In this document: piece after piece, positions 1-64,000 of the stretch | Layout of the letters: each line of letters starts with the position of its first letter | How positions within the stretch are numbered: the first letter of the stretch is position 1 | Sequence record: MH675927.1 | Length of the DNA stretch: 64,000 nucleotides | Source: Escherichia phage vB_vPM_PD114 | Direction: 5' to 3' (one strand) | The notes under the pieces: generated by a model | Seen by the model: the letters and a program-made list of their open reading frames with translations, nothing else | Databases searched by the model: none | Told to the model about the DNA's origin: nothing | Made by a program: the position numbers and the translations under genes

Positions 1-837
1 TGGATCTTAAACAATATTGGGTCTTGGATTCGCTATATGCAAGATGAATTCTTCCCAACATTGCCTACGACATATCTTCCTATAGTCGGTACTAAAATTA
101 CAATGGCAGGTGATGCTACAGGTGAAGTTACATGGAATGGTAATGCTGCTGTAACATTATCTATTCAAGTCGTAGATAACAGTCACAATCACTTATCAGC
201 TAACATTACAGACGCAACATCAAGCCAAGTTGTAGGGAATGTCCTTGTTAAGCGTGATAATGGTGGTGCTATCTATGCAGGTGATATTTACACTTGTGGT
301 ACAGGTGCTACAGATCCTGCAACATTATTTTTTAGAAACTATAATGGACAAACAGTAGGCAATATGTCTTCTGAACCAGGTGCAGGTGATCAACTCTATA
401 TTTATAGAATAAATCCATCTACTGGAGGAACATCTTGTGGAGTCCGTTTGTATGATGCAGGTTATGTTTTAATAGACAATCCTCGTTCTAATTCTGGTCA
501 AGATACTGGCAATGGTAATGCTCTTGTAAGATTAGATTATCTTAACTCAAGACTAAACTCATTGCAAAGTACACTGCAAAATAATATTAACAACGTTAAT
601 AGCAACTTGCAAGGCCAAATTAATAACATTAACAATAGAGTTTCTTCTGTTGTGTCTTCTATCCGTCTAGGAGCACGTATCCAAGCTGGTGTGTCCGAGT
701 CTCGTTTCTATGCTGGTCACGTGATCACAGGTTGGGGCTTTGGTGATAAGAAAGAACTTCGTGGTGCTTGGTATTGGTCAGCCCCGCTACAATATTATAT
801 TAATGGTAGCTGGATAACAGTAACCAACGTTTCATAA
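1..837 (+). CDS. tail fiber protein, C-terminal part (5-prime partial)
   Basis: Frame 1 is open from nt 1 to TAA at 835-837; G/S/T/N-rich fibre-like composition; directly followed by a fibre assembly chaperone gene. Confidence 0.55.
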   Translation, partial: WILNNIGSWIRYMQDEFFPTLPTTYLPIVGTKITMAGDATGEVTWNGNAAVTLSIQVVDNSHNHLSANITDATSSQVVGNVLVKRDNGGAIYAGDIYTCGTGATDPATLFFRNYNGQTVGNMSSEPGAGDQLYIYRINPSTGGTSCGVRLYDAGYVLIDNPRSNSGQDTGNGNALVRLDYLNSRLNSLQSTLQNNINNVNSNLQGQINNINNRVSSVVSSIRLGARIQAGVSESRFYAGHVITGWGFGDKKELRGAWYWSAPLQYYINGSWITVTNVS

Positions 838-846
838 GGAGAGTCT

Positions 847-1398
847 ATGAAAAAAGATGTTATTTTTACAGGTTTTGAATTGTACGAACCGGAATTAACA
901 GAGGAGAACATTCTTTATCTTTCTGTTGGCGGTGGTTTTTTGCAAGACAAGGATGGTAATGATTGGTATCAACTTCAAAAAACTTTGATGGCTGAATATC
1001 CCGACGCTTATTTCATTACCTTAGATGATAATAATATTGTACGTGGTGCTACTAAAGATGTTACTACCTATTTCCCTGCCGGACAATCTATTTTAGTTAC
1101 ATATAATGCACCAGATAAAATAGAAGATGAAAGTAATATTGGCTCTTGGCAATATGTTGAAGGTAAATTTGTTCCTCACAATAGTCTTGCTATTGAAGAT
1201 GCTACTCTTAAGTTAGAAAAGGAGTTAACTTGGGCTACGAATCAAGTGTCTGCGATTCAAGATTTAGAGGAATTACAAGGTTTATCTCAAGAACAAAAAG
1301 ATTGGTTAGGAAAAGTTAAACTATATCGTGCAACACTGATTCAAATTAACGTTGAAGATGCACCTAATATAACTTGGCCTACAAGACCTAAGAAATAG
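847..1398 (+). CDS. tail fiber assembly protein (chaperone)
   Basis: GGAG RBS before ATG 847; C-terminal QKDWLGKVKLYRATLIQINVEDAPNITWP resembles the conserved C-terminus of caudoviral tail fibre assembly proteins; sits after a fibre gene. Confidence 0.55.
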   Translation: MKKDVIFTGFELYEPELTEENILYLSVGGGFLQDKDGNDWYQLQKTLMAEYPDAYFITLDDNNIVRGATKDVTTYFPAGQSILVTYNAPDKIEDESNIGSWQYVEGKFVPHNSLAIEDATLKLEKELTWATNQVSAIQDLEELQGLSQEQKDWLGKVKLYRATLIQINVEDAPNITWPTRPKK

Positions 1399-1407
1399 GG
1401 GTAATGT

Positions 1408-1749
1408 ATGGAGCTAACAGAAGTATGGGATATCGCTAAAGAGGCGATTATCCCTCTTATTGGTGTAATCTGGGTGGTCTTCAAACAGAAGATAGATGAT
1501 ATGGCAAGTGATTTGGACAAAATGGAAGAGAAATACCGTGAACTAGAAAAGAAGTTGGTGTTTGTTGAATCCACTTATGCTACCAAAGCAGAACTTGCTC
1601 AAATGCTTAACCAGATCAACTCTACATTAATGGCAAATAATACTGCCTTAGAACAGAAGATTGAAAAAATAATGGATTTAAAAAATGCTCCTGTTCAATT
1701 AATGCTAGAGGAGATTACGAAGCGCACACAAAGTAAGGACAAAAATTAA
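1408..1749 (+). CDS. hypothetical protein, N-terminal membrane anchor plus coiled coil
   Basis: 113-aa ORF; hydrophobic AIIPLIGVIWVVF then charged heptad-like region; no recognisable catalytic motif. Confidence 0.45.
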   Translation: MELTEVWDIAKEAIIPLIGVIWVVFKQKIDDMASDLDKMEEKYRELEKKLVFVESTYATKAELAQMLNQINSTLMANNTALEQKIEKIMDLKNAPVQLMLEEITKRTQSKDKN

Positions 1750-4163
1750 TGGCGAATTTTCCAACATATCCTGCTACGACACTAGAACAAGGTGTTGATC
1801 TGGTTATATTCTCGTCTAACCAGATGCATGATGTTATTAACGGGGATGCTACAGCAACTGTAGAAACCGAAACAGGTTTAATACCTACACTGCGTAAAGC
1901 ACTTGTTGATAACTTCTTCTTTAAGAGTCCTGTTGCTTGGTCAGCAGGATCAACTGAAACTGTATTTAACCAGTTACGTTATTTTGAAAACGGCATCTTG
2001 AGTGGGTACTACTATGCCCCATCTGCCACTACTGCGAACCCTGTACCTATGCAGGGTACACCTGTAGGAGACAGTAACTGGACTCTGTACGCTCTTAAAA
2101 CTGAACAGTTAGCTTCAGATGTGTATCCTTGGTATTTTAAAGGTGCTACAGGATATGAAACAGAAATCAGTCCTCCTTATATCTTTGATAATGCTATTGT
2201 CACCATTAACGGTGTAATTCAGATTCAAGGTGAAGCATTTACTATCAAAGATAGTAAAATTATTCTGGCAGAACCATTAGGTTTAGATCCGTCTACTGGT
2301 CTACCTAACAAATTGTTTGCTTTTATTGGTAAAACAACAGCCTCTACTTCTTATGTAGAGAAAAACCTTTTGTCATCTACCACTGGTGCAGCAATGGTTG
2401 GTCTTCCATCTGGAGGCAACCTGTTACAAGCTCAATACTTTGTAACGCCTGAACAGTTTGGTGCAATTGGTGATGGAGTTACCGATGATACTCAAGCAAT
2501 TCTAAAAACCATTACTTTCGCTAACACGAATAACATTCAAGTACGTGCAGATAAGAATTATAGATTCACAAGCTCAATTGCTATGTCTGGTATTCGTTGG
2601 TATGGTGGTACATTCACTGGTAACGGTGGAACAATGATTTCTACTGTGTCCTGTTGGATTGAAAACGTTCGCTTTGAAAAATGTTATGTTAAGATGTTAG
2701 GTGGTGATTGTCGATTCTATCGTAATATCTTCTCCAACGCAACATCTACAGCAGCATTTTTAATGCAAGCAATGACAAGTGAAGGTACGTTGGACTTCAG
2801 TTACAACGAAATGTATGGTTGTAAATATGCGATCCTGCAACAAGGTACTGGAGAAGTAATGACCTATGGGCGTTACTCTAACAACTACATTCACGATATC
2901 AAAGGTGATGCTATTGAACTTAACGTAGTTCAAAGACACTACACTGAAGGTTTGATCATCGAGAATAACCACATTGCTAACGTAGATGCTTCTGGACAAG
3001 GTGCAAACTGGGGTATTGGTATTGGTGTAGCAGGTAGTGGCCCATATGGTGTTGATGCTCCTGATTCACAATATGTACGTAACTTCAGTATCGTTGGAAA
3101 TAGGGTTTACAATTGCCGTCAATGTCTACACGTTGAAATGGGTAAAAACTTCACAATACGTGATAACGAAGTTTATCCTAACACAGCAGTTTCAACAGGT
3201 ACAGGTTTAACTACTTGTGGTGTTGCATTATACGGATGCCAAGACTTTGAAGTTGATGGTTTAACTGGTTATCTGCTTAATGATCCGTCTGTTTCAACAC
3301 GCATGGTCTTTATTGACTGGGGTGTTAACGGTGGAAGATATGCGGGGCCACCAATTAACTTTACAATTAAGAATTTGGATATTCCAGAATCTTCGATTGA
3401 GATTGCAACTGCTGGATCAGACGACTGGGAAAACTCTACAATTGTTAGTAACATCAATTGTAATGATTTTAAATGGCGTGGGCTACCATCTAGCTCTACT
3501 TTTAATAATATTCGTTGCCGTAGTATTGACTTTATTGGTCAACACGGAAGCGGAGAAGGAAGTGGTGGCGGTTTCTATGCTCGCAGCCAATTCACGTATA
3601 TGAAGTGGGTAGGATGTACAGCACTTAGCGGAGATGAAACAACAGTTTCTTTTGCTAAAATCTACACGGATCGTTGCGATCAGGTTGGAAATAACTTTGG
3701 TGTTCCAACTGCTGTTGATGGTACAGGTCATCGTGGGCCAGTCTTAACCACTATTTCTGAACAATATTTTACAGATTATGATGAATTCCCAGGTGGGCGT
3801 GACTTCCCTACTGGAACAGTTATTCATTGTGCAAGCGGTAAAAAACACGTTGTTACAGCAGGTGGTGCTTTCTTTAGTGATAATGAGAAAATAAAAGCAA
3901 CTGTTACAGGTCAAACCTATCTACAGTCTAATGCTTTAAACTGGGCTAGTAATGGCTACGCTAAAGCAGCAGGTACTAAGATTGTTATTCCAGGTGCAGG
4001 AGCAAATGGTGGCGATCTTGTGACAACTATAGCACGTGCTACATATGTGACAAATAGTTTGTACACAATAGATATTGCAGATCCAATTGTAACACCTACA
4101 GCAGAGAATACACAAATTAAAGCTCTGAACCCTGTTACTTTTGTTACTGTCAATAATGCTTAA
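1749..4163 (+). CDS. tailspike / tail fiber protein with right-handed beta-helix (pectin-lyase-like) domain, possible depolymerase
   Basis: 804-aa ORF; repeated Asn/Gly-rich beta-helix rungs (NNHIANVDASGQG, VGNRVYNCRQCLHVEMGKNFTIRDNEVY); ATG overlaps upstream stop. Confidence 0.6.
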   Translation: MANFPTYPATTLEQGVDLVIFSSNQMHDVINGDATATVETETGLIPTLRKALVDNFFFKSPVAWSAGSTETVFNQLRYFENGILSGYYYAPSATTANPVPMQGTPVGDSNWTLYALKTEQLASDVYPWYFKGATGYETEISPPYIFDNAIVTINGVIQIQGEAFTIKDSKIILAEPLGLDPSTGLPNKLFAFIGKTTASTSYVEKNLLSSTTGAAMVGLPSGGNLLQAQYFVTPEQFGAIGDGVTDDTQAILKTITFANTNNIQVRADKNYRFTSSIAMSGIRWYGGTFTGNGGTMISTVSCWIENVRFEKCYVKMLGGDCRFYRNIFSNATSTAAFLMQAMTSEGTLDFSYNEMYGCKYAILQQGTGEVMTYGRYSNNYIHDIKGDAIELNVVQRHYTEGLIIENNHIANVDASGQGANWGIGIGVAGSGPYGVDAPDSQYVRNFSIVGNRVYNCRQCLHVEMGKNFTIRDNEVYPNTAVSTGTGLTTCGVALYGCQDFEVDGLTGYLLNDPSVSTRMVFIDWGVNGGRYAGPPINFTIKNLDIPESSIEIATAGSDDWENSTIVSNINCNDFKWRGLPSSSTFNNIRCRSIDFIGQHGSGEGSGGGFYARSQFTYMKWVGCTALSGDETTVSFAKIYTDRCDQVGNNFGVPTAVDGTGHRGPVLTTISEQYFTDYDEFPGGRDFPTGTVIHCASGKKHVVTAGGAFFSDNEKIKATVTGQTYLQSNALNWASNGYAKAAGTKIVIPGAGANGGDLVTTIARATYVTNSLYTIDIADPIVTPTAENTQIKALNPVTFVTVNNA

Positions 4164-4165
4164 TT

Positions 4166-4189
4166 AAAAGGGGCTTTCGCCCCTTTATA
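4166..4189 (+). terminator. rho-independent terminator (GGGGC-TTTC-GCCCC hairpin plus T-run)
   Basis: Stem GGGGC/GCCCC followed by TTTAT, just after stop of 1749-4163; same hairpin recurs at 15324-15337. Confidence 0.6.
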
Positions 4190-4203
4190 AAAGGAGTAGT
4201 AAA

Positions 4204-6165
4204 GTGATTTTAACACGTCCAAATAGTGCCATTGCAGACATGGTAGAGTCTCGCTATAGAAAGCGTAGAAGTTTTGCAAGTGGTTTTACCTTAAGAGATG
4301 CTCGTGAAGCATTGCTCTTTGAAGCTGACGGTAACTACTATCAGTGGAAAGGTTCTCTACCTAAAGTTGTACCTGCTAACTCTACTCCTACATCTACTGG
4401 AGGGATTTCAGATACAGCTTGGAAAAATGTGGGTAATGCAGATGACATTGCTCAAATAGAATCAGAATTAGATGCTATTGAAGCTGAAATTGAAGATCTT
4501 AGAGAATCCATCCCAGAAGCTGGTAAATCAGCTTACCAGATGGCCGTAGACAATGGTTTCCAAGGTACTGAGACACAGTGGTTGGCTTCTTTAAAAGGTG
4601 ATCCAGGTGCTCCATTAAAGCTATTAGGGACACTATCTAATACCAACCAATTACCTACAAGTGGAAACAATGCAGGGGATGCATGGATTGTAGGCGAGAA
4701 TATGTATGCTTGGGATGGTACTGCTTGGAGAAAAGTAAACTCACAGGGGCCAGAAGGTAAATCTGCTTATGAAGTATGGCTTGCAGCAGGAAACGAAGGT
4801 ACAGAACTAGATTATCTTGCCGCAATTAAAGGTGATAAAGGGGAGCCTGGCCCAGAGGGGCCACAAGGTGTGCCAGGTAACAATGCTAATGGTTTTGATT
4901 ACCAAGGTGCAGCTAATTCCGTTTCAGATCTTCCTTCTGCATCTCATGGAAACACATCTCAAGCATGGAGTGTTGGTACATATCTATACGTGTCAAACGG
5001 TGTAGAATGGATCAATATGGGCGCTATAGTGGGGCCAAAAGGAGATAAAGGCGACAAAGGAGATAAGGGTAACACTGGTGATTCAGCTTATCAAGTCTGG
5101 TTAAATGCTGGTAACGTTGGTACTATTGACGAATATATTGCCTCTCTGAAAGGAGAAAAAGGTGATAAGGGAGACAAGGGTGATCAAGGTGAACAGGGTA
5201 TACAAGGCTTGACGGGGCCAACTGGTGCAGGGTTGACCATTATTGACATTCTGACTAGCACTTCTGAACTGCCACAAACTGGAGAAGAGGGTGATGGTTA
5301 TCTGATCAATAATGAACTTTGGGTCTGGTTGCAAGGAGCCACAGAGTGGACAAATGTTGGTCGTTTAGCTGGTACTCCAATCACTGCAAAAGGACACGTT
5401 GCGTCTGCAAGTGCACTTCCTCCTACAGCTAATTACGGTGATGCTTATCTGACGGAAGATACAGGTCATCTTTACATTTACACCTATGATGAACAAACTC
5501 AAACTGCTGAATATGTAGATATGGGTAGTTTGAAAGGTGATAAGGGTGAAAAAGGTGACGCTGGTACTAACGGTACAGACGGTGCAACTTGGATTGTTAA
5601 AACAACAGATCCAATCTCTAGTGATGGTAAACAAGGTGATTATGCCTTTAATATCTCCACTGGCGAGGTGTTCTTAAAAACATCTGCAACTGTCTGGACT
5701 TCTCAAGGTACACTACCTAGTATCACAGATGCACCTAGTGATGGTAAGACTTATGCTCGTAAAGATGGAGCATGGGAAGAACTCACTAGTTCTGTAGATG
5801 GTCAAGATATAGTTCCAACAAAAGTAACAACTAATTTTATAGAGGTTACAGCATATACCAACAATTCTGTTACAGGGGACTGGACACCTCCAGGAACACA
5901 TAACATGAATGTGTTGAATCTTACTGGTAACTCTACTATAAAAGCATGGCCTGGTGTCGAAGATAGCACAAAACCTAAACCATTCTCTGCAATAGTTTAT
6001 CTTATCCAAGATGCCACTGGAGGTCATACTGTTACTTTAGATCCATCTTACAAAGTAATTGGTTCTAGTGATATTAATACAGATCCTAACGGAGTAACAA
6101 TACTACAACTAACATATTGTGGTGTTGGCGATTACGTGGATGCTATTGTTGCTAAACGCACATAA
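4204..6165 (+). CDS. tail fiber protein with collagen-like Gly-X-Y repeats
   Basis: GTG start with GGAG RBS; GDKGDKGDKG and GEKGDKGDKGDQGEQGIQGLTGPTGAG runs; 653 aa. Confidence 0.65.
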   Translation: MILTRPNSAIADMVESRYRKRRSFASGFTLRDAREALLFEADGNYYQWKGSLPKVVPANSTPTSTGGISDTAWKNVGNADDIAQIESELDAIEAEIEDLRESIPEAGKSAYQMAVDNGFQGTETQWLASLKGDPGAPLKLLGTLSNTNQLPTSGNNAGDAWIVGENMYAWDGTAWRKVNSQGPEGKSAYEVWLAAGNEGTELDYLAAIKGDKGEPGPEGPQGVPGNNANGFDYQGAANSVSDLPSASHGNTSQAWSVGTYLYVSNGVEWINMGAIVGPKGDKGDKGDKGNTGDSAYQVWLNAGNVGTIDEYIASLKGEKGDKGDKGDQGEQGIQGLTGPTGAGLTIIDILTSTSELPQTGEEGDGYLINNELWVWLQGATEWTNVGRLAGTPITAKGHVASASALPPTANYGDAYLTEDTGHLYIYTYDEQTQTAEYVDMGSLKGDKGEKGDAGTNGTDGATWIVKTTDPISSDGKQGDYAFNISTGEVFLKTSATVWTSQGTLPSITDAPSDGKTYARKDGAWEELTSSVDGQDIVPTKVTTNFIEVTAYTNNSVTGDWTPPGTHNMNVLNLTGNSTIKAWPGVEDSTKPKPFSAIVYLIQDATGGHTVTLDPSYKVIGSSDINTDPNGVTILQLTYCGVGDYVDAIVAKRT

Positions 6166-6167
6166 TC

Positions 6168-6193
6168 AAAGCCCCTTCGGGGGCTTATTATTT
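6168..6193 (+). terminator. rho-independent terminator
   Basis: GCCCC-TTCG-GGGGC hairpin followed by TTATTATTT, immediately after stop at 6165. Confidence 0.65.
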
Positions 6194-6204
6194 AAGGAGA
6201 TTAA

Positions 6205-8091
6205 ATGTATCCTATTCCTTTATTTATGTCAACAACATCAGCTTCAGTAGTAACAGCTACGTCTATAACCACTTCCTCTATTGGTATTGCAATAGTTGGT
6301 AGTAAAAAGCAACTGACATACACAGTTTCACCAGAAGATGGTGCGTTATTTGATATAGCTTTTTCATCTTCAGATAATACCAAAATGGTTATAGATAATA
6401 ACGGTATGATGGAGTTTGTTGCTGAAGGCGGTTTTGATGCAATAATGACAGCTAAAAATAATTTAGGTGCTGTCTTAACTGATCAATCTGGTGGCTATGC
6501 TTCAGAATTAAGTGTGTACACTGAAAGTCTGTCTGCTATGGATGCAGGAACTACTCAACAATTGGTTGCTACAATCAGTCCAGAAGGTGCTAAAGACCTT
6601 CCAGACATGGTAATTACGTACACCACAACAGATCCAGAAGTAGCTACTGTAAGCCCTACAGGATTAATAACTGCTCTTAAAGATGGCAGTTGCCGTATAG
6701 GTTGTACTGCAACTTATCAAGGAACAGTGGTGGCCTCTGATAGTTCTTATTTAGGTGTTAATGCTATTCCTGTTATTTCTAATGTAACAGCCGTGGCAAA
6801 CAGCTATGGAGACATTCGTGTTGCTTGGGATGTAGCTGATCCGCTAGATGGTGATACTTATACTGTAGAAGTATTAGATTTAAGTAATAACAGTGTCCAG
6901 TGGACTACAACAACCACGAATACTTACGCTTACTTTGATATCTCTGACTCTATTCCTCTTTATGGGTTTGCTCCAACATACCTTAAAATTAGCGTTAAGA
7001 GCACCAAAGCAGCACCCGTTATCTTTAATAACTCAATAGCTACAGATGATTCATTCATTAAAGAAGTTATTGTCTTTGCTGGACAAGATAACGTAAATGC
7101 ACACTTTACAGAATTATCTGGTGCAAATAAAGCAGCAATGAGTAGCACAACAGCCCGTAACGCATATGCTACGCAACGTGGTTTAGCAAATGCTGAAGTT
7201 CTTCCGTTAAATGCAGCTTCTGGATCATCAGCAGCAGATAAATATGCAGATGATAAAGCCGGAACAGGTACACCAGACAACTACTGGTATGATCTGGATA
7301 ACGCAGCAGATGGGCCATGCTTAACTAATTTTATCACTAAAGTCACACCTTATGCAAGTAAGGTTAAAGCAATTATTTGGGGACAAGGTGAAAACGATGC
7401 TGTATCAGCATCTTCGACTGTTGCAGGTAGGTACAGTAACACTACACGTTACCATGATGCTACGATAGCTATCTTTGATAAGATGCGTACAATAGTTCCT
7501 GCTTCTCAAGCAAAAATTGTTTGGCAGATCCTAGGACGTTCTTATCTATATGGTGTAGAAGTTAATGGTGTGGATTGGCAGAAATACAGAAATGTACAAA
7601 GAACCATCTCTACAGCACGTGACGATGTTATCATTGGTTCTTGGGTGGATGGTGCTGAACGCTACAGTGGTTATGTTTATGAAGAAGGTATTGATGGTCG
7701 TATCCATTATGTTTCTTCTGTATATCAAACAGCAGCTACAAAACTTGCTAAATCAGCAGCAGACGGTACAGACTTAACATCAACACCGCCTGTTTGGGTT
7801 GATATGTCTGTTCCAACAGGAGGAGCCGCTGTAAGACAAGCTAACCAAGATGCAATTATTTCTTGGGAACCAGCAGGATATACCAAACATTACTTCCGAA
7901 ATGTAAACGTCCTCACAGCAGCAATTCTTACAGAACAAACTCTTGATACTAACACTTACACATTTACTTATGCAGATCAGGTTGAACAATACGGGTTTGC
8001 AGCAGGTACAACAGTGTTTGATGTTGCACACTATGATGCTGATAATGACGTGTTATCACCTCTTGTCAGATTTACAGTTAATATTACATAA
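6205..8091 (+). CDS. tail fiber / receptor-binding protein with Ig-like (Big_2-type) domain and C-terminal SASA/SGNH-like esterase-like domain
   Basis: RBS AAGGAG; Big_2-like segment ATVSPTGLITALKDGSCRI; C-terminal blocks VIVFAGQDNV and KAIIWGQGENDA resemble sialate O-acetylesterase (SASA) blocks GQSN and WxQGESD. Confidence 0.55.
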   Translation: MYPIPLFMSTTSASVVTATSITTSSIGIAIVGSKKQLTYTVSPEDGALFDIAFSSSDNTKMVIDNNGMMEFVAEGGFDAIMTAKNNLGAVLTDQSGGYASELSVYTESLSAMDAGTTQQLVATISPEGAKDLPDMVITYTTTDPEVATVSPTGLITALKDGSCRIGCTATYQGTVVASDSSYLGVNAIPVISNVTAVANSYGDIRVAWDVADPLDGDTYTVEVLDLSNNSVQWTTTTTNTYAYFDISDSIPLYGFAPTYLKISVKSTKAAPVIFNNSIATDDSFIKEVIVFAGQDNVNAHFTELSGANKAAMSSTTARNAYATQRGLANAEVLPLNAASGSSAADKYADDKAGTGTPDNYWYDLDNAADGPCLTNFITKVTPYASKVKAIIWGQGENDAVSASSTVAGRYSNTTRYHDATIAIFDKMRTIVPASQAKIVWQILGRSYLYGVEVNGVDWQKYRNVQRTISTARDDVIIGSWVDGAERYSGYVYEEGIDGRIHYVSSVYQTAATKLAKSAADGTDLTSTPPVWVDMSVPTGGAAVRQANQDAIISWEPAGYTKHYFRNVNVLTAAILTEQTLDTNTYTFTYADQVEQYGFAAGTTVFDVAHYDADNDVLSPLVRFTVNIT

Positions 8092-8092
8092 A

Positions 8093-8124
8093 CAAAAAGG
8101 AGCCATTAGGCTCCTTTTCTTTTA
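8093..8124. terminator. bidirectional rho-independent terminator between converging modules
   Basis: GGAGCC-ATTA-GGCTCC hairpin flanked by an A-run upstream and a T-run downstream; lies between the plus-strand fibre genes and the minus-strand genes. Confidence 0.65.
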
Positions 8125-8126
8125 TC

Positions 8127-8558
8127 TTAATCAGTGAAAATTACGCTTACATCTTCTTTAGAGAAGAGTTTATGATCTTCACCTTTTGTCTCAAGAGTTT
8201 CATACAGGTTAAGAAGTTCTGAAACATCTTTCTCTACTAGTTTCTTCAATGTTGCAATTTTCTGTTTGCGATTTTTAATACGTTCAGCTACAACCTTACG
8301 TTGGTATCCAGCAGTACGATAACCTGAGAAAGTTACACCAGTAAGACTTGCAGTTACAGGATCGTAGTGACGTTCAATCTGAAATTTATTAAAAGGTACA
8401 GCGTCATCACGAATAATCTTACCGCCATTACTTACTTGACGAAGACCAGTAACTTGTTCCAGTCGTGCCATAGAAATCTTTGGAGACAGACCAGAGTCCA
8501 GGTTCATACCGTTGTTAATCAGTGCTTTCAGGGTGATTTTGCTGTTCAGTGTACTCAT
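8127..8558 (-). CDS. hypothetical protein
   Basis: 143-aa ORF directly downstream of the methyltransferase gene with 44-nt overlap; no recognisable motif. Confidence 0.4.
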   Translation of the reverse strand: MSTLNSKITLKALINNGMNLDSGLSPKISMARLEQVTGLRQVSNGGKIIRDDAVPFNKFQIERHYDPVTASLTGVTFSGYRTAGYQRKVVAERIKNRKQKIATLKKLVEKDVSELLNLYETLETKGEDHKLFSKEDVSVIFTD

Positions 8559-9246
8559 TTAGTCGTTCCTCCGCTTGCTTAAAAATATTTACATCGGCTT
8601 CACAGCCTAAGTATTCTCTACCTGTTAAAAGTGCCGCAACTTGTGTTGTTGCACTTCCAGAGAAGAAGTCTAAGACTACATCTCCTTCGTTGGTATGTAT
8701 ATTAATAAGGTCACAAAACAAAGTCAAGTGTTTTTGTGTTGGATGAAAACGATCTGCTCCTTGATAGATAGGATACTCAAACACACCCTTATGGTAGGAA
8801 GCATTGAAGGTTGGCTTCGAACCTTTAACACAAACAATAGCCATCTCTTTAGCGTTACTAAGGTAGTTAACACCACTGTTGATGGGTACAGGGTTTGTTT
8901 TAATCCATTCAATAGTACGGAACATACGAAAACCAAGTGGTTCAAGGATCTCACGTAGCTCCTGGATCTTCCAGATATCATACCAAACTATGCAAGTACC
9001 ACCTTTTCTAAGCACCCTATAGGCTTCTTTGAATACTTCTTTAAAGTAAGGAATATCTACAACATCCCAGTCACCAAAGTTGTAAGATACACGGAATCTA
9101 TCCGTATCTTTTCCAGTAGGCTCTCCAGATTGAAAATTTGTGTCACGAGAAATAGCATATGGTGGGTCAGTAAGAATCAAATCTACACTATTGCTTTCGA
9201 GGGTTTGCAGGTAGTTTAATGCAGTGTTGTTTACAAATTCGCTCAT
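8515..9246 (-). CDS. DNA methyltransferase (N6-adenine/N4-cytosine type, DPPY motif)
   Basis: Motif IV LILTDPPYA precedes motif I-like VVLDFFSGSATT (beta-class order); GGAG RBS; no adjacent restriction endonuclease recognised. Confidence 0.75.
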   Translation of the reverse strand: MSEFVNNTALNYLQTLESNSVDLILTDPPYAISRDTNFQSGEPTGKDTDRFRVSYNFGDWDVVDIPYFKEVFKEAYRVLRKGGTCIVWYDIWKIQELREILEPLGFRMFRTIEWIKTNPVPINSGVNYLSNAKEMAIVCVKGSKPTFNASYHKGVFEYPIYQGADRFHPTQKHLTLFCDLINIHTNEGDVVLDFFSGSATTQVAALLTGREYLGCEADVNIFKQAEERLNEYTEQQNHPESTD

Positions 9247-9253
9247 TATATCT

Positions 9254-9285
9254 CCTTCAAAGAAAAGGAGCCGTTAGGCTCCTTA
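9254..9285 (-). terminator. stem-loop, putative terminator or attenuator
   Basis: AAGGAGCC-GTTA-GGCTCCTT hairpin between stop of 9307-10254 and start of the methyltransferase; followed on the minus strand by TTCTTT. Confidence 0.4.
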
Positions 9286-9306
9286 TATTCACACAATATT
9301 TAATTA

Positions 9307-10254
9307 TTAGAAACAGTGCAGGAAGTTTCGACCATATTGCAAACCAATAGGAGCAAATGGGATATCATCATCGAAATCTTGAACAACAGGTTCTGGTTCT
9401 TTCGGTGCTGGCTCTTTCTTCTCTACTTTTTTAGTTTCTTTCTTAACTTCTTGTACTGGAATAGACATTCCACGGATAGCAGCAGCTACTTTATCAGACA
9501 AAGCAAGAACTTCACGAGCAGCTTCAATAATCTCTTCTGCCGTTACAGTTTTACCTGTATGATCACGACAAGCGTTAAGAATTGCGTGTCCAACTGAAGC
9601 ACCAAGATCATAGTCAGTCACATCAACGCCACGATCTTTAGCAATTTCAGCTTTCAGAGTAACAGTTGCAGATTGTACCACACCAGCCAAGTCGAAAGCA
9701 TCACCTTTCACACCAGCACGTAGAAGCTCCAGAGCGCCGTTTACAGCGTGTCCTGTTTCAATCCCTACGGTATCACGTTTTTTGTAGTTAGGCTTGCTAC
9801 CGTCATTATTAGATGGCTTATTTCCACCTTTTGAAGAGGATTGTGCTTGCTGAACACCTTCTGTTGAAAGAATAGTGATTTTACCTTTAGAGGAGTTGTA
9901 GTATGTTTTGCCATTCCATTCGGAAGGTTTAACATCCATAGTTAGTTCTACGCCTTTTTCGATAGTAACCCACTTATCACCATCTTTAACTTGCAGGTTT
10001 TCATGTTCTGGGTGCAGTTTAACTTCACCTAGGCTAACCCAAACACCTTTATCATCAGCACCAGCACCTTTCTCTTTAATAAGCAGAGATGCTTTGTGAG
10101 TTGATTCAATTTTCTTATCTGGTTGACCTGCAACCTTAATATAAGAGACTTTCATTTCATCAAACTTATCTAGTTTGACATATTCGACAATACCTTCAGC
10201 CCAGAATGCTTCTTTTTTAGTACGACGGTCGATTTCAGAATTAATTACTGGCAT
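9307..10254 (-). CDS. putative ssDNA-binding protein (SSB-like acidic motif DFDDDIPF near C-terminus)
   Basis: GAGGAG RBS; 315 aa; contains DFDDDIPF, identical to the E. coli SSB C-terminal tip, but followed by 15 extra residues (APIGLQYGRNFLHCF); adjacent to replication genes. Confidence 0.4.
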   Translation of the reverse strand: MPVINSEIDRRTKKEAFWAEGIVEYVKLDKFDEMKVSYIKVAGQPDKKIESTHKASLLIKEKGAGADDKGVWVSLGEVKLHPEHENLQVKDGDKWVTIEKGVELTMDVKPSEWNGKTYYNSSKGKITILSTEGVQQAQSSSKGGNKPSNNDGSKPNYKKRDTVGIETGHAVNGALELLRAGVKGDAFDLAGVVQSATVTLKAEIAKDRGVDVTDYDLGASVGHAILNACRDHTGKTVTAEEIIEAAREVLALSDKVAAAIRGMSIPVQEVKKETKKVEKKEPAPKEPEPVVQDFDDDIPFAPIGLQYGRNFLHCF

Positions 10255-10270
10255 AAATTCTCCTCTATAA

Positions 10271-10669
10271 TTACATTACTTTAACACAAAACTCTCGTAA
10301 AAGAGTAGCGTCAGTTTCTTCCAACAGGTATTTACCAAGACCAATACCAAATCCTATTTCACCACTTTCAAAATGGAGAATTTGTATCTTTTCTCCACCA
10401 AGGTTAATTACTTTTGCTTTTCCAGGATTGTCCAAAACATCTCGTATTGTGTCCTGTAGTAGCATTAGTTCACGTTTTGTGATAGTGGTTTCAGATATCT
10501 CTTTGTCTTCTACCCGCACTGTTAAACGGTTGTATCCACCAAAGAGACATAGTATTTGAATAAAAAAGGTATTATCTTGAGGTTCAACATCTTTTTTAGT
10601 TAGTTCAAGACGATTAGTTTCTCTACTGTAGAACGTCTCGACTAAGATTTTAGAACGATTGTCTGTCAT
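10271..10669 (-). CDS. hypothetical protein
   Basis: 132-aa ORF with GAGGA RBS; no recognisable motif. Confidence 0.45.
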   Translation of the reverse strand: MTDNRSKILVETFYSRETNRLELTKKDVEPQDNTFFIQILCLFGGYNRLTVRVEDKEISETTITKRELMLLQDTIRDVLDNPGKAKVINLGGEKIQILHFESGEIGFGIGLGKYLLEETDATLLREFCVKVM

Positions 10670-10712
10670 TCAAGTCCTCATAATAACACATAATTGTAAG
10701 GTTTGTCAACAC

Positions 10713-11306
10713 TTAAATCTTAAATTCTTCGTTGTTAAATGAATCCAGTGTACGTACTTCTGGTTCTTTGGGAATGAAAACGTCTTTTACAAAGCGGAAC
10801 ATAGGGAAACGTTCTGCCATTTTACGGACGTGTGCTTCTTTACCTGTGTATCGGTGATTAATAGTGCAAATATTAGTTTTCAATGCAAACTCAAAATCTG
10901 GATGATATACATAATTTTGACCATCCCAGTAACACAGGCAAATAGCTACGTCAAAGTTCCATACGATTTCACTGCGTACACCCTCTTCCATGATCATAAA
11001 GTTAAACTTAAGGTCTTTATAGTATGCTTCAAATACCCATTTCAAATGTGGTAGTTCGGCATAAGTGTGTTCTGTTTGCTTAGTAAGTTGTTTAACATTA
11101 CGTGCACCAACACCCAACATCAAAAACTTCTCTACTAGCACGAGTGTATTGTGGTTAGGCATACGCAAGTAAATGTCAATGTCTTGTGCAGGTTTCTCTA
11201 ATCGCCAATCACGTACAGCGCCGCCAGCTACAATTGCAAACGGATCTACCAGTTGGCACATACGTAATACTTCTAAAGCGCGTACTTTTTGATCTTCAAT
11301 ATTCAT
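10713..11306 (-). CDS. nucleotidyltransferase of the poly(A) polymerase / tRNA CCA-adding head-domain family
   Basis: Motif VAGGAVRDWRL...DIDIY matches the GGxVRD...DxD signature of PolyA_pol/CCA-adding enzymes; start placed at ATG 11306 (RBS AGGAGA) rather than the upstream GTG. Confidence 0.6.
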   Translation of the reverse strand: MNIEDQKVRALEVLRMCQLVDPFAIVAGGAVRDWRLEKPAQDIDIYLRMPNHNTLVLVEKFLMLGVGARNVKQLTKQTEHTYAELPHLKWVFEAYYKDLKFNFMIMEEGVRSEIVWNFDVAICLCYWDGQNYVYHPDFEFALKTNICTINHRYTGKEAHVRKMAERFPMFRFVKDVFIPKEPEVRTLDSFNNEEFKI

Positions 11307-11314
11307 ATTTTCTC

Positions 11315-11911
11315 CTATCGTTTCCACTCTTTGTGTTGTTCTACATGCTCAAGCATTTCATTATATAGTGCTTTAAGATGTGGAACAACTCTTTCATCTT
11401 CAGTTTCAAAGAATTTTGTAAGCTGCTCTGCCTTAGCTTTCAACCAGCAAAGATGCGCTTCAATTTCAGTATTAAAACGTCCCAGCGTTTTCATGCGACT
11501 GCCTACTTTTATGTTGGCTTTATACTTTTTACGATCTTTCTCGTAACTACAGCCTACCATAGTCCCATGAGATCTTTTACTTACTCTATAAGCTAAGAAC
11601 TTATTAAGATCTCCTGTTACTAAAAGACAGGTATCGGGAGAGTAAACTCTCCCTCCTATAATATCTTTATCAAGTTCTAAGTTTTCCCAGTTATCCCAAG
11701 TTTGCAACCAGGAATAGAAATTGGAGAACAACTTCCATTCTTCACAAACCGTCACCCCCTTATAACAAGGATCACGTTCTTGTTGACAAGGGGAGTAACA
11801 CCTCCCCAACATAGCCATCCATTTCATATAATGCGGCGTTAGTTTCTTACTACCAGGTAGTGTACTCTCGCCTTCCAAATCATTAATACCTTCACTATAC
11901 ACGGTAAGCAT
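11315..11911 (-). CDS. putative homing endonuclease-like protein with AP2-type DNA-binding domain
   Basis: N-terminal WMAMLGRCYSP...YKGVTVCEEW block typical of phage HNH/AP2 endonuclease families; C-terminal YEKDRKKYKANIKVGSRMKTLGRFNTEIEA is AP2-like; adjacent to the DNA polymerase gene. Confidence 0.5.
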   Translation of the reverse strand: MLTVYSEGINDLEGESTLPGSKKLTPHYMKWMAMLGRCYSPCQQERDPCYKGVTVCEEWKLFSNFYSWLQTWDNWENLELDKDIIGGRVYSPDTCLLVTGDLNKFLAYRVSKRSHGTMVGCSYEKDRKKYKANIKVGSRMKTLGRFNTEIEAHLCWLKAKAEQLTKFFETEDERVVPHLKALYNEMLEHVEQHKEWKR

Positions 11912-11938
11912 AAAAACTCCTTTAAAATCAAAGAGATG

Positions 11939-14900
11939 TCAGTGACAAGTTGACCATGAACTACCAACATCGTAACCAGCAGTTAGAGGTACATTAAGAT
12001 TGTAATACTCACCAGCTTTATTAACAGCGATAGATGCTAATTCTCCAGCACGACTGTAGGCTGTAAACCAACCACCTTTCGGAGATTCATGTACGTTAGC
12101 CCAAATCTTGCCAGTACGTTTCTCTTCCTCTTCTTTCCAGGTATTAACTTTATCCAAACATTCTTTATCAATTTTCTTTTGTTCTTCTGGATCATCAACT
12201 TGAGTCCAACCTAAAGATTCTTTAGAGAACCATTTAAAATGCACGAGATCACGAGTTACTTCAAGCTGTGCTTCATCGTGATATGCAATCATTTGTTGAA
12301 CGAATGACTTATTTTTCCAGTCATCAACAAAAAAGTCAACAGCTAATCCTTCTTCTTCGATAAGATCGTCGTAGATAACCATTGCTCTTTTTGCACAAAT
12401 AACACCACCACTCTGGAACAGAGAGTTAAGTATTGCGTGTGCAGATCGTGTAGGTACTTTCCTACCATCAATACCAAGAATGTATTTCTTACCTGTTTTA
12501 ACCCAAAAATCATGCAGACGTTCTTTAAGAAGTGCAAGAGGTTTTGCAGCTTCCCAGAAAGCATCGTATACAAGCTGTCCTGTATACATATCACTACCAA
12601 TAGTTTTTGCTACTTTTGCAGCTTGAGCACCATAAGTAATACCATACTTAACAGATTTAGCAGGGCTTCGTTCAAACTTACGACCAATAGTGTCAGAAAT
12701 ACGTCGAGCCATCATTGTATGAACATCATTAGGTTTTTCCAACAATAGAGCATTACAATATTCGTGTGGTTCCTGCTCGTACCGCCAACAATTCCCTGTA
12801 ATCGTGATGCAGTCTTTCTGACGCATAACCCATGTACCGAGTTCTGTTTGTGGACACCAAACATCTTCTACACCCCATTCTTCAATAGTCAGACTTTGAA
12901 CAGGGATGTGAGAGCGGTTAGCCAACGTTGCCACTTTTACTTTCTGGTCTTTCGTATTGAAGGCTACAGAAATATTACCCCCATGAACCAGGTATGAGGC
13001 AGTTAAGGCTGCTTCAAAAAGTTCTCCTGGGTTCTGCGCCCAGCGCCAAACAGGTTTTTGTTTATGTTTGTGCCAGTAACCATCCGCAATCAAAAAACCT
13101 TCCAAGAAAGCCACACGCTCGGCATGAGACATATTAACTACACGTTCTACCCACGGAACATCCCATTTACCTTGTTGAACAGAAGTTAAACTATTTACTT
13201 GATCTTGTTCCATGTTAAATGGAGCATTACAAATAATGTTATCTCCTGTGCAAAGCTCGGCAGTTGTTCTGACTTTAGGCACATAAGTATTCCCTGTACT
13301 ACGAGTATTAACATACCAACGGTGATCTGCTGTTGCACGATAAGTATGGGATTTTCCTTTAATCTCAAACGTCTTACTATTTTTATAGAAGACCTTACCT
13401 TTTACTTTAGTCCATTCTTTAAGTCCTGTTTCTGGGTTATATCCTAAGATTTCATCCCCTTCTTGTAGATCGTGATAACCAACCCAACCTTTACGGGTTA
13501 GTGCTTGTGCATCCATAGGTACACAGTAATGTGATTCTATTTTTGCCTCAAGAGAATCAAAGTCATAACCAATTTGGAAGTATTTTGGAACTTCTACACC
13601 AAATAAGTTACGCATTTCATATCCGTACAGAGATGTTACACGTGGGATGTTTGCTACTAACCTATGTTTCATACGAGACGTAGCTGCATCGCACGTTGCA
13701 GCAGGGGTTGGTATACGACCATCAGCCCTTACTGCCGCCAGATAACCTTTATCGTAATCCTCTTCATCCTCTTCCCAATCAGCGCCACCCCCTAGAATAG
13801 AGTTCCTACGATGTTTATACGTAAGATACTGCACAATCTGCGTAGCATAAGGAAACTTTTCACCTAGTGCTTCCAAGTTAGGACAAATATCCTTCTCTTG
13901 CCCTTTTGTAAAGGAAGGGTTAGTAAGCACTTTAACACCACGGCCTTTAGCTTTAGCAATACGATCTCTTAGTTTCCATTCCAAAGTTTCTGGTGTGCAC
14001 TCCAGATGATCACATCTATCCTGGCAGAAGTTAGATGCTAACGTTTGATCAACATAGTCACGAATAGCTTTCTCCATTTGTGCTTCATCTTTCTTAATCT
14101 TAGTGCCAGATTTAAGAGTGATATCTTTATCTTTATATTCAGATGGACTCCAACCTAAACCAACTAACCAATTTTTAATATGTGTAGTGTCGTCTAAAGT
14201 AGCAGGTACTGTAGGATCACAAATAGGTTCTTCTGCTGGAATAGGTAGTTTAAACTCCTTACCTAATGCAAATAACCACCAACCATCTTCTTTTTGTACA
14301 AGTTCACCAGAATGTTTCTCTGCAAACTTTATCATGTTACTTGAAGGTTCACCATTCTTTTTAAACTGTAGTTTAGGTGGAATGAATGATTTCAAATAAC
14401 CTTTAGTAGCAGGTTTAGGAGGTAGTACAGGTTCTGCCTCTAAACGACATGCTTCCATTCGAGCATCCAGATCACGAATATTATCTTCTGCTTGTTTCAT
14501 ATTGAAAGCAAAGCCACGGTGCTCTTGACGTGTAATAATATCAGCTACACGTTGTTCTAAGTTAAATGGTTCAGACCACTTATTATAATCACCCCACTCT
14601 TCCATCAAATAACGGAACACTGCGGTGTTAGCTTTGTTATCGTAAATACAGTAATACAGCATATCTGCTGCAAATGTTCTAAATCTTTCAGTTTCAGGGA
14701 TGTTTTTTCTAAAATCAATTTTAACATCCCCTCCAGCTTTCTTAGATAACTCTGCCAGACTATGACCACCGAAGCGATCAGGGTTTAGTGTCTTACTTAA
14801 GATCATAGTATCACAAATTTCAATGTTACTATTACCCCAAGTATTGTACTTAATACTGTAGTTGAGTTTAAAAAATAATTTAATTGCCAGTAAGTCGAAG

Positions 14901-15253
14901 TTAATGATGTTGTGTCCAACTACTTTGGTAATTTTATAGTTTGAATTACCTTTAAATTTACCTGTTCCATTTACAAAATCAGGAAAATCTTTAAGAGGGA
15001 AATGGGTATATTCTAAATGCTCATATTCCTCCAGTCGGTATTCATACTTTCCGTCAGTCTCAATATACGGACGACCATCGAAAAGATATTTATCACCATC
15101 ATGGAAAGCAATAATCTCTCCAGTATCATGACTTTCGCACACAATACAGTGCATTGCAAAACTATCTTTTAAACGATATGGACTTGCCAAGTAATCTACA
15201 CTTTCGTCATTAAGCAAGTTGTTACTTTCAATGTCGAAAGTAAAAGCTCCCAT
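11939..15253 (-). CDS. DNA polymerase, family A (T7 gp5-like), with 3-prime-5-prime exonuclease domain; contains an intein
   Basis: N-terminal exo motifs (FDIES, HCIVCESHD, GGHSLAEL) and C-terminal motifs (KSVKYGITYG, GIDGRKVPTRSAHAILNSLFQSGGVICAK, AYHDEAQLEV) colinear with T7-type polymerases; RBS AGGAGGGAGA. Confidence 0.9.
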   Translation of the reverse strand: MGAFTFDIESNNLLNDESVDYLASPYRLKDSFAMHCIVCESHDTGEIIAFHDGDKYLFDGRPYIETDGKYEYRLEEYEHLEYTHFPLKDFPDFVNGTGKFKGNSNYKITKVVGHNIINFDLLAIKLFFKLNYSIKYNTWGNSNIEICDTMILSKTLNPDRFGGHSLAELSKKAGGDVKIDFRKNIPETERFRTFAADMLYYCIYDNKANTAVFRYLMEEWGDYNKWSEPFNLEQRVADIITRQEHRGFAFNMKQAEDNIRDLDARMEACRLEAEPVLPPKPATKGYLKSFIPPKLQFKKNGEPSSNMIKFAEKHSGELVQKEDGWWLFALGKEFKLPIPAEEPICDPTVPATLDDTTHIKNWLVGLGWSPSEYKDKDITLKSGTKIKKDEAQMEKAIRDYVDQTLASNFCQDRCDHLECTPETLEWKLRDRIAKAKGRGVKVLTNPSFTKGQEKDICPNLEALGEKFPYATQIVQYLTYKHRRNSILGGGADWEEDEEDYDKGYLAAVRADGRIPTPAATCDAATSRMKHRLVANIPRVTSLYGYEMRNLFGVEVPKYFQIGYDFDSLEAKIESHYCVPMDAQALTRKGWVGYHDLQEGDEILGYNPETGLKEWTKVKGKVFYKNSKTFEIKGKSHTYRATADHRWYVNTRSTGNTYVPKVRTTAELCTGDNIICNAPFNMEQDQVNSLTSVQQGKWDVPWVERVVNMSHAERVAFLEGFLIADGYWHKHKQKPVWRWAQNPGELFEAALTASYLVHGGNISVAFNTKDQKVKVATLANRSHIPVQSLTIEEWGVEDVWCPQTELGTWVMRQKDCITITGNCWRYEQEPHEYCNALLLEKPNDVHTMMARRISDTIGRKFERSPAKSVKYGITYGAQAAKVAKTIGSDMYTGQLVYDAFWEAAKPLALLKERLHDFWVKTGKKYILGIDGRKVPTRSAHAILNSLFQSGGVICAKRAMVIYDDLIEEEGLAVDFFVDDWKNKSFVQQMIAYHDEAQLEVTRDLVHFKWFSKESLGWTQVDDPEEQKKIDKECLDKVNTWKEEEEKRTGKIWANVHESPKGGWFTAYSRAGELASIAVNKAGEYYNLNVPLTAGYDVGSSWSTCH
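12791..13525 (-). mobile_element. intein inserted after polymerase motif A (about 245 codons, LAGLIDADG-type endonuclease motif)
   Basis: In-frame block CVPMDAQALT...ITITGN followed by Cys; contains VAFLEGFLIADGYW; flanking extein ...LEAKIESHY|CWRYEQEPHEY... is contiguous relative to T7-type polymerases; terminal dipeptide is GN rather than HN. Confidence 0.7.
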
Positions 15254-15320
15254 TCTCCCTCCTTAAAATATTTCTAAAGTCTTAATTTGTTAATACTGTA
15301 CCATAAATTAATTGTTTTGT

Positions 15321-15340
15321 AAAGGGGCTTTCGCCCCTTC
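15321..15340 (-). terminator. stem-loop, putative terminator (GGGGC-TTTC-GCCCC)
   Basis: Same hairpin as at 4170-4183; 7 nt downstream of stop of 15344-15739 on the minus strand; weak U-tract. Confidence 0.35.
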
Positions 15341-15343
15341 TTG

Positions 15344-15739
15344 TTATTTATTGTCAGCACTTAATTGTACTTTAATAAGGCAATTAGGGACACCATTGGT
15401 ATTTCTCAAGCCTACACGTTCAATTTTAACTGTTCCTGTTAAGCCACTAAAAGTGGAAACAATGTTATTAATGTTTTCATCCTTACTGGCGATATCAAGA
15501 ACAACTTTATCACTAACATTTTTCAGCATACGATCTACAAGCTCTCCCACAAAACCACTGGTAGTTTGAATGAGAAGGTATAGGCAACCATCCTCAAACC
15601 ACAAATGTTCGCCATAAGCATAACCGTATGGTTCTAACTCCGATCCATCTTGAAATTTAAACTTGGCAATAGTTTTCGTATAATCATACCCTAACGCAGA
15701 AGGGGATACCCCATAAAGGATATTTTCGTTGTCTTTCAT
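15344..15739 (-). CDS. hypothetical protein
   Basis: Start trimmed to ATG 15739 (RBS AAGGAGAGAAAT), just downstream of the primase-helicase stop; the longer track ORF would overlap the primase. Confidence 0.45.
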   Translation of the reverse strand: MKDNENILYGVSPSALGYDYTKTIAKFKFQDGSELEPYGYAYGEHLWFEDGCLYLLIQTTSGFVGELVDRMLKNVSDKVVLDIASKDENINNIVSTFSGLTGTVKIERVGLRNTNGVPNCLIKVQLSADNK

Positions 15740-15749
15740 ATTTCTCTCC

Positions 15750-17522
15750 TTAATAAGAACCATCAGGAATATTCTCTGGGTTACTTGTGTATTGATCGTA
15801 ATCGTGAAGTGTAGCTGTTTTAATCTCATAGAAGAAACTACCTGCTGCACCAGTCTCTGAGAACTCACGGTTCTTTAGGATGTAGCAATATGTGCGGTTA
15901 CGTTCCATAGGATCTTCAGCTTGTTTATCACGCTCCAGCGCAATTGTGATACCAGCACCTTTAGCAAGGAAGCTACTACCCATTGCATCATCTTCTACAA
16001 TATGTTCATTACTATTGTTAGAAGACTTTTTAACGTGTGAAATTACAACAATGGTAATTGCGTACTCTTTCATAATGCGTTTGAGCCACGTCGCAAGTTC
16101 CTCTTGTTGTGACACGTCCATACCAGAAAGCAAGTCAGAATAAGGGTCGATAACAAGAATGGTTACTCCGAAATAAATAATCATTTCCAGAACCTTCTCT
16201 TTAATCACATCTACGTTAGCTCCACGATCATCACAAACATAGAAACGTGGTGTTCCATCTTCTCGTTCGTAAAAATCCCGAATCTTTTCTTCATTATCTT
16301 TTAAAATCTTTTCCTTCTCTTCTTTTGTTTTACGGTGAAGAGGGATGTGTAAGAATGAAGACAGTAAGTTACGAGAATACTTCTTATACGTTGCCTCCAA
16401 AGATAAAATACCAAGAGTATGTTCTGGGTGTGCAAGAATAATGTGCTTCGTAATCTCGTTAACCAACAGTGTTTTACCGATACTTGTTTTTGCAAGTATA
16501 ACAGTAATTTCTTCTTCTACCAAACCTCCACCTAACATATTAGAAGCAACACGCATGAATGGAGGAAGGGTGATCATTTTAGCTTCCAGGCATTCCAAGG
16601 CTGCTTCATACAGTACGTTAGAAGCATAAACACCAGCAGGTGTGTACAGTTTAGCTTTGAAAAAGCGATCAAGAAAATGATCAATTTTTCCTTCTACTAG
16701 TGCCTGGTTAGGATCTTTAACATCTGTTAGTTCCATCACGTAAACTTTATTACGTGGTAAGATTTTAACACATTTCTCAACTGCTGCACGTCCAGCTTCA
16801 TCATTATCCATACACAGAACAATCTTTTTAAATTGATCTAAGAATTTATAACGATGTTGAAGCTGCTTATGCAGAGATGTTTCGCCACAAGTACCAGACA
16901 CTACAGCAGGAACAGGATATTTACCGCCCTTGTTATAATCTTTTAGCATCTGTGTTGCAGCCAGCATATCGTGTTCACCACCAACGATTAGAATAGTACC
17001 ACTGTGGTTACGATATTTAAACTCCCCAAAAAGATCACAATCCTTTCCTGTTTCACCGATAGGATGCGAAAAATCTTTTGGATCGATACGTTGTTTATAC
17101 CCAGCAATATTGTAATCTTTAGTTGTAGGGTATAATGTTGAAATTACTTCGCCAGTAGCTTCATCGTACATATAGCGTACACCGAAAGGTTTAGAGATAT
17201 CTTCACGAATACCGCGATAACCTTTTGGATTAGTTCCAGTGCTGGCTTTTAGTTTATCATGTACTTCTGGATTAAACTCACTACCCAAGATATCCTCCTC
17301 TTCAATTTCTTCGCCGTGTGCATTTAACCATTTTTGATCAGGGATAGTAAAGCCACAAGAAAAACAATGTGCGCCTCGATGGTCTTCATCGGCATCTAAG
17401 CCATATACCATCAAATTGTTTTGTGATCGATCACGCCCTCCTTTCATACAACGAGGACACCCAGTATGTCCTTCTTGACTTAGATCAATGTTATACCCAT
17501 ATTTATTTACAACATAAGACAC
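15750..17522 (-). CDS. DNA primase-helicase (T7 gp4-like: Zn-ribbon, TOPRIM, DnaB-type helicase)
   Basis: N-terminal CPRC...CFSCG zinc ribbon, central TOPRIM-like region, Walker A ILAKTSIGKT and Walker B-like ILVIDPYSD; GTG start with AGGAGA RBS. Confidence 0.85.
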   Translation of the reverse strand: MSYVVNKYGYNIDLSQEGHTGCPRCMKGGRDRSQNNLMVYGLDADEDHRGAHCFSCGFTIPDQKWLNAHGEEIEEEDILGSEFNPEVHDKLKASTGTNPKGYRGIREDISKPFGVRYMYDEATGEVISTLYPTTKDYNIAGYKQRIDPKDFSHPIGETGKDCDLFGEFKYRNHSGTILIVGGEHDMLAATQMLKDYNKGGKYPVPAVVSGTCGETSLHKQLQHRYKFLDQFKKIVLCMDNDEAGRAAVEKCVKILPRNKVYVMELTDVKDPNQALVEGKIDHFLDRFFKAKLYTPAGVYASNVLYEAALECLEAKMITLPPFMRVASNMLGGGLVEEEITVILAKTSIGKTLLVNEITKHIILAHPEHTLGILSLEATYKKYSRNLLSSFLHIPLHRKTKEEKEKILKDNEEKIRDFYEREDGTPRFYVCDDRGANVDVIKEKVLEMIIYFGVTILVIDPYSDLLSGMDVSQQEELATWLKRIMKEYAITIVVISHVKKSSNNSNEHIVEDDAMGSSFLAKGAGITIALERDKQAEDPMERNRTYCYILKNREFSETGAAGSFFYEIKTATLHDYDQYTSNPENIPDGSY

Positions 17523-17534
17523 ATGATTCTCCTA

Positions 17535-17804
17535 CTAAAATGATTCGTTTGTCTCCATAATATATTGCATTTCCAAATCTTCCATATGTTTCTTAAATTG
17601 GTAAACAATTTCCGATGGGGAAATATCTATATCAAAAAGTTCTTTTGTACCAGAATAAAACCTAATACCATCAACAATAAGACCACCATAATAATCCCAA
17701 TCACTTTCTCGTGAGAAAGGATTAGGTTCTTCATAATAGTAATCTACTTCAACAATAATAGGTTCTTTATTATCTTGTTTATACTCAAAATCAAAAGTGT
17801 TCAT
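17535..17804 (-). CDS. hypothetical acidic protein
   Basis: 89-aa ORF abutting the next gene; no motif. Confidence 0.4.
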   Translation of the reverse strand: MNTFDFEYKQDNKEPIIVEVDYYYEEPNPFSRESDWDYYGGLIVDGIRFYSGTKELFDIDISPSEIVYQFKKHMEDLEMQYIMETNESF

Positions 17805-18748
17805 TATAAATCCTCGATAAGCAGTCTGCGGGTTTCATTTAAATCATCAATATTGTAGTTATCTCTTACATACTTAGCAAGAGCCAATCCTTTCTCAATA
17901 CAAACATCAGGAGATTCGATTAAGTATTCTACAATATCTTTCCACTCTTTAACTGAATCAGCAAAGAAGATTAGATCTTTAAACTCTTCAGTATAATAGT
18001 TCTCTCTTGGTGAACAAACGAGTGGCAAACCTTTAGCACCAGCTTCAAGAATTTTTAAATTACTTTTGGCATTATTAAAATGATTATTTACTAATGGAGC
18101 TATGGAGATTTGATGACCATCGTATGCTTCCATATAACACTCATAAGGACGAATACCTTCATAAACACAATCTGGTTGAATATCTTCTTTAATTTGCAAC
18201 CATTGAGCACTACTTAACTCTTCATGATCTCTACGAAATCCACATAAAGTTAAATCTTTACCAAAACTAGGAAGAATAGCTAAATCATGTTTATGTGTTT
18301 CACTTCCCGCCCAAACCAGTGGACTTTTAGAATAACGATCTTTCGTAAGAACAAACTGTCCTTCATCAAAAGGTAGTCCGTTAGGCACAATATGTACATT
18401 ATCATTGTATTGGCTTAATTCAACCTTTAATGCTGGAGTTGTTGTAGTTACAAGATCGCTTCTTTCAAGGAACCATTTTAGGTCATCTCGGATTTGATTT
18501 TCAAATAATCCTTCAAGCATATGCCCTTCAGGAATAATTAAAGAATCATCCAGATCCATTACCAATTTAAACCCAAGTTGTTTAAGAGCCAGGAAACCTG
18601 GCTTTCCACGGGTTGGTACTCCATTGAACACAAAAATATTATGCTTAGGATTAATGGTCAGTTTGCGTTTATATGGCAAAATGATTCTATGAAAATCACA
18701 TACACTATACTTTTCATTTCCGCGTGTGTCAAGAATAATATTAGGCAT
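17804..18748 (-). CDS. glycosyltransferase (GT-B-like), paralog 1
   Basis: C-terminal SNLKILEAGAKGLPLVCSP resembles the GT1/GT4 nucleotide-sugar binding motif; clear paralog of 18760-19734 (shared LPxDEGQFxLTKDRYS, YDGHxIxIAPLVxNxFNNxKSNLKILEAGAKGLP). Confidence 0.5.
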   Translation of the reverse strand: MPNIILDTRGNEKYSVCDFHRIILPYKRKLTINPKHNIFVFNGVPTRGKPGFLALKQLGFKLVMDLDDSLIIPEGHMLEGLFENQIRDDLKWFLERSDLVTTTTPALKVELSQYNDNVHIVPNGLPFDEGQFVLTKDRYSKSPLVWAGSETHKHDLAILPSFGKDLTLCGFRRDHEELSSAQWLQIKEDIQPDCVYEGIRPYECYMEAYDGHQISIAPLVNNHFNNAKSNLKILEAGAKGLPLVCSPRENYYTEEFKDLIFFADSVKEWKDIVEYLIESPDVCIEKGLALAKYVRDNYNIDDLNETRRLLIEDL

Positions 18749-18759
18749 ATGGCTCCTTG

Positions 18760-19734
18760 TTAAAGACTTTCAATAACTTGACGACGCAGTTCATTGGCAT
18801 CTGCAAGATTATAATTAAGACGAACGTGTTCTGCAAGCATCATACCACGATCTTCTGTGTATCTAGGGTTCCTCATTAGCTTGACAACTTCATAATGCCA
18901 AGATGCTTTAGAATCTGCATAGATAACAGCCTTTGCATCTACCGGATTGAAGTACGGCAGCACAGGAGAACAGATAATAGGAAGACCCTTTGCACCTGCT
19001 TCCAAAATCTTCAAATTGCTTTTACAGTTGTTGAAGTCATTGTCTACCAGAGGAGCAATTGCAATACTATGACCGTCATACACAGACATATACTCACCTA
19101 AATTTTTAATAGCTGGTTTATACTGTGCATTTGGAATTTTACGTTTTACTTTAACCCACTCCGCAGTAGTTAGATACTGACTATTATTTCCAACAGGTGC
19201 AGAAGGATACACTTCATAACCTGCAATTGTCAATAGCGTATCATCAAATGTATTAGCTACAAGAGATAAATCAGGTTCATGGCTTGCTCCTCCAGCCCAG
19301 ATAATAGGCGTGTCAGAATAACGGTCTTTTGTCAAAGTAAATTGACCTTCATCGTAAGGCAGTGCGTTTCTAATAACGACAACATTACGATTTAAATGAC
19401 GAATTTTGTAAGCCAGGTATTCTGTTGTTACTGTAACAACATCTGCTAACTTAACCATCTCTACAATAGTCTTTGAATGATTAGTAAATACGCCAGCCAT
19501 ATAATGTTCAGGATTAAGTGAATAAAAGTCATCTAAATCAACAATAATCTTAACACCTTGTGCCTTCAGGCGTTTAACTTCGTCTGCTCCATGAGAATAC
19601 ACTCTATTAAAAACTAAAACGTCTTTCTTAGGTTTAAACGTATTTCCAGCAAATGGCATTACAATACGATGGTAATCACAACCACTGCCTAACTTATTAT
19701 CACACTTAAGTACAGGAGTATTAGGATTTACCAT
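18760..19734 (-). CDS. glycosyltransferase (GT-B-like), paralog 2
   Basis: Same motifs as paralog 1; start placed at ATG 19734 (RBS AGGAGG) by alignment with paralog 1. Confidence 0.5.
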   Translation of the reverse strand: MVNPNTPVLKCDNKLGSGCDYHRIVMPFAGNTFKPKKDVLVFNRVYSHGADEVKRLKAQGVKIIVDLDDFYSLNPEHYMAGVFTNHSKTIVEMVKLADVVTVTTEYLAYKIRHLNRNVVVIRNALPYDEGQFTLTKDRYSDTPIIWAGGASHEPDLSLVANTFDDTLLTIAGYEVYPSAPVGNNSQYLTTAEWVKVKRKIPNAQYKPAIKNLGEYMSVYDGHSIAIAPLVDNDFNNCKSNLKILEAGAKGLPIICSPVLPYFNPVDAKAVIYADSKASWHYEVVKLMRNPRYTEDRGMMLAEHVRLNYNLADANELRRQVIESL

Positions 19735-20407
19735 ATTTTTGAGCCTCCTCATAAGAGATAAAAGTTTTACCATTGCGAAGATCCTCCAGTGATTGTTTAT
19801 ATTGTTCCCAGTTTACACCAATCCCCTGTTCTTTCTCTTCTTTTGACAGATTCGCAAAAGGTAAAGGATTGTCTCCAAACACATCGTCAGGATGGATAAA
19901 CGCCATAATTCGAATAGGACATGGTACGCCTGGAATACCTCGGTTCAAACCTGCCAGCGGAACGCGCTGAATCCACTCTGCATCTTCATATCCATAACCG
20001 TGGGTGTATGAGCGGAAATAGCCAGCTTTCTCAATAACTGCACGGGAATACATACCAAACTGGCACATCCCTAGTTCCCAAATAACCACTTCCCCTTCAA
20101 TACCTTTTACTTTATCTTTAAAGTATTCAGGCATACCAAAGAAATCCCAACCATTTTCCTTCGCCTGTTTTACAAAATATGTTTCCCAACCTTGAACAAC
20201 AGGATAACAATCATCATCAAAAATAAACCAGTAATCATACCCTTCATCATAAAACTTTTTCATCAATTCATTACGAGCATATGCAACACCTTTTCGTTCC
20301 CGATCATACTGTACAACAAAAGTAGCATTAGGATCAGTCACAAGATAGTCTTTAAGAGGACGCTTACCTACAGTAATAACACCAACACCAATTTTTGTAT
20401 TTTCCAA
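19721..20407 (-). CDS. glycosyltransferase, family 2-like (GT-A fold)
   Basis: GVAYARNE...YDYWFIFDDDCYP (DxD-type) and GYGYEDAEW motifs typical of GT2 enzymes. Confidence 0.55.
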   Translation of the reverse strand: MENTKIGVGVITVGKRPLKDYLVTDPNATFVVQYDRERKGVAYARNELMKKFYDEGYDYWFIFDDDCYPVVQGWETYFVKQAKENGWDFFGMPEYFKDKVKGIEGEVVIWELGMCQFGMYSRAVIEKAGYFRSYTHGYGYEDAEWIQRVPLAGLNRGIPGVPCPIRIMAFIHPDDVFGDNPLPFANLSKEEKEQGIGVNWEQYKQSLEDLRNGKTFISYEEAQKYGKS

Positions 20408-20416
20408 AATAACTCC

Positions 20417-20980
20417 TTAAATAATTTTATTCATGTCTTGACAATGTAAAAGGTGTGAAACAGCTTTTCTAGGATCATCGTTACCTAAACGATACGTGTG
20501 AAATAAATATAACCCACGTAGTAAACCTAGCCTTTTATTATTAGCATGTAATGCTTTAGAGAAAATTATATCAAACTGTATTGATCTTTCCTCAAAAGGG
20601 ATTTCATTCCACAGACTCTTACGAAAGAGAAGAAAGAATCCTGCTAAGATAGCATCTGTAGGTACTTCCTCTATTGAGTTTCCCCATTCTAGATGTGCTC
20701 TTTTTGCAATCTCAATGTGGTGTAATATATTTGGATCTTCACTTCTTTCATTATTAAATAATTGATATGTTGATCCTAATCTATTACAAGATGCACCAAG
20801 AACATCAAAATCAGGATTTGAACGGACTATTGATTCCAACCAAGCAGGTTGTTCTGGAAGAAGAAACATTGTATCAATGTCTCTTAGGCAAATCCAACTA
20901 TCTTCTGGTAAGACACTTATTGTGTCATTGATACCTTTTCCAATATCTCCAGAAAGATAGGGAGTTATGTGAAATATCAT
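20417..20980 (-). CDS. putative nucleotide-sugar transferase-like protein (tentative)
   Basis: ICLRDIDTMF DxD-like motif; fourth member of a contiguous glycosyltransferase cluster. Confidence 0.35.
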   Translation of the reverse strand: MIFHITPYLSGDIGKGINDTISVLPEDSWICLRDIDTMFLLPEQPAWLESIVRSNPDFDVLGASCNRLGSTYQLFNNERSEDPNILHHIEIAKRAHLEWGNSIEEVPTDAILAGFFLLFRKSLWNEIPFEERSIQFDIIFSKALHANNKRLGLLRGLYLFHTYRLGNDDPRKAVSHLLHCQDMNKII

Positions 20981-21037
20981 ACTCCCTCCGTATTATTACT
21001 TTAGCATTTTTAGACTAAAAAGTCCAAATGGTTTTAC

Positions 21038-21232
21038 CTATTGATTACGTTTTGCGAGTTCCATTTGGATAGCTAAACTGTGATCTCGTGCTTCCATATA
21101 CTCTTTATATGTTTCATTAAGATGATCACGACAAACATCACGCAGTTTAATCAGTTTATCTGTAGGGATACCACTAAGATCATCCCAAGATTTTACAACT
21201 TCACCAGTATCATTGATCCCAATGGTTTTCAT
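21038..21232 (-). CDS. hypothetical protein
   Basis: 64-aa ORF with AAGGAGG RBS. Confidence 0.4.
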   Translation of the reverse strand: MKTIGINDTGEVVKSWDDLSGIPTDKLIKLRDVCRDHLNETYKEYMEARDHSLAIQMELAKRNQ

Positions 21233-21440
21233 CTACAACCTCCTTAATTGCTACAGCACAGTTTTTGCAGATACACTGCCCTTTACCTTTAGAAATCTGG
21301 ATGTAAGGTTCATTTTCATCTTCGCCCTTACGTGAGTCATATATTACAGAATTGAAGCACACAACGCAAATATTTTTTAAGATTGTATACTTATCAACTT
21401 TCTTTTTTGTTTTAAAGTTAACTTCAATAACATCAGCCAT
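21210..21440 (-). CDS. hypothetical zinc-ribbon protein
   Basis: Start trimmed to ATG 21440, coupled to the upstream stop (TGATG); two CxxC pairs (CVVC, CKNC). Confidence 0.4.
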   Translation of the reverse strand: MADVIEVNFKTKKKVDKYTILKNICVVCFNSVIYDSRKGEDENEPYIQISKGKGQCICKNCAVAIKEVVDENHWDQ

Positions 21441-21718
21441 CAGTGTAACACTCCCAGTATGTTGTTTTGTGACATAACCATAGAACATTCAACAGTATCG
21501 TGACTACGTGAAAAACGTTCCCAAACATCTTCATCGACTCGTAAAGCTATACAAGGATAGACGTTATCATTGATCATTTCAATTGAATAAACATCCATAT
21601 TGTCTTCGTCTTCGATGAACATCATTGCAAACTGTTCTAAATGTTTCCTAATGTAATGTACATCCTCTTCTGTAAGACCAATAACAAGATAACTTGCAAC
21701 GATAACGCCATCTTTCAT
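21440..21718 (-). CDS. hypothetical protein
   Basis: 92-aa ORF. Confidence 0.4.
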   Translation of the reverse strand: MKDGVIVASYLVIGLTEEDVHYIRKHLEQFAMMFIEDEDNMDVYSIEMINDNVYPCIALRVDEDVWERFSRSHDTVECSMVMSQNNILGVLH

Positions 21719-21728
21719 CTATATCTCC

Positions 21729-22238
21729 TTAGCGATAGAATTGATGTTCTTTGTAGCGGTACACTAGAACCATATCTTTTTCCCAGTGTGCTCTTATTGT
21801 AGATTTTTTAAAGTATAATGCTCCTTTAGTAATATCTAGTGCAATTCGTAGTTCTGGAAAATGGTCATCGAGATAAAGCAGACGTTCTGCTATAGCCTTA
21901 GCTTCCTTCCACTTATCGTGTTCCATAACGTTGAATGTCTTTGTGTAAGAGAATTGTCCTTTTTGAAACAAAACTTCTTTTATAGTATCAGGGAAATATG
22001 AATCTCTCGCCCTATTCAATACTACATTACCAACAGCAGACATACCGCGCTTTCCTTGATTACGACTTTCTGCATAGATTGCACAAGCTAATAGATTTTC
22101 TTTACTATCACGCTTTGTACACTTGTGAACTACTTTAGCAGTTTTTACGTTTGCAGCTTCGGCTTGCGCCACAACAGGTGTAAATGTAAAAGCAGTTAAG
22201 GATAGTAACGCAATTGCGACAAAGGTTTTTATTGACAA
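21729..22238 (-). CDS. secreted cell-wall hydrolase, SleB/Hydrolase_2-like
   Basis: N-terminal signal peptide (IALLSLTAFTFTPVVAQA); CAIYAESRNQG...GMSAVGNVVLNRAR matches the SleB-type cell wall hydrolase signature. Confidence 0.6.
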   Translation of the reverse strand: MSIKTFVAIALLSLTAFTFTPVVAQAEAANVKTAKVVHKCTKRDSKENLLACAIYAESRNQGKRGMSAVGNVVLNRARDSYFPDTIKEVLFQKGQFSYTKTFNVMEHDKWKEAKAIAERLLYLDDHFPELRIALDITKGALYFKKSTIRAHWEKDMVLVYRYKEHQFYR

Positions 22239-22301
22239 ACTTGCCTCCTATTTTGTTAAACGAACTTTTATTGTAACACAGAAGAGGCTGTTTTGCAAGT
22301 G

Positions 22302-22320
22302 GAGGGGGATAATCCCCCTC
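22302..22320 (-). other. intergenic stem-loop (GAGGGGGAT-A-ATCCCCCTC)
   Basis: Perfect 9-bp inverted repeat downstream of 22331-22936; no clear U-tract. Confidence 0.3.
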
Positions 22321-22330
22321 TTAGACTCTG

Positions 22331-22936
22331 TTAGATATTGTAAACCTTTGTATGAGTTACTACACCATCTTCTACAAAATCAATACGTTCTTGATCCGTA
22401 ACCAGTGCAGACAACACTTTAAATTTAATTTTTACACGTTCAAAAGCTGGTTGACCATCTTTAAGATAATTATGTTCGGTTGTCACTGTCTTGTTTACAA
22501 AATCAACTTTCGCTTTACCGTTTTCGCGTAGGTGGAATGTTTTTCCTGCTTTGTACACAATTTCAACATTACCTTCGAGAATAATTCCTTCAAAAAGTTC
22601 ACCATCTTCTTCTTCATTTTCTTCACTTTTGAACAGACGACGAAACTCTTCCATATCAAGATAAACAACATCTTCAGAATGACTATCAGTAAGGTATGTC
22701 CTACCATCCATTAACCCGAAATATTGCCAGATTGCAGAATAAACATCACAAGTTGATCCTGCGGTTTCCTCTAGTTTAGTTCCACGGATTACTTCATAAA
22801 CTTCAAAATTAAAACCAGACTGCAAAGCATTAAACAGTACATCACTAACTTCTAAAGCATAATCTTCATTGTTGTCAATATCTACAAGAAAATTGCCGCT
22901 ACGAATAAGTTTTTGACCTTCTAAAGTAATACTCAT
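22331..22936 (-). CDS. hypothetical acidic protein
   Basis: 201-aa ORF with RBS. Confidence 0.45.
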   Translation of the reverse strand: MSITLEGQKLIRSGNFLVDIDNNEDYALEVSDVLFNALQSGFNFEVYEVIRGTKLEETAGSTCDVYSAIWQYFGLMDGRTYLTDSHSEDVVYLDMEEFRRLFKSEENEEEDGELFEGIILEGNVEIVYKAGKTFHLRENGKAKVDFVNKTVTTEHNYLKDGQPAFERVKIKFKVLSALVTDQERIDFVEDGVVTHTKVYNI

Positions 22937-22961
22937 TGTTTTCTCCTCTTTTATTTTAAAT

Positions 22962-22981
22962 ATGCGCCCCGAAGGGCGCTA
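22962..22981 (-). other. intergenic stem-loop (GCGCCC-CGAA-GGGCGC)
   Basis: GC hairpin between TerD stop and the next gene start. Confidence 0.3.
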
Positions 22982-23000
22982 TGATTTATTACCTGACTTA

Positions 23001-23597
23001 TTACTCGAACCAATCGTCGCCAGCGCCAAACGCTTTAACTACATCGTAAATATCAAGCCCAGCTTTACCTACACCATATGCTTTCAGTTTCCATTCACTA
23101 TCTTCCCGTACCAGGGAGGCAACGTGGCAAATGGTGTTACCTGCAAGTTCTGGAGCCAAGAAATCAAAGTCCAGCAGTTCAACATTACGTTCATCATCGA
23201 AGATTTTAAGGAAACCTTCGGTAGCATGACCAAGGCGTTTCTTACCCGTTTCGTCATCAATAGTAATTACGAATGCAATTTCCTGTGCTTCAGCAGAGAT
23301 ATTATCCAGTGTAACATCAATCTGCTCCATTTGTCCTACACCGTCACGAACATCTTCACCTGCAAAAGTAGAACGTTCAGGATCAAATTTCTGTGCGTAG
23401 CATACCAGGTGGCGAGGAGACAACAGTTCCGGCAGACCAGATGCATTGTGTCGGCAAATCAGAGCACTAACATCCAGATCCAGTTTTTCGTTAGATTTCC
23501 AAGAGAATTCCAGACGAATACGTTTCAGTGCTGGTGCGATCTTTTTCAGAGAAACTTTTTCGCTAGAACCTTTTTTCAGGGAAATTTTCTGAGTCAT
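23001..23597 (-). CDS. TerD-domain protein (tellurium-resistance TerD/TerZ family)
   Basis: N-terminal ISLKKGSSEKVSLKK and C-terminal ...WKLKAYGVGKAGLDIYDVVKAFGAGDDWFE follow the TerD pattern (acidic core, C-terminal W-K-F-x-A-x-G-x-G); RBS AAGGAGA. Confidence 0.75.
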   Translation of the reverse strand: MTQKISLKKGSSEKVSLKKIAPALKRIRLEFSWKSNEKLDLDVSALICRHNASGLPELLSPRHLVCYAQKFDPERSTFAGEDVRDGVGQMEQIDVTLDNISAEAQEIAFVITIDDETGKKRLGHATEGFLKIFDDERNVELLDFDFLAPELAGNTICHVASLVREDSEWKLKAYGVGKAGLDIYDVVKAFGAGDDWFE

Positions 23598-23670
23598 AAT
23601 TTATTATCTCCTTTGTTGTTAATTTACGTTGTCTATTTTACTAATCTTTTCTACAAAGTCAAGCGTTTTT

Positions 23671-24465
23671 TTACGCTTTTGCTCCGAATTTTTTAACCCA
23701 CTCGCCAAACTCTTCGGATAACAGTTTATCGTAGAGTTCTTCATCAGACAAGGACAAATCTGCAATACCGATAAAATCAACATTATCGTATTCTTTTGCC
23801 AAGTCTTTCAGGAATTTAAAGTTTGCATTACCTACACCAACCATAAACCAGTAAACAGGCGTATTGCGGTGTTTGTTCAGTAAGCTACGTACTGCTGAAG
23901 TATCCATGTTCTCCCCGTCAGTTTGGAAGAAAATCATTGCAGGAGTACGATCAACTTGTGCATCAGTATCTACAACCTGTTCTACAACAGTACGTGTTAC
24001 TTCTACAAGTTCTTTTTTACCAGTTAATTTAGCAAGGAAACCCTTAGCCGGAACTTCTTCATACTCAACGACTTCGCGTGTAATATTTTTCATAGGTACA
24101 CTACCGAAGTATGTATCATAGATCTCTTGCATTACTGGAGCATAAGCAGTACCACCGTTGATGCAAACATTAGACATGCAAGAGCCGACATAATCATCAT
24201 ACACATCAGCCGTTGCAGGAGGCAGTTCAAAAGAAGAACTATTGAAAGCCCACATGTCAATCTGTGCATTGTCATCAAACTTCATACCAAACGGCAGCAG
24301 TTTACCTACAAAATCACTAACAGTGCCATCACGATACAGCTCACACATACTACCCGAAATATCTAAGGCGCTACCGACACGAAGAACAACATCGTTAATC
24401 TTTTTCTTACGCAGAGATACAGTAAGAGTTTCTTGACGTTTTTTAAGACTGATTTTATTGGACAT
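23671..24465 (-). CDS. von Willebrand factor A (vWA) domain protein, TerF/TerY-like
   Basis: MIDAS motif LDISGSM, downstream GGTAYAPV and IFFQTDGEN; short TerD-like N-terminal ISLKK segment; adjacent to TerD. Confidence 0.65.
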   Translation of the reverse strand: MSNKISLKKRQETLTVSLRKKKINDVVLRVGSALDISGSMCELYRDGTVSDFVGKLLPFGMKFDDNAQIDMWAFNSSSFELPPATADVYDDYVGSCMSNVCINGGTAYAPVMQEIYDTYFGSVPMKNITREVVEYEEVPAKGFLAKLTGKKELVEVTRTVVEQVVDTDAQVDRTPAMIFFQTDGENMDTSAVRSLLNKHRNTPVYWFMVGVGNANFKFLKDLAKEYDNVDFIGIADLSLSDEELYDKLLSEEFGEWVKKFGAKA

Positions 24466-24466
24466 A

Positions 24467-24736
24467 TTATTTCTCCTTTCTGAGTGTAATGTTAGTAACT
24501 TCTAAATCCACTTCTACCATTTCTGTATCATATGAAATACAGCTAAGTTGACCTCTTTGTGAACCGTTCAGACACATTGCTTGGTTTGTATTAACTTTAA
24601 TAAACACTAAGTTTCTGAACGTATCTAAACCAGAATCTTGATACGCAACATAATATACGAATGTATCACCTGCGTCAAGTTCTCCAAAACATTTAGGTTC
24701 ATCTGATTTATCGTCTTTGATATTAAATTTAAGCAC
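24467..24736 (-). CDS. hypothetical protein
   Basis: 89-aa ORF tightly packed in operon. Confidence 0.4.
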   Translation of the reverse strand: MLKFNIKDDKSDEPKCFGELDAGDTFVYYVAYQDSGLDTFRNLVFIKVNTNQAMCLNGSQRGQLSCISYDTEMVEVDLEVTNITLRKEK

Positions 24737-25292
24737 TGTCTTCTCCTTTACCTGCTCTCAAACCTAAATAGAAAGCCTCTCTGGTGATCTTTTGCAACTC
24801 GTTTAAAGAGATAGTTACAACTAAATCATCTTCAATTTCTAGCTTTGAGTCTTCTTCTGTCTCAATGCAAGTATTATGCACTTTGTGGTAAGGATTGTCA
24901 ACACGTTTAAATTTATTATTTTCAGTGCTGAAGAAGCAATCTGGATCTTCTTCTCCATCACCCCAGCCCTGGTTAGGGTCTTCTTCAGATCTTTCTGTTG
25001 GGATCTCACCTGTAAAGTGCTCTTCTAATACCATAGCGATACCATCTCCAAGATCGGAAGAGAACATCAAATTACAAACTTCTTCCCAAGGCGTAGACCA
25101 CTTAAAACTTTTACGATTGCCATGTTTATCTTCTTCGTTAGAGAAAACACTACCATAGCTATCATAATTGCCATACATCTCTTCAACAACTTTACCACCT
25201 TTCAAAAGAAATAGGTAGCAAGGAGAGCCATCGAAAGAGGTAGAAAGAGCAGCATTACCAGACTCTTTGCACAAGAAACTAAAACACCCCAT
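24729..25292 (-). CDS. hypothetical acidic protein
   Basis: 187-aa ORF. Confidence 0.4.
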   Translation of the reverse strand: MGCFSFLCKESGNAALSTSFDGSPCYLFLLKGGKVVEEMYGNYDSYGSVFSNEEDKHGNRKSFKWSTPWEEVCNLMFSSDLGDGIAMVLEEHFTGEIPTERSEEDPNQGWGDGEEDPDCFFSTENNKFKRVDNPYHKVHNTCIETEEDSKLEIEDDLVVTISLNELQKITREAFYLGLRAGKGEDSA

Positions 25293-25492
25293 TATACACC
25301 AGCCTTAAGATCAATTAAAGCCAAAGTTGTTTCAGAATGTGTTTGCTCGTCTACAGGTGCAGTCATATGATAGTACAAAAAGTCTTCGGCATCATACCAA
25401 TCTGACTCTTGACCTTGTTTCCAACCATCAATGAAAGCATCTTCCATAATGGTTTGTAATTCTTCACGAGTTAAGTGAATATCTTTATTCAT
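25292..25492 (-). CDS. hypothetical protein
   Basis: 66-aa ORF, abutting neighbours. Confidence 0.35.
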   Translation of the reverse strand: MNKDIHLTREELQTIMEDAFIDGWKQGQESDWYDAEDFLYYHMTAPVDEQTHSETTLALIDLKAGV

Positions 25493-25725
25493 TACACATT
25501 CTCCTCTTTTACCAATCCCATCGTTGAACTATCAAAACCATCTTTAGAAGAATAGGTATAGACAGAACGTAGTTCTCGCAGGACAGTAAACACATTAGGA
25601 TCATCTAACCAAGCATCCTGGAGGAGAACATAACGATCTTCATTGTCGTACTGGACAGCGATCATAGAACCAGACAGTTTGTAAATTTTAATATTCATAA
25701 TATATTTCTCCTTAAAGTAGACCAC
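25492..25725 (-). CDS. hypothetical protein
   Basis: 77-aa ORF. Confidence 0.35.
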   Translation of the reverse strand: MVYFKEKYIMNIKIYKLSGSMIAVQYDNEDRYVLLQDAWLDDPNVFTVLRELRSVYTYSSKDGFDSSTMGLVKEENV

Positions 25726-26815
25726 GTTTAACAGTTTGAATCATACCATCTTCAAGAGATTGTACTTCTTGAATGTAATCAATACGAGCAGCACGGGCTT
25801 CAGTGTTGATTCGGTTAGTTTCTTCCAACATTTTAACTAAGTTTTCTTGATCGCGACGTAATGTTTCAATATCCAATACTTGACGATTAGCAAGTTGCGT
25901 AGCTTCAATTTGGTTTTGTGCAGCCAGATCACTACCCATTGCAATAGCCGCATTAAATTCATTCAGTACATTGTTCTGTGTATCGGCTGCTTTCTTCTGG
26001 CGTAGACTTTCAATATACATAGAAAAGTTTGCAGAGTAAGCAGGAATAACATTATTCACAATATTACGGGCTGATCGCATCAAACTTGCAGATACTTTCT
26101 GCATACTTTGTACACGTGGCCCCATCTGAACACACAGTAAACGCAAGGCTTTCAGGTCTGCAATACGAATTTCAAGCAGATCCATAGTATCACGAGTACG
26201 TTGACGCTCTTCTACTTCATTTTCAGGTAGTGTATTAAGGCGAACTTCTTCTTTTTCATAAGTAGCTGTTAGAAGCTCTATATCCCTGTTTAAGCTAAGA
26301 GCATATTTTGCAATAGCCTCTTCTAAACGTTGCAGATATCGTAAAGAATCTTCTTCTTTTTTCAAGTCTGTTTGGAGTGTCTTTACCAAACCTTCAATAC
26401 GATTATTGATGGTGTCAAATTCACCAAACAAATCTTCTTTCATACCTAATACTTTCTTAACTAGTTTACCTAAGCCTTTAGATTGTTTAATAGAGTTAGG
26501 ATCAAGTTGCTTTGCTTGCTTAATAAGTGCAGTTAAACGTTCACTCATTTCATCTCCCTGGGATGAACGCTGGTGTTTAAGCACTTCAGCATTAAGGTTA
26601 CGAAGAGTAAGTCCTGCATCAGCACCAACCTGTTCAATCTCTTCACGAGACATTGGAGGCAGCATTTGTACAGGTCGTGCAACAGCAGGGGCATATACAG
26701 GGCTTGCATCCATAGCACTTGGAGCAAACAAAGACTTACTTTTTTCTGTTGTTGCCGTGAATACACTCATTTCAGACGGTTTGCTTTTTACGGCACTAAT
26801 AAAAGGACTGGACAT
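25712..26815 (-). CDS. TelA-like (toxic anion resistance / KlaB family) protein, tentative
   Basis: 367-aa, strongly coiled-coil protein of TelA-like size and composition; GGAGG RBS; sits among TerD/vWA/TerC genes. Confidence 0.5.
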   Translation of the reverse strand: MSSPFISAVKSKPSEMSVFTATTEKSKSLFAPSAMDASPVYAPAVARPVQMLPPMSREEIEQVGADAGLTLRNLNAEVLKHQRSSQGDEMSERLTALIKQAKQLDPNSIKQSKGLGKLVKKVLGMKEDLFGEFDTINNRIEGLVKTLQTDLKKEEDSLRYLQRLEEAIAKYALSLNRDIELLTATYEKEEVRLNTLPENEVEERQRTRDTMDLLEIRIADLKALRLLCVQMGPRVQSMQKVSASLMRSARNIVNNVIPAYSANFSMYIESLRQKKAADTQNNVLNEFNAAIAMGSDLAAQNQIEATQLANRQVLDIETLRRDQENLVKMLEETNRINTEARAARIDYIQEVQSLEDGMIQTVKRGLL

Positions 26816-26883
26816 TCAATTTCCTCCATATTCTTTAGTAGATGGTGATACCTCTGTACCACCATCATAACACAAATTAAGTA

Positions 26884-27735
26884 TTAAACAAACATATCTA
26901 AATAATTTGTAGTAATAAATGCTCCATCTGCTTCCAGATTAACATAACCAGTAGCATTAGTGGTTAAGAAATCCAGATCGAAGGACTCTTTAACACCCCG
27001 TACCTCAACACGAGAGATATCGAATACAGGTAGTGTAACAGCCTCTTCGTGCAATACCGTACCTTTGTAGGTTGCCTTAATGATAAACTTGATATTACCC
27101 GTTCCCGCATCATACAAAACACTTTCAAAGCCTTTGAGAGTATACTTATCACCAGAGGTGAAGTGCAAAGTTGCTTTGTTTACAGTACGTTTTTTACGAG
27201 GAGTTCCTTTCACACGTTTATGATCACTACGTTTTTTGTATTTAGGAATGAATACAAACGATACACTCTCAAGAAAAGTATCAACATCAAGGATTTTAAT
27301 ATCCTCTGTTTCAGCAAATTTTGAAGTCGTTGCATCAAAATGCTTTGCCCTGCGATCATACATAAAGATATCAAACCGATCTTCTAAATCAAACAAATTG
27401 TGTATCTTAATTTCAGAATGCTTGCACATTGCAGCAACCTTAAACTCTTCAAAACGTGGGTGTTCTACAAGCTCTTCAAGTTTTACACCAAAGACAGTAT
27501 ATTGTTTCGAAGTTTTTTCTGGCGTTGGCATTACAGAAGCATAATCACCGATTGCGCTTTTAAAGCAAAATTGTTCTTGACCTGTATTTTTACCAACGAA
27601 TTTACAGTATTCGTCATCGTGCATACTTTCTTTGGTAGTACCAACAAACTCAAAACCATCTTTATTCTTCTCAAGAATTTCTTGATTAAAGATCAAACCT
27701 TCCAGGCGATACACTTTACCAACTTCTAGTTTCAT
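26884..27735 (-). CDS. hypothetical protein
   Basis: 283-aa ORF; no motif recognised. Confidence 0.45.
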   Translation of the reverse strand: MKLEVGKVYRLEGLIFNQEILEKNKDGFEFVGTTKESMHDDEYCKFVGKNTGQEQFCFKSAIGDYASVMPTPEKTSKQYTVFGVKLEELVEHPRFEEFKVAAMCKHSEIKIHNLFDLEDRFDIFMYDRRAKHFDATTSKFAETEDIKILDVDTFLESVSFVFIPKYKKRSDHKRVKGTPRKKRTVNKATLHFTSGDKYTLKGFESVLYDAGTGNIKFIIKATYKGTVLHEEAVTLPVFDISRVEVRGVKESFDLDFLTTNATGYVNLEADGAFITTNYLDMFV

Positions 27736-27770
27736 CTGTTTCTCCTTCTTATTTAATCTGTATTAAATTA

Positions 27771-28361
27771 TTAACGACGACGTGAGCTACTAAAACTACG
27801 TTTCGACGAAGAATAACTTTTCGAAGACTTACTATAAGAGCTAATAGGGCTTGAGTAAGACTTACGAGCAGAGTAATCACTATTCACTTTTGTTGTTGAT
27901 GGGCGTGAATACGTTTGTACACTTTGCTGCTTAATTGTGTTTTGTTTAGTGGTTGTATATGTATTCCCTTGTTTATCATAAAAACTATGCTTTTGTGTTG
28001 TATATGCTTTACTATTAGTTGTAGGAGCAGCGTTGTTATTGATAATTGTTGTATTGCTACCGCCATCTCTATAACCACCACCGCCACTATTACCACTCAA
28101 CATATGACCAAGAAGCATACCTGTAGCAAACTCACCTACGCCAGAAGAACCACTGCCGCCTCCTTGCACAACAACTGTTGAAGGTTGTGCAGGTGCTGCT
28201 TGAACAACTTGAGGTGCAGGTTGATTTACATATTGTTCATCTACCATCTGATTTGGTGTTTGTTGGTAACGTTGGTTTTGTACACTTTCAGAATCATCAC
28301 AACCTACCAGCAATGCACTGCCTAAAACAACTGCAACAATAAAAGATTTAATGTTTTTCAT
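27771..28361 (-). CDS. lipoprotein with Gly/Ser-rich low-complexity region
   Basis: Start at ATG 28361 (RBS GAGGG); signal peptide ending in lipobox LLVGC; GGGSGSSG and S/Y/K-rich tail. Confidence 0.5.
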   Translation of the reverse strand: MKNIKSFIVAVVLGSALLVGCDDSESVQNQRYQQTPNQMVDEQYVNQPAPQVVQAAPAQPSTVVVQGGGSGSSGVGEFATGMLLGHMLSGNSGGGGYRDGGSNTTIINNNAAPTTNSKAYTTQKHSFYDKQGNTYTTTKQNTIKQQSVQTYSRPSTTKVNSDYSARKSYSSPISSYSKSSKSYSSSKRSFSSSRRR

Positions 28362-28554
28362 CTGTAACCCTCTCATTTAAAGTCTCGACACAATTTTTAA
28401 AATCTCTAGAGAAACAATACATCTGTTCTCCGTTCCTGTTGATAGTAATTGTATGGTTATCAACATATGTTGTCAAGATAAAAATCAAACAAAATAACCC
28501 TAAAGCAAAACAAATATTTTCAAACAGAATCCAAAGAACACGTAAAACCACCAT
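28348..28554 (-). CDS. small membrane protein
   Basis: 68 aa with one hydrophobic helix. Confidence 0.3.
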   Translation of the reverse strand: MVVLRVLWILFENICFALGLFCLIFILTTYVDNHTITINRNGEQMYCFSRDFKNCVETLNERVTDEKH

Positions 28555-28565
28555 CAGATCACCTC

Positions 28566-28590
28566 AATAAAGCCCCCGAAGGGGCTTAAT
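28566..28590 (-). terminator. rho-independent terminator after the TerC gene
   Basis: AGCCCC-CGAA-GGGGCT hairpin followed on the minus strand by TTATTGAGG. Confidence 0.5.
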
Positions 28591-28593
28591 GAA

Positions 28594-29571
28594 TTAAGCA
28601 ACAGCCTGGTCTTCTTTTTCAGGGAAGATTAAACTTGCAATAACACCCAGCCCCAGAGTACCTAACACAATATACATACTGATCGTCGGATCAATGTGTG
28701 CTGGCAGGAAACTCACTTTTGCGTGCAGAGTTTCTGCAAACGGGTGATACATCAGTTTTACACCCACAAATACCAGGACTACGATAACTGCTTTCTCCAG
28801 ATGAACCAAATATTTCAGTGCAACACTAAGGACAAAGAACAGAGCACGTAGACCTAAAATTGCACACAGCATTGAAGAAAATACAAGCAGAGGTTCTTGT
28901 GTCACTGCAATTACTGCTGGAACAGAGTCTACTGCAAAGATTACGTCAACCATTTCCATTACAAACACACAAACCAATGCAGGAGTTGCTACACGAACAC
29001 CATTTTTGATTGTGAAGAACTTCTCACCATCCATCTGATCAGATACAGGGAACAGCTTACGAACAATGCGAGTAGCCCAATGTTTAGAGTAATCAACTTC
29101 TGCGTCATTATCTCCAGCAAATACCATTTTAGCTGCACAGAAAAGGATGACCGCACCGAAGAAGATATTAACATACCAGCCCAAACTCAACAAGTAAGTA
29201 CCTACTGCTACAAACACACCTCGGAAGACAATCGCACCTGCAATACCCCAAAGTAGAATCTTATGCTGCAAGTGTGTGCTTTTAATACCAAAACTTGCGA
29301 ATACTGCCACAAATACTACTAAGTTATCTACAGAAAGAGATTTCTCCAACACATACCCACTCAAGAACAAGCTCGCAAAATCAGCACCGTGTTGGAAGTA
29401 TACAAAACCATAGTAGGCTAACGATACCCCAATCCAGAAGATTGACCAGCCAATTGCAGATTTAAATGAAATTTCTTTGTTTTCTCTGTGTCCAAAGAAA
29501 TCAATACAAATCGACAAGACTAAAATACCCACTAAAACAACCACATCAATAATTGGGAAACCCAGTTGCAT
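28594..29571 (-). CDS. TerC-family integral membrane protein
   Basis: Multiple TM helices; hallmark EKSLSVDNLVVFVAVF and second repeat DVIFAVDSVPAVIAV (TerC/Alx signature). Confidence 0.8.
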   Translation of the reverse strand: MQLGFPIIDVVVLVGILVLSICIDFFGHRENKEISFKSAIGWSIFWIGVSLAYYGFVYFQHGADFASLFLSGYVLEKSLSVDNLVVFVAVFASFGIKSTHLQHKILLWGIAGAIVFRGVFVAVGTYLLSLGWYVNIFFGAVILFCAAKMVFAGDNDAEVDYSKHWATRIVRKLFPVSDQMDGEKFFTIKNGVRVATPALVCVFVMEMVDVIFAVDSVPAVIAVTQEPLLVFSSMLCAILGLRALFFVLSVALKYLVHLEKAVIVVLVFVGVKLMYHPFAETLHAKVSFLPAHIDPTISMYIVLGTLGLGVIASLIFPEKEDQAVA

Positions 29572-29589
29572 TCTTTTCTCCTCTTTAAT

Positions 29590-29608
29590 GCGGAGGACAA
29601 TCCTCCGC
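29590..29608 (-). other. intergenic stem-loop (GCGGAGGA-CAA-TCCTCCGC)
   Basis: 8-bp GC stem immediately upstream of the TerC RBS. Confidence 0.3.
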
Positions 29609-29648
29609 TCTATGTCGTATACTATAAACTGTTTTTAAAGAAAGTCAA

Positions 29649-29897
29649 CTAGTTCAGTTCTGTAATTTTAAGTTTATCTTCTTTGTTAATGATAGGGAAA
29701 GCTACAGCATCACCTACATCATCAATAAAGCAAATAGCAAGACCACCTTCCACTTTGCTAACCTGACCATTAAAGGCGTGATACGGGGTAGGAACAATAT
29801 CTCCATCTTCAAGGAGAATAGCCTCATAAACCTTACCAACAGTACAATCACGAGTGTTTATAAATTTTTCAAGCACTTCAACATTTACTTTACGCAT
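29649..29897 (-). CDS. hypothetical protein
   Basis: 82-aa ORF. Confidence 0.4.
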   Translation of the reverse strand: MRKVNVEVLEKFINTRDCTVGKVYEAILLEDGDIVPTPYHAFNGQVSKVEGGLAICFIDDVGDAVAFPIINKEDKLKITELN

Positions 29898-29911
29898 ATA
29901 AAGATCCTCTC

Positions 29912-30118
29912 TTATTTGTTAGATTGAAAGATACCACGAAGTACCGCAAGAATGAACGTCACACAGACTACACTCCAAAACGTTACAGGAACATGATGCC
30001 AGTCTAAGCCGATAATGTCAATCATATAGTTGTATGCTAAAAGCAGTAGCCAACTAGGGATTAACACAATCAAGAACACAACAATAAAACAACCTAATAC
30101 TGCTAAAACACCTGCCAT
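29912..30118 (-). CDS. small membrane protein (two TM helices)
   Basis: 68 aa, hydrophobic. Confidence 0.4.
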   Translation of the reverse strand: MAGVLAVLGCFIVVFLIVLIPSWLLLLAYNYMIDIIGLDWHHVPVTFWSVVCVTFILAVLRGIFQSNK

Positions 30119-30127
30119 ACTTTCTCC

Positions 30128-30844
30128 TTATTTCAGTTTGTAAACAATTACATTTAAACCTTTGTTCACTAGAGTTTCTTCGATCATAAGTTTTACAATA
30201 TTCCAAGAACCTCCAGCCAAACCACAACCAAGCATTGGTAAACCTACAATTTTACCGCCTGAAGATACAACATCGTCTCCCATACTATCTAACGCATTGT
30301 AGATAGCTTCATAATTCAGGTCACGCTTACCTTCCTCACGACGACTATAACCATATTGTCCATATAAATTATAAATTGTCAAATTGTTTTCTGTATACTT
30401 AGTAAACGTACCTAATTTTTTATAATCACCACGTTTAGTGGCACAATCTGCTTTAAACGCACCAGGCCACTTGCTTTTAATTTTTGGTGCAATACCACTA
30501 CCCATAGTGCAAAAACAGTTACAGCAGTGTGCTATAGCGTCTATATCGCCTCTCTCGGCTGCTGCTAAAAGATCACCGTATACCTCAATGATACCTGCTG
30601 GATAACTTGTTACAATTTCATCTTCCCAGTACATTTGCTCTACACCACCGATTAGTGCAAAGTTTTGTGTAATGCGATCATCAATATAATTAAGACCTGA
30701 AACATACACAGCATATTCATCCTGTGCTGTAATGCCTTGTACACGAATTCTTAAGACACCATCTTTATCTGTTGCTACACGCCCAAAATCTTTTTCTGTA
30801 ATACTGGTGATAGGATCTCCGAAAGTCGTCACTTTATTAGACAT
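30128..30844 (-). CDS. Macro-domain protein (ADP-ribose binding/processing) with N-terminal extension
   Basis: Start at ATG 30844 (RBS AAAGGGGA); C-terminal half GDIDAIAHCCNCFCTMGSGIAPKIK ... GLPMLGCGLAGGSW matches macro-domain blocks. Confidence 0.6.
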   Translation of the reverse strand: MSNKVTTFGDPITSITEKDFGRVATDKDGVLRIRVQGITAQDEYAVYVSGLNYIDDRITQNFALIGGVEQMYWEDEIVTSYPAGIIEVYGDLLAAAERGDIDAIAHCCNCFCTMGSGIAPKIKSKWPGAFKADCATKRGDYKKLGTFTKYTENNLTIYNLYGQYGYSRREEGKRDLNYEAIYNALDSMGDDVVSSGGKIVGLPMLGCGLAGGSWNIVKLMIEETLVNKGLNVIVYKLK

Positions 30845-31694
30845 AATAATCCCCTTTAACATTAGATTTGTTGATAATGTTGCTTTCAAAAAATTGATGC
30901 AGGAAATCAAAGTTCTCTTTGTATTTTTCAATATTATTGTAACCTTCTGCAAGGCAACCAAAGAACAGTTGTTCTACATAATACAAAGGAAGTTGTGAAA
31001 GTGCAATTTTAAAATCAACTTCGCTTTGACTCATTAGATACTTAATAGGACGAACCAAACATTTAGCATCAGTTTCTTGCTTAATCATTTTAATAAAAGC
31101 TGCCAGGTTATTGATATAGTTGAAGTTAAGTGCAGCTTCGGTGTTGGCTTCTGTACCTTCATACTTTGCAAAGTACAGGAAAAACGTATCGTTTTCAACA
31201 CCTTCTTTGTCTAAAATTTCAATAAGTTTTTCTTCGTGTGTTCCTGTAATATTAACATCATCAATGAAAATCAGAGTTTTATTACCCCAGAAATCACGAT
31301 TGATAGAGAAAGTGTCACCATCGATCAAAGCCTTACGATCTTCTTTGCTAAGAAATCCATAATCATTGATATAACTCACTTTACGATGAACGATATCCCA
31401 CTCTACTGCTTTACCTCCTTTGATAGAGATTAGGTAGTTGAGGTGATCTACAAAATGTTCAGATAACACTGTAGCTGCATTTTTCACATAGTTATATGGA
31501 GATGGAATAACAACAAAACTTTCATTTACTAGTCGTTCTTCATATTTAAAAAAGAAACTTTCAGCCAGAATGCGTCCCATTCTTTTTGCTGCCTGGTTAC
31601 TACCAAACTTTAGTTTGGAATAATCTGCAATGTTAAATTTTGCTTCCTTCAGGTTAGTAAAAGTATTAGCAAAATGTTGAATTTGATTACGCAT
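30837..31694 (-). CDS. phosphoribosyltransferase (type I PRTase) domain protein
   Basis: PRPP-binding motif TLIFIDDVNITGTHEEK (hydrophobic-DD-hydrophobic-x-TG-T); RBS GAGG; overlaps the HAD stop by 8 nt. Confidence 0.6.
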   Translation of the reverse strand: MRNQIQHFANTFTNLKEAKFNIADYSKLKFGSNQAAKRMGRILAESFFFKYEERLVNESFVVIPSPYNYVKNAATVLSEHFVDHLNYLISIKGGKAVEWDIVHRKVSYINDYGFLSKEDRKALIDGDTFSINRDFWGNKTLIFIDDVNITGTHEEKLIEILDKEGVENDTFFLYFAKYEGTEANTEAALNFNYINNLAAFIKMIKQETDAKCLVRPIKYLMSQSEVDFKIALSQLPLYYVEQLFFGCLAEGYNNIEKYKENFDFLHQFFESNIINKSNVKGDYYV

Positions 31695-32343
31695 TAATAA
31701 GTTCCTCTTTTTTAAGTTTAGCCAACAAGTCTTCTGGATTAATAATATGACAGAACTTCATCCCTATGTCAACAGCTTTTCCATCATAAATCAAACTATC
31801 CCCAACGTGTAAAATCTCCTCTGGTGCGAGATCAAACGTTACCATTTCATCAAAAGAGAGTTTAAAAAACCTAGGATCTGGTTTACACAAGCAAAACTCA
31901 TCAGAAAAATGCATAAAGTCAAATGGTAATTTTGTTAAGCCAGAATATACAGCTAAGAAACTACCTGGTACAAAATTAGTATTGCTCTTAATACTCAAAG
32001 AATAGGTTGAACTTAGCTCTTCCAACTTCTTGCAAAGCTCAGGGTTCAATATTGGAGGATGTTTTATAAACATTGCTAAACAGTCTCTTTTTAACCCATC
32101 CACTTTATCAAGATCAATGTTGAAACGAGTAGAAAGTGTTTCCCAAGCGTTCCTAGACGTTCCACAAATGCCTTTTTCTGCTTTTAAATCCAGGAGAGTT
32201 TTTACCTCTTTATATACGGTAGCTGCTTCTGCCTCAGAACAAGAGGCATACTCGGCAATAACCTTGTTGCGTTCTTCTGCATACAAAGGATTAGCAGTAA
32301 TAAGAGTATTCCATACATCAAAAGAAATATGCTTAACAGTCAT
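31687..32343 (-). CDS. HAD-superfamily hydrolase (phosphatase-like)
   Basis: Start at ATG 32343 (RBS GGAGG); motif I ISFDVWNTL and motif IV HVGDSLIYD (GDxxxD). Confidence 0.55.
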   Translation of the reverse strand: MTVKHISFDVWNTLITANPLYAEERNKVIAEYASCSEAEAATVYKEVKTLLDLKAEKGICGTSRNAWETLSTRFNIDLDKVDGLKRDCLAMFIKHPPILNPELCKKLEELSSTYSLSIKSNTNFVPGSFLAVYSGLTKLPFDFMHFSDEFCLCKPDPRFFKLSFDEMVTFDLAPEEILHVGDSLIYDGKAVDIGMKFCHIINPEDLLAKLKKEELINA

Positions 32344-32345
32344 TT

Positions 32346-32501
32346 TTAATCCTCCGTCCAAAAGAATATCATCTGCTTAATTTTATTGATCTCTTGATGT
32401 AGTAACTTTCCAGCATGTGATTGATCTTTAATATTGACAGCAAGAATTTCAAGCTCCGTTAGTTTTTCCTGGATAGCTTTATATTCATCATCTGTAAGCA
32501 T
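32346..32501 (-). CDS. small hypothetical coiled-coil protein (not in supplied ORF track)
   Basis: ATG 32501 with RBS AAGGGG; 51 codons; fills the gap before the HAD gene. Confidence 0.3.
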   Translation of the reverse strand: MLTDDEYKAIQEKLTELEILAVNIKDQSHAGKLLHQEINKIKQMIFFWTED

Positions 32502-32512
32502 TTTCTTCCCCT

Positions 32513-32704
32513 TTAGAATGGTAATCTTTGTATGTCACTTAGCCCCACACCCAGAAGTCTAGCAATATCCTTATCTAAAAGCAACTCTTTTTGTTCTAAA
32601 ATGTTAATCAAATCTCCTAATACTTCTTTAATGTCACGATCATTTTTAGCAACGTGACCACCTGCGGTATCAACTTTATCTTTAAAAACAAAATAATGAT
32701 CCAT
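32513..32704 (-). CDS. hypothetical protein
   Basis: Start trimmed to ATG 32704 (RBS GGAGG). Confidence 0.35.
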   Translation of the reverse strand: MDHYFVFKDKVDTAGGHVAKNDRDIKEVLGDLINILEQKELLLDKDIARLLGVGLSDIQRLPF

Positions 32705-32721
32705 AATACCCTCCATATAAA

Positions 32722-32747
32722 TAAAGGAGGCTTTCGCCTCCTTTTAT
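32722..32747. terminator. rho-independent terminator (GGAGGC-TTTC-GCCTCC)
   Basis: Hairpin with T-tracts on both strands; downstream of the AAA ATPase gene on the minus strand. Confidence 0.5.
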
Positions 32748-32750
32748 CAC

Positions 32751-33911
32751 TTAGTAAGAACGACCACCAAACACATACTCTGTGTAGTTTTTACGTTCTT
32801 TGTTTTTAATAACAACTTCAATGTTGTTACCTTTATCATCGGTGAACATAAAGTGATAGCCGTCACCACCCATTGTACGAATGTGTTTTTCATCATACGT
32901 TAGCAAGATACGGTCTACACCCCAGTAGTAGTCACCTTCTTCATCTTTATCTTCTACGGTAACAATCCCTTCCATTTCAGGAAGATGCTCTTCTCCTGAC
33001 TTATGATCTACAGCTACAACATAACGATTACCGCTAAACAAACCTTGTGCTGTCATACCGTCAATATCGGTATCTGACGAAACATCTCCTGTACGATCTA
33101 CACCGTTAACTTTCAGAAGTTTAACTTCTTTTGCAGCATAGCCGTGTTCAGTAATACTGATACCCATTAATGCAAGTGCATCAGAGAATTTGTCATTAGG
33201 ATAACGGTTAAGTTCTTCTACTAATGACTGAACAATATCAAAGTTCAAATCCACGGAGAGATTATAAAGCGTTTCAAAATCTGGTAAGAAGGCTTTGTTC
33301 TCCAGATTTTTAGCCAGATAATCATCCATAGTAGCTTTAGGTAGTTTCTTATAGCTAAAACTGTAGAAAATACGGCTAGGACGATTACGCAAAAATTCTG
33401 ATACATAACCATCATTTTTAGTCAATACAAACAGCTTGTCATAACCACCAACACCATCCAGCAGGGTAAGCAAACCATCTTGTGCATCTTTTTCAGCATA
33501 CAGTTTATCAAATTCATCGATCATAATCATCACAGGTTGTGTGATTTTAGACATAAAATTGATAAAGCCTTCACCATTAAAAGCACTACCGATAGAAATA
33601 GTAGGAATACCCATTTCACGAAGAGCAGAAGACAGCATTTTAGCTTGCAAAGTTTTACCGCTACCTTTCGTACCCTCAAGGAGAACACCTGTGTTTTTAC
33701 CTTTGCGGCTAAGGAACGTCTTGATAATACGTTCTGATTTATCATCAGTATCACCGTATGTTACTGAAGGGACTTCCATATCATTTTTAGGATACAGGAA
33801 GAACTCGCCACTTTGAGTAACACCTACACCAAAAGTTCCTGCTGGAATTTCTTCAATATCTGTACCAGACTTCTGACGCAGGAAGATTTGATTGCCGAAT
33901 ACTGTAAACAT
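32751..33911 (-). CDS. AAA-type ATPase, paralog A
   Basis: Walker A GTKGSGKT, Walker B IMIDEFDK, sensor-like RPSRIFY; paralog of 49472-50599 with a divergent C-terminal half. Confidence 0.65.
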   Translation of the reverse strand: MFTVFGNQIFLRQKSGTDIEEIPAGTFGVGVTQSGEFFLYPKNDMEVPSVTYGDTDDKSERIIKTFLSRKGKNTGVLLEGTKGSGKTLQAKMLSSALREMGIPTISIGSAFNGEGFINFMSKITQPVMIMIDEFDKLYAEKDAQDGLLTLLDGVGGYDKLFVLTKNDGYVSEFLRNRPSRIFYSFSYKKLPKATMDDYLAKNLENKAFLPDFETLYNLSVDLNFDIVQSLVEELNRYPNDKFSDALALMGISITEHGYAAKEVKLLKVNGVDRTGDVSSDTDIDGMTAQGLFSGNRYVVAVDHKSGEEHLPEMEGIVTVEDKDEEGDYYWGVDRILLTYDEKHIRTMGGDGYHFMFTDDKGNNIEVVIKNKERKNYTEYVFGGRSY

Positions 33912-33931
33912 AGTTTTCTCCTCTATTTAAT

Positions 33932-34402
33932 TTAGTCAGATTCCCAAATGTTGTCTTTCTTAACCCACATTCGTTGATTATCTGAACCTCTATAACGTTT
34001 CGTTGTTGGTTGATTCATATCATACTTACCATCTATCACTATGTCAACCAGTTTTTTAATTTTCTCTGGAATTTCTTCAAAAAGATATCCTGTATATAAG
34101 ACAATATCTTTTTTGTTTCCAAAACAATCTCTTACCTTCTCAAGAACATACTCTACAGTGTCAATGTTCTCTTTGTCAAGAGGTTCACCACCTAAAACTG
34201 TTAATCCTTTAATGAAAGGTCGAGATAAATCTTCCAAGATAAGATCTAATGTTTCAGCAGTGAACTCTTGTCCGTAATTATACGACCAGGCTTTCTGGTT
34301 AAAGCAGCCACGGCAACCGTGGCTACAACCGCTCACCCACAAAGAGCATCTTACACCGTCACCGTTGAGCATGTCAACAGGTTCATATCCGGCGTAATTC
34401 AA
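33932..34402 (-). CDS. nrdG: anaerobic ribonucleotide reductase activating protein NrdG (radical SAM)
   Basis: MNYAGYEPVDMLNGDGVRCSLWVSGCSHGCRGCFNQ follows the NrdG N-terminus including the CxxxCxxC radical-SAM cluster; TTG start; 4-nt overlap with nrdD stop. Confidence 0.85.
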   Translation of the reverse strand: MNYAGYEPVDMLNGDGVRCSLWVSGCSHGCRGCFNQKAWSYNYGQEFTAETLDLILEDLSRPFIKGLTVLGGEPLDKENIDTVEYVLEKVRDCFGNKKDIVLYTGYLFEEIPEKIKKLVDIVIDGKYDMNQPTTKRYRGSDNQRMWVKKDNIWESD

Positions 34403-35340
34403 AAATGTTTCTCCCTTTCTAGTACCTCTTGCATTTTACCTTTATTATAAGGGCGAGAGTTAGGAGCAGAAAGGTATCCTGACACTCTTCTGATCACAGA
34501 TATGGATTCTTCTTCATGATTACCGCAACTTGGACACTCGAAGCCTTTAGCCGTTGCTTTAAACTCACCATGAAAACCACATTTGAAACACTGATCTACA
34601 GGTTGGTTCACGCCAAAATAAGGAATTTTGTTGTAGGCATAATCTACAAGAGTTTCCAGTGCTTGCAAGTTATTTTTAAGGTTTGGTGTTTCTACATAAC
34701 CTATGTTCCCACCGTTACTAATTTGTGCAAAACCTTCCTCATAATCCCACTTTTGGAACGGGGTAGTGTGCATCCATACAGGTTGATGGAAAGAGTTTGT
34801 CAAGTAGTCACGATCAATAGAACCAGGATAGCGATCATTTAATGCTTTGGCAAATTTATAGCACAAGGATTCTGCTGGTGTTCCATACAAACTAAAAGCT
34901 AAACCAGAACGTTCTTTAAATGTGCCACAGATATCCTTCATATATTGAAGGATGTTTTTACCCATTGCTTTTGGATTGGTGTTACCTGGGTATAAAATCT
35001 CCATAGCTTCTGCTAAACCTACATAACCGATACTAATAGAGGCATAACCACCTTCGAATAGTTTACCAATCTCTTCATTAGCTTCTAGTCGAGCTAAAGC
35101 CCCTTCCATAAACAATGTAGGGTTTTGAGATGCTTTGGTATGTCTAATACGGTTAACACGTAGCATATGTGCCTTATACGCCATCTCCATATGTTGTTCC
35201 AACAGTTCAGTAAATAAGATGCCCTTTTCACGGGACTCTGCTGCAATGATAGGTAAGTTTAAAGAAACTACGCCTAAGTTGAAACGACCATCATATTTTT
35301 CACCTTGCTCTGTTGCATAGTATGACAAGAAACTTCTACA
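34399..35340 (-). CDS. nrdD: anaerobic ribonucleotide reductase NrdD, exon 2
   Basis: C-terminal zinc ribbon CFKCGFHG...CPSCG and glycyl-radical motif RRVSGYL; exon starts TGT AGA (CRSFLSYY) right after the predicted 3-prime splice site. Confidence 0.8.
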   Translation of the reverse strand, partial: CRSFLSYYATEQGEKYDGRFNLGVVSLNLPIIAAESREKGILFTELLEQHMEMAYKAHMLRVNRIRHTKASQNPTLFMEGALARLEANEEIGKLFEGGYASISIGYVGLAEAMEILYPGNTNPKAMGKNILQYMKDICGTFKERSGLAFSLYGTPAESLCYKFAKALNDRYPGSIDRDYLTNSFHQPVWMHTTPFQKWDYEEGFAQISNGGNIGYVETPNLKNNLQALETLVDYAYNKIPYFGVNQPVDQCFKCGFHGEFKATAKGFECPSCGNHEEESISVIRRVSGYLSAPNSRPYNKGKMQEVLEREKHF

Positions 35341-35619
35341 CATTATGTTCAAAGTGGCTCGCAAGGCCACTCCCGCACCATTACGTGCTGCTGCATGTCA
35401 CCATGCAGATCAGACTATATCTTCATGCTTAAAGCATGTCTACCATTTGGGGTGTCATAGGCTTACACCCTACGCTGCTACATTCATCACAGCTAGTCGT
35501 TAGGCATTTCGTAATAGTACCCCCTTCTTCTGTGTTGGGAGTTCTGTTACGTTTAGCACGGGATTGTCTCGTTGAGAGTTCCCCCGTTTAGGCAGATTTT
35601 ACATGAGCAGTTATAGTTT
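35341..35619 (-). ncRNA. group I self-splicing intron (td-like, no internal ORF) interrupting nrdD
   Basis: 279 nt between the two nrdD reading frames; core-like TAAACGGGGGAACTCTCAACGAGACAATCCCGTGCTAAAC and P7 3-prime element AAGATATAGTC; CTGCATG-GTGA-CATGCAG hairpin near the 3-prime end; ends GAACATAATG; exon 1 ends ...ATGGGT. Confidence 0.75.
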
Positions 35620-36477
35620 ACCCATGCTTGTGACGCGACCATCTGAAGATCCTGTAACTTCTTTGTTTAAAGGTACAGAGATAAAATCAGGATAAATGCG
35701 TTCAGCACAACACTCCATTGCCAGTTGCTTCAAATCATAGTTTGGATCGCCAGCTTTCATGTTAACACCATCTTCCAAGAAGAAGATAACTTTAGGAAAC
35801 ACAGGAGTTACCCTATCTTTTCCTAATCCTTGTTTGTGCACCATTAGGTAGTTTTTAGTGATCATTCTACCAAAAGCAGAGGTATCCAAACCTAAACTAA
35901 TTGTTATAAAAGGTGACTGACCATTTACACTCATTAGAGTGTTCACCTGGTAGATTAAAGTTTGCATTGCATCATAGACCTGTTTATCTACCATACGCAT
36001 AGCAATATCATAATCGCCAACATCGGCATATATTTTATTAAAACTTGCTTTAACGTATTGACTAAGCCCAGTATCAACATGTGCACAAGTTTGTCCACCA
36101 TATTGGCTAGAGGCTACTGCTTGAATAATTTGAGTTAGGACAGTAGTTGCTACACCGATAGATTTTGGTTTTTCAATATGTGCATTACCAATACGGAAAC
36201 CGTTCTCAAGCATATCTTGGTAATTTACCAGGCAACAATTAGTTAGAGGTGAGAGTAAATAATCTAAATCGTGAATGTGACCATACCCGCTTTTATGCCA
36301 TTCTGCCAGATCTTCCGGTAAAATATGGGTCATTGCCATGTGCTTGCTCAGAATACCTGCTAGTAAGTCTCGGTGAGTATTAACAATCATTGCAGGTTTG
36401 TTTGCATTTTCACGAGTAAATTCTTCGGATGTTTGTTCGAGGAATCCGATTACATCCTCATATAGTTTTTGGGTCAT
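35620..36477 (-). CDS. nrdD: anaerobic ribonucleotide reductase NrdD, exon 1
   Basis: Start ATG 36477 (RBS GGAGG); reading frame stops 9 nt into the intron; splicing predicted to join ...RVTSMG to CRSFLSYY..., giving a 599-aa product. Confidence 0.8.
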
Positions 36478-36494
36478 TAATCCTCCGTGGAAAA

Positions 36495-36520
36495 TAAAAG
36501 CCAGCATTAAGCTGGCTTTA
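36495..36520 (-). terminator. rho-independent terminator
   Basis: AAAGCCAGC-TTAATG-CTGGCTTT hairpin followed on the minus strand by TATTTTCC; between 36567-37517 and nrdD. Confidence 0.5.
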
Positions 36521-36566
36521 GGGTGGATCTTTATTTTAAATCTTTTTCGTAAGATTGTCCTTGATC

Positions 36567-37517
36567 TTAGTCAAGGTTTTTGGTAATACGTGTACAACCG
36601 TCAGAAGTCAAACCGTCAACTTGAGTTTCCCAAGTACCATGAATATTTCGGAACAATGTTGTTACACCTTTTGGTTCATTAATAATGATTGCCATAACAA
36701 GTTTAGGATCGATAACAGACATAATCTTTTCCTCAATACCCTCTGTAATAACATTATTGCGCACAATATTAATTGCATCTTCTTGTACAGTAAGAACACT
36801 TACGTTCTTAAGAGTATATACCTGCTGTGTAGTGTAAATGATACGAACATAACTTACAGAACGAGTAGGCACAGGTTTACGCGGTCGGCGAAAACGTGGT
36901 TTTGGTGAAGATTCAGTTTTACTTTCATCTTTTGAATAATACTCCTCAAACAGTTTAGTAAATGTTTTTACATCAACTACAAACCGATCTTTCCGATATG
37001 GAGAATTCTTATGTGCACCATTAATACCACTGTTTTCATCGAAGAAAGTAATGTTTTCTTCATTTGAATACATTAGATAATGATCTGCATTTTTCCAATG
37101 TGGTTGTGGACAACGAGGATTACAAACGGAAAGCAGATAACTAATATCTTCTTCCGTGGCATCAGTATCCACGAAACACGTATTATGCACAGTCAGTTGT
37201 ACTTTTTCAGCCATATCTTTTTCTTTATCCTCTTTAGCAAGATATTCAGTACGAATAATCTCCAGAAAATTTTCAGGTGTTACTTCCATAAATGTATATT
37301 CAGGATGAAGTTCCATATATTCAAATCCACAACCATCTAACTGCTGTAGAAAGTTAGGGTAGAAGAACAAATCATTAACACTGTGAATCAGATCATTGAT
37401 TTCTGCTTCAGTTGTGTAACCAAAACTCTTGTGAATTGCTTCGTTAAGAATATGCAGGATACCCATCTCTTCTGCTGCTTTTTTAACTTCCAGTTTATTA
37501 GCGTAAAATGCAATCAT
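36567..37517 (-). CDS. hypothetical protein
   Basis: 316-aa ORF with AAGGAG RBS. Confidence 0.45.
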   Translation of the reverse strand: MIAFYANKLEVKKAAEEMGILHILNEAIHKSFGYTTEAEINDLIHSVNDLFFYPNFLQQLDGCGFEYMELHPEYTFMEVTPENFLEIIRTEYLAKEDKEKDMAEKVQLTVHNTCFVDTDATEEDISYLLSVCNPRCPQPHWKNADHYLMYSNEENITFFDENSGINGAHKNSPYRKDRFVVDVKTFTKLFEEYYSKDESKTESSPKPRFRRPRKPVPTRSVSYVRIIYTTQQVYTLKNVSVLTVQEDAINIVRNNVITEGIEEKIMSVIDPKLVMAIIINEPKGVTTLFRNIHGTWETQVDGLTSDGCTRITKNLD

Positions 37518-37534
37518 TATGTTCTCCTTCTAAA

Positions 37535-37969
37535 TTAGTTTAAAATTTCTTTTGCAATGGTAGAAGCAAGTTTTCCATCATATTGATTCGGATACTCTGC
37601 TTTAAGGTGTTTCATCATATCTGGCATTTTCTTGCCTGTCAAGGCAAATTCTTCAGCAATAGCTCGAAGATCATCTTCAGATAGCATTTCTGGCAAATAT
37701 TTTTCCAGAGTGGTGATATCACGCATAGCTCGCTCACATTTGCTAATGGAGGCATTAACTTTCTTAAGTGAGTCTAGTTCCTCTTTAGCGTGTGCAATAC
37801 CAATCTTAACAATGTTAATCATAATATCGTCTTCTGATTTGTTTAGATTTGCCTTTTGAGTACGAGCAAGGTCAAACTCACCAATAATATTAGTTAACAA
37901 AGCAAAAGCACCCTTATCGGTTGTACGTGCTAAGATACGATCTGCTTTCATTTGTGTCACAATAGACAT
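37535..37969 (-). CDS. GatB/YqeY-domain protein
   Basis: Pattern ...LEKYLPEMLSEDDLRAIAEEFALTGKKMPDMMKHLKAEYPNQYDGKLASTIAKEIL matches the YqeY/GatB C-terminal domain (YLPxxLSEEEL...MGxVMKxLK...GRADGKxVS). Confidence 0.55.
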   Translation of the reverse strand: MSIVTQMKADRILARTTDKGAFALLTNIIGEFDLARTQKANLNKSEDDIMINIVKIGIAHAKEELDSLKKVNASISKCERAMRDITTLEKYLPEMLSEDDLRAIAEEFALTGKKMPDMMKHLKAEYPNQYDGKLASTIAKEILN

Positions 37970-37981
37970 TCTATTCTCCTC

Positions 37982-38554
37982 TTATTTGCTAATGCTTTGA
38001 ATGTTATTTACAACACGGTTTATTGCCAGTGAAGCCCTAGGCTCCGCAATACCTGTTGCATAGATATAAGGATGACCTTTTGGAGACTCCCTCATACCGA
38101 ATGAACCTAATTCTAAACCATATTCATCCTCTACGTCAACCCCAATATTAGTGGGTACTAAATATGTTTTAACTCCATAATAAGTAGAGAAGAAACAGCG
38201 CATAGCGTTAGCATACTCTTCAATTGTAGCATCAGGGTAGAACTCAATCAACTCCAATTTCAAGAAAATATTAAAATGGGTATCATCTAAATTTTCTTCT
38301 GTACGGTAACATGGCGTTAGTGCCATATACGGATTACCTGCTGCAAATTCAAAACCATCCTTCTCCATTTGCAGGAAAGATTGTTCTGCACTAGCTACAT
38401 AGTATTTACCGTTAGGATGCCCTAATGGGCGATCCTCTTTATTTTCTGGTAGTGTGTACGCCAGTATATCAGCATCCACGAGATATGGAACTTCTAACAT
38501 TTGTGCAAATCGACCATAGTAATCAATAGCTTGAGCTATTACTGCAACATTCAT
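37982..38554 (-). CDS. hypothetical protein; weak class II aminoacyl-tRNA-synthetase-like core resemblance (tentative)
   Basis: Possible motif-2-like TPCYRTEEN...FNIFLKLELIEF and motif-3-like ATGIAEPRASLAI; too short for a full synthetase; start ATG coupled to upstream stop (ATGA). Confidence 0.3.
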   Translation of the reverse strand: MNVAVIAQAIDYYGRFAQMLEVPYLVDADILAYTLPENKEDRPLGHPNGKYYVASAEQSFLQMEKDGFEFAAGNPYMALTPCYRTEENLDDTHFNIFLKLELIEFYPDATIEEYANAMRCFFSTYYGVKTYLVPTNIGVDVEDEYGLELGSFGMRESPKGHPYIYATGIAEPRASLAINRVVNNIQSISK

Positions 38555-38802
38555 GATCGACCTCCGCTACGGAATGCACGTTTAGTAATGTTTGACATAG
38601 TGATCAAATCTTGAAGCGTCATCTCAGGAAAATGCTGTTCAAGAACACCTTCAACAGCGCCTACAATATCTGATAACTCAATAAGTTGCATCAGCTTGCA
38701 ATCTTGATCAATAGCATCTTGAAGTTCATAAAGCTCTTCTTGAATCTTAGCAACAGAACCATATTCCTCTTTGCTAATCTCCTTCAAATGATACCCTGCC
38801 AC
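38551..38802 (-). CDS. MazG-like all-alpha NTP pyrophosphohydrolase (tentative)
   Basis: EExxExxD-type motif (IQEELYELQDAI) and downstream acidic helix typical of short phage MazG proteins; GTG start with AAGGGGGG RBS. Confidence 0.4.
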   Translation of the reverse strand: MAGYHLKEISKEEYGSVAKIQEELYELQDAIDQDCKLMQLIELSDIVGAVEGVLEQHFPEMTLQDLITMSNITKRAFRSGGRS

Positions 38803-38813
38803 TTTAACCCCCC

Positions 38814-41588
38814 TTAGTTTACCAGTTTATTTATGTCTGGTAAAAGATTTATTTCACCTAAGAAATCACCTTCACCTTCCTCTAGCCAACTCTCATATGC
38901 TTGTGCATGATTATAGTTACCATCAAAAGAATCTGCAACAAATTTTTCTACAGTTTTTCGAGATGTGCCAGCGCCAAATACACCAAGTTTAATACCATTG
39001 ATCGGTAAAGTGGTGCTTGTGGGTACTTTCTCTGTTGCAACACGGTTGATATCTATAATCTCCTGTACGGTTGTGTTCCATTGTAAGCATTTAACACAAC
39101 GGGTATGCGCTACATACAGTAGGTTTCGCTCTGCCTCTTCTAGTCCTACCCACTCACCAGTCTTTTTATCATAGTTGGAAGGAAAATCATTAGCAACAAT
39201 AACCTGATCCCACTCCAAACCTTTAGACTTGTGTGCTGTAGTCAATGTGACTTTTGCTGTAGGAGAATTTCTATGCGTTCTAAGTGTATGTGCTATAGTG
39301 TTTGCCTTACCAGAAACTACAATGTTTAACAAGCGTTTAGCATCTGGATCAGCCTCTGCACACTCAACAAATTCATTCCAGTCTGCGTAAGGTAATACAG
39401 TTTCATGTTTTACTTTCTCAATATCTCCTCTCCGAAGAGCATTAACACTATCTACCATAGAGATAAAATCCCTGGTATCTACGTTAATAATAATTTCTTC
39501 CCCATCTGCAATACGATCCATTGCCTCCATAAGCAAGGTTAAATTCTTGCGAAAGATGATAGTGTAAGGTTTTGTATAGTCTACAACATCTGATTTGTAG
39601 CTACCTACTACAGTATCAAAGCCTTTACCAACCAAAGGATGACGCAAAGGTTCTTTATCACTTAAAATCATATTTGCAATGTTTGCCACTTTGGGGCCAA
39701 AACGGAAGCAAGCAGTTAATGGAAGCTCTGCCCCATACTTAGCTGTTTCAATCATCATATTAGAGCTACCTCTAAATTGATAAATGCAGTTGTGGCTAAG
39801 AATTTCATTGCCAAAAAAGTTAGCAGTATCTTCTACTTCAATATCATAATAGATACCCTCACTATCTACAATGTCCACTATCTCTTCTGCCGTTACAGTA
39901 TCACCATCTTTTACTAACACAGACATGCCTTTAAACAAACCCGCTGCCGGAATTAAATTATATTTGGCAGTGTTCACAGAGGACATGCATTCTTTTAAAG
40001 ATGCAAACGGAACTATTTCAAGGATCTTTTGTGCAAAACTCAATGCTTCACGATAAGAATTGAAATATTTACGTACACGGTAACGACCTTCCAATTTAGC
40101 AACACTTACGCTTACACCTGCTTCAATGAGTGAGGCATAGATTGGCATTTCACTTTCTGTCCACTCAAAGCTAACTTGTGTTCCTTTACAACCTTGTGCT
40201 CGCAAAGTCACTGTTAACATTTTTCTTGCATCTACTGCACAATTGATGCTGTGCCAATGTGGATAAGCAAAATGATAGTCTTTATCCTCTAAAAGTTTAA
40301 AACCATTTTGTCCGAATTGTTCAAAGATATTGTTGATCCTTTCTTGATTAATACCGCGTGAACTTGCTTCAAATACACAAGTAGGAATGCCATATTGTAA
40401 ACTGTATGCCATTTCTTTTTCCATAGCAGCTTCACGGTTTTCAACAATATCCAACACCCACAACTTCTGTGCTTTTTCAGAACGTGTACGTTGCCCCAGT
40501 TTAGAAAAACCTTCTTTATCATCGAATTTGTTAGTGATCCCTACTCGGAAACCTAAATCTTTTCTCCACATTAGGTATACCACCATCTGATCATCTTTCA
40601 GAACATAAGGTGAAGCCCAAATACGATGGTTATGTGTCATATCTAAAGTCTTACCTTTAGCAGTAATAATATTCCTACCTTTTGTACGTGTAGATAAAGT
40701 CTTATTTGTTACTTTTCTAAATGTAACTTTACCGTTAGAATAAGACTCTACCTTATCACCGATTTGCAGGTCTTTCATTGTAACCTGACCATTTTCGGTA
40801 TTAAGTACCGTGTTTTCTGACACACATTGGAATTCATCACCAACTACCACAATTTGTTTGGCAGATTTAGCATTCCGCAGAATAGACAAGAATGCAGGGT
40901 TAACATCCTGGAATTCATCCCCAAAAATAATGTCATAACCAAGATCAGCACCAGACAATTCAAACAATTTTACATAGGTGTCATGCGTCATCAAAGTATC
41001 TGTGTTAGGGTCAATGCGCTCTCGCCACAATTGTTTTGCATACTTAACTACTTCTGTAATTAGTTTGTGTTCGTTAATACCTTTTCTTTTAATATCTGCA
41101 AGATGTACACTAGGAAAATGTTTACGGCTGATAAAAGGATCATCCGAAAATTCAAACTTACCTACGGTTTGCTTGATCATTAAACCAATCATAGCACGAG
41201 TTAAAAGTGTTTTCCCTCGTTTATCAATAAGATTATTAATCTTAAATTTCTTTGCTATCTCACTACCTGTACCTGCAACGTTAACATACTGTCCTTCTGG
41301 TCGTGACAGTTTTGCACGTAAACGATGATCCAGGAATTGATAGCAAATGGAATGCAATGTACGGCATTCTACATTTGGTGGCATCTTACGCCGTGCTTCT
41401 TCTGCCATGCTTTTATTGAAAGCTAAGTAAAGAATGCGATCTTCTGTACTGTTAGCCAGCAAATAAAGTGTTGACGTTTTTCCTGATCCAGATTTAGCTT
41501 GGATAGTTAAAAACCGATGATCTGGAAAAGCCTCCTTAATAGCTGTTTGCTCTTCTGTTGGAGTAAAACTCAACTCTTTCTTAGCCAT
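38814..41588 (-). CDS. UvrD/PcrA-like superfamily 1 DNA helicase; contains an intein
   Basis: Walker A AKSGSGKTS, motif II IIFGDEFQD, motif III VVVGDEFQ|...|CIYQFRGSS split by the intein; start at ATG 41588 (RBS AGAGAGG). Confidence 0.85.
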   Translation of the reverse strand: MAKKELSFTPTEEQTAIKEAFPDHRFLTIQAKSGSGKTSTLYLLANSTEDRILYLAFNKSMAEEARRKMPPNVECRTLHSICYQFLDHRLRAKLSRPEGQYVNVAGTGSEIAKKFKINNLIDKRGKTLLTRAMIGLMIKQTVGKFEFSDDPFISRKHFPSVHLADIKRKGINEHKLITEVVKYAKQLWRERIDPNTDTLMTHDTYVKLFELSGADLGYDIIFGDEFQDVNPAFLSILRNAKSAKQIVVVGDEFQCVSENTVLNTENGQVTMKDLQIGDKVESYSNGKVTFRKVTNKTLSTRTKGRNIITAKGKTLDMTHNHRIWASPYVLKDDQMVVYLMWRKDLGFRVGITNKFDDKEGFSKLGQRTRSEKAQKLWVLDIVENREAAMEKEMAYSLQYGIPTCVFEASSRGINQERINNIFEQFGQNGFKLLEDKDYHFAYPHWHSINCAVDARKMLTVTLRAQGCKGTQVSFEWTESEMPIYASLIEAGVSVSVAKLEGRYRVRKYFNSYREALSFAQKILEIVPFASLKECMSSVNTAKYNLIPAAGLFKGMSVLVKDGDTVTAEEIVDIVDSEGIYYDIEVEDTANFFGNEILSHNCIYQFRGSSNMMIETAKYGAELPLTACFRFGPKVANIANMILSDKEPLRHPLVGKGFDTVVGSYKSDVVDYTKPYTIIFRKNLTLLMEAMDRIADGEEIIINVDTRDFISMVDSVNALRRGDIEKVKHETVLPYADWNEFVECAEADPDAKRLLNIVVSGKANTIAHTLRTHRNSPTAKVTLTTAHKSKGLEWDQVIVANDFPSNYDKKTGEWVGLEEAERNLLYVAHTRCVKCLQWNTTVQEIIDINRVATEKVPTSTTLPINGIKLGVFGAGTSRKTVEKFVADSFDGNYNHAQAYESWLEEGEGDFLGEINLLPDINKLVN
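39789..40826 (-). mobile_element. intein in helicase motif III (346 codons)
   Basis: Starts CVSENTVLNTENGQVTMKDLQIGDKV (canonical intein N-terminal block), ends FFGNEILSHN followed by Cys; removal restores VVVGDEFQ-CIYQFRGSS. Confidence 0.75.
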
Positions 41589-41589
41589 T

Positions 41590-42066
41590 TCAACCTCTCT
41601 TAATTTGTTTAACAAGCATAGGAACAAAATCTCGTTTTAAAATTTGTTCAATAATATGATCAGGTAGCTGTTGGAAATTATAATTAAACGCTACTGTCTC
41701 ACCTTTAGGTGTTTCTACCCGCACATATAGCATGTTACGAAGTTTATCCACTTGTGCTGTATATTCTAAACCACGTAATTGATGCATTGCAAACATCAAA
41801 TCCTCAGTTTCAGTTTGGAATCTATCCCTTGTTTGCATCAAGGATAAGGCAAAAGGTAGATTTTCCCTAAGAGCCACCTTCTTAGGCACTAATGAAGGGA
41901 AATACTCCCCAATAACTTCCTGTGTAAGCTGAATACACTCTTTTTCAAGCTGGTTTTGTTCCTTGAGTTCACAAACACTTTTTTGTAAAGTGTTAACCTC
42001 TTTTTGCAAAGCTGCTAGTTGAGCACTTAACTTTCTTTTTTGATTACGACCAAAACGTTTAGACAT
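41590..42066 (-). CDS. hypothetical coiled-coil protein
   Basis: 158-aa ORF. Confidence 0.4.
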   Translation of the reverse strand: MSKRFGRNQKRKLSAQLAALQKEVNTLQKSVCELKEQNQLEKECIQLTQEVIGEYFPSLVPKKVALRENLPFALSLMQTRDRFQTETEDLMFAMHQLRGLEYTAQVDKLRNMLYVRVETPKGETVAFNYNFQQLPDHIIEQILKRDFVPMLVKQIKRG

Positions 42067-42074
42067 ATTTCCCC

Positions 42075-42590
42075 CTAGTAAAACCCCTTAACAATTTGTA
42101 TTAACTCGGCACAACGGTTGACCAACTTTTCATCGTACAATACACGTTGTGGCATATGTTGTATAATATACTCCATTTGCTCATGCCATGTCCACTTTTC
42201 TTTTTTGTCTGGGATAACATCACTAGCACGAGAATTATCTTTTAATGTTTGTATAATCCAATTGCTTGGAAAGTGCTCTCCACCTTTCTTAAATGGTTTA
42301 TAGTGGCCTAGAGTGAATTGAGAATCCCCTGTTAGAGCACCCAATTTATTTAGATGGATAATCAAACTACGAAACACATAATATTCATAGATGTTATCCA
42401 CCGTATAGCAAGCATAATATTTCAAGATGCCCTTATCTCGCGGATACTTACCAACATCCAGATTACACCAGTTGACATTTTCTGGATCATAGTGGTGTTC
42501 CTTAAGCCATATTTCTCTTTCATCAAAGTCTGGATATATTACCGCCCTGCTTACAGAGTCAACAAGTGGAGATTGAGCATCAAAAAACAT
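42075..42590 (-). CDS. hypothetical protein
   Basis: 171-aa ORF. Confidence 0.45.
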   Translation of the reverse strand: MFFDAQSPLVDSVSRAVIYPDFDEREIWLKEHHYDPENVNWCNLDVGKYPRDKGILKYYACYTVDNIYEYYVFRSLIIHLNKLGALTGDSQFTLGHYKPFKKGGEHFPSNWIIQTLKDNSRASDVIPDKKEKWTWHEQMEYIIQHMPQRVLYDEKLVNRCAELIQIVKGFY

Positions 42591-42612
42591 TATATTTTTC
42601 CTTATTGGTTTA

Positions 42613-42978
42613 TTAAACGTTTTCTAAATCTTTTAAGGCATTACCCAACGTTAGAACAATAACATCGTTTGCTGCCTCTTCCCCATTGATATTGGTGAAA
42701 TTTGGTGTGACAAAAGTAACCATATAAAACTCGTCCACCTGGAAGACAGCAATAACACCGTCCATCTTAACATCTTGACGAAAGGAAAAACCAAGCATCT
42801 TCTCTTGCAAAGGCATATCCCCTTCCTTCATTACTGCCAGGGAGTTTTCAGGAATGTTATATTTATCTGCTCCGATGTAGATGTACGTAATGTTATCTTT
42901 ATCGTGATGATACAGGGTTGCTTTTTCCATATCTAAACCTGACAGATCAAATACGTTAATTTCTTGTGTAGTCTTCAT
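42613..42978 (-). CDS. hypothetical protein
   Basis: Start trimmed to ATG 42978 (RBS GGGAGG). Confidence 0.4.
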   Translation of the reverse strand: MKTTQEINVFDLSGLDMEKATLYHHDKDNITYIYIGADKYNIPENSLAVMKEGDMPLQEKMLGFSFRQDVKMDGVIAVFQVDEFYMVTFVTPNFTNINGEEAANDVIVLTLGNALKDLENV

Positions 42979-43342
42979 AAATATCCTCCCAAATCCAATA
43001 ATCATCTGTGTAAGTAGGATGCCTTTTATCCCACTCTGTTCTAGCCCAAGCAACCGCTGCTACCAACACATCACCATGACAAGGTTGAGGTGCGCAGAAG
43101 CAAACTAAGTCTTTCCCTTCTAATTCTAACAAATCCTCAAGAGTGATTTTACCACAACGAATTTGTTCCCACAACCACTCTTTATATCTTTGTATAGTTG
43201 ACCCTCGTGGTTCATCATCCTTTAACTTAAAAGGATTTGCAAACTTTGAGGCTTTTAACCCCATATGAGGCATAGCTCTGCCAATGTACACTGCACCTTC
43301 AGGTATTACTTTACCTAAGTGGTAAAAATTTAATACTTTCAT
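42956..43342 (-). CDS. DUF4326-family protein (predicted ADP-ribose-processing domain)
   Basis: AVYIGR...GSKFANPF...YKEWLWEQI...LEGKDLVCFCAPQPCHGDVL matches the DUF4326 signature; start ATG 43342 coupled to upstream stop. Confidence 0.6.
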   Translation of the reverse strand: MKVLNFYHLGKVIPEGAVYIGRAMPHMGLKASKFANPFKLKDDEPRGSTIQRYKEWLWEQIRCGKITLEDLLELEGKDLVCFCAPQPCHGDVLVAAVAWARTEWDKRHPTYTDDYWIWEDIYEDYTRN

Positions 43343-43343
43343 A

Positions 43344-43694
43344 TTAACCCAAACACATCTGTGCAATCAAGCCCTGTATAAATTTATTAGCTTCTTTACT
43401 GTCGTAATCAGTTTCTTCTGGATATCCATCTTCATCGTACACAACTGTACCTTCAATATACCCTGCCTCAATTAAGGCGCGGATCATATCAAATTGCCAG
43501 CATGAATTACCAAATGGACGTTTACCATTAAAACACTCTTCTTCTCTCCATAACGTAGAGAGTAGTTGTCGGAAATATTCCCGTACAGTGACAGTACCAA
43601 GATCTGAATCCTCAAACATAACATCCAGGGCATCAGGATTGCTTTTCTCTACATAAGGAATATATTTAACACCATTAATAGTTACATCAAGCAT
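43344..43694 (-). CDS. hypothetical protein
   Basis: 116-aa ORF. Confidence 0.4.
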   Translation of the reverse strand: MLDVTINGVKYIPYVEKSNPDALDVMFEDSDLGTVTVREYFRQLLSTLWREEECFNGKRPFGNSCWQFDMIRALIEAGYIEGTVVYDEDGYPEETDYDSKEANKFIQGLIAQMCLG

Positions 43695-44057
43695 TTATTT
43701 CTCCTTATCATCATATTCTAGGAACATATCTGCACGATATGCTTTACGCTCTTCAAACTTAGCAGGATCTACAACAATAAGCAATACAAGGTTAACATCT
43801 AAATACTTCTTAACAAATAGAAATAAATCTTTTCCACAGTTAAAACCTACACCAGTATAGGCATCCCCATATTGATCTACTGATTTAATCTTCTTACTAA
43901 CCGTACATTCTATGCTATTCTTTTCTTCTTGGTATAAGGCTTTCCCACCCCAATATGTAAAGAATTTAGTACCGTCAGCACCAAGTTTAAAACCCTCTGT
44001 TGCATGTCCCGCAAATGAAAGTAAACATAACCAAGTGATCATCAGGTACTTTAGCAT
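43695..44057 (-). CDS. hypothetical secreted protein
   Basis: Start at ATG 44057 (RBS GGGTGG); signal peptide MLKYLMITWLCLLSFAGHA. Confidence 0.4.
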   Translation of the reverse strand: MLKYLMITWLCLLSFAGHATEGFKLGADGTKFFTYWGGKALYQEEKNSIECTVSKKIKSVDQYGDAYTGVGFNCGKDLFLFVKKYLDVNLVLLIVVDPAKFEERKAYRADMFLEYDDKEK

Positions 44058-44058
44058 T

Positions 44059-44541
44059 TTAACCACCCAATTGCAAATGTTTAGAAAGAACAATATCCCA
44101 CTGATCACCACAACCGTTATCTATGCGGAACATAATGTACGTATCATCTTCTTCTACGACATACCGTACCTCATAGGAGTTACAACAGCCTTCCCAATTT
44201 TTAACGGCTTCTGGTGTATGATGTGTAAGAATTTCATTACCATCATATGACCAAAACAAAGGGGTAAGGTTTTCGAAGGTCAGTGAAGTAGGGTTTACTT
44301 CATCTTTAACTGCTTCCTCATATTCTTTATGTGTTTGTACTGCTTTAGTTAGTGTACTCATGTCTATCTCCTTTTCTCCTTCTTGACTATGAAGGATAGC
44401 GAACTCTCTAAACTCCACCTCACGCCATGTTTTCAGGTAGTGCTTTATAATTTGATCAACATCTGCCTGTTCAACGTTACTTTTCAAGCAATAGTAGTCA
44501 TGGTCTTCACCCATTCTACCCCATATGCTATACATTGTCAT
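44059..44541 (-). CDS. hypothetical protein
   Basis: 160-aa ORF. Confidence 0.4.
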   Translation of the reverse strand: MTMYSIWGRMGEDHDYYCLKSNVEQADVDQIIKHYLKTWREVEFREFAILHSQEGEKEIDMSTLTKAVQTHKEYEEAVKDEVNPTSLTFENLTPLFWSYDGNEILTHHTPEAVKNWEGCCNSYEVRYVVEEDDTYIMFRIDNGCGDQWDIVLSKHLQLGG

Positions 44542-44809
44542 CTGATTGATCCTTCACATTGTTCTTGGCATACACAGGAATAACATCATGGTGATCTTTA
44601 TTACTTTCGTCTGTTAAAGCCCAAAACAACTTACCTGCCGGATGTTTAAAGATGTAAGCAATAGGTTCCTCTTCCTGTGCTTCTTTGCTACGGATGCCAT
44701 CCCGCCAGGCAAGCCAAGTGTAAATCATCACTTCTTGACGTTCTTCTTCATTAGGCCACAGATGGGGTAGAAAGTTTTTATCAAACCATTGCTTAAATTC
44801 TTCAGTCAT
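44528..44809 (-). CDS. hypothetical protein
   Basis: 93-aa ORF. Confidence 0.4.
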   Translation of the reverse strand: MTEEFKQWFDKNFLPHLWPNEEERQEVMIYTWLAWRDGIRSKEAQEEEPIAYIFKHPAGKLFWALTDESNKDHHDVIPVYAKNNVKDQSDDNV

Positions 44810-44819
44810 AGTCTACTCC

Positions 44820-44984
44820 TTAGCGTACAAAGTTAACTTCTGCTTCTTTCAGCTTTGACACTTCTACATAACCACCATGATCATCTTTAATCCATTCTTT
44901 TCCTTTACGGATGATAACAGGATACGTAGAGTGAGTAAGTTTAGGTACAGATCTTTTTGTTTTAGTGATAGAAATGTTTTGCAT
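44820..44984 (-). CDS. small hypothetical protein (not in supplied ORF track)
   Basis: ATG 44984 with RBS AAGGAA; 54 aa. Confidence 0.3.
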   Translation of the reverse strand: MQNISITKTKRSVPKLTHSTYPVIIRKGKEWIKDDHGGYVEVSKLKEAEVNFVR

Positions 44985-45044
44985 AGTAGTTTCCTTAGTA
45001 AATTTTACATAGAGTTTAGATTATTTAGTAGGTAGAGTCAATAA

Positions 45045-45311
45045 TTAATTACTGTTAGATCTGTACTCTGTCTTCCATTCGCAATGGTAAACTTCAACAG
45101 GTTCTAACTTCCAGTGTTCAGGAACTAGTTCAGGACAATATCTACAAAAGAGAAATAGATAGATAACTAAGACAGGTATTAAATAGTAAAATGGTATACG
45201 ATCATAACCATACTTACGAGATAACATGTAGACATATAGATAGGGTATAACAATTAAACCTATAACTATAAGTAAGAAGAGAAGTATAAACCTCAGTGTA
45301 GTAACATCCAT
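45045..45311 (-). CDS. small membrane protein
   Basis: 88 aa, two hydrophobic helices. Confidence 0.4.
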   Translation of the reverse strand: MDVTTLRFILLFLLIVIGLIVIPYLYVYMLSRKYGYDRIPFYYLIPVLVIYLFLFCRYCPELVPEHWKLEPVEVYHCEWKTEYRSNSN

Positions 45312-45475
45312 AGTATTCTCCTATACAGTAATATACTCTGTTCCTGCCCCTCCATGAGTGACAGGAACAATATCTATAGAGAATACTAACTCGCTTCGCT
45401 CGTCACCTTTCAGGTTTAGGGTAGCATGTTTTTCTGAAAAAGTCAATACTCTCCACAAAACTTTACAAAATGTTT

Positions 45476-45748
45476 TTACATAGGTACAACAGAGTCTGTT
45501 TTGAAGTCGTACATATGATTTACACCTGTGATTTTTGACATAGAGATTGCACGTTTAGCACCTGCAATTACCTGGTCTGTCTTCTTAATCTCTTCACGGA
45601 ACTTACGTACAGTTAGAGAGAAGAAACGATGATCCATCCATTGACGATTCACACGATCACGCTTGAAGTGACGGAAATCTTCAATCTGTTTATTGCGCAA
45701 TCGGCGCAGTACATGCAATAATTTATAGTAAGGGTGTTTACTTTTCAT
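45476..45748 (-). CDS. hypothetical basic protein
   Basis: 90-aa ORF rich in K/R. Confidence 0.4.
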   Translation of the reverse strand: MKSKHPYYKLLHVLRRLRNKQIEDFRHFKRDRVNRQWMDHRFFSLTVRKFREEIKKTDQVIAGAKRAISMSKITGVNHMYDFKTDSVVPM

Positions 45749-45751
45749 AAT

Positions 45752-46180
45752 TTATTCTCCAAATCGAAAATCGTCAATATCATCAAACCATACACAATGG
45801 CGAGTCCTTTCTTTTTCTGTTGCAGACATTGTTTCAACAGCTTTAGGACTAAGCACAACAGGAATGTAACGAACAGGTCGTTCATAATAGTAGCCATACT
45901 TTTCTGTATTAGCTGCCTCAAAGACTTTACGGCGTTCTTCAAGATCTTCTATGGTGAATCCTACCATATAACCATCATGTTTGCTACCCCATCCTTCCTC
46001 ACTTTCAACAATCGGGATATAAAAGCCGTTACGCGTTCCTGACGCTGGTTCTTCTTGAGCCTGAAGGCAAGCCTCCCATCCTGCTTTAAAGACGTTATAG
46101 AGCGATTTACGCACGTTATGAGTGCCGCTTTCGCTTGCTGGATAGAGTTCATTAAATTTGTCTTGGATTTGTTGTGTCAT
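45752..46180 (-). CDS. hypothetical protein
   Basis: 142-aa ORF; RBS AAGGGG. Confidence 0.45.
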   Translation of the reverse strand: MTQQIQDKFNELYPASESGTHNVRKSLYNVFKAGWEACLQAQEEPASGTRNGFYIPIVESEEGWGSKHDGYMVGFTIEDLEERRKVFEAANTEKYGYYYERPVRYIPVVLSPKAVETMSATEKERTRHCVWFDDIDDFRFGE

Positions 46181-46323
46181 ACTCGCCCCTTAGTGATTAT
46201 TTGACCAGCTAAACAAATAGCTTGTAGTACAATAAAGAAGTAGCCTAATTTTACACTACCCAATACCCAGAATGCAATGTTTGCAAACAAACAAAAAGCA
46301 ATATTAAGTCTAAAGAATAACAT
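46177..46323 (-). CDS. small membrane protein (not in supplied ORF track)
   Basis: 48 aa (MLFFRLNIAFCLFANIAFWVLGSVKLGYFFIVLQAICLAGQIITKGRV); translationally coupled on both sides (TAAATG upstream, ATGA downstream). Confidence 0.4.
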   Translation of the reverse strand: MLFFRLNIAFCLFANIAFWVLGSVKLGYFFIVLQAICLAGQIITKGRV

Positions 46324-46590
46324 TTAATCCCCTTCATATTTAGGTAAAGGCATATATGCCACAATAGGAGGGTAATCAAAGTGAAAATGATGGTTCACCA
46401 CAATAATCTTACCAGACATACTTTTATGCACTTCACAATACCCTTTTCCACCATCTTCCATTACCACCACATACTCACCTAGTGGGATATCGTATGGATC
46501 TTCTACTTTTACCCATCCTGTCATTTTGTAAACTCCTCGTAGTAAGGTAAAGCCTTGATCAGTTGTTCTGAAGTGCCATTTTGCACCCAC
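46324..46590 (-). CDS. hypothetical protein
   Basis: 88-aa ORF. Confidence 0.4.
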   Translation of the reverse strand: MGAKWHFRTTDQGFTLLRGVYKMTGWVKVEDPYDIPLGEYVVVMEDGGKGYCEVHKSMSGKIIVVNHHFHFDYPPIVAYMPLPKYEGD

Positions 46591-46656
46591 GTAACACCAT
46601 TGTCAACAGAAACATACCCTTTTTTGTCAATAAATTTACGCAGACAGCCAGTGAAC

Positions 46657-46836
46657 TTATTTTTGTAGATCATTTCTTCTTTCCTTTTTGATTACAGCCC
46701 CATCACTCCCTTGCCAAACTTCCGATCTGAATTCCATCTCAAACCACTCACCACCGCAAAAACGGCTATGTTCAACACGTCTATCTTCCTTCATTGCTTC
46801 TTTAGCTTCGATAGAAGTTAGTTCGATGTTTTGCAT
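46657..46836 (-). CDS. hypothetical protein (first gene of the minus-strand block)
   Basis: Start trimmed to ATG 46836 with strong RBS GAAAGGAGA; the longer track ORF lacks an RBS. Confidence 0.4.
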   Translation of the reverse strand: MQNIELTSIEAKEAMKEDRRVEHSRFCGGEWFEMEFRSEVWQGSDGAVIKKERRNDLQK

Positions 46837-46954
46837 TTGTTTTTCTCCTTTCATTTGGTATGCGCTAATCTTAACAAAATAAAAATGTATGTCAATACTT
46901 GATTTGAAATTAGTTTCTGGTACTCTGTGTGTATCGTAACAAAAGAGGTTAGAT

Positions 46955-47245
46955 ATGAACATCACACTAGCAACTAAGAATATTACAGAAACTTTTGATG
47001 GTTTTGGCATTATTATTGCTGTTCATGGGCATAACGAAAAATGGTTAGCCTCTTTTGAAGAGGACAAAGAACGCAATGTACGTTTGAATGCACCAATCAA
47101 AGTTTTACACCAGGTAGGTGAGAATAAGAAACAATGGAGATCATACAAAGAGTGGAACATTACGAACGAGTTAATACACAAACTTGACAAAGTGATAAAC
47201 ATGTTCGACAATGCACCAAGCAGTGCAAAACGTGTCTTAATGTGA
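46955..47245 (+). CDS. hypothetical protein
   Basis: 96-aa ORF; RBS AAAGAGG; first gene of the divergent plus-strand block. Confidence 0.45.
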   Translation: MNITLATKNITETFDGFGIIIAVHGHNEKWLASFEEDKERNVRLNAPIKVLHQVGENKKQWRSYKEWNITNELIHKLDKVINMFDNAPSSAKRVLM

Positions 47246-47257
47246 GAGGAGAACCAA

Positions 47258-47545
47258 ATGTATTATTCACAAAATGAAGTAGCAAACATTAAACTGGCAG
47301 TGGGCGATCTTATTGTGTCACCTAACTACTATTGGGATAACACAGATTTGGTTGAAGTAGTAACCTATGTTGGAGTTGAAGGTATTGTGCTCTACACACT
47401 AGGTGGAGGTGTTGTTGGGGAAATGGAACGTTATACGACAACGAAGAAACTGGTAAGCTCTTATCGCATGTTTTTACACCAAGGTTCGGAAGAGTATACA
47501 GCTTTCTTGTTGAAATTAGATGCAGATCGGGAGAAGGCACGATGA
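47258..47545 (+). CDS. hypothetical protein
   Basis: 95-aa ORF with RBS GAGAGGAG. Confidence 0.45.
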   Translation: MYYSQNEVANIKLAVGDLIVSPNYYWDNTDLVEVVTYVGVEGIVLYTLGGGVVGEMERYTTTKKLVSSYRMFLHQGSEEYTAFLLKLDADREKAR

Positions 47546-47895
47546 AAATTGTACACGATGAAATTCAATTTGAAGAGAGTGATCTTCTTGATCTGGATGT
47601 GACACTAAGTAAACTGATCTACAACGCACTTTCTGCATATCGTGCAAAAGTGATAGCCACAAACAATGTTGAAATTCCTAGCGGGTTACTTCGTCGGATG
47701 TACCCACACGCTAAAGGTGACTATCTACCTTATATGGAAGAACGAGCAGCAGAACACTGGTTAGAAATTCTTGAAAAAATGGAGTCCTCTTTTAAAGATT
47801 CAACTCCACCGGAAGAAGTTAATGAAAAACAACGGCAAGAGCGTTTAGAAGGTCGTATTTTGTTTGCTAAGTATTTCCATAATTTGTGGAGCTAA
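47542..47895 (+). CDS. hypothetical protein
   Basis: 117-aa ORF, ATGA overlap with upstream gene. Confidence 0.45.
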   Translation: MKIVHDEIQFEESDLLDLDVTLSKLIYNALSAYRAKVIATNNVEIPSGLLRRMYPHAKGDYLPYMEERAAEHWLEILEKMESSFKDSTPPEEVNEKQRQERLEGRILFAKYFHNLWS

Positions 47896-47971
47896 ACATA
47901 TCTGGTAAAATCACTTATATGTTCTTAGTATACTTGTGTAAAGAAGTTATCGGTCTAATTAAGGGGAAGAT

Positions 47972-48223
47972 ATGATTCAGTTTCAAAAAGGTCAAAAGAT
48001 GACGGTATACGACGCAAAAGATATGGAATTTGCACTTGAACTTCTCGAAGATGCAGGTTTTGTGTGGATCAACGGCGGAGAGAAGCCTACGGCTTGGCTT
48101 CCACATGAAAAAATAGCCAACCACACCTTTCCTGATAGTATCAATTGGCATTCTGATGGTAAGATTTGCCGTGGAAGTTACCCAACAGGTGTTGAGTGGA
48201 CTATTAAATTAGGAGGACTTTAA
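47972..48223 (+). CDS. hypothetical protein
   Basis: 83-aa ORF with RBS AAGGGGAAG. Confidence 0.45.
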   Translation: MIQFQKGQKMTVYDAKDMEFALELLEDAGFVWINGGEKPTAWLPHEKIANHTFPDSINWHSDGKICRGSYPTGVEWTIKLGGL

Positions 48224-48224
48224 T

Positions 48225-48563
48225 ATGTTTAGTAAAGAAATGAGAGAAGTAATTGCCACTTTGGTAGTTGATCATGGTGTTGAAGTTGAGCGTCACGTTT
48301 GGAACGATGAACCTCCTTTCTTCGATTTGGCATCACGAGCTAAAAGTCATATGTACCTGCTGGAAGACGGTAATGAGTTTGTTCTCCGTATGCGTTATGA
48401 TCGAGAGTTTCGAATTCCGCTTGACACTGAACCAGATGGTGTAGTAATGTGGTTGGCAGAACATTTCGCATACGATGCACTACATGGAAGAAGTTTTGGT
48501 AATGAGCGTTGGGATGCCATTTGTCGTAAGCATAATATTGAACCAGAGTACGGGAGTATGTAA
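48225..48563 (+). CDS. hypothetical protein
   Basis: 112-aa ORF with RBS AGGAGG. Confidence 0.45.
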   Translation: MFSKEMREVIATLVVDHGVEVERHVWNDEPPFFDLASRAKSHMYLLEDGNEFVLRMRYDREFRIPLDTEPDGVVMWLAEHFAYDALHGRSFGNERWDAICRKHNIEPEYGSM

Positions 48564-48814
48564 TGTTAAGTATCAAACCTAAAATGATAACGGAAGATGA
48601 AGCAGACTTTATTTTCAAATGTGGACGTGTATGGAGAGAATTCACAAAAGGAAATGAAGTGGTTGTTGTTGTCGAACACAAGATATCTATCCAGGATCTG
48701 TTTGGACAATATGTTGATGTTATTAAATTAGGTATTGACAAGGGTTTAGTTGAGGTGTTAACATTAGATCAAGTTGAAGCAGAGCACCTCGATAAAGTAG
48801 TGGTTGAATTTTAA
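48563..48814 (+). CDS. hypothetical protein
   Basis: 83-aa ORF overlapping upstream stop. Confidence 0.45.
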   Translation: MLSIKPKMITEDEADFIFKCGRVWREFTKGNEVVVVVEHKISIQDLFGQYVDVIKLGIDKGLVEVLTLDQVEAEHLDKVVVEF

Positions 48815-48834
48815 AATACAGACGGGAGAAAGGT

Positions 48835-49008
48835 ATGAGTTTCTTTGTTACAGTATTTATGGCTATCTGGATTGTAGTCTCACTCGTTCTTTTCCTGGTG
48901 GGTTGTCTGGAAGAGATTAAGAAAGCGGTTATTTGCGGTTTCTTTGGCTTTATTATCTCTCCTGCCTGGATGTGGTTCTTCATTATGATTGGTTTCCTTA
49001 AAAGGTAA
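48835..49008 (+). CDS. small membrane protein (not in supplied ORF track)
   Basis: 57 aa, two hydrophobic helices; RBS GGGAGAAAGG. Confidence 0.35.
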   Translation: MSFFVTVFMAIWIVVSLVLFLVGCLEEIKKAVICGFFGFIISPAWMWFFIMIGFLKR

Positions 49009-49022
49009 GTGAGGAATAAAGA

Positions 49023-49460
49023 ATGAGTAAAACAAACGCAATTGCAGATAAAGCAACGGATGTACTTCTGAATATGGTTAACGTCACTATTCAAACAATG
49101 AGTGATGTTGTAGAGTTTGGAAAACAACAAATTCCAGAAGTAATCCATCAATTACTAGTGTGGAAAGCAGTATCCGCAGGTTTATGGCAACTTTTTAGTA
49201 TTTGCTTTATGTTTATTACTTTTATTGCTGTGCGGAACCTCGTAAAAGCAATTAAAGATAAAGAATGCCTGTGGTCACGAGATCGCTATGGTGAAGTATC
49301 TGCTTTACCTATTGTTGGTCTTGTTGTCTGTGCTTTCTTTTTCTTTTTAGGATTTGTTATTTTCTTTTCGAATTTTGATTGGCTAAAAATCATTATTGCA
49401 CCAAAAGTGTATCTGATTGAATTTGCTGCTGATTTAATTCGTTCATCTCAACAAAAATAA
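49023..49460 (+). CDS. membrane protein
   Basis: 145 aa with hydrophobic helices; RBS GAGGAA. Confidence 0.45.
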   Translation: MSKTNAIADKATDVLLNMVNVTIQTMSDVVEFGKQQIPEVIHQLLVWKAVSAGLWQLFSICFMFITFIAVRNLVKAIKDKECLWSRDRYGEVSALPIVGLVVCAFFFFLGFVIFFSNFDWLKIIIAPKVYLIEFAADLIRSSQQK

Positions 49461-49471
49461 AAGGGGTTAAA

Positions 49472-50599
49472 ATGAAATACACGATTTATGGTGATATTGT
49501 AAGTGTAAATAAAGATATGGGTGTGGAATCTAATTATCTTCCACCTGGATTCTATACTGTTAGTCGTGATCCCCTTGGCAATTATTTTTTAAGCCGTGGT
49601 AATCTAACAGGTGTACCGGATGTTCTGTATGGTGAAACAGAAAAACGAGCAAATCACGTTATCCGTACATTCCATCGCCGGAGTGCACAAGGTAAAAATA
49701 CAGGTTTGCTTCTGACAGGAACTAAGGGCAGTGGTAAAACTATGTTAGCCAAGCTCATTAGTCGTGACCTTGTAGAAGAAGGTATTCCAACTATTATGGT
49801 TACTCAAGCCTACAGTGATGCTAATTTCATTGAACTTATTAGCAAGATCACCGACAAAGCAGTGATTATTTTTGACGAGTTTGATAAAGTATATGAGAAG
49901 AAACAAGATCAAGAAGCACTTCTCACTTTGTTAGATGGTACTGGCAGTGGTAATAAACTGTTTATTCTAACTAAAAACAGTGGCTTTATCTCTGAATTCT
50001 TTCTAAATCGTCCTAGTCGTGTGTTTTATAATTTTAATTATGATAAAATCTCACTAGAAACTATGATTGACTATTTAGATAAAAACCTGGATAACAAAGC
50101 ACACTTTGATAATTTCCAAAGACTTTGGGATGTAAGTTTAGAGTTGTCCTTTGATGTGATCCAAGGTATAGTAGAAGAACTTAATTTCTACCCTGATTTA
50201 TCCTTTAAAGAATGCATCTCTATGATGGGCGTTTCTTTGGGTGGTGGTAATAAATGGGATATCAGCAGCGTTGTTATTAATGGAAAACTTCAGAAAGTTA
50301 GCTGGGTATCTAGTTGGCATAACTTTACACCTGCAATCTTTTTAGGTGGCTCGTGCACACTAGACGTGTACTTGTCATCTCCAAGTGATGCAGACTCTAA
50401 AGAAGCCCTTGCTAATAGCTCTTACGTGGTTTTTGATGATGAAGGCGATGCTCGAATTCCATTGAATGCGACAAAAATGAAAGCAGATCTTATTACAGGC
50501 GGTAAAATCGTTGTGTTTAGTGATGATCCAGAAGATTCTTTCCGTATTGTTCTGGAACCAACTATCACCAATGGTGCAACTTTGGCAAGTGTGTTTTAA
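49472..50599 (+). CDS. AAA-type ATPase, paralog B
   Basis: Walker A GTKGSGKT, Walker B IIFDEFDK, RPSRVFY; N-terminal 230 aa colinear with 32751-33911, C-terminal half unrelated. Confidence 0.65.
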   Translation: MKYTIYGDIVSVNKDMGVESNYLPPGFYTVSRDPLGNYFLSRGNLTGVPDVLYGETEKRANHVIRTFHRRSAQGKNTGLLLTGTKGSGKTMLAKLISRDLVEEGIPTIMVTQAYSDANFIELISKITDKAVIIFDEFDKVYEKKQDQEALLTLLDGTGSGNKLFILTKNSGFISEFFLNRPSRVFYNFNYDKISLETMIDYLDKNLDNKAHFDNFQRLWDVSLELSFDVIQGIVEELNFYPDLSFKECISMMGVSLGGGNKWDISSVVINGKLQKVSWVSSWHNFTPAIFLGGSCTLDVYLSSPSDADSKEALANSSYVVFDDEGDARIPLNATKMKADLITGGKIVVFSDDPEDSFRIVLEPTITNGATLASVF

Positions 50600-50612
50600 G
50601 TAAGCCAGCAAA

Positions 50613-50640
50613 TAAAAACCCGCTTCGGCGGGTTTTCTTG
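50613..50640 (+). terminator. rho-independent terminator
   Basis: AAAACCCGC-TTCG-GCGGGTTTT followed by CTTG. Confidence 0.7.
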
Positions 50641-50673
50641 TATTGATGCCAGATTTAATAAAAGGAGCAGTAG

Positions 50674-51864
50674 ATGCCAGCACCAAAATCATGGGAACAA
50701 TATAAAGAAGAGTGTCAACTTCTTGCGAATAAGAAGGGGATTGAGATCCTAGGGTATGTTGAACCGTTTATAGGGGGTAGTACAAAAATGATCCTACGCT
50801 GTAGACAGAAACATGAATGGAATACTTGTAGTATTAAGAATTTCAAGCGCGGTAGAAGTTGTCCTATCTGTGCTGGTAAAAGCAAGACGTTAGAAGATTA
50901 CCTTGCAGAATGCCAGCCATTAGCTGTTGAAAGAGGGATAGAGATTTTAGGTATCAATGGTGAGTTTATAGGTTGTGATACGAAAATGATGCTACGTTGT
51001 AGGCATGGTCACGAATGGAACACATGTAGCTTTGATAATTTTAAACGTGGCAATGGTTGTCTTGTATGTAGGTATGAGAATACAAGGAAGTTACAAACAA
51101 TATCCGACGATCAACACGTTGCAGACTTCTTTTCTACTGGTGTCTTCCCTGAAGGCACTATCTTCACTAACACAGGAAGAAGTAACAAATTTGGAAAAAG
51201 TATTTGGATGATTGAGTGTCCTGTTTGTTCTCACGATGAATATGTGAAAGCTGGTGTATGTAATGGTAAATTTTATTCTAGAGGGTGTCACCTAAAACAA
51301 GGGAGTATCCCTTGCCGTTGTTCTACAAACTACCGTTATACAAAAGATCAGATCACCTACAGGGTAAAAAAGACAGTAGAAAGGAAAGGGTATGTTTGGG
51401 TAGGTTGGATCGGTAAACCGTCTATAAGACCAGGTAAGTTTAAATATCTTTGTCTTATGCATGGGGAACAGATAGGGCGTGCTGATTCCTTATTAAATCA
51501 GGATAGTGGTTGTCCACAATGTGCTGGTCATAGTCAACAGCAATTATATATTAATATTGTTAAAGATAATGATATTATAGTTGCTCTTAAGTTTGGCATA
51601 GCTAAAGATAGCGATAGACGATTAAACAGTCAAAATAGCCGTAATCTGTTTTTTATGGAGCGTATTTGTTTATATGATTTTAGCACAGTGAAACAGTGTA
51701 AGGCTGCTGAAAGAGCTATAAAGAAAAAATTAAAAACTGGTATTTTAACAGCAAGAGAGTTGAAAGACGGTCATACAGAAACAGTAAGTGTTTCTGATTT
51801 GGAAAATCTTCAAAAAATTATTACACAATGTGGTGGCAAATTAGTATACAATAAGGAGGTGTAA
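50674..51864 (+). CDS. zinc-ribbon repeat protein with C-terminal T5orf172/GIY-YIG-like domain (putative DNA-binding or nuclease)
   Basis: Repeated units ...HEWNTCS..NFKRG..CP.C...; C-terminal LYINIVKDNDIIVALKFGIAKDSDRRLNSQNS resembles the T5orf172 motif. Confidence 0.4.
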   Translation: MPAPKSWEQYKEECQLLANKKGIEILGYVEPFIGGSTKMILRCRQKHEWNTCSIKNFKRGRSCPICAGKSKTLEDYLAECQPLAVERGIEILGINGEFIGCDTKMMLRCRHGHEWNTCSFDNFKRGNGCLVCRYENTRKLQTISDDQHVADFFSTGVFPEGTIFTNTGRSNKFGKSIWMIECPVCSHDEYVKAGVCNGKFYSRGCHLKQGSIPCRCSTNYRYTKDQITYRVKKTVERKGYVWVGWIGKPSIRPGKFKYLCLMHGEQIGRADSLLNQDSGCPQCAGHSQQQLYINIVKDNDIIVALKFGIAKDSDRRLNSQNSRNLFFMERICLYDFSTVKQCKAAERAIKKKLKTGILTARELKDGHTETVSVSDLENLQKIITQCGGKLVYNKEV

Positions 51865-52416
51865 ATGCGGATTACTGACAAGTATGTGTTCTTCTTCTCG
51901 GCAAAAGATGAATTTAGCAACTGGTATCTATCATCTTTTATTGAACCTTTAGCTCCCAAGTATAATAATTCTATTACAAGTTCTGTCGAATTTACTTGTG
52001 TGGAACAATATATGATGTGGAGAAAAGCATGTTTGTTTTATGATTACAATATTGCATCTTCTATTTTAACCGGAGATCTAAGATATACAGGAGAAAAAGA
52101 ACAAGCATATTATAAACGACTAGGCAGATCAGTTAAAGATTATGATGAAGATACTTGGACTTCTTTACGGGAGAAGATTGTCAAGCGTGGTTTGTATCTT
52201 AAATACACACAAAATGAAGATCTCAAAAATAAACTTATCGCTTACGCAGATAAGGAGTTCGTAGAGGCAAGCCCCTATGATTCTATTTATGGTATCAAAA
52301 TGGGGATGTGGGATCGTGATGTTGAAAACAAGGATTGTTGGAAAGGACAAAATCTTTTAGGAAAATGGCATACAGACCTTGCTGTTTATCTAAAAACACA
52401 ATCTGATATTTCCTGA
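51865..52416 (+). CDS. NADAR (YbiA/DUF1768) family protein, predicted ADP-ribosyl N-glycosidase
   Basis: VFFFSAKDEFSNW...FTCVEQYMMWRKA...RLGRSV...ASPYDSIYGIKMG...GQNLLGK colinear with the YbiA/NADAR signature; RBS AAGGAGG. Confidence 0.75.
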   Translation: MRITDKYVFFFSAKDEFSNWYLSSFIEPLAPKYNNSITSSVEFTCVEQYMMWRKACLFYDYNIASSILTGDLRYTGEKEQAYYKRLGRSVKDYDEDTWTSLREKIVKRGLYLKYTQNEDLKNKLIAYADKEFVEASPYDSIYGIKMGMWDRDVENKDCWKGQNLLGKWHTDLAVYLKTQSDIS

Positions 52417-52634
52417 TATTTTGAAAATTTTTATTTTTATAAAAAGGGGTGTGGGTTTCATGTACGGAAATCCACCCTCTGAATAATATATCCAGAGTAA
52501 GTAGTATTCTGTACTCTGTTAATAAAGTATTTAATTTGTTTGTTGGACTATGATATCTGATCTTTAAAAGGCATACTATCTCTTAACTACTACTTATAAC
52601 AAAACAGTAAAATCCTTTTTATAAAAAGTACAAA

Positions 52635-52840
52635 ATTATTTAAAGTTTTTACAGATTTTCGGGTACAAATTTTGAAAATGAAAAGTTCAAGTTTGGTCAA
52701 AATTATTTAAAGTTTTTGTACGTATTTCTATCCAGATTTTGAAAATGAAAACTTCAATTTTTTAAAAATTCCCCAGTTTATTTAAAGTTTTTTTGCCTTT
52801 TTCCGTAGAAAAATCAAAAATGAAAAGTTCAATTTCGTGT
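52635..52840. repeat. three tandem direct repeats of about 66-76 bp
   Basis: Each unit has TTATTTAAAGTTTTT (52635, 52701, 52777) and TTTTGAAAATGAAAAGTTCAA (52671, 52737, 52811). Confidence 0.7.
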
Positions 52841-52855
52841 TTTTATAGGTGTGTT

Positions 52856-52967
52856 AATGAGAATCATTTTCGTTTGTAAATGAGAATCATTATCATTTAA
52901 CTATGTAAGTGATAATCATTCTCAGTAAGAGAATGAGAATCATTAGCAAATGAGAATTTTTCTCATT
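52856..52967. promoter_or_regulatory. cluster of Fur-box-like palindromic sites (AATGAGAATCATT family)
   Basis: At least five copies; AATGAGAATCATTATC (52879-52894) matches 15/16 positions of the E. coli Fur consensus; perfect palindrome AATGAGAA-TTT-TTCTCATT at 52948-52966. Confidence 0.45.
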
Positions 52968-53229
52968 TACAGAATAACGCGCAGGGGCGGTGTTTGTCTC
53001 GCGCTCCCGTGTCCCCTCGCCATACAATAAGAATAGCATAACCAACAACAAAAGCAAGCGATTATTTTTATCTTTACATTTCTTTACAAATTTATTTTAG
53101 ACGAGCTACCGGCGATCAACCTTCCAACCAGTGCCCCCTGGTATGTTAGCCCCGCCTTTACGCCGTGGGGGTGGCGTTTCCTCTTCTGTATGTAAAACAG
53201 TATAAGCCCGATCCCTGGGCTTGTCAAGA

Positions 53230-53496
53230 TTATTTTTTGTTTTCTTGCCAGGATAGGACACCTAACCAAAAATACATGTCGCCCCGCGCCCCTGGTGGGA
53301 TCTTGCTTTCCCCGCCGCCACTGCAAGCCCATAGATAACCATTTACGAACGTATCAAAGTGATCTATCTCTTCCACCTTATGATCGCCCAGGTTGAGAAC
53401 GGTTTCAACCTTTAAGCCCGTTGCGCTTGCTACCTGGTGCACCGTGCCGCCTTGCCAGCCCAGTGAGTGCATGAGATGTAAAGGAGTATTTGTCAT
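53230..53496 (-). CDS. hypothetical protein in a G+C-rich island
   Basis: 88-aa ORF with RBS AAAGGG; region is visibly more G+C-rich than its surroundings; no motif recognised. Confidence 0.35.
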   Translation of the reverse strand: MTNTPLHLMHSLGWQGGTVHQVASATGLKVETVLNLGDHKVEEIDHFDTFVNGYLWACSGGGESKIPPGARGDMYFWLGVLSWQENKK

Positions 53497-53607
53497 GGTA
53501 TCGCCCTTTCTTTGTTGTGCGCCCTGGTTGGCGCGGTAGAAAGATGATAGCCGTTTCCTTTATAGATAGCAAGCAAAAAAGAAATGAAAAAAGATTAAAA
53601 AAAATGG

Positions 53608-53636
53608 TTGACGTTCCTCACCTGGTAGCGTAGTAT
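53608..53636 (+). promoter_or_regulatory. sigma70-like promoter (TTGACG-17-TAGTAT), first of the rightward early-gene array
   Basis: Near-consensus hexamers with 17-bp spacer about 130 nt upstream of 53765. Confidence 0.5.
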
Positions 53637-53764
53637 TCATCTTGTCGAGGGGCGGCAAGGCACAACGACAATAAACAATAGGCGGGTGCAATGCAAGACG
53701 GGCAAAGGTGAGGATCTCCACAATCCACCGTCACAATAACATTACTTATAAAAGGTTGATAACA

Positions 53765-53869
53765 ATGATCAAGAAAGAAAATAGCTTGACGGTTGGAACG
53801 ATTAACGCTATCATTCTTGCCGTTCCCTTTTGGATTGTAGTGTCAGTTATTATTTCAATCATTCTATAA
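53765..53869 (+). CDS. small membrane peptide (34 aa; not in ORF track)
   Basis: ATG with AAAGG RBS; hydrophobic. Confidence 0.3.
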   Translation: MIKKENSLTVGTINAIILAVPFWIVVSVIISIIL

Positions 53870-53879
53870 GGCGCACACT

Positions 53880-54161
53880 ATGAGCAAGGTAATTAGTCAT
53901 AAAGAGTTAAGCCCTACTCTTTCAATGAGTGAGTGCACCGATGGCTTTTGGCTGTATGATGATACGCGCGGCATGAATTTAGCTATGCGTGAAAAAACAG
54001 AAGAGGCGGCGTATATTGAAGCCCTGGAATACTACCAGGAACGACTAAAGGAAGTAGAAAACAATTATAATAACCTAAAAACAAAGGTAGATCATTTTAT
54101 CAGCCAGGTGGCAGATGACGACGATGATCACTATTGCGAGCGGTGCGGATCATACAGCTAA
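53880..54161 (+). CDS. hypothetical protein
   Basis: 93 aa; acidic DDDDD tract and C-terminal CERCG. Confidence 0.45.
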   Translation: MSKVISHKELSPTLSMSECTDGFWLYDDTRGMNLAMREKTEEAAYIEALEYYQERLKEVENNYNNLKTKVDHFISQVADDDDDHYCERCGSYS

Positions 54162-54181
54162 AATTATTTTTAAAAATATTC

Positions 54182-54242
54182 TTGACAACGTTTTTTAAAC
54201 TGATAAGATGTATCACATAGGGCGGCGGAATACTTCCCCGCC
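54182..54242 (+). promoter_or_regulatory. sigma70 promoter (TTGACA-16-TAAGAT, extended TG) plus GC-rich leader hairpin
   Basis: TTGACA 54182-54187, TAAGAT 54204-54209, hairpin GGGCGGCGGAATACTTCCCCGCC 54220-54242, then RBS and ATG 54265; 40-nt promoter sequence repeated at 56520. Confidence 0.6.
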
Positions 54243-54264
54243 AAAACAAAAAAAGGGTAATGCA

Positions 54265-54627
54265 ATGAGCAAGCAAATCAATACTATCATGTTTAATCTG
54301 GTATCTTTCCGCGACGATATGAAAAATTTACCACGTGAAACGGTTGATATTCATGTTTCAGCTTATCGCGCCCTTATTGATATGTTACCGCTAAAACGTG
54401 ATCAACATGCCGCTAATATGATGCTTAATGCTATGCTTAAAAAGATGATTCAAACGGATCTCACCCTGGCGTATGAGTATCAAGGGCGCTTATATGCAAC
54501 TTACAACAAGGCGGTACCTGGTCTGGGAAGTACCGAAGAGTTGCACGGCTTAAACCTGGATCAAAACACTTGGGATAGTATGCGCCGCGTTATGGTATGG
54601 GCCGAAAGCGGTAAAATTTACGAATAA
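54265..54627 (+). CDS. hypothetical protein
   Basis: Start at ATG 54265 (RBS AAGGG) downstream of promoter and hairpin; the longer track ORF begins inside the promoter. Confidence 0.5.
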   Translation: MSKQINTIMFNLVSFRDDMKNLPRETVDIHVSAYRALIDMLPLKRDQHAANMMLNAMLKKMIQTDLTLAYEYQGRLYATYNKAVPGLGSTEELHGLNLDQNTWDSMRRVMVWAESGKIYE

Positions 54628-54633
54628 AAACGG

Positions 54634-54686
54634 TTGACATTGCACTAAAACCTGATAAGCTATCTTAAAGCGGGAACTATTCCCGC
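54634..54686 (+). promoter_or_regulatory. sigma70 promoter (TTGACA-16-TAAGCT) plus leader hairpin GCGGGAA-CTA-TTCCCGC
   Basis: TTGACA 54634-54639; hairpin 54670-54686. Confidence 0.55.
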
Positions 54687-54705
54687 TTACATAGGATAAA
54701 ACTTT

Positions 54706-54852
54706 ATGAAACAATATGTAATGAGTATTCATACCAAAAACGGCGCTACTGTTACGACTCCGGCACGGTTTGCACTTGTAAACCGTTGCAACAGACTAAA
54801 ACGAGAGCTAAAAAATAACCGTGCAACGGGCTTTAAACGCTGGGGAGGATAA
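54706..54852 (+). CDS. small hypothetical basic protein (48 aa; not in ORF track)
   Basis: ATG 54706 after promoter and hairpin; stop 2 nt before the next gene start. Confidence 0.35.
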   Translation: MKQYVMSIHTKNGATVTTPARFALVNRCNRLKRELKNNRATGFKRWGG

Positions 54853-54854
54853 TC

Positions 54855-55115
54855 TTGTTTTTTCTAAAAGTTTTTGATAATGTGATCGCTTTTGAACATG
54901 CTACAACGTTCGACCTGGCGAGATATGCTATCAGGTTTAAAGATAATGTTTATCCCCGTGCTGGCGGCGGTTACACTATTTTTAATCATCGCAACGCGCA
55001 ACTGACTGATGTAACTAATCCAGATCCTGGAGTGTATCGGATAGGCTGGCTACCGTCAAAAGACGCTGCAAGCATGTTTAAGGTATGTAAACTACTAACA
55101 GAAGAGGCGAACTAG
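54855..55115 (+). CDS. hypothetical protein
   Basis: TTG start with RBS GGAGGAT; 86 aa. Confidence 0.45.
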   Translation: MFFLKVFDNVIAFEHATTFDLARYAIRFKDNVYPRAGGGYTIFNHRNAQLTDVTNPDPGVYRIGWLPSKDAASMFKVCKLLTEEAN

Positions 55116-55116
55116 C

Positions 55117-55671
55117 ATGGGGCGTGAATATGTGATCCAGTCCTGGGTAAAGCATGACGCAAATGATCCGCGCATAATACCAGATGACATGATCGATCAC
55201 ATGGTAGGGTATAGCGGGGAGCAGATAGGAAATCGAGCGGCAAAGAGCAACGGCAATACCAGGACGAGATCCGTTCGCCCTGGATGGCTGGCGAATGGTA
55301 ACGCTGACATTGCAAGCGCCGCAGATCCAAGCGATGACGCTAAAAATAATCCCTTGTACAGCATTGATCCGGCTTTTAAGGTGTTGGAAGAGTATCCCGC
55401 TAAATTAGCCGCACTAGATAAGGCATACGCAGAAAAGCGCATGGCATGGACTGTATACAACACCGCTAAAATGGTGCTAGATGCAAAACTAATTAAAGCC
55501 CAGGAGAAGATCAATAAACTTGTTACCATAGCGCAAAAGGAAGACCAGGGCGACCAGGAGGAAGAGGAAGAAATCATGCCTATCCTGGAAGAGGAAGAGA
55601 TCCAGCCATACATGCCGACGGAAGAGGAAAAAAGACAAGCCTTAAAAAATTATGAAAATTGTGTTGTGTAA
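55117..55671 (+). CDS. hypothetical protein with acidic C-terminal tail
   Basis: 184 aa; EEEEE-rich C-terminus. Confidence 0.45.
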   Translation: MGREYVIQSWVKHDANDPRIIPDDMIDHMVGYSGEQIGNRAAKSNGNTRTRSVRPGWLANGNADIASAADPSDDAKNNPLYSIDPAFKVLEEYPAKLAALDKAYAEKRMAWTVYNTAKMVLDAKLIKAQEKINKLVTIAQKEDQGDQEEEEEIMPILEEEEIQPYMPTEEEKRQALKNYENCVV

Positions 55672-55674
55672 GGC

Positions 55675-55729
55675 TTGACATATGCAAACAAGCCCCGTAA
55701 TATATACCACATAGAGCGGGGCAACGCCT
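55675..55729 (+). promoter_or_regulatory. sigma70 promoter (TTGACA-17-TAATAT) with degenerate GC leader element
   Basis: TTGACA 55675-55680, TAATAT 55698-55703, CATAGAGCGGGGCAACGCC downstream. Confidence 0.45.
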
Positions 55730-55751
55730 CAAAGGTGAAATAAAAAATCAC

Positions 55752-55779
55752 TTGACACCTGAAATCAGTAAGCTATAAT
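55752..55779 (+). promoter_or_regulatory. consensus sigma70 promoter (TTGACA-16-TATAAT)
   Basis: Perfect -35 and -10 hexamers at 55752-55757 and 55774-55779, upstream of ATG 55817. Confidence 0.65.
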
Positions 55780-55816
55780 GCTTATATAAATTAAAGCGTT
55801 ACTAAGGAATAAAATC

Positions 55817-56182
55817 ATGGCTAAAAATATCAATGTTTCTGCTTATGCTACCCTGGCTAACACTGCTAAAATTGAACTATCCAGCATTGAAGCGGTACAT
55901 ATTAGCGCCCGTCGCTGGTTTCAAAAGTCTTATGGTAATACTTATTTCTCTTTGATGGTTGACGTTGAGATCGGCGGTAAACTGATTGAAGTCGTTAACG
56001 TTCCGTTTCAATATGGTTATGGTGATCATTTTGATACCGTTGCCCTAGAAGAGTTTAGCAAGGTTATCAACCTGGAAGGTAAAGACTTTTCAAATTATGC
56101 TTACCTTTCCCGTTTTTGCCGTGACAATGGGATCGCTGTATACAGTCATGCAAGCGATGTTAAACGTAAAAAAGATTTATAA
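55817..56182 (+). CDS. hypothetical protein
   Basis: 121 aa. Confidence 0.5.
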   Translation: MAKNINVSAYATLANTAKIELSSIEAVHISARRWFQKSYGNTYFSLMVDVEIGGKLIEVVNVPFQYGYGDHFDTVALEEFSKVINLEGKDFSNYAYLSRFCRDNGIAVYSHASDVKRKKDL

Positions 56183-56188
56183 AAAGCA

Positions 56189-56246
56189 TTGACAGCACGA
56201 ATAAAAAGCATATAATACTTATATCGAGAGCGGGAATAGTTCCCGC
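56189..56246 (+). promoter_or_regulatory. consensus sigma70 promoter (TTGACA-16-TATAAT) plus leader hairpin GCGGGAA-TAG-TTCCCGC
   Basis: TTGACA 56189-56194, TATAAT 56211-56216, hairpin 56230-56246. Confidence 0.65.
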
Positions 56247-56270
56247 CTCACTGAAAAAGAGATTAACATC

Positions 56271-56510
56271 ATGGCTAAATCTAAAATGTACAACGGTCAC
56301 AAAAATAAAACTCATTGGAATGTAAGCCTTTGGATTAATAACGATCCAGGTTTTTATAATATGGCAAAAGAATTTATAGCCGTGAACAACAATAAAGATA
56401 ACGCCGCGCGTGAAATGATGTCACTACTTAACGAAATGGGCCAAACTACTACGCCAGATGGCTATAAATTCAGTAAAACCAGTATCCGCGCCGCTATGGT
56501 AGGAATGTAA
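56271..56510 (+). CDS. hypothetical protein
   Basis: 79 aa. Confidence 0.5.
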   Translation: MAKSKMYNGHKNKTHWNVSLWINNDPGFYNMAKEFIAVNNNKDNAAREMMSLLNEMGQTTTPDGYKFSKTSIRAAMVGM

Positions 56511-56519
56511 TAAAAACAG

Positions 56520-56579
56520 TTGACAACGTTTTTTAAACTGATAAGATGTATCACATAGGGCGGGAAATGGTTTCCCGCC
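56520..56579 (+). promoter_or_regulatory. sigma70 promoter (TTGACA-16-TAAGAT) plus 21-bp palindrome GGCGGGAAATGGTTTCCCGCC
   Basis: Promoter nearly identical over 40 nt to the one at 54182; palindrome 56559-56579. Confidence 0.6.
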
Positions 56580-56601
56580 AAATCAAAGAAAGGTTAACAT
56601 T

Positions 56602-56829
56602 ATGGCTATCGTTATTGTTCGCGTATCCGGTACGGTTGGGATCTCCCAGGTAGTAGCAGTTATCACCGAGAAGAAAGGGGATGATCTTCACTCCTCTTTG
56701 AATAGCTGGGCGGTCGCTAACTTTGGGCAATGGTCGAGCGTTGAGTACATCGAAGCATACCAGGTGCCAACGATTAGCCTAACCGATCTAAATGTTGATC
56801 GCTTGTTGTGCCTGGATCAATTAAACTAA
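56602..56829 (+). CDS. hypothetical protein
   Basis: 75 aa. Confidence 0.5.
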   Translation: MAIVIVRVSGTVGISQVVAVITEKKGDDLHSSLNSWAVANFGQWSSVEYIEAYQVPTISLTDLNVDRLLCLDQLN

Positions 56830-56837
56830 AAATAATA

Positions 56838-56895
56838 TTGACAAGATAACTAAAATCAGTAAAATGTAATGCATAGGGCGGCACTATTGCCGCCC
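56838..56895 (+). promoter_or_regulatory. sigma70 promoter (TTGACA-16-TAAAAT) plus leader hairpin GGGCGGCA-CTAT-TGCCGCCC
   Basis: TTGACA 56838-56843; hairpin 56876-56895. Confidence 0.55.
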
Positions 56896-56916
56896 CTAGT
56901 GAGAGAGATTATCAAA

Positions 56917-57132
56917 ATGGCTAATATCCGCACACTGTTAAAAAATGCAAGTCAAGTTTTATTTTCAGATGACGAGTATTTCAACAAAGACATTACAGGC
57001 GTGAAAAATTTAAAAGACGTGAAGGATGTTATCGGTATCCGTGGATCTTTACGTAAAGATGACATATACGGTAACAAGGTGCAATATAAATTGTCAAAAG
57101 ATTATGATTTTACTTTGACAATTATTTCATAA
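56917..57132 (+). CDS. hypothetical protein
   Basis: Start at ATG 56917 after the leader hairpin; the longer track ORF would start inside the hairpin. Confidence 0.5.
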   Translation: MANIRTLLKNASQVLFSDDEYFNKDITGVKNLKDVKDVIGIRGSLRKDDIYGNKVQYKLSKDYDFTLTIIS

Positions 57133-57138
57133 AACTAC

Positions 57139-57199
57139 TTGCAAACCTGGTAAAATAAAGTAAACTATATTCATTAAGGCGGTAGAATAGCCCACCGCC
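57139..57199 (+). promoter_or_regulatory. sigma70-like promoter (TTGCAA-16-TAAACT) plus leader hairpin GGCGGT...ACCGCC
   Basis: TTGCAA 57139-57144; hairpin 57178-57199. Confidence 0.45.
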
Positions 57200-57222
57200 T
57201 AACAAAGAGAAGAGGAAACATC

Positions 57223-57393
57223 ATGATTACTTTCGCCACCCGTGAAGCCGCTCGCAACGTTGCACGTAAAGTTAACGCCGCCAACCTGGGCGCTACGCTT
57301 AAAGCACCGGTTAAAGATGAATCAGGAAAATGGATCTTTCCTGGTCTGCGTCACGCTGATAAGCTGGGAACATTAACGTTAAAAAATAAATAA
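57223..57393 (+). CDS. small hypothetical basic protein (56 aa; not in ORF track)
   Basis: ATG 57223 with RBS AGAGGAAA after promoter and hairpin. Confidence 0.4.
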   Translation: MITFATREAARNVARKVNAANLGATLKAPVKDESGKWIFPGLRHADKLGTLTLKNK

Positions 57394-57400
57394 TATTCGC

Positions 57401-57459
57401 TTGACAGTAGCATCATTTATAAGTAAAGTAACAACAACGGCGGGAAATGGTTTCCCGCC
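57401..57459 (+). promoter_or_regulatory. sigma70 promoter (TTGACA-17-TAAAGT) plus palindrome GGCGGGAAATGGTTTCCCGCC
   Basis: TTGACA 57401-57406; palindrome 57439-57459. Confidence 0.55.
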
Positions 57460-57479
57460 ATCAATAAAGAGATAAGATT

Positions 57480-57839
57480 ATGAAATCAGCAAAAGCAATT
57501 AAAACTTACATTTTATCGGCTATTTCTTTTGATGGTACTACAACCGAAAAAGAAAAGATCACCGAACTGATGCGCCGTTTTAACTCTGAATACTGGTATC
57601 CCGATAATCAAAAACGTTACAATCATAACATGACCAAGGCGATAGCCTCATGGTTACAAGGTTTACCGTCAGAAGTCAATATTGCTTTTGATTATAATGA
57701 GATCGATCACTTGTTAATTGAATGGAAGTGCATAAAAGAAACAAGCAAAGAAACAACCGTTACCCGTGAGCGGGAAAATTATTGGTTATATATTGCAAGC
57801 ATGATCGTAATCCTGGCAAAACAGCATAACGTGGCGTAA
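57480..57839 (+). CDS. hypothetical protein
   Basis: 119 aa. Confidence 0.5.
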   Translation: MKSAKAIKTYILSAISFDGTTTEKEKITELMRRFNSEYWYPDNQKRYNHNMTKAIASWLQGLPSEVNIAFDYNEIDHLLIEWKCIKETSKETTVTRERENYWLYIASMIVILAKQHNVA

Positions 57840-57854
57840 TTAAGAGGAAGAAAC

Positions 57855-57992
57855 ATGAACGCATCACAGCAGATCGAAAAATTCAACCGCAGCAAGGCGC
57901 GTAAAGATTGGAACGAAGAGATCACCAAAAAAGGCGATAAGCGGAACAAAACAAAAAGAGATCGCAGCACAAAAAGACACTGGAACGAATAA
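57855..57992 (+). CDS. small hypothetical basic protein (45 aa; not in ORF track)
   Basis: ATG 57855 with RBS GAGGAAG; K/R-rich; followed by a terminator. Confidence 0.35.
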   Translation: MNASQQIEKFNRSKARKDWNEEITKKGDKRNKTKRDRSTKRHWNE

Positions 57993-57994
57993 CA

Positions 57995-58021
57995 AAAAGG
58001 GCGCAATAAGCGCCCTTTTAG
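57995..58021 (+). terminator. rho-independent terminator (GGGCGC-AATA-GCGCCC)
   Basis: Hairpin with A-run before and T-run after; same hairpin at 62880. Confidence 0.7.
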
Positions 58022-58110
58022 CTTATATAGAGGCTTGTTACCCATAGGCAATGGTAACGCCAGGGCAAGCCTATAAATCAACGTTAGACGGCTTTACAGG
58101 AGCTTTAAAA

Positions 58111-58293
58111 ATGAGATTAGAAGAAATAAGCAAGGCACTAGCCCAGGGGCAAAGGTTATGCGCCCGATATCGTGATCAATATGGCTTCATAACTAGCGGC
58201 GTGATCCTGGGGATTGAAGGCAATAAAATTTTTATTGACACGTTGAAAAACGTTGTATATAGTGACAATATAATCTCAATAAAACATATATGA
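58111..58293 (+). CDS. hypothetical protein
   Basis: Start at ATG 58111 (RBS CAGGAG); 60 aa. Confidence 0.4.
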   Translation: MRLEEISKALAQGQRLCARYRDQYGFITSGVILGIEGNKIFIDTLKNVVYSDNIISIKHI

Positions 58294-58301
58294 GGCAAGA
58301 A

Positions 58302-58703
58302 ATGAAAAAATTATTGATCGCTGGTTTAATCTCTTTTGGCATGGTTGGAACATCTAGCGCGGCGATATCCTCCACAATAGCAGAATTAAGCGCCGTTGAT
58401 GCAATGGAAAACGTCATGATCATTAATAACGCGATCCCCGATGAAATCATGGAGGATTCTCACATGATCGCTTATGGTGCTGTTACACAATTAACGGCAA
58501 AAATAGATAAATCTATTGTTAATGGCTTAAATGAAGATGTACCATGTGAAATTATTACCAGTGTGCTAACGACTCAAAATTTTACGCCGTGGCTAAAAAG
58601 TATTCAAAAGGTACACAGCACCGCCGCAGATCGTAGCAATGAAAAACTAGTGTCAGCACTTGCAACGTATACCCTAGCAAAATGTACCGAAATAAAAGAT
58701 TGA
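58302..58703 (+). CDS. hypothetical secreted protein
   Basis: Signal peptide MKKLLIAGLISFGMVGTSSAA; start ATG 58302 (RBS GAGG). Confidence 0.5.
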   Translation: MKKLLIAGLISFGMVGTSSAAISSTIAELSAVDAMENVMIINNAIPDEIMEDSHMIAYGAVTQLTAKIDKSIVNGLNEDVPCEIITSVLTTQNFTPWLKSIQKVHSTAADRSNEKLVSALATYTLAKCTEIKD

Positions 58704-58728
58704 CAACATAGAAAGCACGTTATAAGAT
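58700..58728 (+). promoter_or_regulatory. sigma70 promoter (TTGACA-17-TAAGAT)
   Basis: TTGACA 58700-58705, TAAGAT 58723-58728, followed by RBS AAAGGAGA and ATG 58751. Confidence 0.55.
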
Positions 58729-58750
58729 ACACACAACAAAGGAGAACTAC

Positions 58751-59053
58751 ATGAACGGCATAGCTAAAACGTTTTTTCTTTTTTCTGGTGTAAATGATCC
58801 ATCAATAAAAGTCGATAGTGTAAAAGAAAACAACACTATCACCGCTAAATTGTTTCAAGATGAAACAAATAACGTGCTAATCATTAATCTTAAAGAAATA
58901 ACGAAAGGTTATTATACTATTGCTTACCATGCGATCTATCATGCGGGTACTAGTGAGGAAGTGCAAACAAGCAACAACGAAAGCGCGGCGCTACCTGGTG
59001 ATCTGGTGCTGGGCGTTATCAGTTTAATTGTCAATGATTTTTTTAAGGAGTAA
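58751..59053 (+). CDS. hypothetical protein
   Basis: 100 aa. Confidence 0.5.
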   Translation: MNGIAKTFFLFSGVNDPSIKVDSVKENNTITAKLFQDETNNVLIINLKEITKGYYTIAYHAIYHAGTSEEVQTSNNESAALPGDLVLGVISLIVNDFFKE

Positions 59054-59057
59054 AACC

Positions 59058-59153
59058 ATGCCCTATTTACATTTATTTTTCGGTATCTTATTGACAGGAT
59101 CTTTTTTCTTCTGTATGCTTGTTTCTATTGTAAACCACGTTTTAAGACATTAA
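59058..59153 (+). CDS. small hydrophobic peptide (31 aa; not in ORF track)
   Basis: ATG with RBS AAGGAG; single TM helix. Confidence 0.25.
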   Translation: MPYLHLFFGILLTGSFFFCMLVSIVNHVLRH

Positions 59154-59162
59154 GGAAACAGC

Positions 59163-59282
59163 ATGAAAATTATTCCCGTACAGTATAGCGTAATAAATCC
59201 AGCATATGAGGAAGGAAGGAAAACAAGCATGGTTTTATGTTGTATTGCTACTATAGCCATGTTATTATACATTGTGTTTTAA
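59163..59282 (+). CDS. small hydrophobic peptide (39 aa; not in ORF track)
   Basis: ATG with RBS AAGGAAA; C-terminal TM helix. Confidence 0.25.
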   Translation: MKIIPVQYSVINPAYEEGRKTSMVLCCIATIAMLLYIVF

Positions 59283-59311
59283 TAGGTTTTATAGTTGTAC
59301 GCTTTAAAGGC

Positions 59312-59363
59312 TTGACAATTTTTTGTTATGCTTTAAACTATATCTTGAAAACGGCAAAGGCCG
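59312..59363 (+). promoter_or_regulatory. sigma70-like promoter (TTGACA-16-TAAACT) plus short leader hairpin CGGC-AAAG-GCCG
   Basis: TTGACA 59312-59317; hairpin 59352-59363. Confidence 0.45.
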
Positions 59364-59382
59364 CAAACAAAAGGGTAAAATT

Positions 59383-59706
59383 ATGAAATCTGTGATCGGT
59401 GTTTATTTGGATAACTCTGATTTTTTCTATCATCGTGCGCGTTTCCTTGATGCGATTGAAATGATAGAATCAGGCTTTAAAGAATACCGCCTTGCACATG
59501 ATGACCTGGAAGCATTACAGGGCAATAGTGTTTTTACATTGCAAGCGAAAGCACTATGCAAAAGCCGGATCGACATTGCGAGCAAAAAGATAGAACGCGG
59601 CATGTCCTGGTTGCGCACCGCAGAAATCAACATGGGGCAATGGTACGGCGAAAACTTAGAAAATAAACGCCCTTTTGTAAATGTAGAAAATCTTAAAGAT
59701 TATTGA
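59383..59706 (+). CDS. hypothetical protein
   Basis: Start at ATG 59383 (RBS AAAAGGG); 107 aa. Confidence 0.5.
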   Translation: MKSVIGVYLDNSDFFYHRARFLDAIEMIESGFKEYRLAHDDLEALQGNSVFTLQAKALCKSRIDIASKKIERGMSWLRTAEINMGQWYGENLENKRPFVNVENLKDY

Positions 59707-59768
59707 TTGACAGCACACCTGATAAGTAATATATTGTATCTCATAGAGCGGGGAAATGGTTTCCCCGC
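59706..59768 (+). promoter_or_regulatory. sigma70 promoter (TTGACA-17-TATATT) plus leader hairpin GCGGGGAAA-TGGT-TTTCCCCGC
   Basis: TTGACA 59706-59711, TATATT 59729-59734, hairpin 59747-59768. Confidence 0.55.
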
Positions 59769-59789
59769 CTAACAGAAGAGAGAAAAATC

Positions 59790-60074
59790 ATGAAAATCAC
59801 AAAAAGCCTAACTAATTATGCAGCACGTCGCGGATTATGTTTAACCGTTGAAAACTTAGGGAAAGAAGACTTTTTGTGTTTTTGGGAGCTTGAAAATGAT
59901 TGCGAGTGGATGTTTTCTTATTCTATCTGCGAAGATCAAAACGGTTGTTTGTTAACCTGGCGCGGTAATATCTATTTACCGGAAGAAATTAAAGAAGAGT
60001 TACCAGGTACGATCATGACAGAGAGACAGCTTAAGGAAGTGATCAATTTTGTAGGGCAAAACATTAAAAAATAA
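59790..60074 (+). CDS. hypothetical protein
   Basis: 94 aa. Confidence 0.5.
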   Translation: MKITKSLTNYAARRGLCLTVENLGKEDFLCFWELENDCEWMFSYSICEDQNGCLLTWRGNIYLPEEIKEELPGTIMTERQLKEVINFVGQNIKK

Positions 60075-60075
60075 T

Positions 60076-60136
60076 TTGACAGCACGCAAACAACGTAGTA
60101 AAGTTTATTACATAGAGCGGTGGACCATTCCGCCGC
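60076..60136 (+). promoter_or_regulatory. sigma70 promoter (TTGACA-17-TAAAGT) plus leader hairpin GCGGTGGA-CCAT-TCCGCCGC
   Basis: TTGACA 60076-60081, TAAAGT 60099-60104, hairpin 60117-60136 (one mismatch in stem). Confidence 0.5.
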
Positions 60137-60159
60137 TCACAACAGAAGAGAAACAAATC

Positions 60160-60330
60160 ATGATCCCGACTATGTTTTATGTATCGCGCAAAGGTCACAA
60201 TATTTTTTGGTCTGAAGATTTAAATGAAGCCATGACGTTTGCCCGTAATCGTGTTGCTATCGGTGGCGTTAACATCACCGTAACCGATGAAAACGGCATT
60301 GAATACTATAACGGCGACGATGAAGAATAA
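60160..60330 (+). CDS. hypothetical protein
   Basis: Start at ATG 60160 after the hairpin; 56 aa. Confidence 0.45.
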   Translation: MIPTMFYVSRKGHNIFWSEDLNEAMTFARNRVAIGGVNITVTDENGIEYYNGDDEE

Positions 60331-60337
60331 TTAATGA

Positions 60338-60357
60338 GGCGGGGGAGTATTCCCGCC
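60338..60357 (+). promoter_or_regulatory. intergenic GC hairpin without an obvious promoter (GGCGGG-GGAGTATT-CCCGCC)
   Basis: Same hairpin family as the leader elements, but directly between two genes of one transcription unit. Confidence 0.4.
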
Positions 60358-60376
60358 ATTAATAAAGAGGTAAATC

Positions 60377-60652
60377 ATGAAAATATCATTGGACGTTGCA
60401 ATCAAGGCCATCGAATCCGGTTACACCCTGGTAAAAGATGATAAGGCTAAAATAGTGCATCATGTTAACAAGGAAACAGGCGAAAGCATGATCACATATA
60501 AAGCCGCCTACTTTCTCCAATCAGTAGCAGATCCGCGCGTACAACGCCAGGTTACGGCGGCTATTGCTAAAAAATTATGTGCTTTACAGGGTACAAGTTT
60601 TAACGAGATCGCCCCGTGTTTTGACTGGTCGAGCTTGAAAAAATTAGTTTGA
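60377..60652 (+). CDS. hypothetical protein
   Basis: 91 aa; RBS AAAGAGG. Confidence 0.5.
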   Translation: MKISLDVAIKAIESGYTLVKDDKAKIVHHVNKETGESMITYKAAYFLQSVADPRVQRQVTAAIAKKLCALQGTSFNEIAPCFDWSSLKKLV

Positions 60653-60710
60653 CAACAGTCAACAATCTGGTAAAGTGTACTACATAGGGCGGGGCAATAA
60701 GGCAACGCCC
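60649..60710 (+). promoter_or_regulatory. sigma70 promoter (TTGACA-16-TAAAGT) plus GC-rich leader element
   Basis: TTGACA 60649-60654, TAAAGT 60671-60676, GGGCGGGGCAATAAGGCAACGCCC 60687-60710. Confidence 0.5.
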
Positions 60711-60728
60711 ATTAATGATGGTAGAATC

Positions 60729-60833
60729 ATGTTAGAGAAAATTTTCACGGTTGTAATAGTGGGCCTGGCGTTATCGGTTGGAGTGGTTGCAACTATGGCT
60801 AATATGATCCTATCTTCCCACGGTATCGGTTAA
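60729..60833 (+). CDS. small hydrophobic peptide (34 aa; not in ORF track)
   Basis: ATG 60729; single TM helix. Confidence 0.3.
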   Translation: MLEKIFTVVIVGLALSVGVVATMANMILSSHGIG

Positions 60834-60847
60834 AAGAGAGACACAGC

Positions 60848-61234
60848 ATGAAAACAGAAATCATTATTGAAATCATCAACGGTTATAAAGAAGCCTTTAT
60901 TTTTGCTGAATCAGCAAGGGATCATGAAGGTAATTTTATTGAAAACTTAGACGATTATGATTTTTCTCCTAGCGCGGATCAACGGATCGCCCAGGATGTA
61001 ACAGCCTTTATTAATGCTAATCTTGCCGCTATCTCTGAGGCAATGAGCGACGGCGCAACAGCCAACCAGATCGGGAATGATTTACATTTTACTCGTAACG
61101 ATCATGGCGTTGGTTTTTGGGATCGCCCTGAAATATACACTACTAACACAGCAAACCGTTTAACTAATGCAGCTAAATTAATGCCATCGGTGCATGCTTA
61201 CATTGGTGAAGATAATTTGATTTATATTGAATAA
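60848..61234 (+). CDS. hypothetical protein
   Basis: 128 aa; RBS AAAGAGAGA. Confidence 0.5.
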   Translation: MKTEIIIEIINGYKEAFIFAESARDHEGNFIENLDDYDFSPSADQRIAQDVTAFINANLAAISEAMSDGATANQIGNDLHFTRNDHGVGFWDRPEIYTTNTANRLTNAAKLMPSVHAYIGEDNLIYIE

Positions 61235-61240
61235 AAAGTG

Positions 61241-61299
61241 TTGACACCGATCCCCAATATGGTATTATTTACCACGTAGGCGGGAAATGGTTTCCCGCC
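61241..61299 (+). promoter_or_regulatory. sigma70 promoter (TTGACA-16-TATTAT) plus palindrome GGCGGGAAATGGTTTCCCGCC
   Basis: TTGACA 61241-61246; palindrome 61279-61299 (third identical copy). Confidence 0.55.
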
Positions 61300-61322
61300 A
61301 GGTAATCAAAAAGGTAAATACT

Positions 61323-61712
61323 ATGCGCAACCTGGTTTCTGTTTCTAACGTTGAAAAATTCCAATCCTTGCAGGGTATCGTTAACAACGTAGCGCCTTTT
61401 TTAGTCAATGGCTTGATTGCAAAGATGAAAAATAAACATCATGCGGCATGGTCTGCTTACTGCTTTGATAATGATGAAAAAGCGGCTGAAATGATGTTAA
61501 ATATGCTGCTAGACAGTGTAGAATCATCTTTACCGGAAAACATCGCAGAAGAGATCACCTATCGTTATAATATGGCGATCACTTACCAGGAAGTAGCACA
61601 GTTTAACATGATGGATGAAGATGACCAACAGGATCAGGAAATGTTTTGGGAGTATGCTGATCGTCAATCGGCTTTTGATGAAAAATTAGCGATGTATTAT
61701 AACGAATATTAA
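61323..61712 (+). CDS. hypothetical protein
   Basis: Start at ATG 61323 (RBS AAAAAGG) after the palindrome; 129 aa. Confidence 0.5.
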   Translation: MRNLVSVSNVEKFQSLQGIVNNVAPFLVNGLIAKMKNKHHAAWSAYCFDNDEKAAEMMLNMLLDSVESSLPENIAEEITYRYNMAITYQEVAQFNMMDEDDQQDQEMFWEYADRQSAFDEKLAMYYNEY

Positions 61713-61724
61713 TACACGGTAAAA

Positions 61725-61754
61725 GAAAGGGGCGCACTAAGCGCCCTTTTTTGT
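61725..61754 (+). terminator. rho-independent terminator (GGGGCGC-ACTA-AGCGCCC)
   Basis: Hairpin followed by TTTTTTG. Confidence 0.7.
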
Positions 61755-62097
61755 ATTCTTTTTTCACGATAGAAACAACACGTAAAGAATAGGCGTAAAG
61801 GTGGCGTAAAACCATCTAAAACCGATTGTAACCGCTTAAACAAGGTAGGGATGATTAATCACCTTACCAGGACGAAAAAGCCGTTATAAAGCTATCTAGA
61901 GCGTTTAAAGCACATAGGAAATAATTTGCTTTTTATCTTGCCTTTTATTCTGCTTTTGATTATTATTATGGAACGGGCGGCACCTGGGGACAGGGGAAGA
62001 TAATCACCGGAAGATCCCGCTATATATTGATAGCTAACATCTATCAAACAACAAAACATCAAAGGAATAAACTATCAAATCTTTACAATCTCACCTA

Positions 62098-62156
62098 TTG
62101 ACACCGGATCGCCCTTATACTAAGATGTATCACGTAGGCGGGAAGTGGTTTCCCGC
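62098..62156 (+). promoter_or_regulatory. sigma70 promoter (TTGACA-17-TAAGAT) plus leader hairpin GCGGGAA-GTGG-TTCCCGC
   Basis: TTGACA 62098-62103, TAAGAT 62121-62126, hairpin 62138-62156. Confidence 0.6.
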
Positions 62157-62175
62157 TCAATATAGGAATCATATC

Positions 62176-62406
62176 ATGATCGAACAAATTAAACGCGCTG
62201 AGGCTATTAACGGCAATGTGATCTATTCTGTCAGCAATAACGAAAAAGGCGTACCTTATGCAGCGGTGATAGTACAGCCTGACGGTGATTATTGGTTTAC
62301 TGTATACGGATCTTATTCTTTTGGGCGTCCAGTACATGATAAAATTTTGAAAGTAGCTAATCCCACCGGCAAGAATATCACAGTAGAAAAATTCTATGAA
62401 AAATAA
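62176..62406 (+). CDS. hypothetical protein
   Basis: Start at ATG 62176 after the hairpin; 76 aa. Confidence 0.5.
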   Translation: MIEQIKRAEAINGNVIYSVSNNEKGVPYAAVIVQPDGDYWFTVYGSYSFGRPVHDKILKVANPTGKNITVEKFYEK

Positions 62407-62407
62407 C

Positions 62408-62436
62408 TTGCTTTATAGCCTCTGTTAATTTATAGT
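62408..62436 (+). promoter_or_regulatory. sigma70-like promoter (TTGCTT-17-TATAGT)
   Basis: Hexamers at 62408-62413 and 62431-62436 upstream of ATG 62482. Confidence 0.45.
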
Positions 62437-62481
62437 TATCGTGTAGGGCAAGCAATTTTAAACGGTAAACGAGGAATCTCC

Positions 62482-62865
62482 ATGAGCAATATCATCAACC
62501 TGGCGGCTACTGTAAACGGTAAAGATTTTAATGGCGCTGTAGATCGTGATCCTATGTGGTGCTTATCCGTATTCAAAGGTGACTTGGTTGAAGTTAGAAC
62601 AACCGAAGGTTATAGCGACGATTATAAATGTGAGATTCATTTGCACAACTGGTACACGGGTAAAACTTATGCGCTGAATCATGCGTTTATCGGGAAAATT
62701 GAATATCGCGAGATGATCGACGAGGAAACCGGGCAAGATTTTAGCGATTATGTTTATATTCGTTCAGAAACATTAGCCGAACGTTTGATCGAGAAAATGA
62801 AAGCAAAAAATAAAATTAATTTAGCTCATTGGCTTGATATAACAAACGATCCGGCTTATAAGTAA
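62482..62865 (+). CDS. hypothetical protein
   Basis: 127 aa; RBS GAGGAA; last gene before the terminator and AT-rich region. Confidence 0.5.
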   Translation: MSNIINLAATVNGKDFNGAVDRDPMWCLSVFKGDLVEVRTTEGYSDDYKCEIHLHNWYTGKTYALNHAFIGKIEYREMIDEETGQDFSDYVYIRSETLAERLIEKMKAKNKINLAHWLDITNDPAYK

Positions 62866-62877
62866 ATAACATTTCAC

Positions 62878-62907
62878 ACAAGGGCGCAATAAGCGCCCTT
62901 TCTTTTT
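62878..62907 (+). terminator. rho-independent terminator (GGGCGC-AATA-GCGCCC)
   Basis: Same hairpin as at 57997; followed by TTTCTTTTT. Confidence 0.7.
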
Positions 62908-63111
62908 ACCTCAATAAAGATGATATCTTTTACCTATCAAAAACGTTCACCGAAAAAGTGAATAGATCGCGGTATCGAGCTAATCAAGGAGCAGATGAAC
63001 AACCATACCATGAAGATCATAAGGCGCTTACAACGTGTTTTAGACCGCTTATTTTTAATTTCTTCATGCAACTATCTGGCAAAAACAGCCTTTTTCTTGT
63101 CTTTCCTCTTA

Positions 63112-63184
63112 AATGATAATCATTCTTATTTATAGCTGATTATTTATGCAATAAACTGAATAATGTAATAATGATAATCATTCT
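63112..63184. promoter_or_regulatory. two Fur-box-like sites (AATGATAATCATTCTTA)
   Basis: ATAATGATAATCATTCT (63168-63184) matches 16/17 positions of the E. coli Fur consensus; second copy at 63112-63128. Confidence 0.45.
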
Positions 63185-63911
63185 TAACTTAAGACCATCT
63201 AACCTATAAAATAATAAGTTATCTAACTAAATTAAAACTAATTATCTCACCTTTATTTATAACTTACTGTTACTATGTCATTGATAACCTTATATTAAAC
63301 AACAATAACTAATATAAATCATTACTAAGCTAAATATAATATATCTAACCTTTAAAACTATAACTATAATCTATTGAATTATTGCACAAAGTAACTATTA
63401 AATCGTTAGTAACATTACTAAATAATTCATATCCTATCTATTTATAATCTAACCTTTATCTTCCTATCTATTACCTAAGTAATCATTTCATACAATAATT
63501 ATAACAAGAAATATAATTAGCAAGCGTATCATTAGCAGCCTATGCCGGACACATAGGCGGCTAATAATAACGCAACTACACACCTCACATAATAACCATC
63601 ACCGATAGTTATTATCTGTGCTTATGTAGCTTGCAACAACTGCAAGCGCAACAATATACATGGTATATTGTATTCCCTTACATTGTTGCGGTGCGTTATT
63701 ATTAGCTAATGTTTGGAACATTGGCTATAATATAAGCTATCCAATAATAAACATAGTGAATAATGACCCTGATGATCATAATGCGCCACCTTCCAGGGGG
63801 CGCTATGTGAACACAAAGAAATCTTTCTTGTCAAGAAAAATATTACCATTATTGCGCAAAATTATTTACATCTGAATAGATGGTTTTTCATACTATTGCC
63901 CCCAATACTAT

Positions 63912-64000
63912 CCCTATTTGTTGTTATTTGTTGGATAAAATTATCCCTATTTGTTGCAGTATAAACTATTATTTGTTGCCCTAACTATTGCTATTTGTTG
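63912..64000. repeat. iteron-like direct repeats (C)TATTTGTTG, at least five copies, running to the window edge
   Basis: CCCTATTTGTTG at 63912 and 63945; TTATTTGTTG at 63924 and 63969; CTATTTGTTG at 63991. Confidence 0.6.

Follow-up and report, generated by a model that had tools for sequence, protein, structure and literature searches.

The gene at positions 50674-51864 of Escherichia phage vB_vPM_PD114 (sequence record MH675927.1) raises the question whether a protein that joins repeated zinc ribbons to a T5orf172-like C-terminus is a nuclease or a regulator. The source is a phi92-like E. coli phage (Stephanstirmvirinae, Justusliebigvirus), and the window analysed here is a 64,000-nucleotide (64-kb) stretch of its DNA. 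The original prediction, made from the sequence of this window, had compared the protein both to modular homing endonucleases and to DNA-binding regulators. Of these two options the nuclease is the better supported, because the expected GIY-YIG catalytic residues are invariant among homologues and the domain that carries them is under purifying selection. The gene represents a new allele within a known kind of protein, the orthologues of which have already been annotated as endonucleases.

The gene and its surroundings

The endonuclease gene is free-standing. It is situated between two other genes and lies inside neither of them. The proposed search of related genomes for an intron- or intein-less target site therefore has no bearing on it. 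The features of this part of the window are:

49472-50599, plus strand: AAA ATPase gene, the upstream neighbour (PF00004; phrog_2376 at 6.6e-108)
50615-50636, plus strand: GC-rich terminator-like hairpin AAAACCCGCTTCGGCGGGTTTT with a T-run after it, in the gap that separates the ATPase and endonuclease genes (consensus scan)
50662-50667, plus strand: ribosome-binding site of the endonuclease gene, AAGGAG, 6 nt 5' of the ATG (read from the sequence)
50674-51864, plus strand: CapR-array/T5orf172 endonuclease coding sequence, 396 aa, with an ATG start and a TAA stop at 51862-51864
51853-51859, plus strand: ribosome-binding site of the NADAR gene, AAGGAGG, inside the last codons of the endonuclease gene (from the sequence)
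51865-52416, plus strand: NADAR/YbiA-like gene, the downstream neighbour (PF08719, E=1.2e-36; TIGR02464)

The PF00004, phrog_2376 and PF08719 matches bear out the predicted position between an AAA ATPase and a NADAR gene. The ATPase marks a conserved slot, and any partnership between it and the endonuclease is putative only. The NADAR gene likewise marks a conserved slot in Justusliebigvirus. The TAA of the endonuclease gene (51862-51864) directly abuts the NADAR ATG at 51865, and the same junction is found in PD06, AV123, J-01, phi92 and PATM.

The site equivalent to the hairpin at 50615-50636 is annotated as a terminator in the record of phage PATM. The hairpin probably restricts expression of the endonuclease by read-through. 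The 37 nt that separate the hairpin from the start codon contain no sigma-70 promoter, and promoter-like matches across the region (13, versus 15.3 expected from shuffled sequence) show no excess. A tblastn search at E<1 found no paralogue of the endonuclease within the 64-kb window.

The zinc-ribbon array

The T5orf172-like domain is preceded by four zinc-ribbon modules:

50686-50883, plus strand: module A1 (aa 5-70), C43-x3-H47...C63-x2-C66, containing HEWNTCS; 35.5 bits against CapR and 20.9 bits against DUF4379 when scanned alone
50884-51093, plus strand: module A2 (aa 71-140), C109-x3-H113...C129-x2-C132, containing HEWNTCS; 30.2 bits against CapR
51094-51330, plus strand: module B (aa 141-219), C182-x2-C185...C214-x-C216; 46.8 bits against CapR, the module nearest to CapR proper
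51331-51534, plus strand: module A3 (aa 220-287), C260-x2-H263...C280-x2-C283; 19.8 bits against CapR, below the cut-off, and 16.7 bits against DUF723

Scanned singly, the modules match CapR (PF21817) with E-values of 1e-8 (A1), 5e-7 (A2), 3.5e-12 (B) and 9e-4 (A3), and three of the four pass the curated Pfam cut-off of 24.2 bits. The whole protein scores 96.7 bits (E=9e-28) against the same family, in four matched stretches. Module B has the CxxC...CxC arrangement of the CapR type, and the A modules have a C-x(2-3)-H...CxxC variant of it. Four repeats of a single HEWNTC...CPxC type had been predicted. The number of modules stands, but they are not four copies of one type. They fall into two subtypes, and the HEWNTCS motif is present in A1 and A2.

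Modules A1 and A2 form a direct repeat in the DNA (50766-50871 and 50964-51069; 106 nt, 73% identity) with a spacing of 198 nt, equal to 66 codons. A2 is a diverged tandem copy of A1. The Cys and His ligands of the modules are invariant or nearly so among 53 homologues: C109, C129 and C132 of A2 and C182 of B are invariant, and C185, C214 and C216 of B, together with the ligands of A3, are kept by at least 90% of the homologues. The array is more than a chance resemblance, because single modules match CapR, A1 and A2 are repeated in the DNA and the ligands are conserved.

In CapR itself, the cysteines of the CxxC...CxC motif are needed for DNA binding, as was found by gel shift with Cys-to-Ser mutants (PMC8096241). 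By analogy with CapR, the array would bind both zinc and DNA.

The T5orf172 domain

The remainder of the protein is occupied by a single domain:

51535-51861, plus strand: T5orf172 domain (GIY-YIG superfamily; PF10544), aa 288-396, with invariant Y292, K306, G308, R316, E346, D365, G366, E369 and T370

The match to Pfam T5orf172 is modest: the full-length sequence scores 24.0 bits and the isolated segment aa 284-396 scores 27.0 bits. Both values lie above the gathering cut-off of 20 bits for PF10544, in agreement with the predicted T5orf172/GIY-YIG-like segment at the C-terminus. Among 28 homologous C-terminal domains, 15 likewise match T5orf172 at E<=0.01. An HMM search had been proposed as a check of the prediction, and it has found profile support above the cut-offs for both CapR and T5orf172.

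Residues Y292, K306-x-G308, R316 and E369 are invariant in alignments of 53 and 28 homologues, and Y292, K306, G308, R316 and E346 are also unchanged in T5p137 of phage T5 and gp165 of phage ICP1. The spacing Tyr-14-Lys-10-Arg-53-Glu resembles the GIY...YIG...R...E layout, for which the spacing figures of I-TevI, taken from general background, served as the comparison. From this spacing and from its place before helix 3, E369 may be the counterpart of E75 in I-TevI and of E180 in Odn. The dN/dS ratio of the domain is 0.12-0.42.

A sequence-profile search of the PDB with the whole protein and with the C-terminal domain gave chance matches only (ribosomal protein L31, E=0.13; GST, E=0.66). An hhalign comparison of the C-terminal profile with I-TevI placed KFG...R over YVG...R with a probability of 0.3. 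This result is not significant and, with an I-TevI sequence of uncertain accuracy, is unreliable either way; it is not used as evidence.

Within the T5orf172 family, divalent-metal-dependent DNA cleavage is documented only for Odn, which cuts DNA in vitro and loses this activity with the E180A mutation of a conserved Glu (PMC8263062). By analogy with Odn and with the GIY-YIG enzymes, the PD114 protein would be expected to cleave DNA.

Predicted structures

The full-length AF2 model has a pLDDT of 91 but a pTM of only 0.48, a combination that fits independently folded modules. Module A1 is modelled with a pLDDT of 83-95 and has the order helix-strand-strand-strand-helix. Modelled alone, the T5orf172 domain has a pLDDT of 94.3 and a pTM of 0.87, and its elements follow the order strand-strand-helix-strand-helix-helix-strand.

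When the domain model was compared with the PDB, the top three matches were GIY-YIG nucleases (Slx1, 6sei; HIGLE, 7wme), with non-significant E-values of 0.6-2 and TM scores of 0.3-0.5. Lower in the list, UvrC (1yd5) and more Slx1 chains are weak matches and are interleaved with unrelated proteins. Comparison with the BFVD gave 68 viral models at E<=1e-3 with TM scores of 0.7-0.98, and these neighbours include proteins named GIY-YIG, homing endonuclease and T5 Orf172. A Foldseek search of the PDB with the full-length model found only tandem-dsRBD proteins (TM 0.1-0.15, rmsd 19-37 Angstrom), a result that was put down to the flexibility of a multi-domain model and set aside as an artefact.

Relatives and distribution of the gene

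The protein matches PHROG 681, 'endonuclease', at 2.3e-78 over aa 6-394. Its orthologues include gene 222 of phi92 ('endonuclease'), PD06 gp023, phAPEC8 gp013 and a UniProt 'CapR homology domain-containing protein'. The phi92-like orthologues occupy the same slot after the ATPase and have the same architecture, and their T5 domains are 93-96% identical within the genus. They differ from the PD114 gene in the array, which is a new allele in PD114. The best phage match in GenBank is 74.9% identical over the whole protein, and a 99% identical relative is encoded on a single metagenomic contig (Logan, 9.5 kb), where the same genes follow downstream. An exact protein look-up found no identical protein on record.

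The gene follows the ATPase in all 13 of the Justusliebigvirus or Phapecoctavirus loci that were opened, in the same slot in both genera. Its reading frame is intact in 12 of these 13 relatives and split in KKP 3954. The copy in KKP 3954 was considered as a decaying gene, but this was not relied on, since the adjacent ATPase gene is also split, suggesting sequencing errors. The sporadic presence and absence that is the classical signature of homing was not seen among the 13 loci. Because every opened locus carries the gene, there is no empty site to home into within the two genera. In two more distant relatives (ATPase 74% identical) the gene is missing after the ATPase, and a small ORF and a DUF6939 gene are found there. 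A survey of IMG/VR based on the ATPase gave 4 loci, and presence and absence were therefore taken from GenBank records.

Homologues were found by tblastn in 448 phage records, which include Escherichia, Vibrio, Aeromonas, Klebsiella, T5 and T4-like phages, and often occur at 2-4 places per genome. Phage phiWec179 carries a second paralogue. This spread to unrelated genomes and the amplification of paralogues suggest that the gene has been mobile over evolutionary time. A blastn search with the array DNA through 5,426 complete E. coli genomes found no match, and a scan of the GTDB representative genomes with one T5-domain peptide pattern gave no relative. No PADLOC defence family matches the endonuclease at E<=0.01, the NCBIfam models gave only a sub-threshold YnfU zinc-binding match, and Pfam detects no RepA_N domain in the protein.

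Divergence of the array and exchange of cassettes

Comparison of congeners shows that the flanks and the nuclease domain are 93-100% identical in protein, with a dS of 0.04-0.16. The array is 45-69% identical, with a dS that extends from 0.2 to saturation and a dN/dS below 1. In every segment with an estimable dS the dN/dS ratio is 0.12-0.57, the module A2 comparisons with phi92, PATM and IMGVR being saturated. On these ratios, every part of the gene is under purifying selection and the gene is functional.

The PD114 array is 64% identical to that of phAPEC8, which belongs to the other genus and has an ATPase and a T5 domain that are 66% and 47% identical, respectively. The array of phi92, from the same genus as PD114, is 45% identical, whereas its ATPase is 100% and its T5 domain 95% identical. 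The array is thus nearer to that of the other genus than to that of phi92, which indicates exchange of cassettes. The nearest allele differs from module to module. The architectures among 74 homologues include ABA (25), AABA (24), BABA (9), AAABA (5) and ABAABA (2), and the number of modules varies from 2 to 6. Phage AV123 lacks exactly 198 nt, the spacing of the A1/A2 repeat.

Hypermutation of the array in situ was considered and rejected, because synonymous sites of the array, too, are 10-50 times as diverged as those of the flanks, which suggests that the cassettes were imported or diverged anciently. The array and the nuclease domain have had separate evolutionary histories, the nuclease domain sharing the history of the flanks. 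The moving part is the DNA-binding array and not the whole gene, and related phages swap the reading modules much more quickly than the remainder of their genomes changes.

Comparison with known systems

By its sequence features, the gene can be placed in the class of T5orf172 putative homing endonucleases with repeated CapR/DUF723/DUF4379 zinc fingers (Barth et al. 2023, PMC10448857). A nuclease domain and a separate DNA-recognition region are combined in a free-standing gene, as in the homing class. The match to PHROG 681, the fourfold CapR match together with T5orf172, and the architecture described by Barth et al. all agree with the comparison made in the original prediction. Barth et al. 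call homing by T5orf172 genes unverified, and for those with CapR arrays cleavage, a target site and biased inheritance are likewise putative (PMC10448857).

The products gp165, gp174, gp121, gp53 and gp130 of ICP1 (Barth, Dunham & Seed 2023, PMC10448857) have the same N-terminal zinc-finger array and C-terminal T5orf172 domain. Pfam finds CapR in four stretches and T5orf172 in gp165, which aligns to aa 86-325 of the PD114 protein with about 30% identity. The ICP1 genes also gain and lose modules through their repeats, and their DNA-binding and nuclease parts have independent histories (PMC10448857). They differ in belonging to another host and phage lineage and in being variably present, often frameshifted and many, whereas the PD114 gene is fixed in one slot and is single in the 64-kb window. 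Phages of the PD114 group (Inny, Muut and Mt1B1_P17) are part of the genome set of Barth et al. (PMC10448857).

CapR of the V. cholerae satellite PLE (Netter et al. 2021, PMC8096241) consists of the same PF21817 domain as the modules. Module B shares its CxxC...CxC motif, with 28 residues between the two pairs versus 24-26 in CapR. However, PLE CapR is a single-domain repressor without a nuclease, whereas the PD114 protein has four modules and an apparently intact nuclease.

Odn (gp88 of ICP1) and the Odn-like nucleases of Inny, Muut and Mt1B1_P17 share the T5orf172 domain, some of them in the same subfamily, and resemble the PD114 protein in that the nuclease is conserved while the DNA-binding domain has been swapped. 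They differ in that their DNA-binding domain is a RepA_N domain copied from the replication initiator of a satellite, with a known target, whereas the PD114 array is of the CapR type and has no detected bacterial counterpart.

I-TevI and the Seg enzymes of T4 belong to the same GIY-YIG superfamily, follow the same beads-on-a-string logic and are free-standing between phage genes; I-TevI also has a zinc finger. Homing has been demonstrated for I-TevI and for the Seg enzymes. The nuclease of I-TevI is N-terminal, so that the order of domains is reversed relative to the PD114 protein, and sequence similarity between the PD114 protein and the I-TevI or Seg enzymes is not detectable.

Mechanism and alternative explanations

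The explanation that we favour, with some reserve, is that the protein is a sequence-specific endonuclease from the T5orf172 branch of the GIY-YIG superfamily, encoded by a free-standing gene, and that it acts in homing or marker exclusion during mixed infection. The four CapR-type modules, each independently folded, would form a beads-on-a-string array and jointly recognise an extended stretch of DNA. Through a short linker (aa 284-290) the T5orf172 domain would come to lie beside the recognised site, where the domain would cut by means of Tyr292, Arg316 and Glu369. Upon co-infection by related phages the enzyme would cut those genomes that bear its target, the genome of the carrier presumably being without the target site. 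Repair from the genome of the cutter would then favour the locus in inheritance, as homing or as marker exclusion. Alleles would trade single modules or entire arrays and so acquire a new specificity, and recombination between repeats would add or remove modules, while the nuclease domain stays resident. We infer both the target and any homing.

The fixed position of the gene across two genera, its intact frame in 12 of the 13 loci and the purifying selection on it would also be expected of a domesticated weapon, that is, a resident nuclease that destroys the DNA of competitors (phages, satellites and mobile elements) in the manner of ICP1 Odn at the PLE origin, with an array shaped by an arms race. 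Experiments have shown Odn to be a T5orf172 nuclease that has acquired its DNA-binding domain, and the pattern of a conserved nuclease beside a hypervariable array recurs in the Odn-like genes of Inny, Muut and Mt1B1_P17 (PMC10448857). However, the Odn-like genes share homology at the DNA level with satellites, whereas the PD114 array is unmatched in the 5,426 E. coli genomes, the endonuclease is without a RepA_N domain, and the peptide-pattern scan of the GTDB representatives yielded no relative. We regard a dedicated weapon as rather unlikely, and it overlaps the favoured explanation, the cutting of competitor phages being common to both. It is conceivable, and we hold it as a tentative possibility, that the gene is no longer selfish and has become a resident re-programmable nuclease of the phi92-like phages, whose cassettes are exchanged (even between genera), duplicated and deleted to re-aim it at competitors.

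I-TevI represses its own operon, and the PD114 protein might similarly be a DNA-binding regulator, a CapR-like repressor possibly of its own operon, with a C-terminal domain that is idle or an aid to binding. CapR, which has the same zinc-ribbon domain, is a repressor at a -35 element (PMC8096241), T5orf172 has long been annotated as a DNA-binding domain, and the gene lies within an operon-like run with the terminator hairpin just 5' of it. Nevertheless, such a regulator is improbable. The expected catalytic Tyr, Arg and Glu are invariant in homologues down to 25% identity, the dN/dS of the T5orf172 domain is that of a constrained sequence, and CapR itself has lost the nuclease domain, showing the form that a pure regulator takes. 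Moreover, if the protein controlled a conserved phage promoter, one would not expect its entire array to be swapped between near-identical phages. The Foldseek matches of the full-length model, which are only TARBP2, Loqs-PB, R2D2, PKR and ADAR2 (best E=1.3e-3, probability 0.69, TM 0.13), would suggest a protein that binds or cuts RNA, with dsRBD-like modules forming an array for structured RNA, and the order of secondary-structure elements in the A modules fits a dsRBD. However, the TM and rmsd values of these matches are at the level of noise, the modules significantly match zinc-ribbon families that bind DNA, and CapR binds DNA, all of which makes an RNA-directed function very improbable indeed.

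Significance of the locus

The gene itself is ordinary, being a member of a described class of phage nucleases, and its modest value is that of a clean natural example. In the phi92 group, surroundings that are 97-100% identical are combined with arrays of 2-6 modules that share only 45-75% identity, which makes the group convenient for testing homing by T5orf172 genes. The same group also suits questions of how zinc ribbons read DNA and of the effect of array swaps in mixed infections. If the reading as a re-programmable nuclease is true, the variable array would be kept by frequency-dependent, arms-race selection, and the approximately 75 natural alleles would be a ready series for the DNA-recognition code of CapR-type zinc ribbons. 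The locus may be relevant to the design of phage cocktails too, as related therapeutic coliphages of the group could cut or convert one another.

Gene organization

The putative endonuclease gene is situated between an AAA ATPase gene and a NADAR gene, with its coordinates and both neighbours as in the original prediction:

49472-50599: AAA ATPase gene, upstream neighbour (PF00004, phrog_2376)
50615-50636: GC-rich hairpin followed by a T-run, between the ATPase and endonuclease genes
6 nt 5' of the endonuclease ATG: ribosome-binding site AAGGAG
50674-51864, + strand: endonuclease ORF, 396 aa
51865-52416: NADAR gene, abutting the endonuclease (PF08719, E=1e-36)

The window derives from a phi92-like E. 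coli myophage (Stephanstirmvirinae, Justusliebigvirus), and over the 3.1 kb surrounding the gene it shares ~94% identity with PD06, arall, muut and ~50 further records. A terminator is annotated in the PATM record at the site equivalent to the hairpin, and a search for a sigma-70 promoter 3' of the hairpin found none that was convincing. NADAR has its ribosome-binding site within the final endonuclease codons and its start directly after the endonuclease stop, a layout kept in five relatives. Expression of the endonuclease is presumably low and by read-through.

Zinc-ribbon array

The array is composed of four zinc-ribbon modules of ~66-79 aa, which were scanned singly against Pfam CapR (cut-off 24.2 bits).

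Modules of the array, with ligand pattern, CapR score and nearest allele
A1, aa 5-70: C-x3-H...C-x2-C, with HEWNTCS; 35.5 bits; PD06, 79% identity
A2, aa 71-140: C-x3-H...C-x2-C, with HEWNTCS; 30.2 bits; phAPEC8, 66% identity
B, aa 141-219: C182-x2-C185...C214-x-C216; 46.8 bits; J-01, 80% identity
A3, aa 220-287: C260-x2-H263...C280-x2-C283; 19.8 bits; PD06 / AV123, about 75% identity

Four HEWNTC...CPxC modules had been predicted; all four are real zinc ribbons, but the HEWNTC motif is found in only two. In the proposed HMM search the whole protein matched CapR with E=9e-28, and DUF4379 and DUF723 also match the modules, more weakly. Modules A1 and A2 are 61% identical and form a DNA repeat with a 198-nt period. 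CapR, a repressor of the PLE satellite, has the same ligand pattern as module B. The zinc ligands are invariant or near-invariant across 53 homologues.

The full-length AlphaFold2 model has a pLDDT of 91 and a pTM of 0.48, suggesting that the modules are well folded while their mutual arrangement is not fixed. In the part covering the array (50674-51534), the A modules have the order helix-strand-strand-strand-helix. A fold search of the PDB with this model returned only tandem dsRBD proteins, their TM-scores being very low; these matches are probably an artefact.

T5orf172 domain

The C-terminal residues 288-396 match Pfam T5orf172 with 24 bits in context and 27 bits alone, exceeding the curated cut-off of 20 bits as the original prediction of a T5orf172-like segment would have it; by sequence, the domain can be assigned to this family. 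Even homologues with only ~25% identity keep Y292, K306, G308, R316, E346, D365, G366, E369 and T370 unchanged, and the first five of these residues are invariant also in T5 T5p137 and ICP1 gp165.

Modelled alone, the domain has a pLDDT of 94.3 and a pTM of 0.87. The three solved structures closest to it, two Slx1 chains and HIGLE, belong to GIY-YIG nucleases; UvrC and more Slx1 chains come next, mixed with unrelated proteins, and all E-values, at 0.6-2, are non-significant. Among predicted viral structures, 68 models match at E<=1e-3, some of them named GIY-YIG, homing endonuclease or T5 Orf172. The model is only suggestive of GIY-YIG membership.

T5p137 (340-1152 of the T5 locus) encodes 270 aa, is annotated as hypothetical and is situated directly upstream of the tail gene pb2. 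It has two stretches matching CapR, and its C-terminal domain aligns with that of the window, keeping the Tyr, Lys-x-Gly, Arg and Glu.

Divergence of the array

By length, the 74 homologous proteins group into classes separated by steps of ~68 aa, and their predominant architectures are ABA (25), AABA (24, including that of the window), BABA (9), AAABA (5) and ABAABA (2). The window and AV123 differ by exactly one 198-nt repeat unit.

Compared with congeners, protein identity is 100% in the ATPase, ~98% in NADAR and 93-96% in the T5orf172 domain, but only 45-69% in the array. Synonymous divergence (dS) amounts to 0.04-0.14 in the genes on either side, 0.07-0.16 in the T5orf172 domain and 0.2 to saturated in the modules; where dS could be estimated, dN/dS lies at 0.2-0.6, and three comparisons of module A2 are saturated. 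This high synonymous divergence, together with these dN/dS values, rules out hypermutation of the array in place. The array has been put together by recombination from cassettes that diverged long ago and are maintained by selection. The nearest allele differs from module to module, and the history of the array is incongruent with that of the ATPase and the T5orf172 domain. Towards phi92, of the same genus, the array is only 45% identical, the ATPase 100% and the T5orf172 domain 95%; towards phAPEC8, of another genus, these values are 64%, 66% and 47%, respectively.

Across the 54 kb compared, the window and phi92 share a median identity of 97%, with about six divergent patches, one of which is the array. 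Further patches, at 48001-48600, 54201-54600 and 56201-56600, show 15-30% divergence where congeners are otherwise 97-100% identical. A 139-aa ORF at 54208-54627, unannotated and with no Pfam match, has its 5' part within the patch at 54201-54600.

Array architecture, repeat-mediated change of module number and independent shuffling of the DNA-binding and nuclease parts have already been described (Barth et al. 2023), and existing annotations call the orthologues "endonuclease", "putative homing endonuclease" or "CapR homology domain-containing protein". The allele of the window is new: its identity is 74.9% to the closest GenBank phage protein and 99% to one metagenomic contig.

Conservation of position

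The endonuclease lies directly 3' of the ATPase in every Justusliebigvirus and Phapecoctavirus locus examined. Two more distant relatives, with an ATPase 74% identical, lack it and have a small ORF and a DUF6939 gene where the endonuclease and NADAR would be:

Klebsiella phage phi1_175008 (L010), 5229-6184: small ORF and DUF6939 protein
Second relative (L007), 7168-8002: small ORF and DUF6939 protein

Sporadic presence among close relatives, a hallmark of homing endonucleases, was not seen within the two genera. The gene is therefore placed among the T5orf172/CapR-array endonucleases as a putative homing type, not as a proven homing endonuclease.

Further relatives of the gene occur near this position in two Phapecoctavirus-type genomes. 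In phiWec179, a second gene with an A module and T5orf172 (659-1612 of its locus, - strand) lies on the opposite strand, ~4 kb upstream; in the contig L017, a 197-aa protein with a weak CapR match (6380-6973) lies two genes 3' of a 669-aa six-module allele. In KKP 3954 (561-2771 of its locus) the ATPase and the endonuclease are each annotated as two overlapping ORFs, which may reflect either true frameshifts or errors in sequencing; this locus therefore does not count as evidence of gene decay. The gene is also present in A110a (MG065689), A145 (MG065645) and B15 (MG065650), records of 146-151 kb labelled 'Campylobacter phage' with C. jejuni as host. Locus DNA is ~95% (A145) and ~71% (B15) identical over the aligned parts, and the protein is 65% (A110a) and 53% (B15) identical. 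These are probably mislabelled or contaminant genomes.

Proposed function

It is fairly probable that the protein is a sequence-specific DNA endonuclease. The zinc-ribbon array would read an extended DNA site and the tethered GIY-YIG-type domain would cut near it in related genomes carrying the site, during mixed infection; recombinational repair would then favour the endonuclease's own locus. By analogy, DNA binding by the array is suggested by CapR, whose cysteine mutants lose DNA binding (Netter et al. 2021, the source of the CapR link), and cleavage by the ICP1 T5orf172 nuclease Odn, which cuts DNA in vitro unless mutated by E180A.

The main alternative, a domesticated nuclease directed against competitors or satellites, is considerably less probable. 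The fixed position of the gene, conservation of the nuclease while the array varies, and Odn-like genes in the same phage group agree with it, but 5,426 E. coli genomes contain no counterpart of the array at the DNA level. The original prediction, a modular homing endonuclease or DNA-binding regulator, is supported, more so for the endonuclease; a pure regulator is improbable, as the catalytic residues are invariant. An RNA-binding role, for which the meaningless fold matches are the sole support, is very improbable. The main use of the putative endonuclease would be as a natural allelic series for testing T5orf172 homing and DNA reading by CapR-type zinc ribbons.

Other features of the window

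35391-35665, - strand: group I catalytic intron (Rfam RF00028, full-length model match, 72.5 bits; gathering score 50)
47258-47545, + strand: 95-aa ORF with a strong Pfam Phage_tudor match (88.7 bits)

At the place equivalent to the intron, phi92 has a spliced anaerobic ribonucleotide reductase (nrdD) annotated. With only 275 nt, the intron is too short for an endonuclease gene of its own.

Between 45800 and 49800 the window and PD06 are practically the same sequence, with 0 mismatches per 200 nt, and only the Phage_tudor indel at ~47.25-47.55 kb breaks this ~4-kb block. The block ends ~0.9 kb upstream of the endonuclease, and 49.8-53.0 kb diverges by 1-6%; in this single comparison, the pattern fits a recombination boundary close to the nuclease gene. 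Lying 3 kb upstream of the endonuclease, the Phage_tudor ORF represents a small presence/absence polymorphism. It is cleanly missing from PD06, AV123, J-01 and PATM (gap of ~280 nt), and a similar gene is found at 559-846 of the Phapecoctavirus-like contig L017.

Follow-up and report, generated by a model that had tools for sequence, protein, structure and literature searches.

Three direct repeats with an origin-like layout in the conserved control region that borders the early-gene block of Justusliebigvirus and related myoviruses on its inner side

The region described here lies in a 64,000-nt stretch of Escherichia phage vB_vPM_PD114 (MH675927.1; hereafter the window, meaning the whole stretch that was analysed), between the end of a NADAR gene at 52416 (Pfam E 1e-36) and a plus-strand promoter (TTGACG-17-TAGTAT, 53608–53636) at the head of a rightward block of small early genes. 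The window belongs to Justusliebigvirus (Stephanstirmvirinae; relatives of phi92 and VEcB) and is about 98% identical to phages ALITA, alia and VEcB, and the 1.2 kb around the repeats is 96–99% identical to about 55 Justusliebigvirus Escherichia phages, including ALITA, alia, inny, VEcB and BME3. In the GenBank records of alia, inny and muut the site is entered as a bare ‘repeat_region’ with no comment, which indicates that annotators noticed the repeat without interpreting it. The rV5 genome map shows what is possibly a counterpart as a ‘non-coding’ box, with no function given (PMC3606486). In the literature that we searched there was neither work on this region or on Fur boxes in T5 nor a transcript map of any of these phages.

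The intergenic DNA, which the original prediction described as 1.3 kb with no convincing ORF, is organised as a dense control region. On its minus strand, divergent from the early genes, lies a conserved ORF of 88 aa (53230–53496; PHROG 19316, E 5e-58), which PVP-SE1 and CR9 lack and whose residues 17–35 (GTVHQVASATGLKVETVLN), by eye, have the look of a helix-turn-helix. The same DNA carries a pair of conserved sigma-70-type promoters, also on the minus strand, a group of palindromes that resemble Fur boxes, and a structured element that is conserved as well. Upstream of the NADAR gene, an endonuclease-like ORF with CapR and T5orf172 domains (50674–51864), probably a homing endonuclease, separates that gene from an AAA+ ATPase.

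The three direct repeats of about 70 bp that had been noticed ahead of the early block are present at 52631–52840, with spacings of 67 and 75 bp. Tandem Repeats Finder reported 52631–52761 as 2.0 copies of period 67 with 81% matches (score 176), and a repeat search returned a single family of three copies in register across 52616–52835, 67 and 75 bp apart from start to start and 69–71% identical. Every unit carries two boxes. Box A (TTATTTAAAGTTTTT) occurs exactly at 52636, 52703 and 52778 and has no other exact copy in the 64 kb, and the core of Box B, (A)AAAATGAAAAGTTCAA, lies at 52675, 52742 (one mismatch) and 52817. Thus unit 1 (52631–52697) has Box A at 52636–52650 and Box B (TTTTGAAAATGAAAAGTTCAA) at 52670–52690; unit 2 (52698–52772) has Box A at 52703–52717 and Box B, with its one mismatch (AAAACTTCAA), at 52737–52757; and unit 3 (52773–52840) has Box A at 52778–52792 and Box B (ATCAAAAATGAAAAGTTCAA) at 52812–52832, with a spacer 8 bp longer. 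The distance from box to box is about 33–34 bp, and the spacers between Box A and Box B differ from unit to unit, as had been described. The tandem-repeat and motif analysis that had been proposed found both the repeats and boxes that are unique within 64 kb: elsewhere the two boxes have only chance-level matches with 2–3 mismatches, and the array is the only place in the 64 kb where 12-mers occur three times within 300 bp, an event seen in 0 of 100 composition-preserving block shuffles. We rejected a coding role for the units given their periods of 67 and 75 bp and the absence of any ORF across them. The array lies in the largest internal non-coding region and is a genuine, conserved feature of non-random origin.

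At 77% A+T, the units rank among the 1% least stable DNA of the 64 kb by our own nearest-neighbour script. The same script marked a very A+T-rich segment adjoining unit 1 (52483–52630) as a candidate unwinding region. Of all 200-bp windows in the 64 kb, the one that begins at 52483, next to unit 1, is second in instability. No other 210-bp stretch of the 64 kb has a predicted curvature as high as that of the array (19.1 versus 10.0 ± 1.7, calculated with our own script from wedge parameters), a property confined to Justusliebigvirus, with predicted curvature not elevated in other lineages. The least stable and most A+T-rich DNA of the window is at 63190–63460, between the early block and the genome end, where three copies of ATCTAACCT(A/T)TA lie about 100–150 bp apart.

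Several other elements share the non-coding region with the repeats. At its left edge, two plus-strand decamers (CTGATATTTC, 52403–52421) overlap the NADAR stop codon; in CR9 and phiTE, three copies of TTGATATTTG occupy the equivalent left edge. A hairpin after the NADAR gene (52446–52479) is followed by a U-run (CCUUUUUAU) 3′ of it on the minus strand only, so that it could terminate leftward transcripts that have already passed the repeats. On the other side of the array, a Fur-box-like cluster (52853–52971) comprises four sites at 52853, 52876, 52905 and 52929 plus the palindrome AAATGAGAATTTTTCTCATTT. Scored against GATAATGATAATCATTATC, which we take to be the 19-bp Fur-box consensus, the four sites match at 15–16 of 19 positions and fall within 95 bp, and shuffled sequences gave about 0.7 per 64 kb. 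Phage arall (L147), a viable isolate, has a natural 52-bp deletion equivalent to 52865–52916 that takes out two Fur-like boxes and spares the units, which indicates that the number of such boxes is flexible (one to five across lineages). A further Fur-like cluster lies at 63112–63182, with a 16/19 site at 63167, and the BME3 terminal repeat has similar boxes; in all, at least nine putative Fur sites surround the early block of this virulent phage, and we found no earlier description of such a phage in the literature searched.

Next to the Fur-like cluster, a G+C-rich imperfect hairpin with a conserved loop (GGTGTTTGTCTC) spans 52975–53022 at the 5′ end of the transcript predicted from promoter P2; its fold was no better than that of shuffled sequences (z about −0.1). 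P2 (53030–53057, minus strand) combines a −35 of TTGCTT (53057–53052), a 16-nt spacer and a −10 of TATTCT (53035–53030), and fires leftward, to the Fur-like boxes and the repeats. Upstream of its −35 is a CpxR-box-like sequence on the minus strand (53073–53087) that matches exactly GTAAA-N5-GTAAA, which we take to be the CpxR-box consensus, although a single chance match to this consensus is not rare (0.43 expected per window). A second, strong minus-strand promoter, P1, has the form TTGACA-17-TATACT (53199–53227). In an alignment of 16 lineages the P2 hexamers are kept and the spacers vary (TTGCAA-17-TATATT in CR9, phiTE and L132), and P1 likewise shows conserved hexamers and a variable spacer across lineages. 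This pattern of kept hexamers and varying spacers is good comparative evidence that both P1 and P2 are real promoters. The CpxR-like box was found in 14 of the 16 lineages examined, with one substitution in L140 and no box in A5-4, and stands either 5 nt or 14–15 nt from the −35: Stephanstirmvirinae and L137 have a 9–10-nt insertion between the two, which keeps the helical face.

Between the two promoters, the conserved structured element (53100–53190, minus strand) is about 84% identical even in Vequintavirinae and probably represents an RNA made from P1. It would form a long-range helix, with one cleanly covarying pair that is GC in seven and AU in six sequences and that also changes between close relatives; changes in loop length are not multiples of three, which excludes coding. 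An alternative G-U-rich hairpin is possible on the plus strand, so that either strand may be the transcribed one. With no match to an Rfam family, this element of about 90 nt is a candidate for a new phage non-coding RNA.

We then compared the array across relatives. Its absence from them had been named as an outcome that would count against it; the repeats are conserved. Among 12 aligned Justusliebigvirus isolates, Box A shows no substitution, its sole change being a 1-nt insertion in the T-run in J-01, and Box B shows one change, also in J-01, where the mismatch of unit 2 becomes the consensus G. The other five variable sites in these isolates all fall in spacers or flanks. The numbers are small, but their direction is as expected for conserved boxes. 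At greater distance, BLAST found 52948–53600 conserved in Phapecoctavirus and 53071–53196 about 84% identical in Vequintavirinae such as CR8/CR9, PVP-SE1, phiTE and Klebsiella phages. For the wider comparison we used 15 IMG/VR loci recovered with the conserved structured element, together with GenBank loci. A scan of viral contigs with TTATTTAAA-N50-75-TTATTTAAA gave only unrelated A+T-rich chance matches, matches in a plasmid search were confined to 45 bp of the Fur-like region and came from Moraxella plasmids, and a search of E. coli genomes was uninformative.

Nearly every lineage shares one order of elements: units, Fur-like palindromes (often with a 29-bp period), G+C hairpin, P2 with its CpxR-like box, structured element and P1. 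The spacing of Box A is 67 + 75 = 142 bp in both Justusliebigvirus and a Klebsiella ‘Sichuanvirus’ phage, and 66 + 72 = 138 bp in Phapecoctavirus. Ten Vequintavirinae-type loci, representing about six distinct lineages, have exactly three units each, built on a different core (GKTCTCGATCG..TTTTC..TTTC..ATCGTATT, usually followed by GAAAAAATTTTT). Their unit starts are spaced 75 + 67, 74 + 67, 78 + 63 or 78 + 64 bp with a total that is always 141–142 bp, so that the span has been retained through changes in internal spacing. Each of the three units can be recognised individually across the Vequintavirinae-type lineages, and the triplication is therefore old. Profiles of the Stephanstirmvirinae-type and Vequintavirinae-type units showed no significant homology to each other in nhmmer searches (E ≥ 0.3), so that their equivalence rests on position, number and span. 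Unit sequences are lineage-specific, whereas the Fur-like and CpxR-like boxes beside them retain theirs from one lineage to another. A5-4, a more distant member of the Vequintavirinae, has four shorter units at other spacings, one Fur-like box and no CpxR-like box. Locus L144 has an insertion of about 740 bp between the block of Fur-like and CpxR-like boxes (with which the units, hairpin and P2 presumably travel) and the structured element, which suggests that the region consists of two modules. Taken as a whole, the array and its neighbours belong to an old non-coding control region that adjoins the inner end of the terminal block of early genes in rV5-, PVP-SE1-, phAPEC8- and phi92-like myoviruses.

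Searches for recognisable signals within the units gave few matches. Manual comparison with consensus sites of E. coli regulators produced no convincing match to IHF, Fis, Lrp, PurR, Cra, TrpR, SlmA, RcsB, ArgR, OmpR, PhoP or H-NS, and among the regulators compared only the neighbouring Fur-like and CpxR-like boxes fit. Manual inspection for sigma-28, extended −10, T4-late-like (TATAAATA) and rV5-late-like motifs likewise gave no consistent promoter in the units. Rfam searches at relaxed thresholds returned two miRNA false positives for the window and nothing for five related loci, and a tRNA search of the window found none.

Of the functions that had been offered for the repeats, a promoter or enhancer array is very unlikely. 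Three promoters or UP-element enhancers for host RNA polymerase would account for Box A (read as AAAATTATTTA), which by our own reading agrees at 10 of 11 positions with AAAWWTWTTTT, which we take to be the UP-element consensus, and for the weak −35-like hexamers that follow it (TTTACA, TTGTAC and TTGCCT). However, a sigma-70 scan combined with manual reading found no unit with a usable −35/−10 pair on either strand: none has a −10 at 16–18 bp, and the sole match that the scan gave in the array, a weak 9/12 on the minus strand of unit 2, is not repeated in the other units. Neither strand has a gene downstream before a terminator, and the motifs stand upstream of no other gene in the 64 kb. A packaging (pac/cos) or partition site is more improbable still, even though three reiterated sites resemble lambda cosB R1–R3 and plasmid centromere sites, and GATC pairs with a separation of 20 bp abound in Vequintavirinae-type units, as they do in P1 pac; Justusliebigvirus units contain no GATC. 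The physical end of the genome lies elsewhere: BME3 has a 342-bp direct terminal repeat (PMC12210895), which matches the start of the VEcB record, and the VEcB record ends at about 63956, placing the end just right of the window edge and about 11.5 kb from the units. That end has repeats of its own, since about six copies of TATTTGTTG run through 63915–64000 up to the right edge, where the BME3 terminal repeat then follows; these are probably terminase or terminus recognition repeats. We gave no weight to the records of ETEC-TG and phi1_175008 starting just left of unit 1, as both are circular records without evidence of an end. Against partition, the phage is virulent and a Pfam scan of 24 flanking ORFs gave no ParA/ParB-like match. 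A stop or anchor for DNA entry of the T5 type, by which the terminal early block of about 11.5 kb would enter first and the region would hold the DNA until early proteins were made, is also improbable, if less so. The distance from the array and Fur-like boxes to the right end is about 11.5 kb, or about 7.8% of the genome, with all early genes and their promoter on the terminal side, and in T5 the first-step-transfer DNA is 7.9% of the genome with an estimated shear point in DRE2, within ‘Repeat Region 3’ (bioRxiv 10.1101/866236). Fur-like palindromes in the DRE part of that T5 region, a candidate injection stop signal, match 52864–52944 at 76%. Yet there is no report of two-step transfer in these phages, the three units are without a counterpart in T5, the present region has no DnaA boxes, the same host protein could explain the shared Fur-like boxes, and phiTE and PVP-SE1 are reported to be circularly permuted (PMC3475682) and would have no fixed end.

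Two further explanations place the units in gene expression. The units may act at the RNA level, as binding modules (for example, a protein or sRNA sponge) in a leftward non-coding P2 transcript of about 550–600 nt that ends at the hairpin at 52446–52479. The conserved promoter firing into the array, the hairpin with its minus-strand U-run just beyond, and the capacity of Vequintavirinae to use transcribed repeats, as in the phiTE pseudo-ToxI locus (PMC3475682), are all consistent with such a transcript. We nevertheless regard this explanation as unlikely, because no conserved hairpin, covariation or Rfam match was found in the units, the conserved pieces of Vequintavirinae-type units are DNA palindromes (CTCGATCGAG and GAAAAAATTTTTC) that suggest dimeric DNA binders, and most transcripts may end at the G+C-rich hairpin that directly follows the P2 start. 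An array with a regulatory or insulator role is a more serious possibility, although still a doubtful one: the units would be operators of a phage regulator, or nucleation sites for a nucleoid protein such as H-NS or Fis, at which binding blocks or modulates transcription at the boundary of the rightward operon ending with NADAR, the leftward P2/P1 unit and the early block. This would suit an A+T-rich array, strongly curved in Justusliebigvirus, that sits between convergent transcription units, adjacent to a cluster of Fur-like boxes and to a CpxR-like box with its promoter, and that in Stephanstirmvirinae has a small conserved ORF beside it. But the repeats begin and end about 180–390 bp beyond the P2 start, on its downstream side, and are separated from the early promoter by about 770 bp, neither of which is an operator position; the array is present in PVP-SE1 and CR9, which lack the 88-aa ORF; the curvature is not conserved; and a host factor would be expected to bind sequence-conserved sites, whereas the units are lineage-specific.

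The suggestion that the repeats are reiterated binding sites fared better. Their conservation, and the recurrence of their number, position and geometry in other genera and in a second subfamily, support it, and of the specific options under it an origin is compatible with the layout. From sequence comparison, the three units are probably a working DNA site that acts in cis. Turnover of sequence with number, position and span kept points to a protein–DNA complex of defined geometry, and the contrast between conserved host-factor-like boxes and lineage-specific units suggests that the binder is encoded by the phage and co-evolves with its sites as initiators do with iterons. We therefore tentatively prefer a fixed-geometry binding array for a co-evolving phage protein, in an origin-like layout, as a plausible reading that falls short of an even chance. 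Protein binding, a phage-encoded binder and an origin function are each what we infer from the sequences compared. Under this reading, a sequence-specific and probably phage-encoded protein would load on the three composite sites, the adjacent least stable A+T-rich DNA (52483–52650) would open, and leftward transcription from P2 and P1, pointing into the array, would activate or prime initiation. The leftward layout, in which P2 and P1 fire to the array and a hairpin with a minus-strand U-run lies beyond it, fits these steps. Counting against an origin, the units of 67–75 bp are far longer than classical 17–22-bp iterons and there are only three. We found no DnaA box (TTATCCACA or TTWTNCACA) in 47263–64000, and the 24 flanking ORFs gave no initiator, ParA/ParB or clear DNA-binding domain in Pfam, PHROG and PDB-sequence searches. 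The nearest AAA+ ATPase (49472–50599), 2 kb upstream, has generic matches only. Cumulative GC skew follows the direction of transcription, with no inflection at the array.

A broader arrangement can also be imagined, and we hold it to be improbable: the entire 1.15 kb of non-coding DNA, with the three units at its core, could be a control hub shared by the two subfamilies. Iron, through the clustered Fur sites, and envelope stress, through a promoter activated by CpxR, would then control leftward transcription into a three-site nucleoprotein complex that either fires replication or, as has been proposed for T5, holds the DNA after the terminal early block (about 8% of the genome) has entered. 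Since Fur-like boxes of the same kind occur in the T5 region proposed as a pause point of DNA transfer, Fur-coated DNA might in that case be a shared and unrecognised part of staged entry or of early control among coliphages that are not related. Isolates related to phi92, phAPEC8, rV5 and PVP-SE1 are common and are used in therapy cocktails. In their genomes, what has been recorded as a bare repeat_region is part of a conserved architecture in which a three-unit array of fixed span is accompanied by Fur-like boxes, a structured element of no assigned class and a promoter that carries a CpxR-like box, and this architecture gives concrete sites for deletion, probing and mapping. An origin at the array would represent a new origin layout, and host-regulator boxes that work would mean that a virulent phage reads the iron and envelope-stress status of its host.

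Compared with known systems, the array would share with lambda cosB (R3/R2/R1) and F sopC a small number of reiterated protein-binding sites in fixed geometry, but it lies 11.5 kb from the genome end and no partition genes were found. ToxI and pseudo-ToxI arrays differ in being near-identical repeats of 34–45 nt, whereas the units here are 67–75 bp, 69–71% identical and without an Rfam match; phiTE has its pseudo-ToxI locus in another part of the genome, at 106.7 kb (PMC3475682). T5 ‘Repeat Region 3’ is likewise a long, conserved stretch of non-coding DNA full of repeats, located at the inner boundary of a terminal early block that covers about 8% of the genome, and its Fur-box-like palindromes are 76% identical over about 80 bp to window positions 52864–52944. 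However, T5 combines paired DnaA boxes, set in inverted repeats, with DRD repeats and a terminal repeat of 10 kb, whereas this phage type has a short terminal repeat (342 bp in BME3; PMC12210895), a CpxR-like box and three units. In T5_ev219 (L004), at about 1375–1392, the sequence CTGTATATTTATACAG fits the LexA-box pattern CTGT-N8-ACAG beside DnaA and Fur-like boxes; the Davison T5 preprint mentions neither LexA nor Fur (bioRxiv 10.1101/866236).

The closest parallels for the preferred origin-type array are replication origins. The T7 primary origin and T4 oriF and oriG are transcription-activated phage origins, and as in those systems the promoters here (P2 and P1) fire into a downstream A+T-rich region; the T7 and T4 origins, however, have no reiterated 70-bp units, and the promoters here carry host-regulator-like boxes. 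Relative to iteron-type origins (lambda ori, P1 oriR and iteron plasmids), the array differs in that its units are 67–75 bp long, composite (two boxes plus a spacer) and only three in number, that repeats of 17–22 bp in helical phase are absent, and that it has neither DnaA boxes nor a recognisable adjacent initiator gene. It resembles them in having direct repeats in a non-coding, A+T-rich and bent region, with kept number and spacing, sequences that change by lineage and an easily melted segment alongside. The class that suits it best is that of reiterated protein-binding arrays, of which it would be a variant with an origin-like layout and a putative binder.

Follow-up and report, generated by a model that had tools for sequence, protein, structure and literature searches.

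Arrays of Fur-box-like palindromes at the borders of the early gene block of a phi92-like Escherichia coli phage and in T5-like phages

The window analysed here is a stretch of 64,000 nucleotides from Escherichia phage vB_vPM_PD114 (MH675927.1), given as one strand, 5' to 3'. A megablast search with positions 52000-56000 gave 94-96% identity and places it as a phi92-like E. coli myophage (Justusliebigvirus, Stephanstirmvirinae). Gene positions were obtained by projecting the phi92 annotation onto the window. The gene corresponding to gp223 ends at 52416 and is followed by a gap of 1.46 kb without credible genes, after which comes a long series of small genes:

53880-62865, plus strand: early gene block, small genes equivalent to phi92 gp225-gp248 (open reading frames and phi92 annotation)

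Most genes of this block have a promoter of their own, with about 18 plus-strand promoters in all that contain a perfect TTGACA, and the gp225-gp248 array is an early block transcribed by the host RNA polymerase. It makes up about 7% of the genome and adjoins a terminus, while lying outside the annotated terminal repeat of phi92; the right terminal repeat of that phage is 343 bp long (148270-148612) and would start at about the last bases of the window. When 20 of the early-block proteins were searched against PHROG for a repressor, the matched families were all of unknown function, and one protein had no match. An Rfam search of 52000-64000 gave chance-level matches only, and a search for tRNA and tmRNA found none. 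Among the Rfam matches a miRNA family hit the palindromes described below with an E-value of 0.05, which was counted as chance level.

Both borders of the early block contain palindromes that resemble the binding sites of the host protein Fur. In order not to judge these by a remembered consensus, a palindromic 19-bp Fur matrix was built de novo from K-12 DNA (NC_000913.3) by an expectation-maximisation motif search on 13 Fur-regulated intergenic regions (ryhB, fepA-fes, fepD-entS, fepB-entC, fecA, fecI, fhuA, cirA, fhuF, gpmA, sodA, tonB, and yoeA). The resulting consensus, AATGATAATCATTATCATT, carries 17.3 bits and has the same register as the phage motif. The scores below refer to this matrix. 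The features of the left border are:

52616-52835, no strand assigned: three direct repeats of 67-75 bp, directly left of cluster A and within the 1.46-kb non-coding border
52856-52874, no strand assigned: Fur-like box A1, AATGAGAATCATTTTCGTT, 21.6 bits, an exact copy of the 13-mer motif
52879-52897, no strand assigned: Fur-like box A2, AATGAGAATCATTATCATT, 25.0 bits, the top score of the window and above all K-12 training sites
52908-52926, no strand assigned: Fur-like box A3, AGTGATAATCATTCTCAGT, 13.2 bits, 15/19 of the classical consensus
52926-52944, no strand assigned: weaker Fur-like site overlapping A4 with a 6-bp offset, 9.5 bits
52932-52950, no strand assigned: Fur-like box A4, AATGAGAATCATTAGCAAA, 17.5 bits
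52949-52967, no strand assigned: Fur-like box A5, the innermost, AATGAGAATTTTTCTCATT, 17.9 bits, a perfect 8-nt inverted repeat
52970-52975, plus strand: CAGAAT, a -10-like hexamer just right of A5, invariant as nnGAAT in the alignments
52979-53020, no strand assigned: GC-rich hairpin beside the array (RNA folds)
53071-53196, no strand assigned: conserved non-coding element, 83-85% in distant Klebsiella, Cronobacter, and Pectobacterium phages
53199-53227, minus strand: sigma-70 promoter TTGACA-17-TATACT (11/12), directed leftward through the conserved element toward the array

The counterpart of the direct repeats left of cluster A is annotated as a repeat_region in phage inny. The 19-mer of box A2 is identical to positions 9656-9674 of T5, while A5 is the only cluster A box that is present in every relative. 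Eighteen nucleotides upstream of CAGAAT most relatives have TTGAAT, and the window has GCAAAT, a degenerate -35. The arrangement TTGAAT-18-CAGAAT around the proximal box in most relatives would constitute a weak promoter directed rightward, in whose spacer the operator lies. The relatives match the consensus at only 8/12 positions, and the A at position 2 of the hexamer is absent from the -10-like sequence in four lineages; a promoter scan with a criterion of at least 9/12 found no match overlapping cluster A.

The hairpin at 52979-53020 is terminator-like for a leftward transcript, since UUAUUCUG comes next on the minus strand. Its outer stem and an inner CCGG hairpin are kept in divergent lineages with a different sequence, and an A-rich linker lies between it and the conserved element. 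This element is near-invariant in an alignment of 19 genomes and probably is a structured RNA. RNAalifold and pair counts give the same helices on both strands, with one compensatory pair (A-U/G-C, 8 versus 9 sequences), and the element had no Rfam or tRNA match. The leftward promoter at 53227-53199 is of the same class as the early promoters. As expected of a real promoter, the relatives keep its hexamers and their 17-nt distance but differ in the sequence of the spacer.

The right border is organised around a second, smaller cluster of boxes, cluster B:

62880-62900, plus strand: intrinsic terminator closing the early block, an 8-pair stem followed by a T-run
63112-63130, no strand assigned: Fur-like box B1, AATGATAATCATTCTTATT, 22.5 bits
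63164-63182, no strand assigned: site overlapping B2 with a 6-bp offset, 11.9 bits
63170-63188, no strand assigned: Fur-like box B2, AATGATAATCATTCTTAAC, 14.8 bits

Cluster B starts about 210 nt after the terminator. B1 and B2 form an exact direct repeat of 17 nt. A weak promoter-like match at 63184-63212 (TTAACT-17-TAAAAT, 9/12) has a -35 that overlaps B2. After cluster B a very AT-rich and repeat-rich stretch leads to the terminal repeat.

The preliminary description of this DNA had reported copies of AATGA(G/T)AATCATT at both borders of the early block, and this is borne out by five exact copies, at 52856, 52879, 52932, 63112, and 63170, together with a one-mismatch copy at 52908. When up to one mismatch is allowed there are nine strand-matches against 0.54 expected, a number reached in none of 100 shuffles, and all of them are found in 52856-52944 or at 63112/63170, with none elsewhere in the 64 kb. 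The classical Fur 19-mer, GATAATGATAATCATTATC, has four matches with at most three mismatches, against 0.03 expected. The agreement with the Fur consensus given earlier, 15/16 and 16/17 positions, is right over sub-windows and equals 16/19 over the full consensus. The perfect palindrome that had been described is likewise found: positions 52949-52967, AATGAGAA-TTT-TTCTCATT, are a perfect 8-nt inverted repeat with a 3-nt centre.

The seven boxes score 13.2-25.0 bits; for the K-12 promoters the best site per promoter scores 8.7-24.6 bits. At a threshold of 15 bits the window has six sites, compared to 0.13 expected from a first-order Markov model, and five of these six are in the two clusters. 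Position 6/14 of the matrix is almost uninformative, and the G or C found there in the phage boxes (G in AATGAGAAT) is therefore tolerated; the ryhB, gpmA, fhuA, and fecI sites display the same variants. The preliminary description had also proposed a genome-wide scan. In the complete 149.5-kb genome of the close relative PD211 such a scan revealed one further cluster, in the terminal-repeat region, so that the sites of at least 12 bits fall in three clusters within 13 kb. Outside these, PD211 has two isolated sites of at least 12 bits, which is chance level; each genome contains 9-11 strong Fur-like sites. Both phi92 and PD211 have two to three more boxes inside or beside the terminal repeat, just past the end of the window, and in phi92 two boxes are inside the annotated repeat.

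Fur sites of E. coli occur in clusters of overlapping sites offset by 3 or 6 bp, 6 bp being typical (Chen et al., 2007; PMC2189734). Pairs with a 6-bp offset are found at 52926/52932 and 63164/63170 in the window, at 68407/68413 and 81115/81121 in PD211, and at 9552/9558, 9656/9662, and 9691/9697 in T5. Compared to the operator clusters of fhuF, yoeA, ryhB, fepA-fes, and iucA (PMC2189734), the phage clusters have the same 19-bp palindromic motif, multiple sites per cluster and 6-bp-offset overlaps, and their scores equal or exceed those of the best chromosomal sites. Their length of about 80-110 bp is within the reported range of 19-142 bp (PMC2189734). They differ in that most of the main boxes in the window are discrete and 17-29 bp apart rather than one continuous 6-bp-phased array, and in being found on a virulent genome, in long non-coding borders and not in front of an iron-related gene. 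Furthermore, 83% of the E. coli clusters overlap a sigma-70 promoter (PMC2189734), while the phage clusters are without a strong one.

Relatives were collected by anchoring on GTTAGCCCCGCCTTTWCGCCGT of the conserved element, which gave 21 rV5/phi92-like genomes (Stephanstirmvirinae, Vequintavirinae, and relatives) with annotated hosts that include Escherichia, Klebsiella, Cronobacter, and Salmonella. Twenty of the 21 have an orthologous innermost box of 15.6-26.2 bits whose offset from the anchor is fixed, at -189 to -198, or at -235 in TH18-type genomes. In the last genome, which is Raoultella-phage-like, the boxes are displaced by an insertion of about 740 bp. This insertion contains an open frame of 198 codons resembling a homing-endonuclease gene. 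Extra boxes are found at -218/-220, -247/-249, and -285 from the anchor, giving one to six boxes per genome; PVP-SE1- and TH18-type phages have a single box at the border locus that was sampled. The box sequences turn over between lineages, yet they stay within the motif and at the fixed offset. One other lineage, L152, likewise has boxes at the position of cluster B, about 9.8-10 kb downstream from the conserved element.

Among the 45 distinct boxes of these 21 genomes the most invariant positions are G4 (98%), C16 (92%), T12/T13 (98%), and A7 (98%). In Fur, Arg57 reads a G and Tyr56 contacts a TT (Deng et al., 2015), and it is these bases to which the invariant positions of the phage boxes correspond. 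The information profiles of the phage boxes and the K-12 matrix agree with a Spearman coefficient of 0.68, an agreement that is partly circular because it was the Fur matrix that served to pick the 45 boxes. At positions 10 and 14 the preference for C is stronger in the phage motif than in the K-12 matrix; the boxes may share a common descent, or their ligand may be slightly different.

The link to T5 surfaced unexpectedly, when a distant blastn search matched cluster A to T5-like phages. T5 (NC_005859) has seven matrix sites at 9552-9715, scoring up to 25.4 bits. They are found inside the annotated injection stop signal (iss, 9140-10149), about 260 nt after the terminator at 9275-9296 that closes the right pre-early operon, and they straddle the estimated shear point of first-step transfer (~9618). 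Directly after the array come a GC hairpin (9729-9746) and the major nick (9748). Six T5-like metagenomic contigs have five to seven such sites each, and unrelated viral contigs carry arrays of five to nine top-scoring boxes, which in two podophage-like contigs, themselves unrelated, are found near the terminase genes. The T5 iss region corresponds to Repeat Region 3 with the DRC repeats and the palindromes palE-palJ, and the repeats and palindromes of T5 were described as conserved in all T5-like phages but of unknown function (Davison, bioRxiv 10.1101/866236). The stop of injection was attributed to DnaA boxes, and Fur is never mentioned (Davison, bioRxiv 10.1101/866236). The T5 and BF23 papers covered here likewise make no mention of a Fur-like nature of the T5 repeats.

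In both T5 and the window an array of AATGAGAATCATT-type palindromes is found in a repeat-rich non-coding border past an immediate-early block; the array has the same motif, including the identical 19-mer, and is followed by a GC-rich hairpin. In both, the host RNA polymerase transcribes the immediate-early block, the border comes after the terminator of this block, and a strong promoter fires toward the array from the far side. There are also differences. T5 has paired DnaA boxes, while the window borders have none: no TTWTNCACA was found in 52417-53880 or 62866-64000, and the nine in the whole window compare to 10.9 expected. The T5 region works with the proteins A1 and A2, and a tblastn search of PD211 for homologues of these DNA-transfer proteins, and of dmp, found none in the phi92-like genome. 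Finally, the T5 region is part of a terminal repeat of 10.2 kb, while the 343-bp repeat of phi92 does not contain the early block.

It had previously been proposed either that the phage recruits host Fur in order to tie gene expression to iron status, or that the sites bind a phage repressor with a similar half-site. The sequence evidence favours the first ligand over the second. A link through Fur between iron and the expression of the early genes is, however, not supported in this form; with the roughly 18 TTGACA promoters of their own and no site of at least 12 bits found by the Fur matrix in 53000-63100, these genes cannot be the Fur target. The arrays are outside the block and beyond its terminators, and they can only control border transcripts or the passage of RNA polymerase. 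A tblastn search of PD211 with 17 first-step-transfer proteins of T5 and T5.018 found no pre-early homologue (best E-value 0.044), and a screen for a phage-encoded Fur homologue, to be read as a negative screen only, found none. Since no T5 pre-early protein is shared and no phage Fur was found, a shared host protein is the simplest explanation of the shared motif. Host Fur is the likely ligand of the arrays, and we consider it probable, judged from the sequences, that the phage sites bind it.

What bound Fur would do at these borders is a more tentative matter. From the existence of the sites, with their statistics, Fur-likeness, conservation, and position relative to promoters and terminators, we infer, with a confidence just short of even, that the palindromes act as high-affinity Fur-Fe2+ operators on transcription at the borders of the early block, in an iron-dependent manner. 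Two observations point to transcription: the arrays lie outside the terminators at both ends of a heavily transcribed block, and the operator sits in the spacer of a weak promoter-like sequence in most relatives. The control could take the form of repression of a weak border promoter, of a roadblock to RNA polymerase, or of both, to be released when iron is scarce. The operators would flank the early block just outside its two ends and recur in the terminal repeat. With iron plentiful, Fur dimers would load cooperatively on the incoming DNA and cover some 110 bp of the left border and some 80 bp of the right. The innermost left operator lies between the -35-like TTGAAT of most relatives and the -10-like CAGAAT. 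It also comes directly after the terminator-like hairpin at which a conserved non-coding transcript, started at the consensus early promoter, would end. Fur bound here would silence the weak border promoter, so that no antisense RNA is made across the conserved element, and would act as a roadblock against RNA polymerase leaving the heavily transcribed block. During iron starvation apo-Fur would dissociate and the border would open. Several points speak against this border model: no promoter match of at least 9/12 overlaps cluster A, the -35 of the window is degenerate and four lineages lack the A of the -10-like hexamer, the boxes are 17-29 bp apart, the single box of the PVP-SE1- and TH18-type phages is a weak roadblock, and it would be odd for an essential border function to hang on the iron status of the host.

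Fur might instead be bound as an architectural factor in DNA entry or in the formation and packaging of the ends, and not for transcription. The arrays would then be the counterpart of the T5 iss, marking the end of the segment that enters and is expressed first, or an aid to the terminase near the repeat. Phages do use host-factor sites architecturally, as exemplified by IHF at cos and attP of lambda, and like the IHF sites and the proposed DnaA boxes of the T5 iss, the arrays would be a cis-element recruiting an abundant host DNA-binding protein to a border of the genome. Fur differs from such factors in that its DNA binding needs Fe2+, and we know of no description of Fur in an architectural role for phages. 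The position of the T5 array, within the iss, over the shear point at ~9618 and beside the nick at 9748, speaks for this reading, and the early block, with its ~7% of the genome beside a terminus, resembles the first-step-transfer segment of T5. The additional boxes inside the phi92 terminal repeat and the arrays near terminase genes in the two podophage-like contigs point in the same direction. However, the non-coding gap has no DnaA boxes and the phi92-like genome no A1 or A2 homologues, the terminal repeat of phi92 comprises 343 bp and not the whole block, and the universally conserved box is 10 kb away from the repeat. Fur is moreover cytoplasmic, and can bind only DNA that has already entered. 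We regard an architectural role as unlikely.

Another possibility is that the ligand is not Fur but a phage repressor or another host factor with a Fur-box-like half-site. In favour of this, positions 10 and 14 are more sharply defined in the phage motif, which prefers AATCATTCTCATT, than in the K-12 matrix. The early block also encodes many small proteins without a known function, and the first gene past the region in CR9 is annotated as a DNA-binding protein. Nevertheless, the motif fits every informative position of a matrix that was learned only from E. coli Fur promoters, and the array is common to phages without detectable shared pre-early proteins and to unrelated metagenomic phages. 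A phage protein made after entry cannot explain sites needed at entry, and the PHROG searches gave no repressor-like family. A ligand other than Fur therefore appears quite improbable.

It is very unlikely that the phage uses its sites as a sponge, in which hundreds of copies of the replicating genome, each with about ten strong sites, titrate Fur and derepress the iron-uptake regulon, for example in order to supply the phage ribonucleotide reductase. Multicopy Fur boxes are known to titrate Fur, which is the principle of the Fur titration assay, and the 9-11 strong sites per genome would suit this purpose. A decoy, however, needs neither a fixed position nor a single conserved proximal site, and only one box is found at the sampled border locus of PVP-SE1- and TH18-type phages. 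The benefit would come late in a short lytic cycle, and for T5 a late derepression of its receptor FhuA would be counter-productive. It is highly improbable that the palindromes act through DNA structure, for example as cruciforms or as sites of recombination or nicking, without a specific protein and with a coincidental resemblance to Fur boxes; they are indeed inverted repeats and their surroundings are rich in repeats, and their T5 equivalents have been described as palindromes of unknown function or possible restriction-like cleavage sites (Davison, bioRxiv 10.1101/866236), but a stable cruciform needs longer arms than the 8-9 bp present here, many boxes retain the bases contacted by Fur although their palindromes are imperfect, and a chance fit to a 17-bit matrix over 45 distinct boxes and in unrelated phages is not credible.

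Phages with host Fur sites are otherwise known from temperate phages, and these resemble the present case in that a phage with sites for host Fur would partly join the host Fur regulon. The stx1 promoter is a phage-borne, Fur-regulated cargo promoter of this type. On lambdoid phages, sitABCD is also preceded by a Fur box (Mathieu et al., 2020; PMC6969025). These cargo boxes are single operators over the promoter of an iron or virulence gene, unlike the arrays described here, which are non-coding, belong to virulent phages, and have no iron-related gene near them. In the literature covered, the Fur boxes reported for phages all precede cargo genes and belong to temperate phages, and border arrays in virulent phages appear to be undescribed; full-text searches of the openly available literature, and the rV5 genome paper, gave nothing that links Fur to the borders of virulent phages or to the T5 iss.

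Fur boxes are known as operators of iron-related genes, while here the top-scoring predicted sites form conserved non-coding arrays, and these are found in two subfamilies of large myophages, in the T5 group, and in unrelated metagenomic phages. A wider generalisation, speculative and in our opinion improbable, is that Fur-operator arrays constitute a widespread, previously undescribed cis-element of virulent phages of the Enterobacterales and other Gammaproteobacteria, a group that would comprise rV5/phi92-like and T5-like phages as well as unclassified podophage-like contigs. Fe2+-Fur would then border the segment that is expressed first, and perhaps enters first; the T5 iss would at least partly be a Fur-binding array, and phi92-like infections would likewise start in stages and sense iron. 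The arrays also bear on the question of the host factor at the T5 iss, which has been open since the 1960s-80s. If Fur does bind, these phages would read the iron status of the host, or borrow Fur structurally, at the very start of infection, and this would matter for phage therapy in iron-limited sites of the body.

The repeats and palindromes at 9552-9715 in the T5 injection stop signal (NC_005859) score as top-quality Fur boxes, reaching up to 25.4 bits with the Fur matrix. Next to this Fur-like array come a hairpin/terminator (9729-9746) and then the nick at 9748, and a strong minus-strand promoter (10879..10851) is directed at the array. Near its left end, T5 carries one additional Fur-like site, at 231-249. 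Arrays are also found in viral contigs unrelated to T5 and phi92, each with five to nine strong Fur-like boxes spaced about 30-50 bp apart.

Fur-like arrays in the compared viral genomes and contigs

L004, 2150-2690: Fur-like repeats/palindromes, as at T5 9552-9715
L070, 5780-5910: array, unrelated contig
L125, 2953-3240: array, unrelated contig, terminase genes nearby
L091, 983-1127: array, unrelated contig, terminase genes nearby
L122, 11959-12285: array, unrelated contig
L039, 2542-2751: array, unrelated contig
L065, 74-310: array, unrelated contig
L040, 4039-4270: array, unrelated contig
L022, 5708-5945: array, unrelated contig

Far from the two clusters of the window, the matrix finds two isolated matches:

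4882-4900: isolated match, 15.4 bits
36678-36696: isolated match, 14.3 bits

Their number is consistent with chance. Within the early block there are six weak matches (8.5-11.6 bits), slightly more than the approximately 1.2 expected. Nearly every small gene of this block is preceded by a plus-strand promoter; about 18 of these lie within 53500-62950, with a perfect TTGACA and spacers of 16-17 nt.

Other repeats are found at both borders of the block. A direct repeat of 67-75 bp (ATTTAAAGTTTTT...GAAAATGAAAAGTTCAA) occurs three times within 52616-52835, directly left of the Fur-like array; in phage inny, the only annotation of these repeats is repeat_region. The interval 63190-63710, which lies between cluster B and the terminal repeat, comprises a very AT-rich part with ATCTAACC-type repeats and, after it, a large inverted repeat with perfect 15-nt arms (63560-63574 and 63692-63706) and GC-rich inner palindromes. 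At the start of the phi92 terminal repeat, 63904-64000 holds at least three 20-mers containing (C)TATTTGTTG, which may belong to an end-formation or packaging signal.

Beside cluster A lies a further, highly conserved feature:

53071-53227, with 52979-53020: conserved non-coding element

The element has its own consensus promoter on the minus strand (TTGACA-17-TATACT), and the accompanying hairpin at 52979-53020 is terminator-like. A single compensatory base pair was found in the element, and it matched no Rfam family. In L154, a Raoultella-phage-Ro1-like IMG/VR contig of 145,759 bp, the element is split by an insertion of about 740 bp (region -960 to 0 from the anchor), whose 198-codon minus-strand open frame looks like a homing endonuclease. 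The left side of this locus carries a diverged, partial second copy of the element with a separate promoter, TTGACA-17-CATAAT. The conserved element probably represents a so far undescribed small RNA of the early phase, transcribed from one strand or the other and common to the Stephanstirmvirinae and Vequintavirinae.
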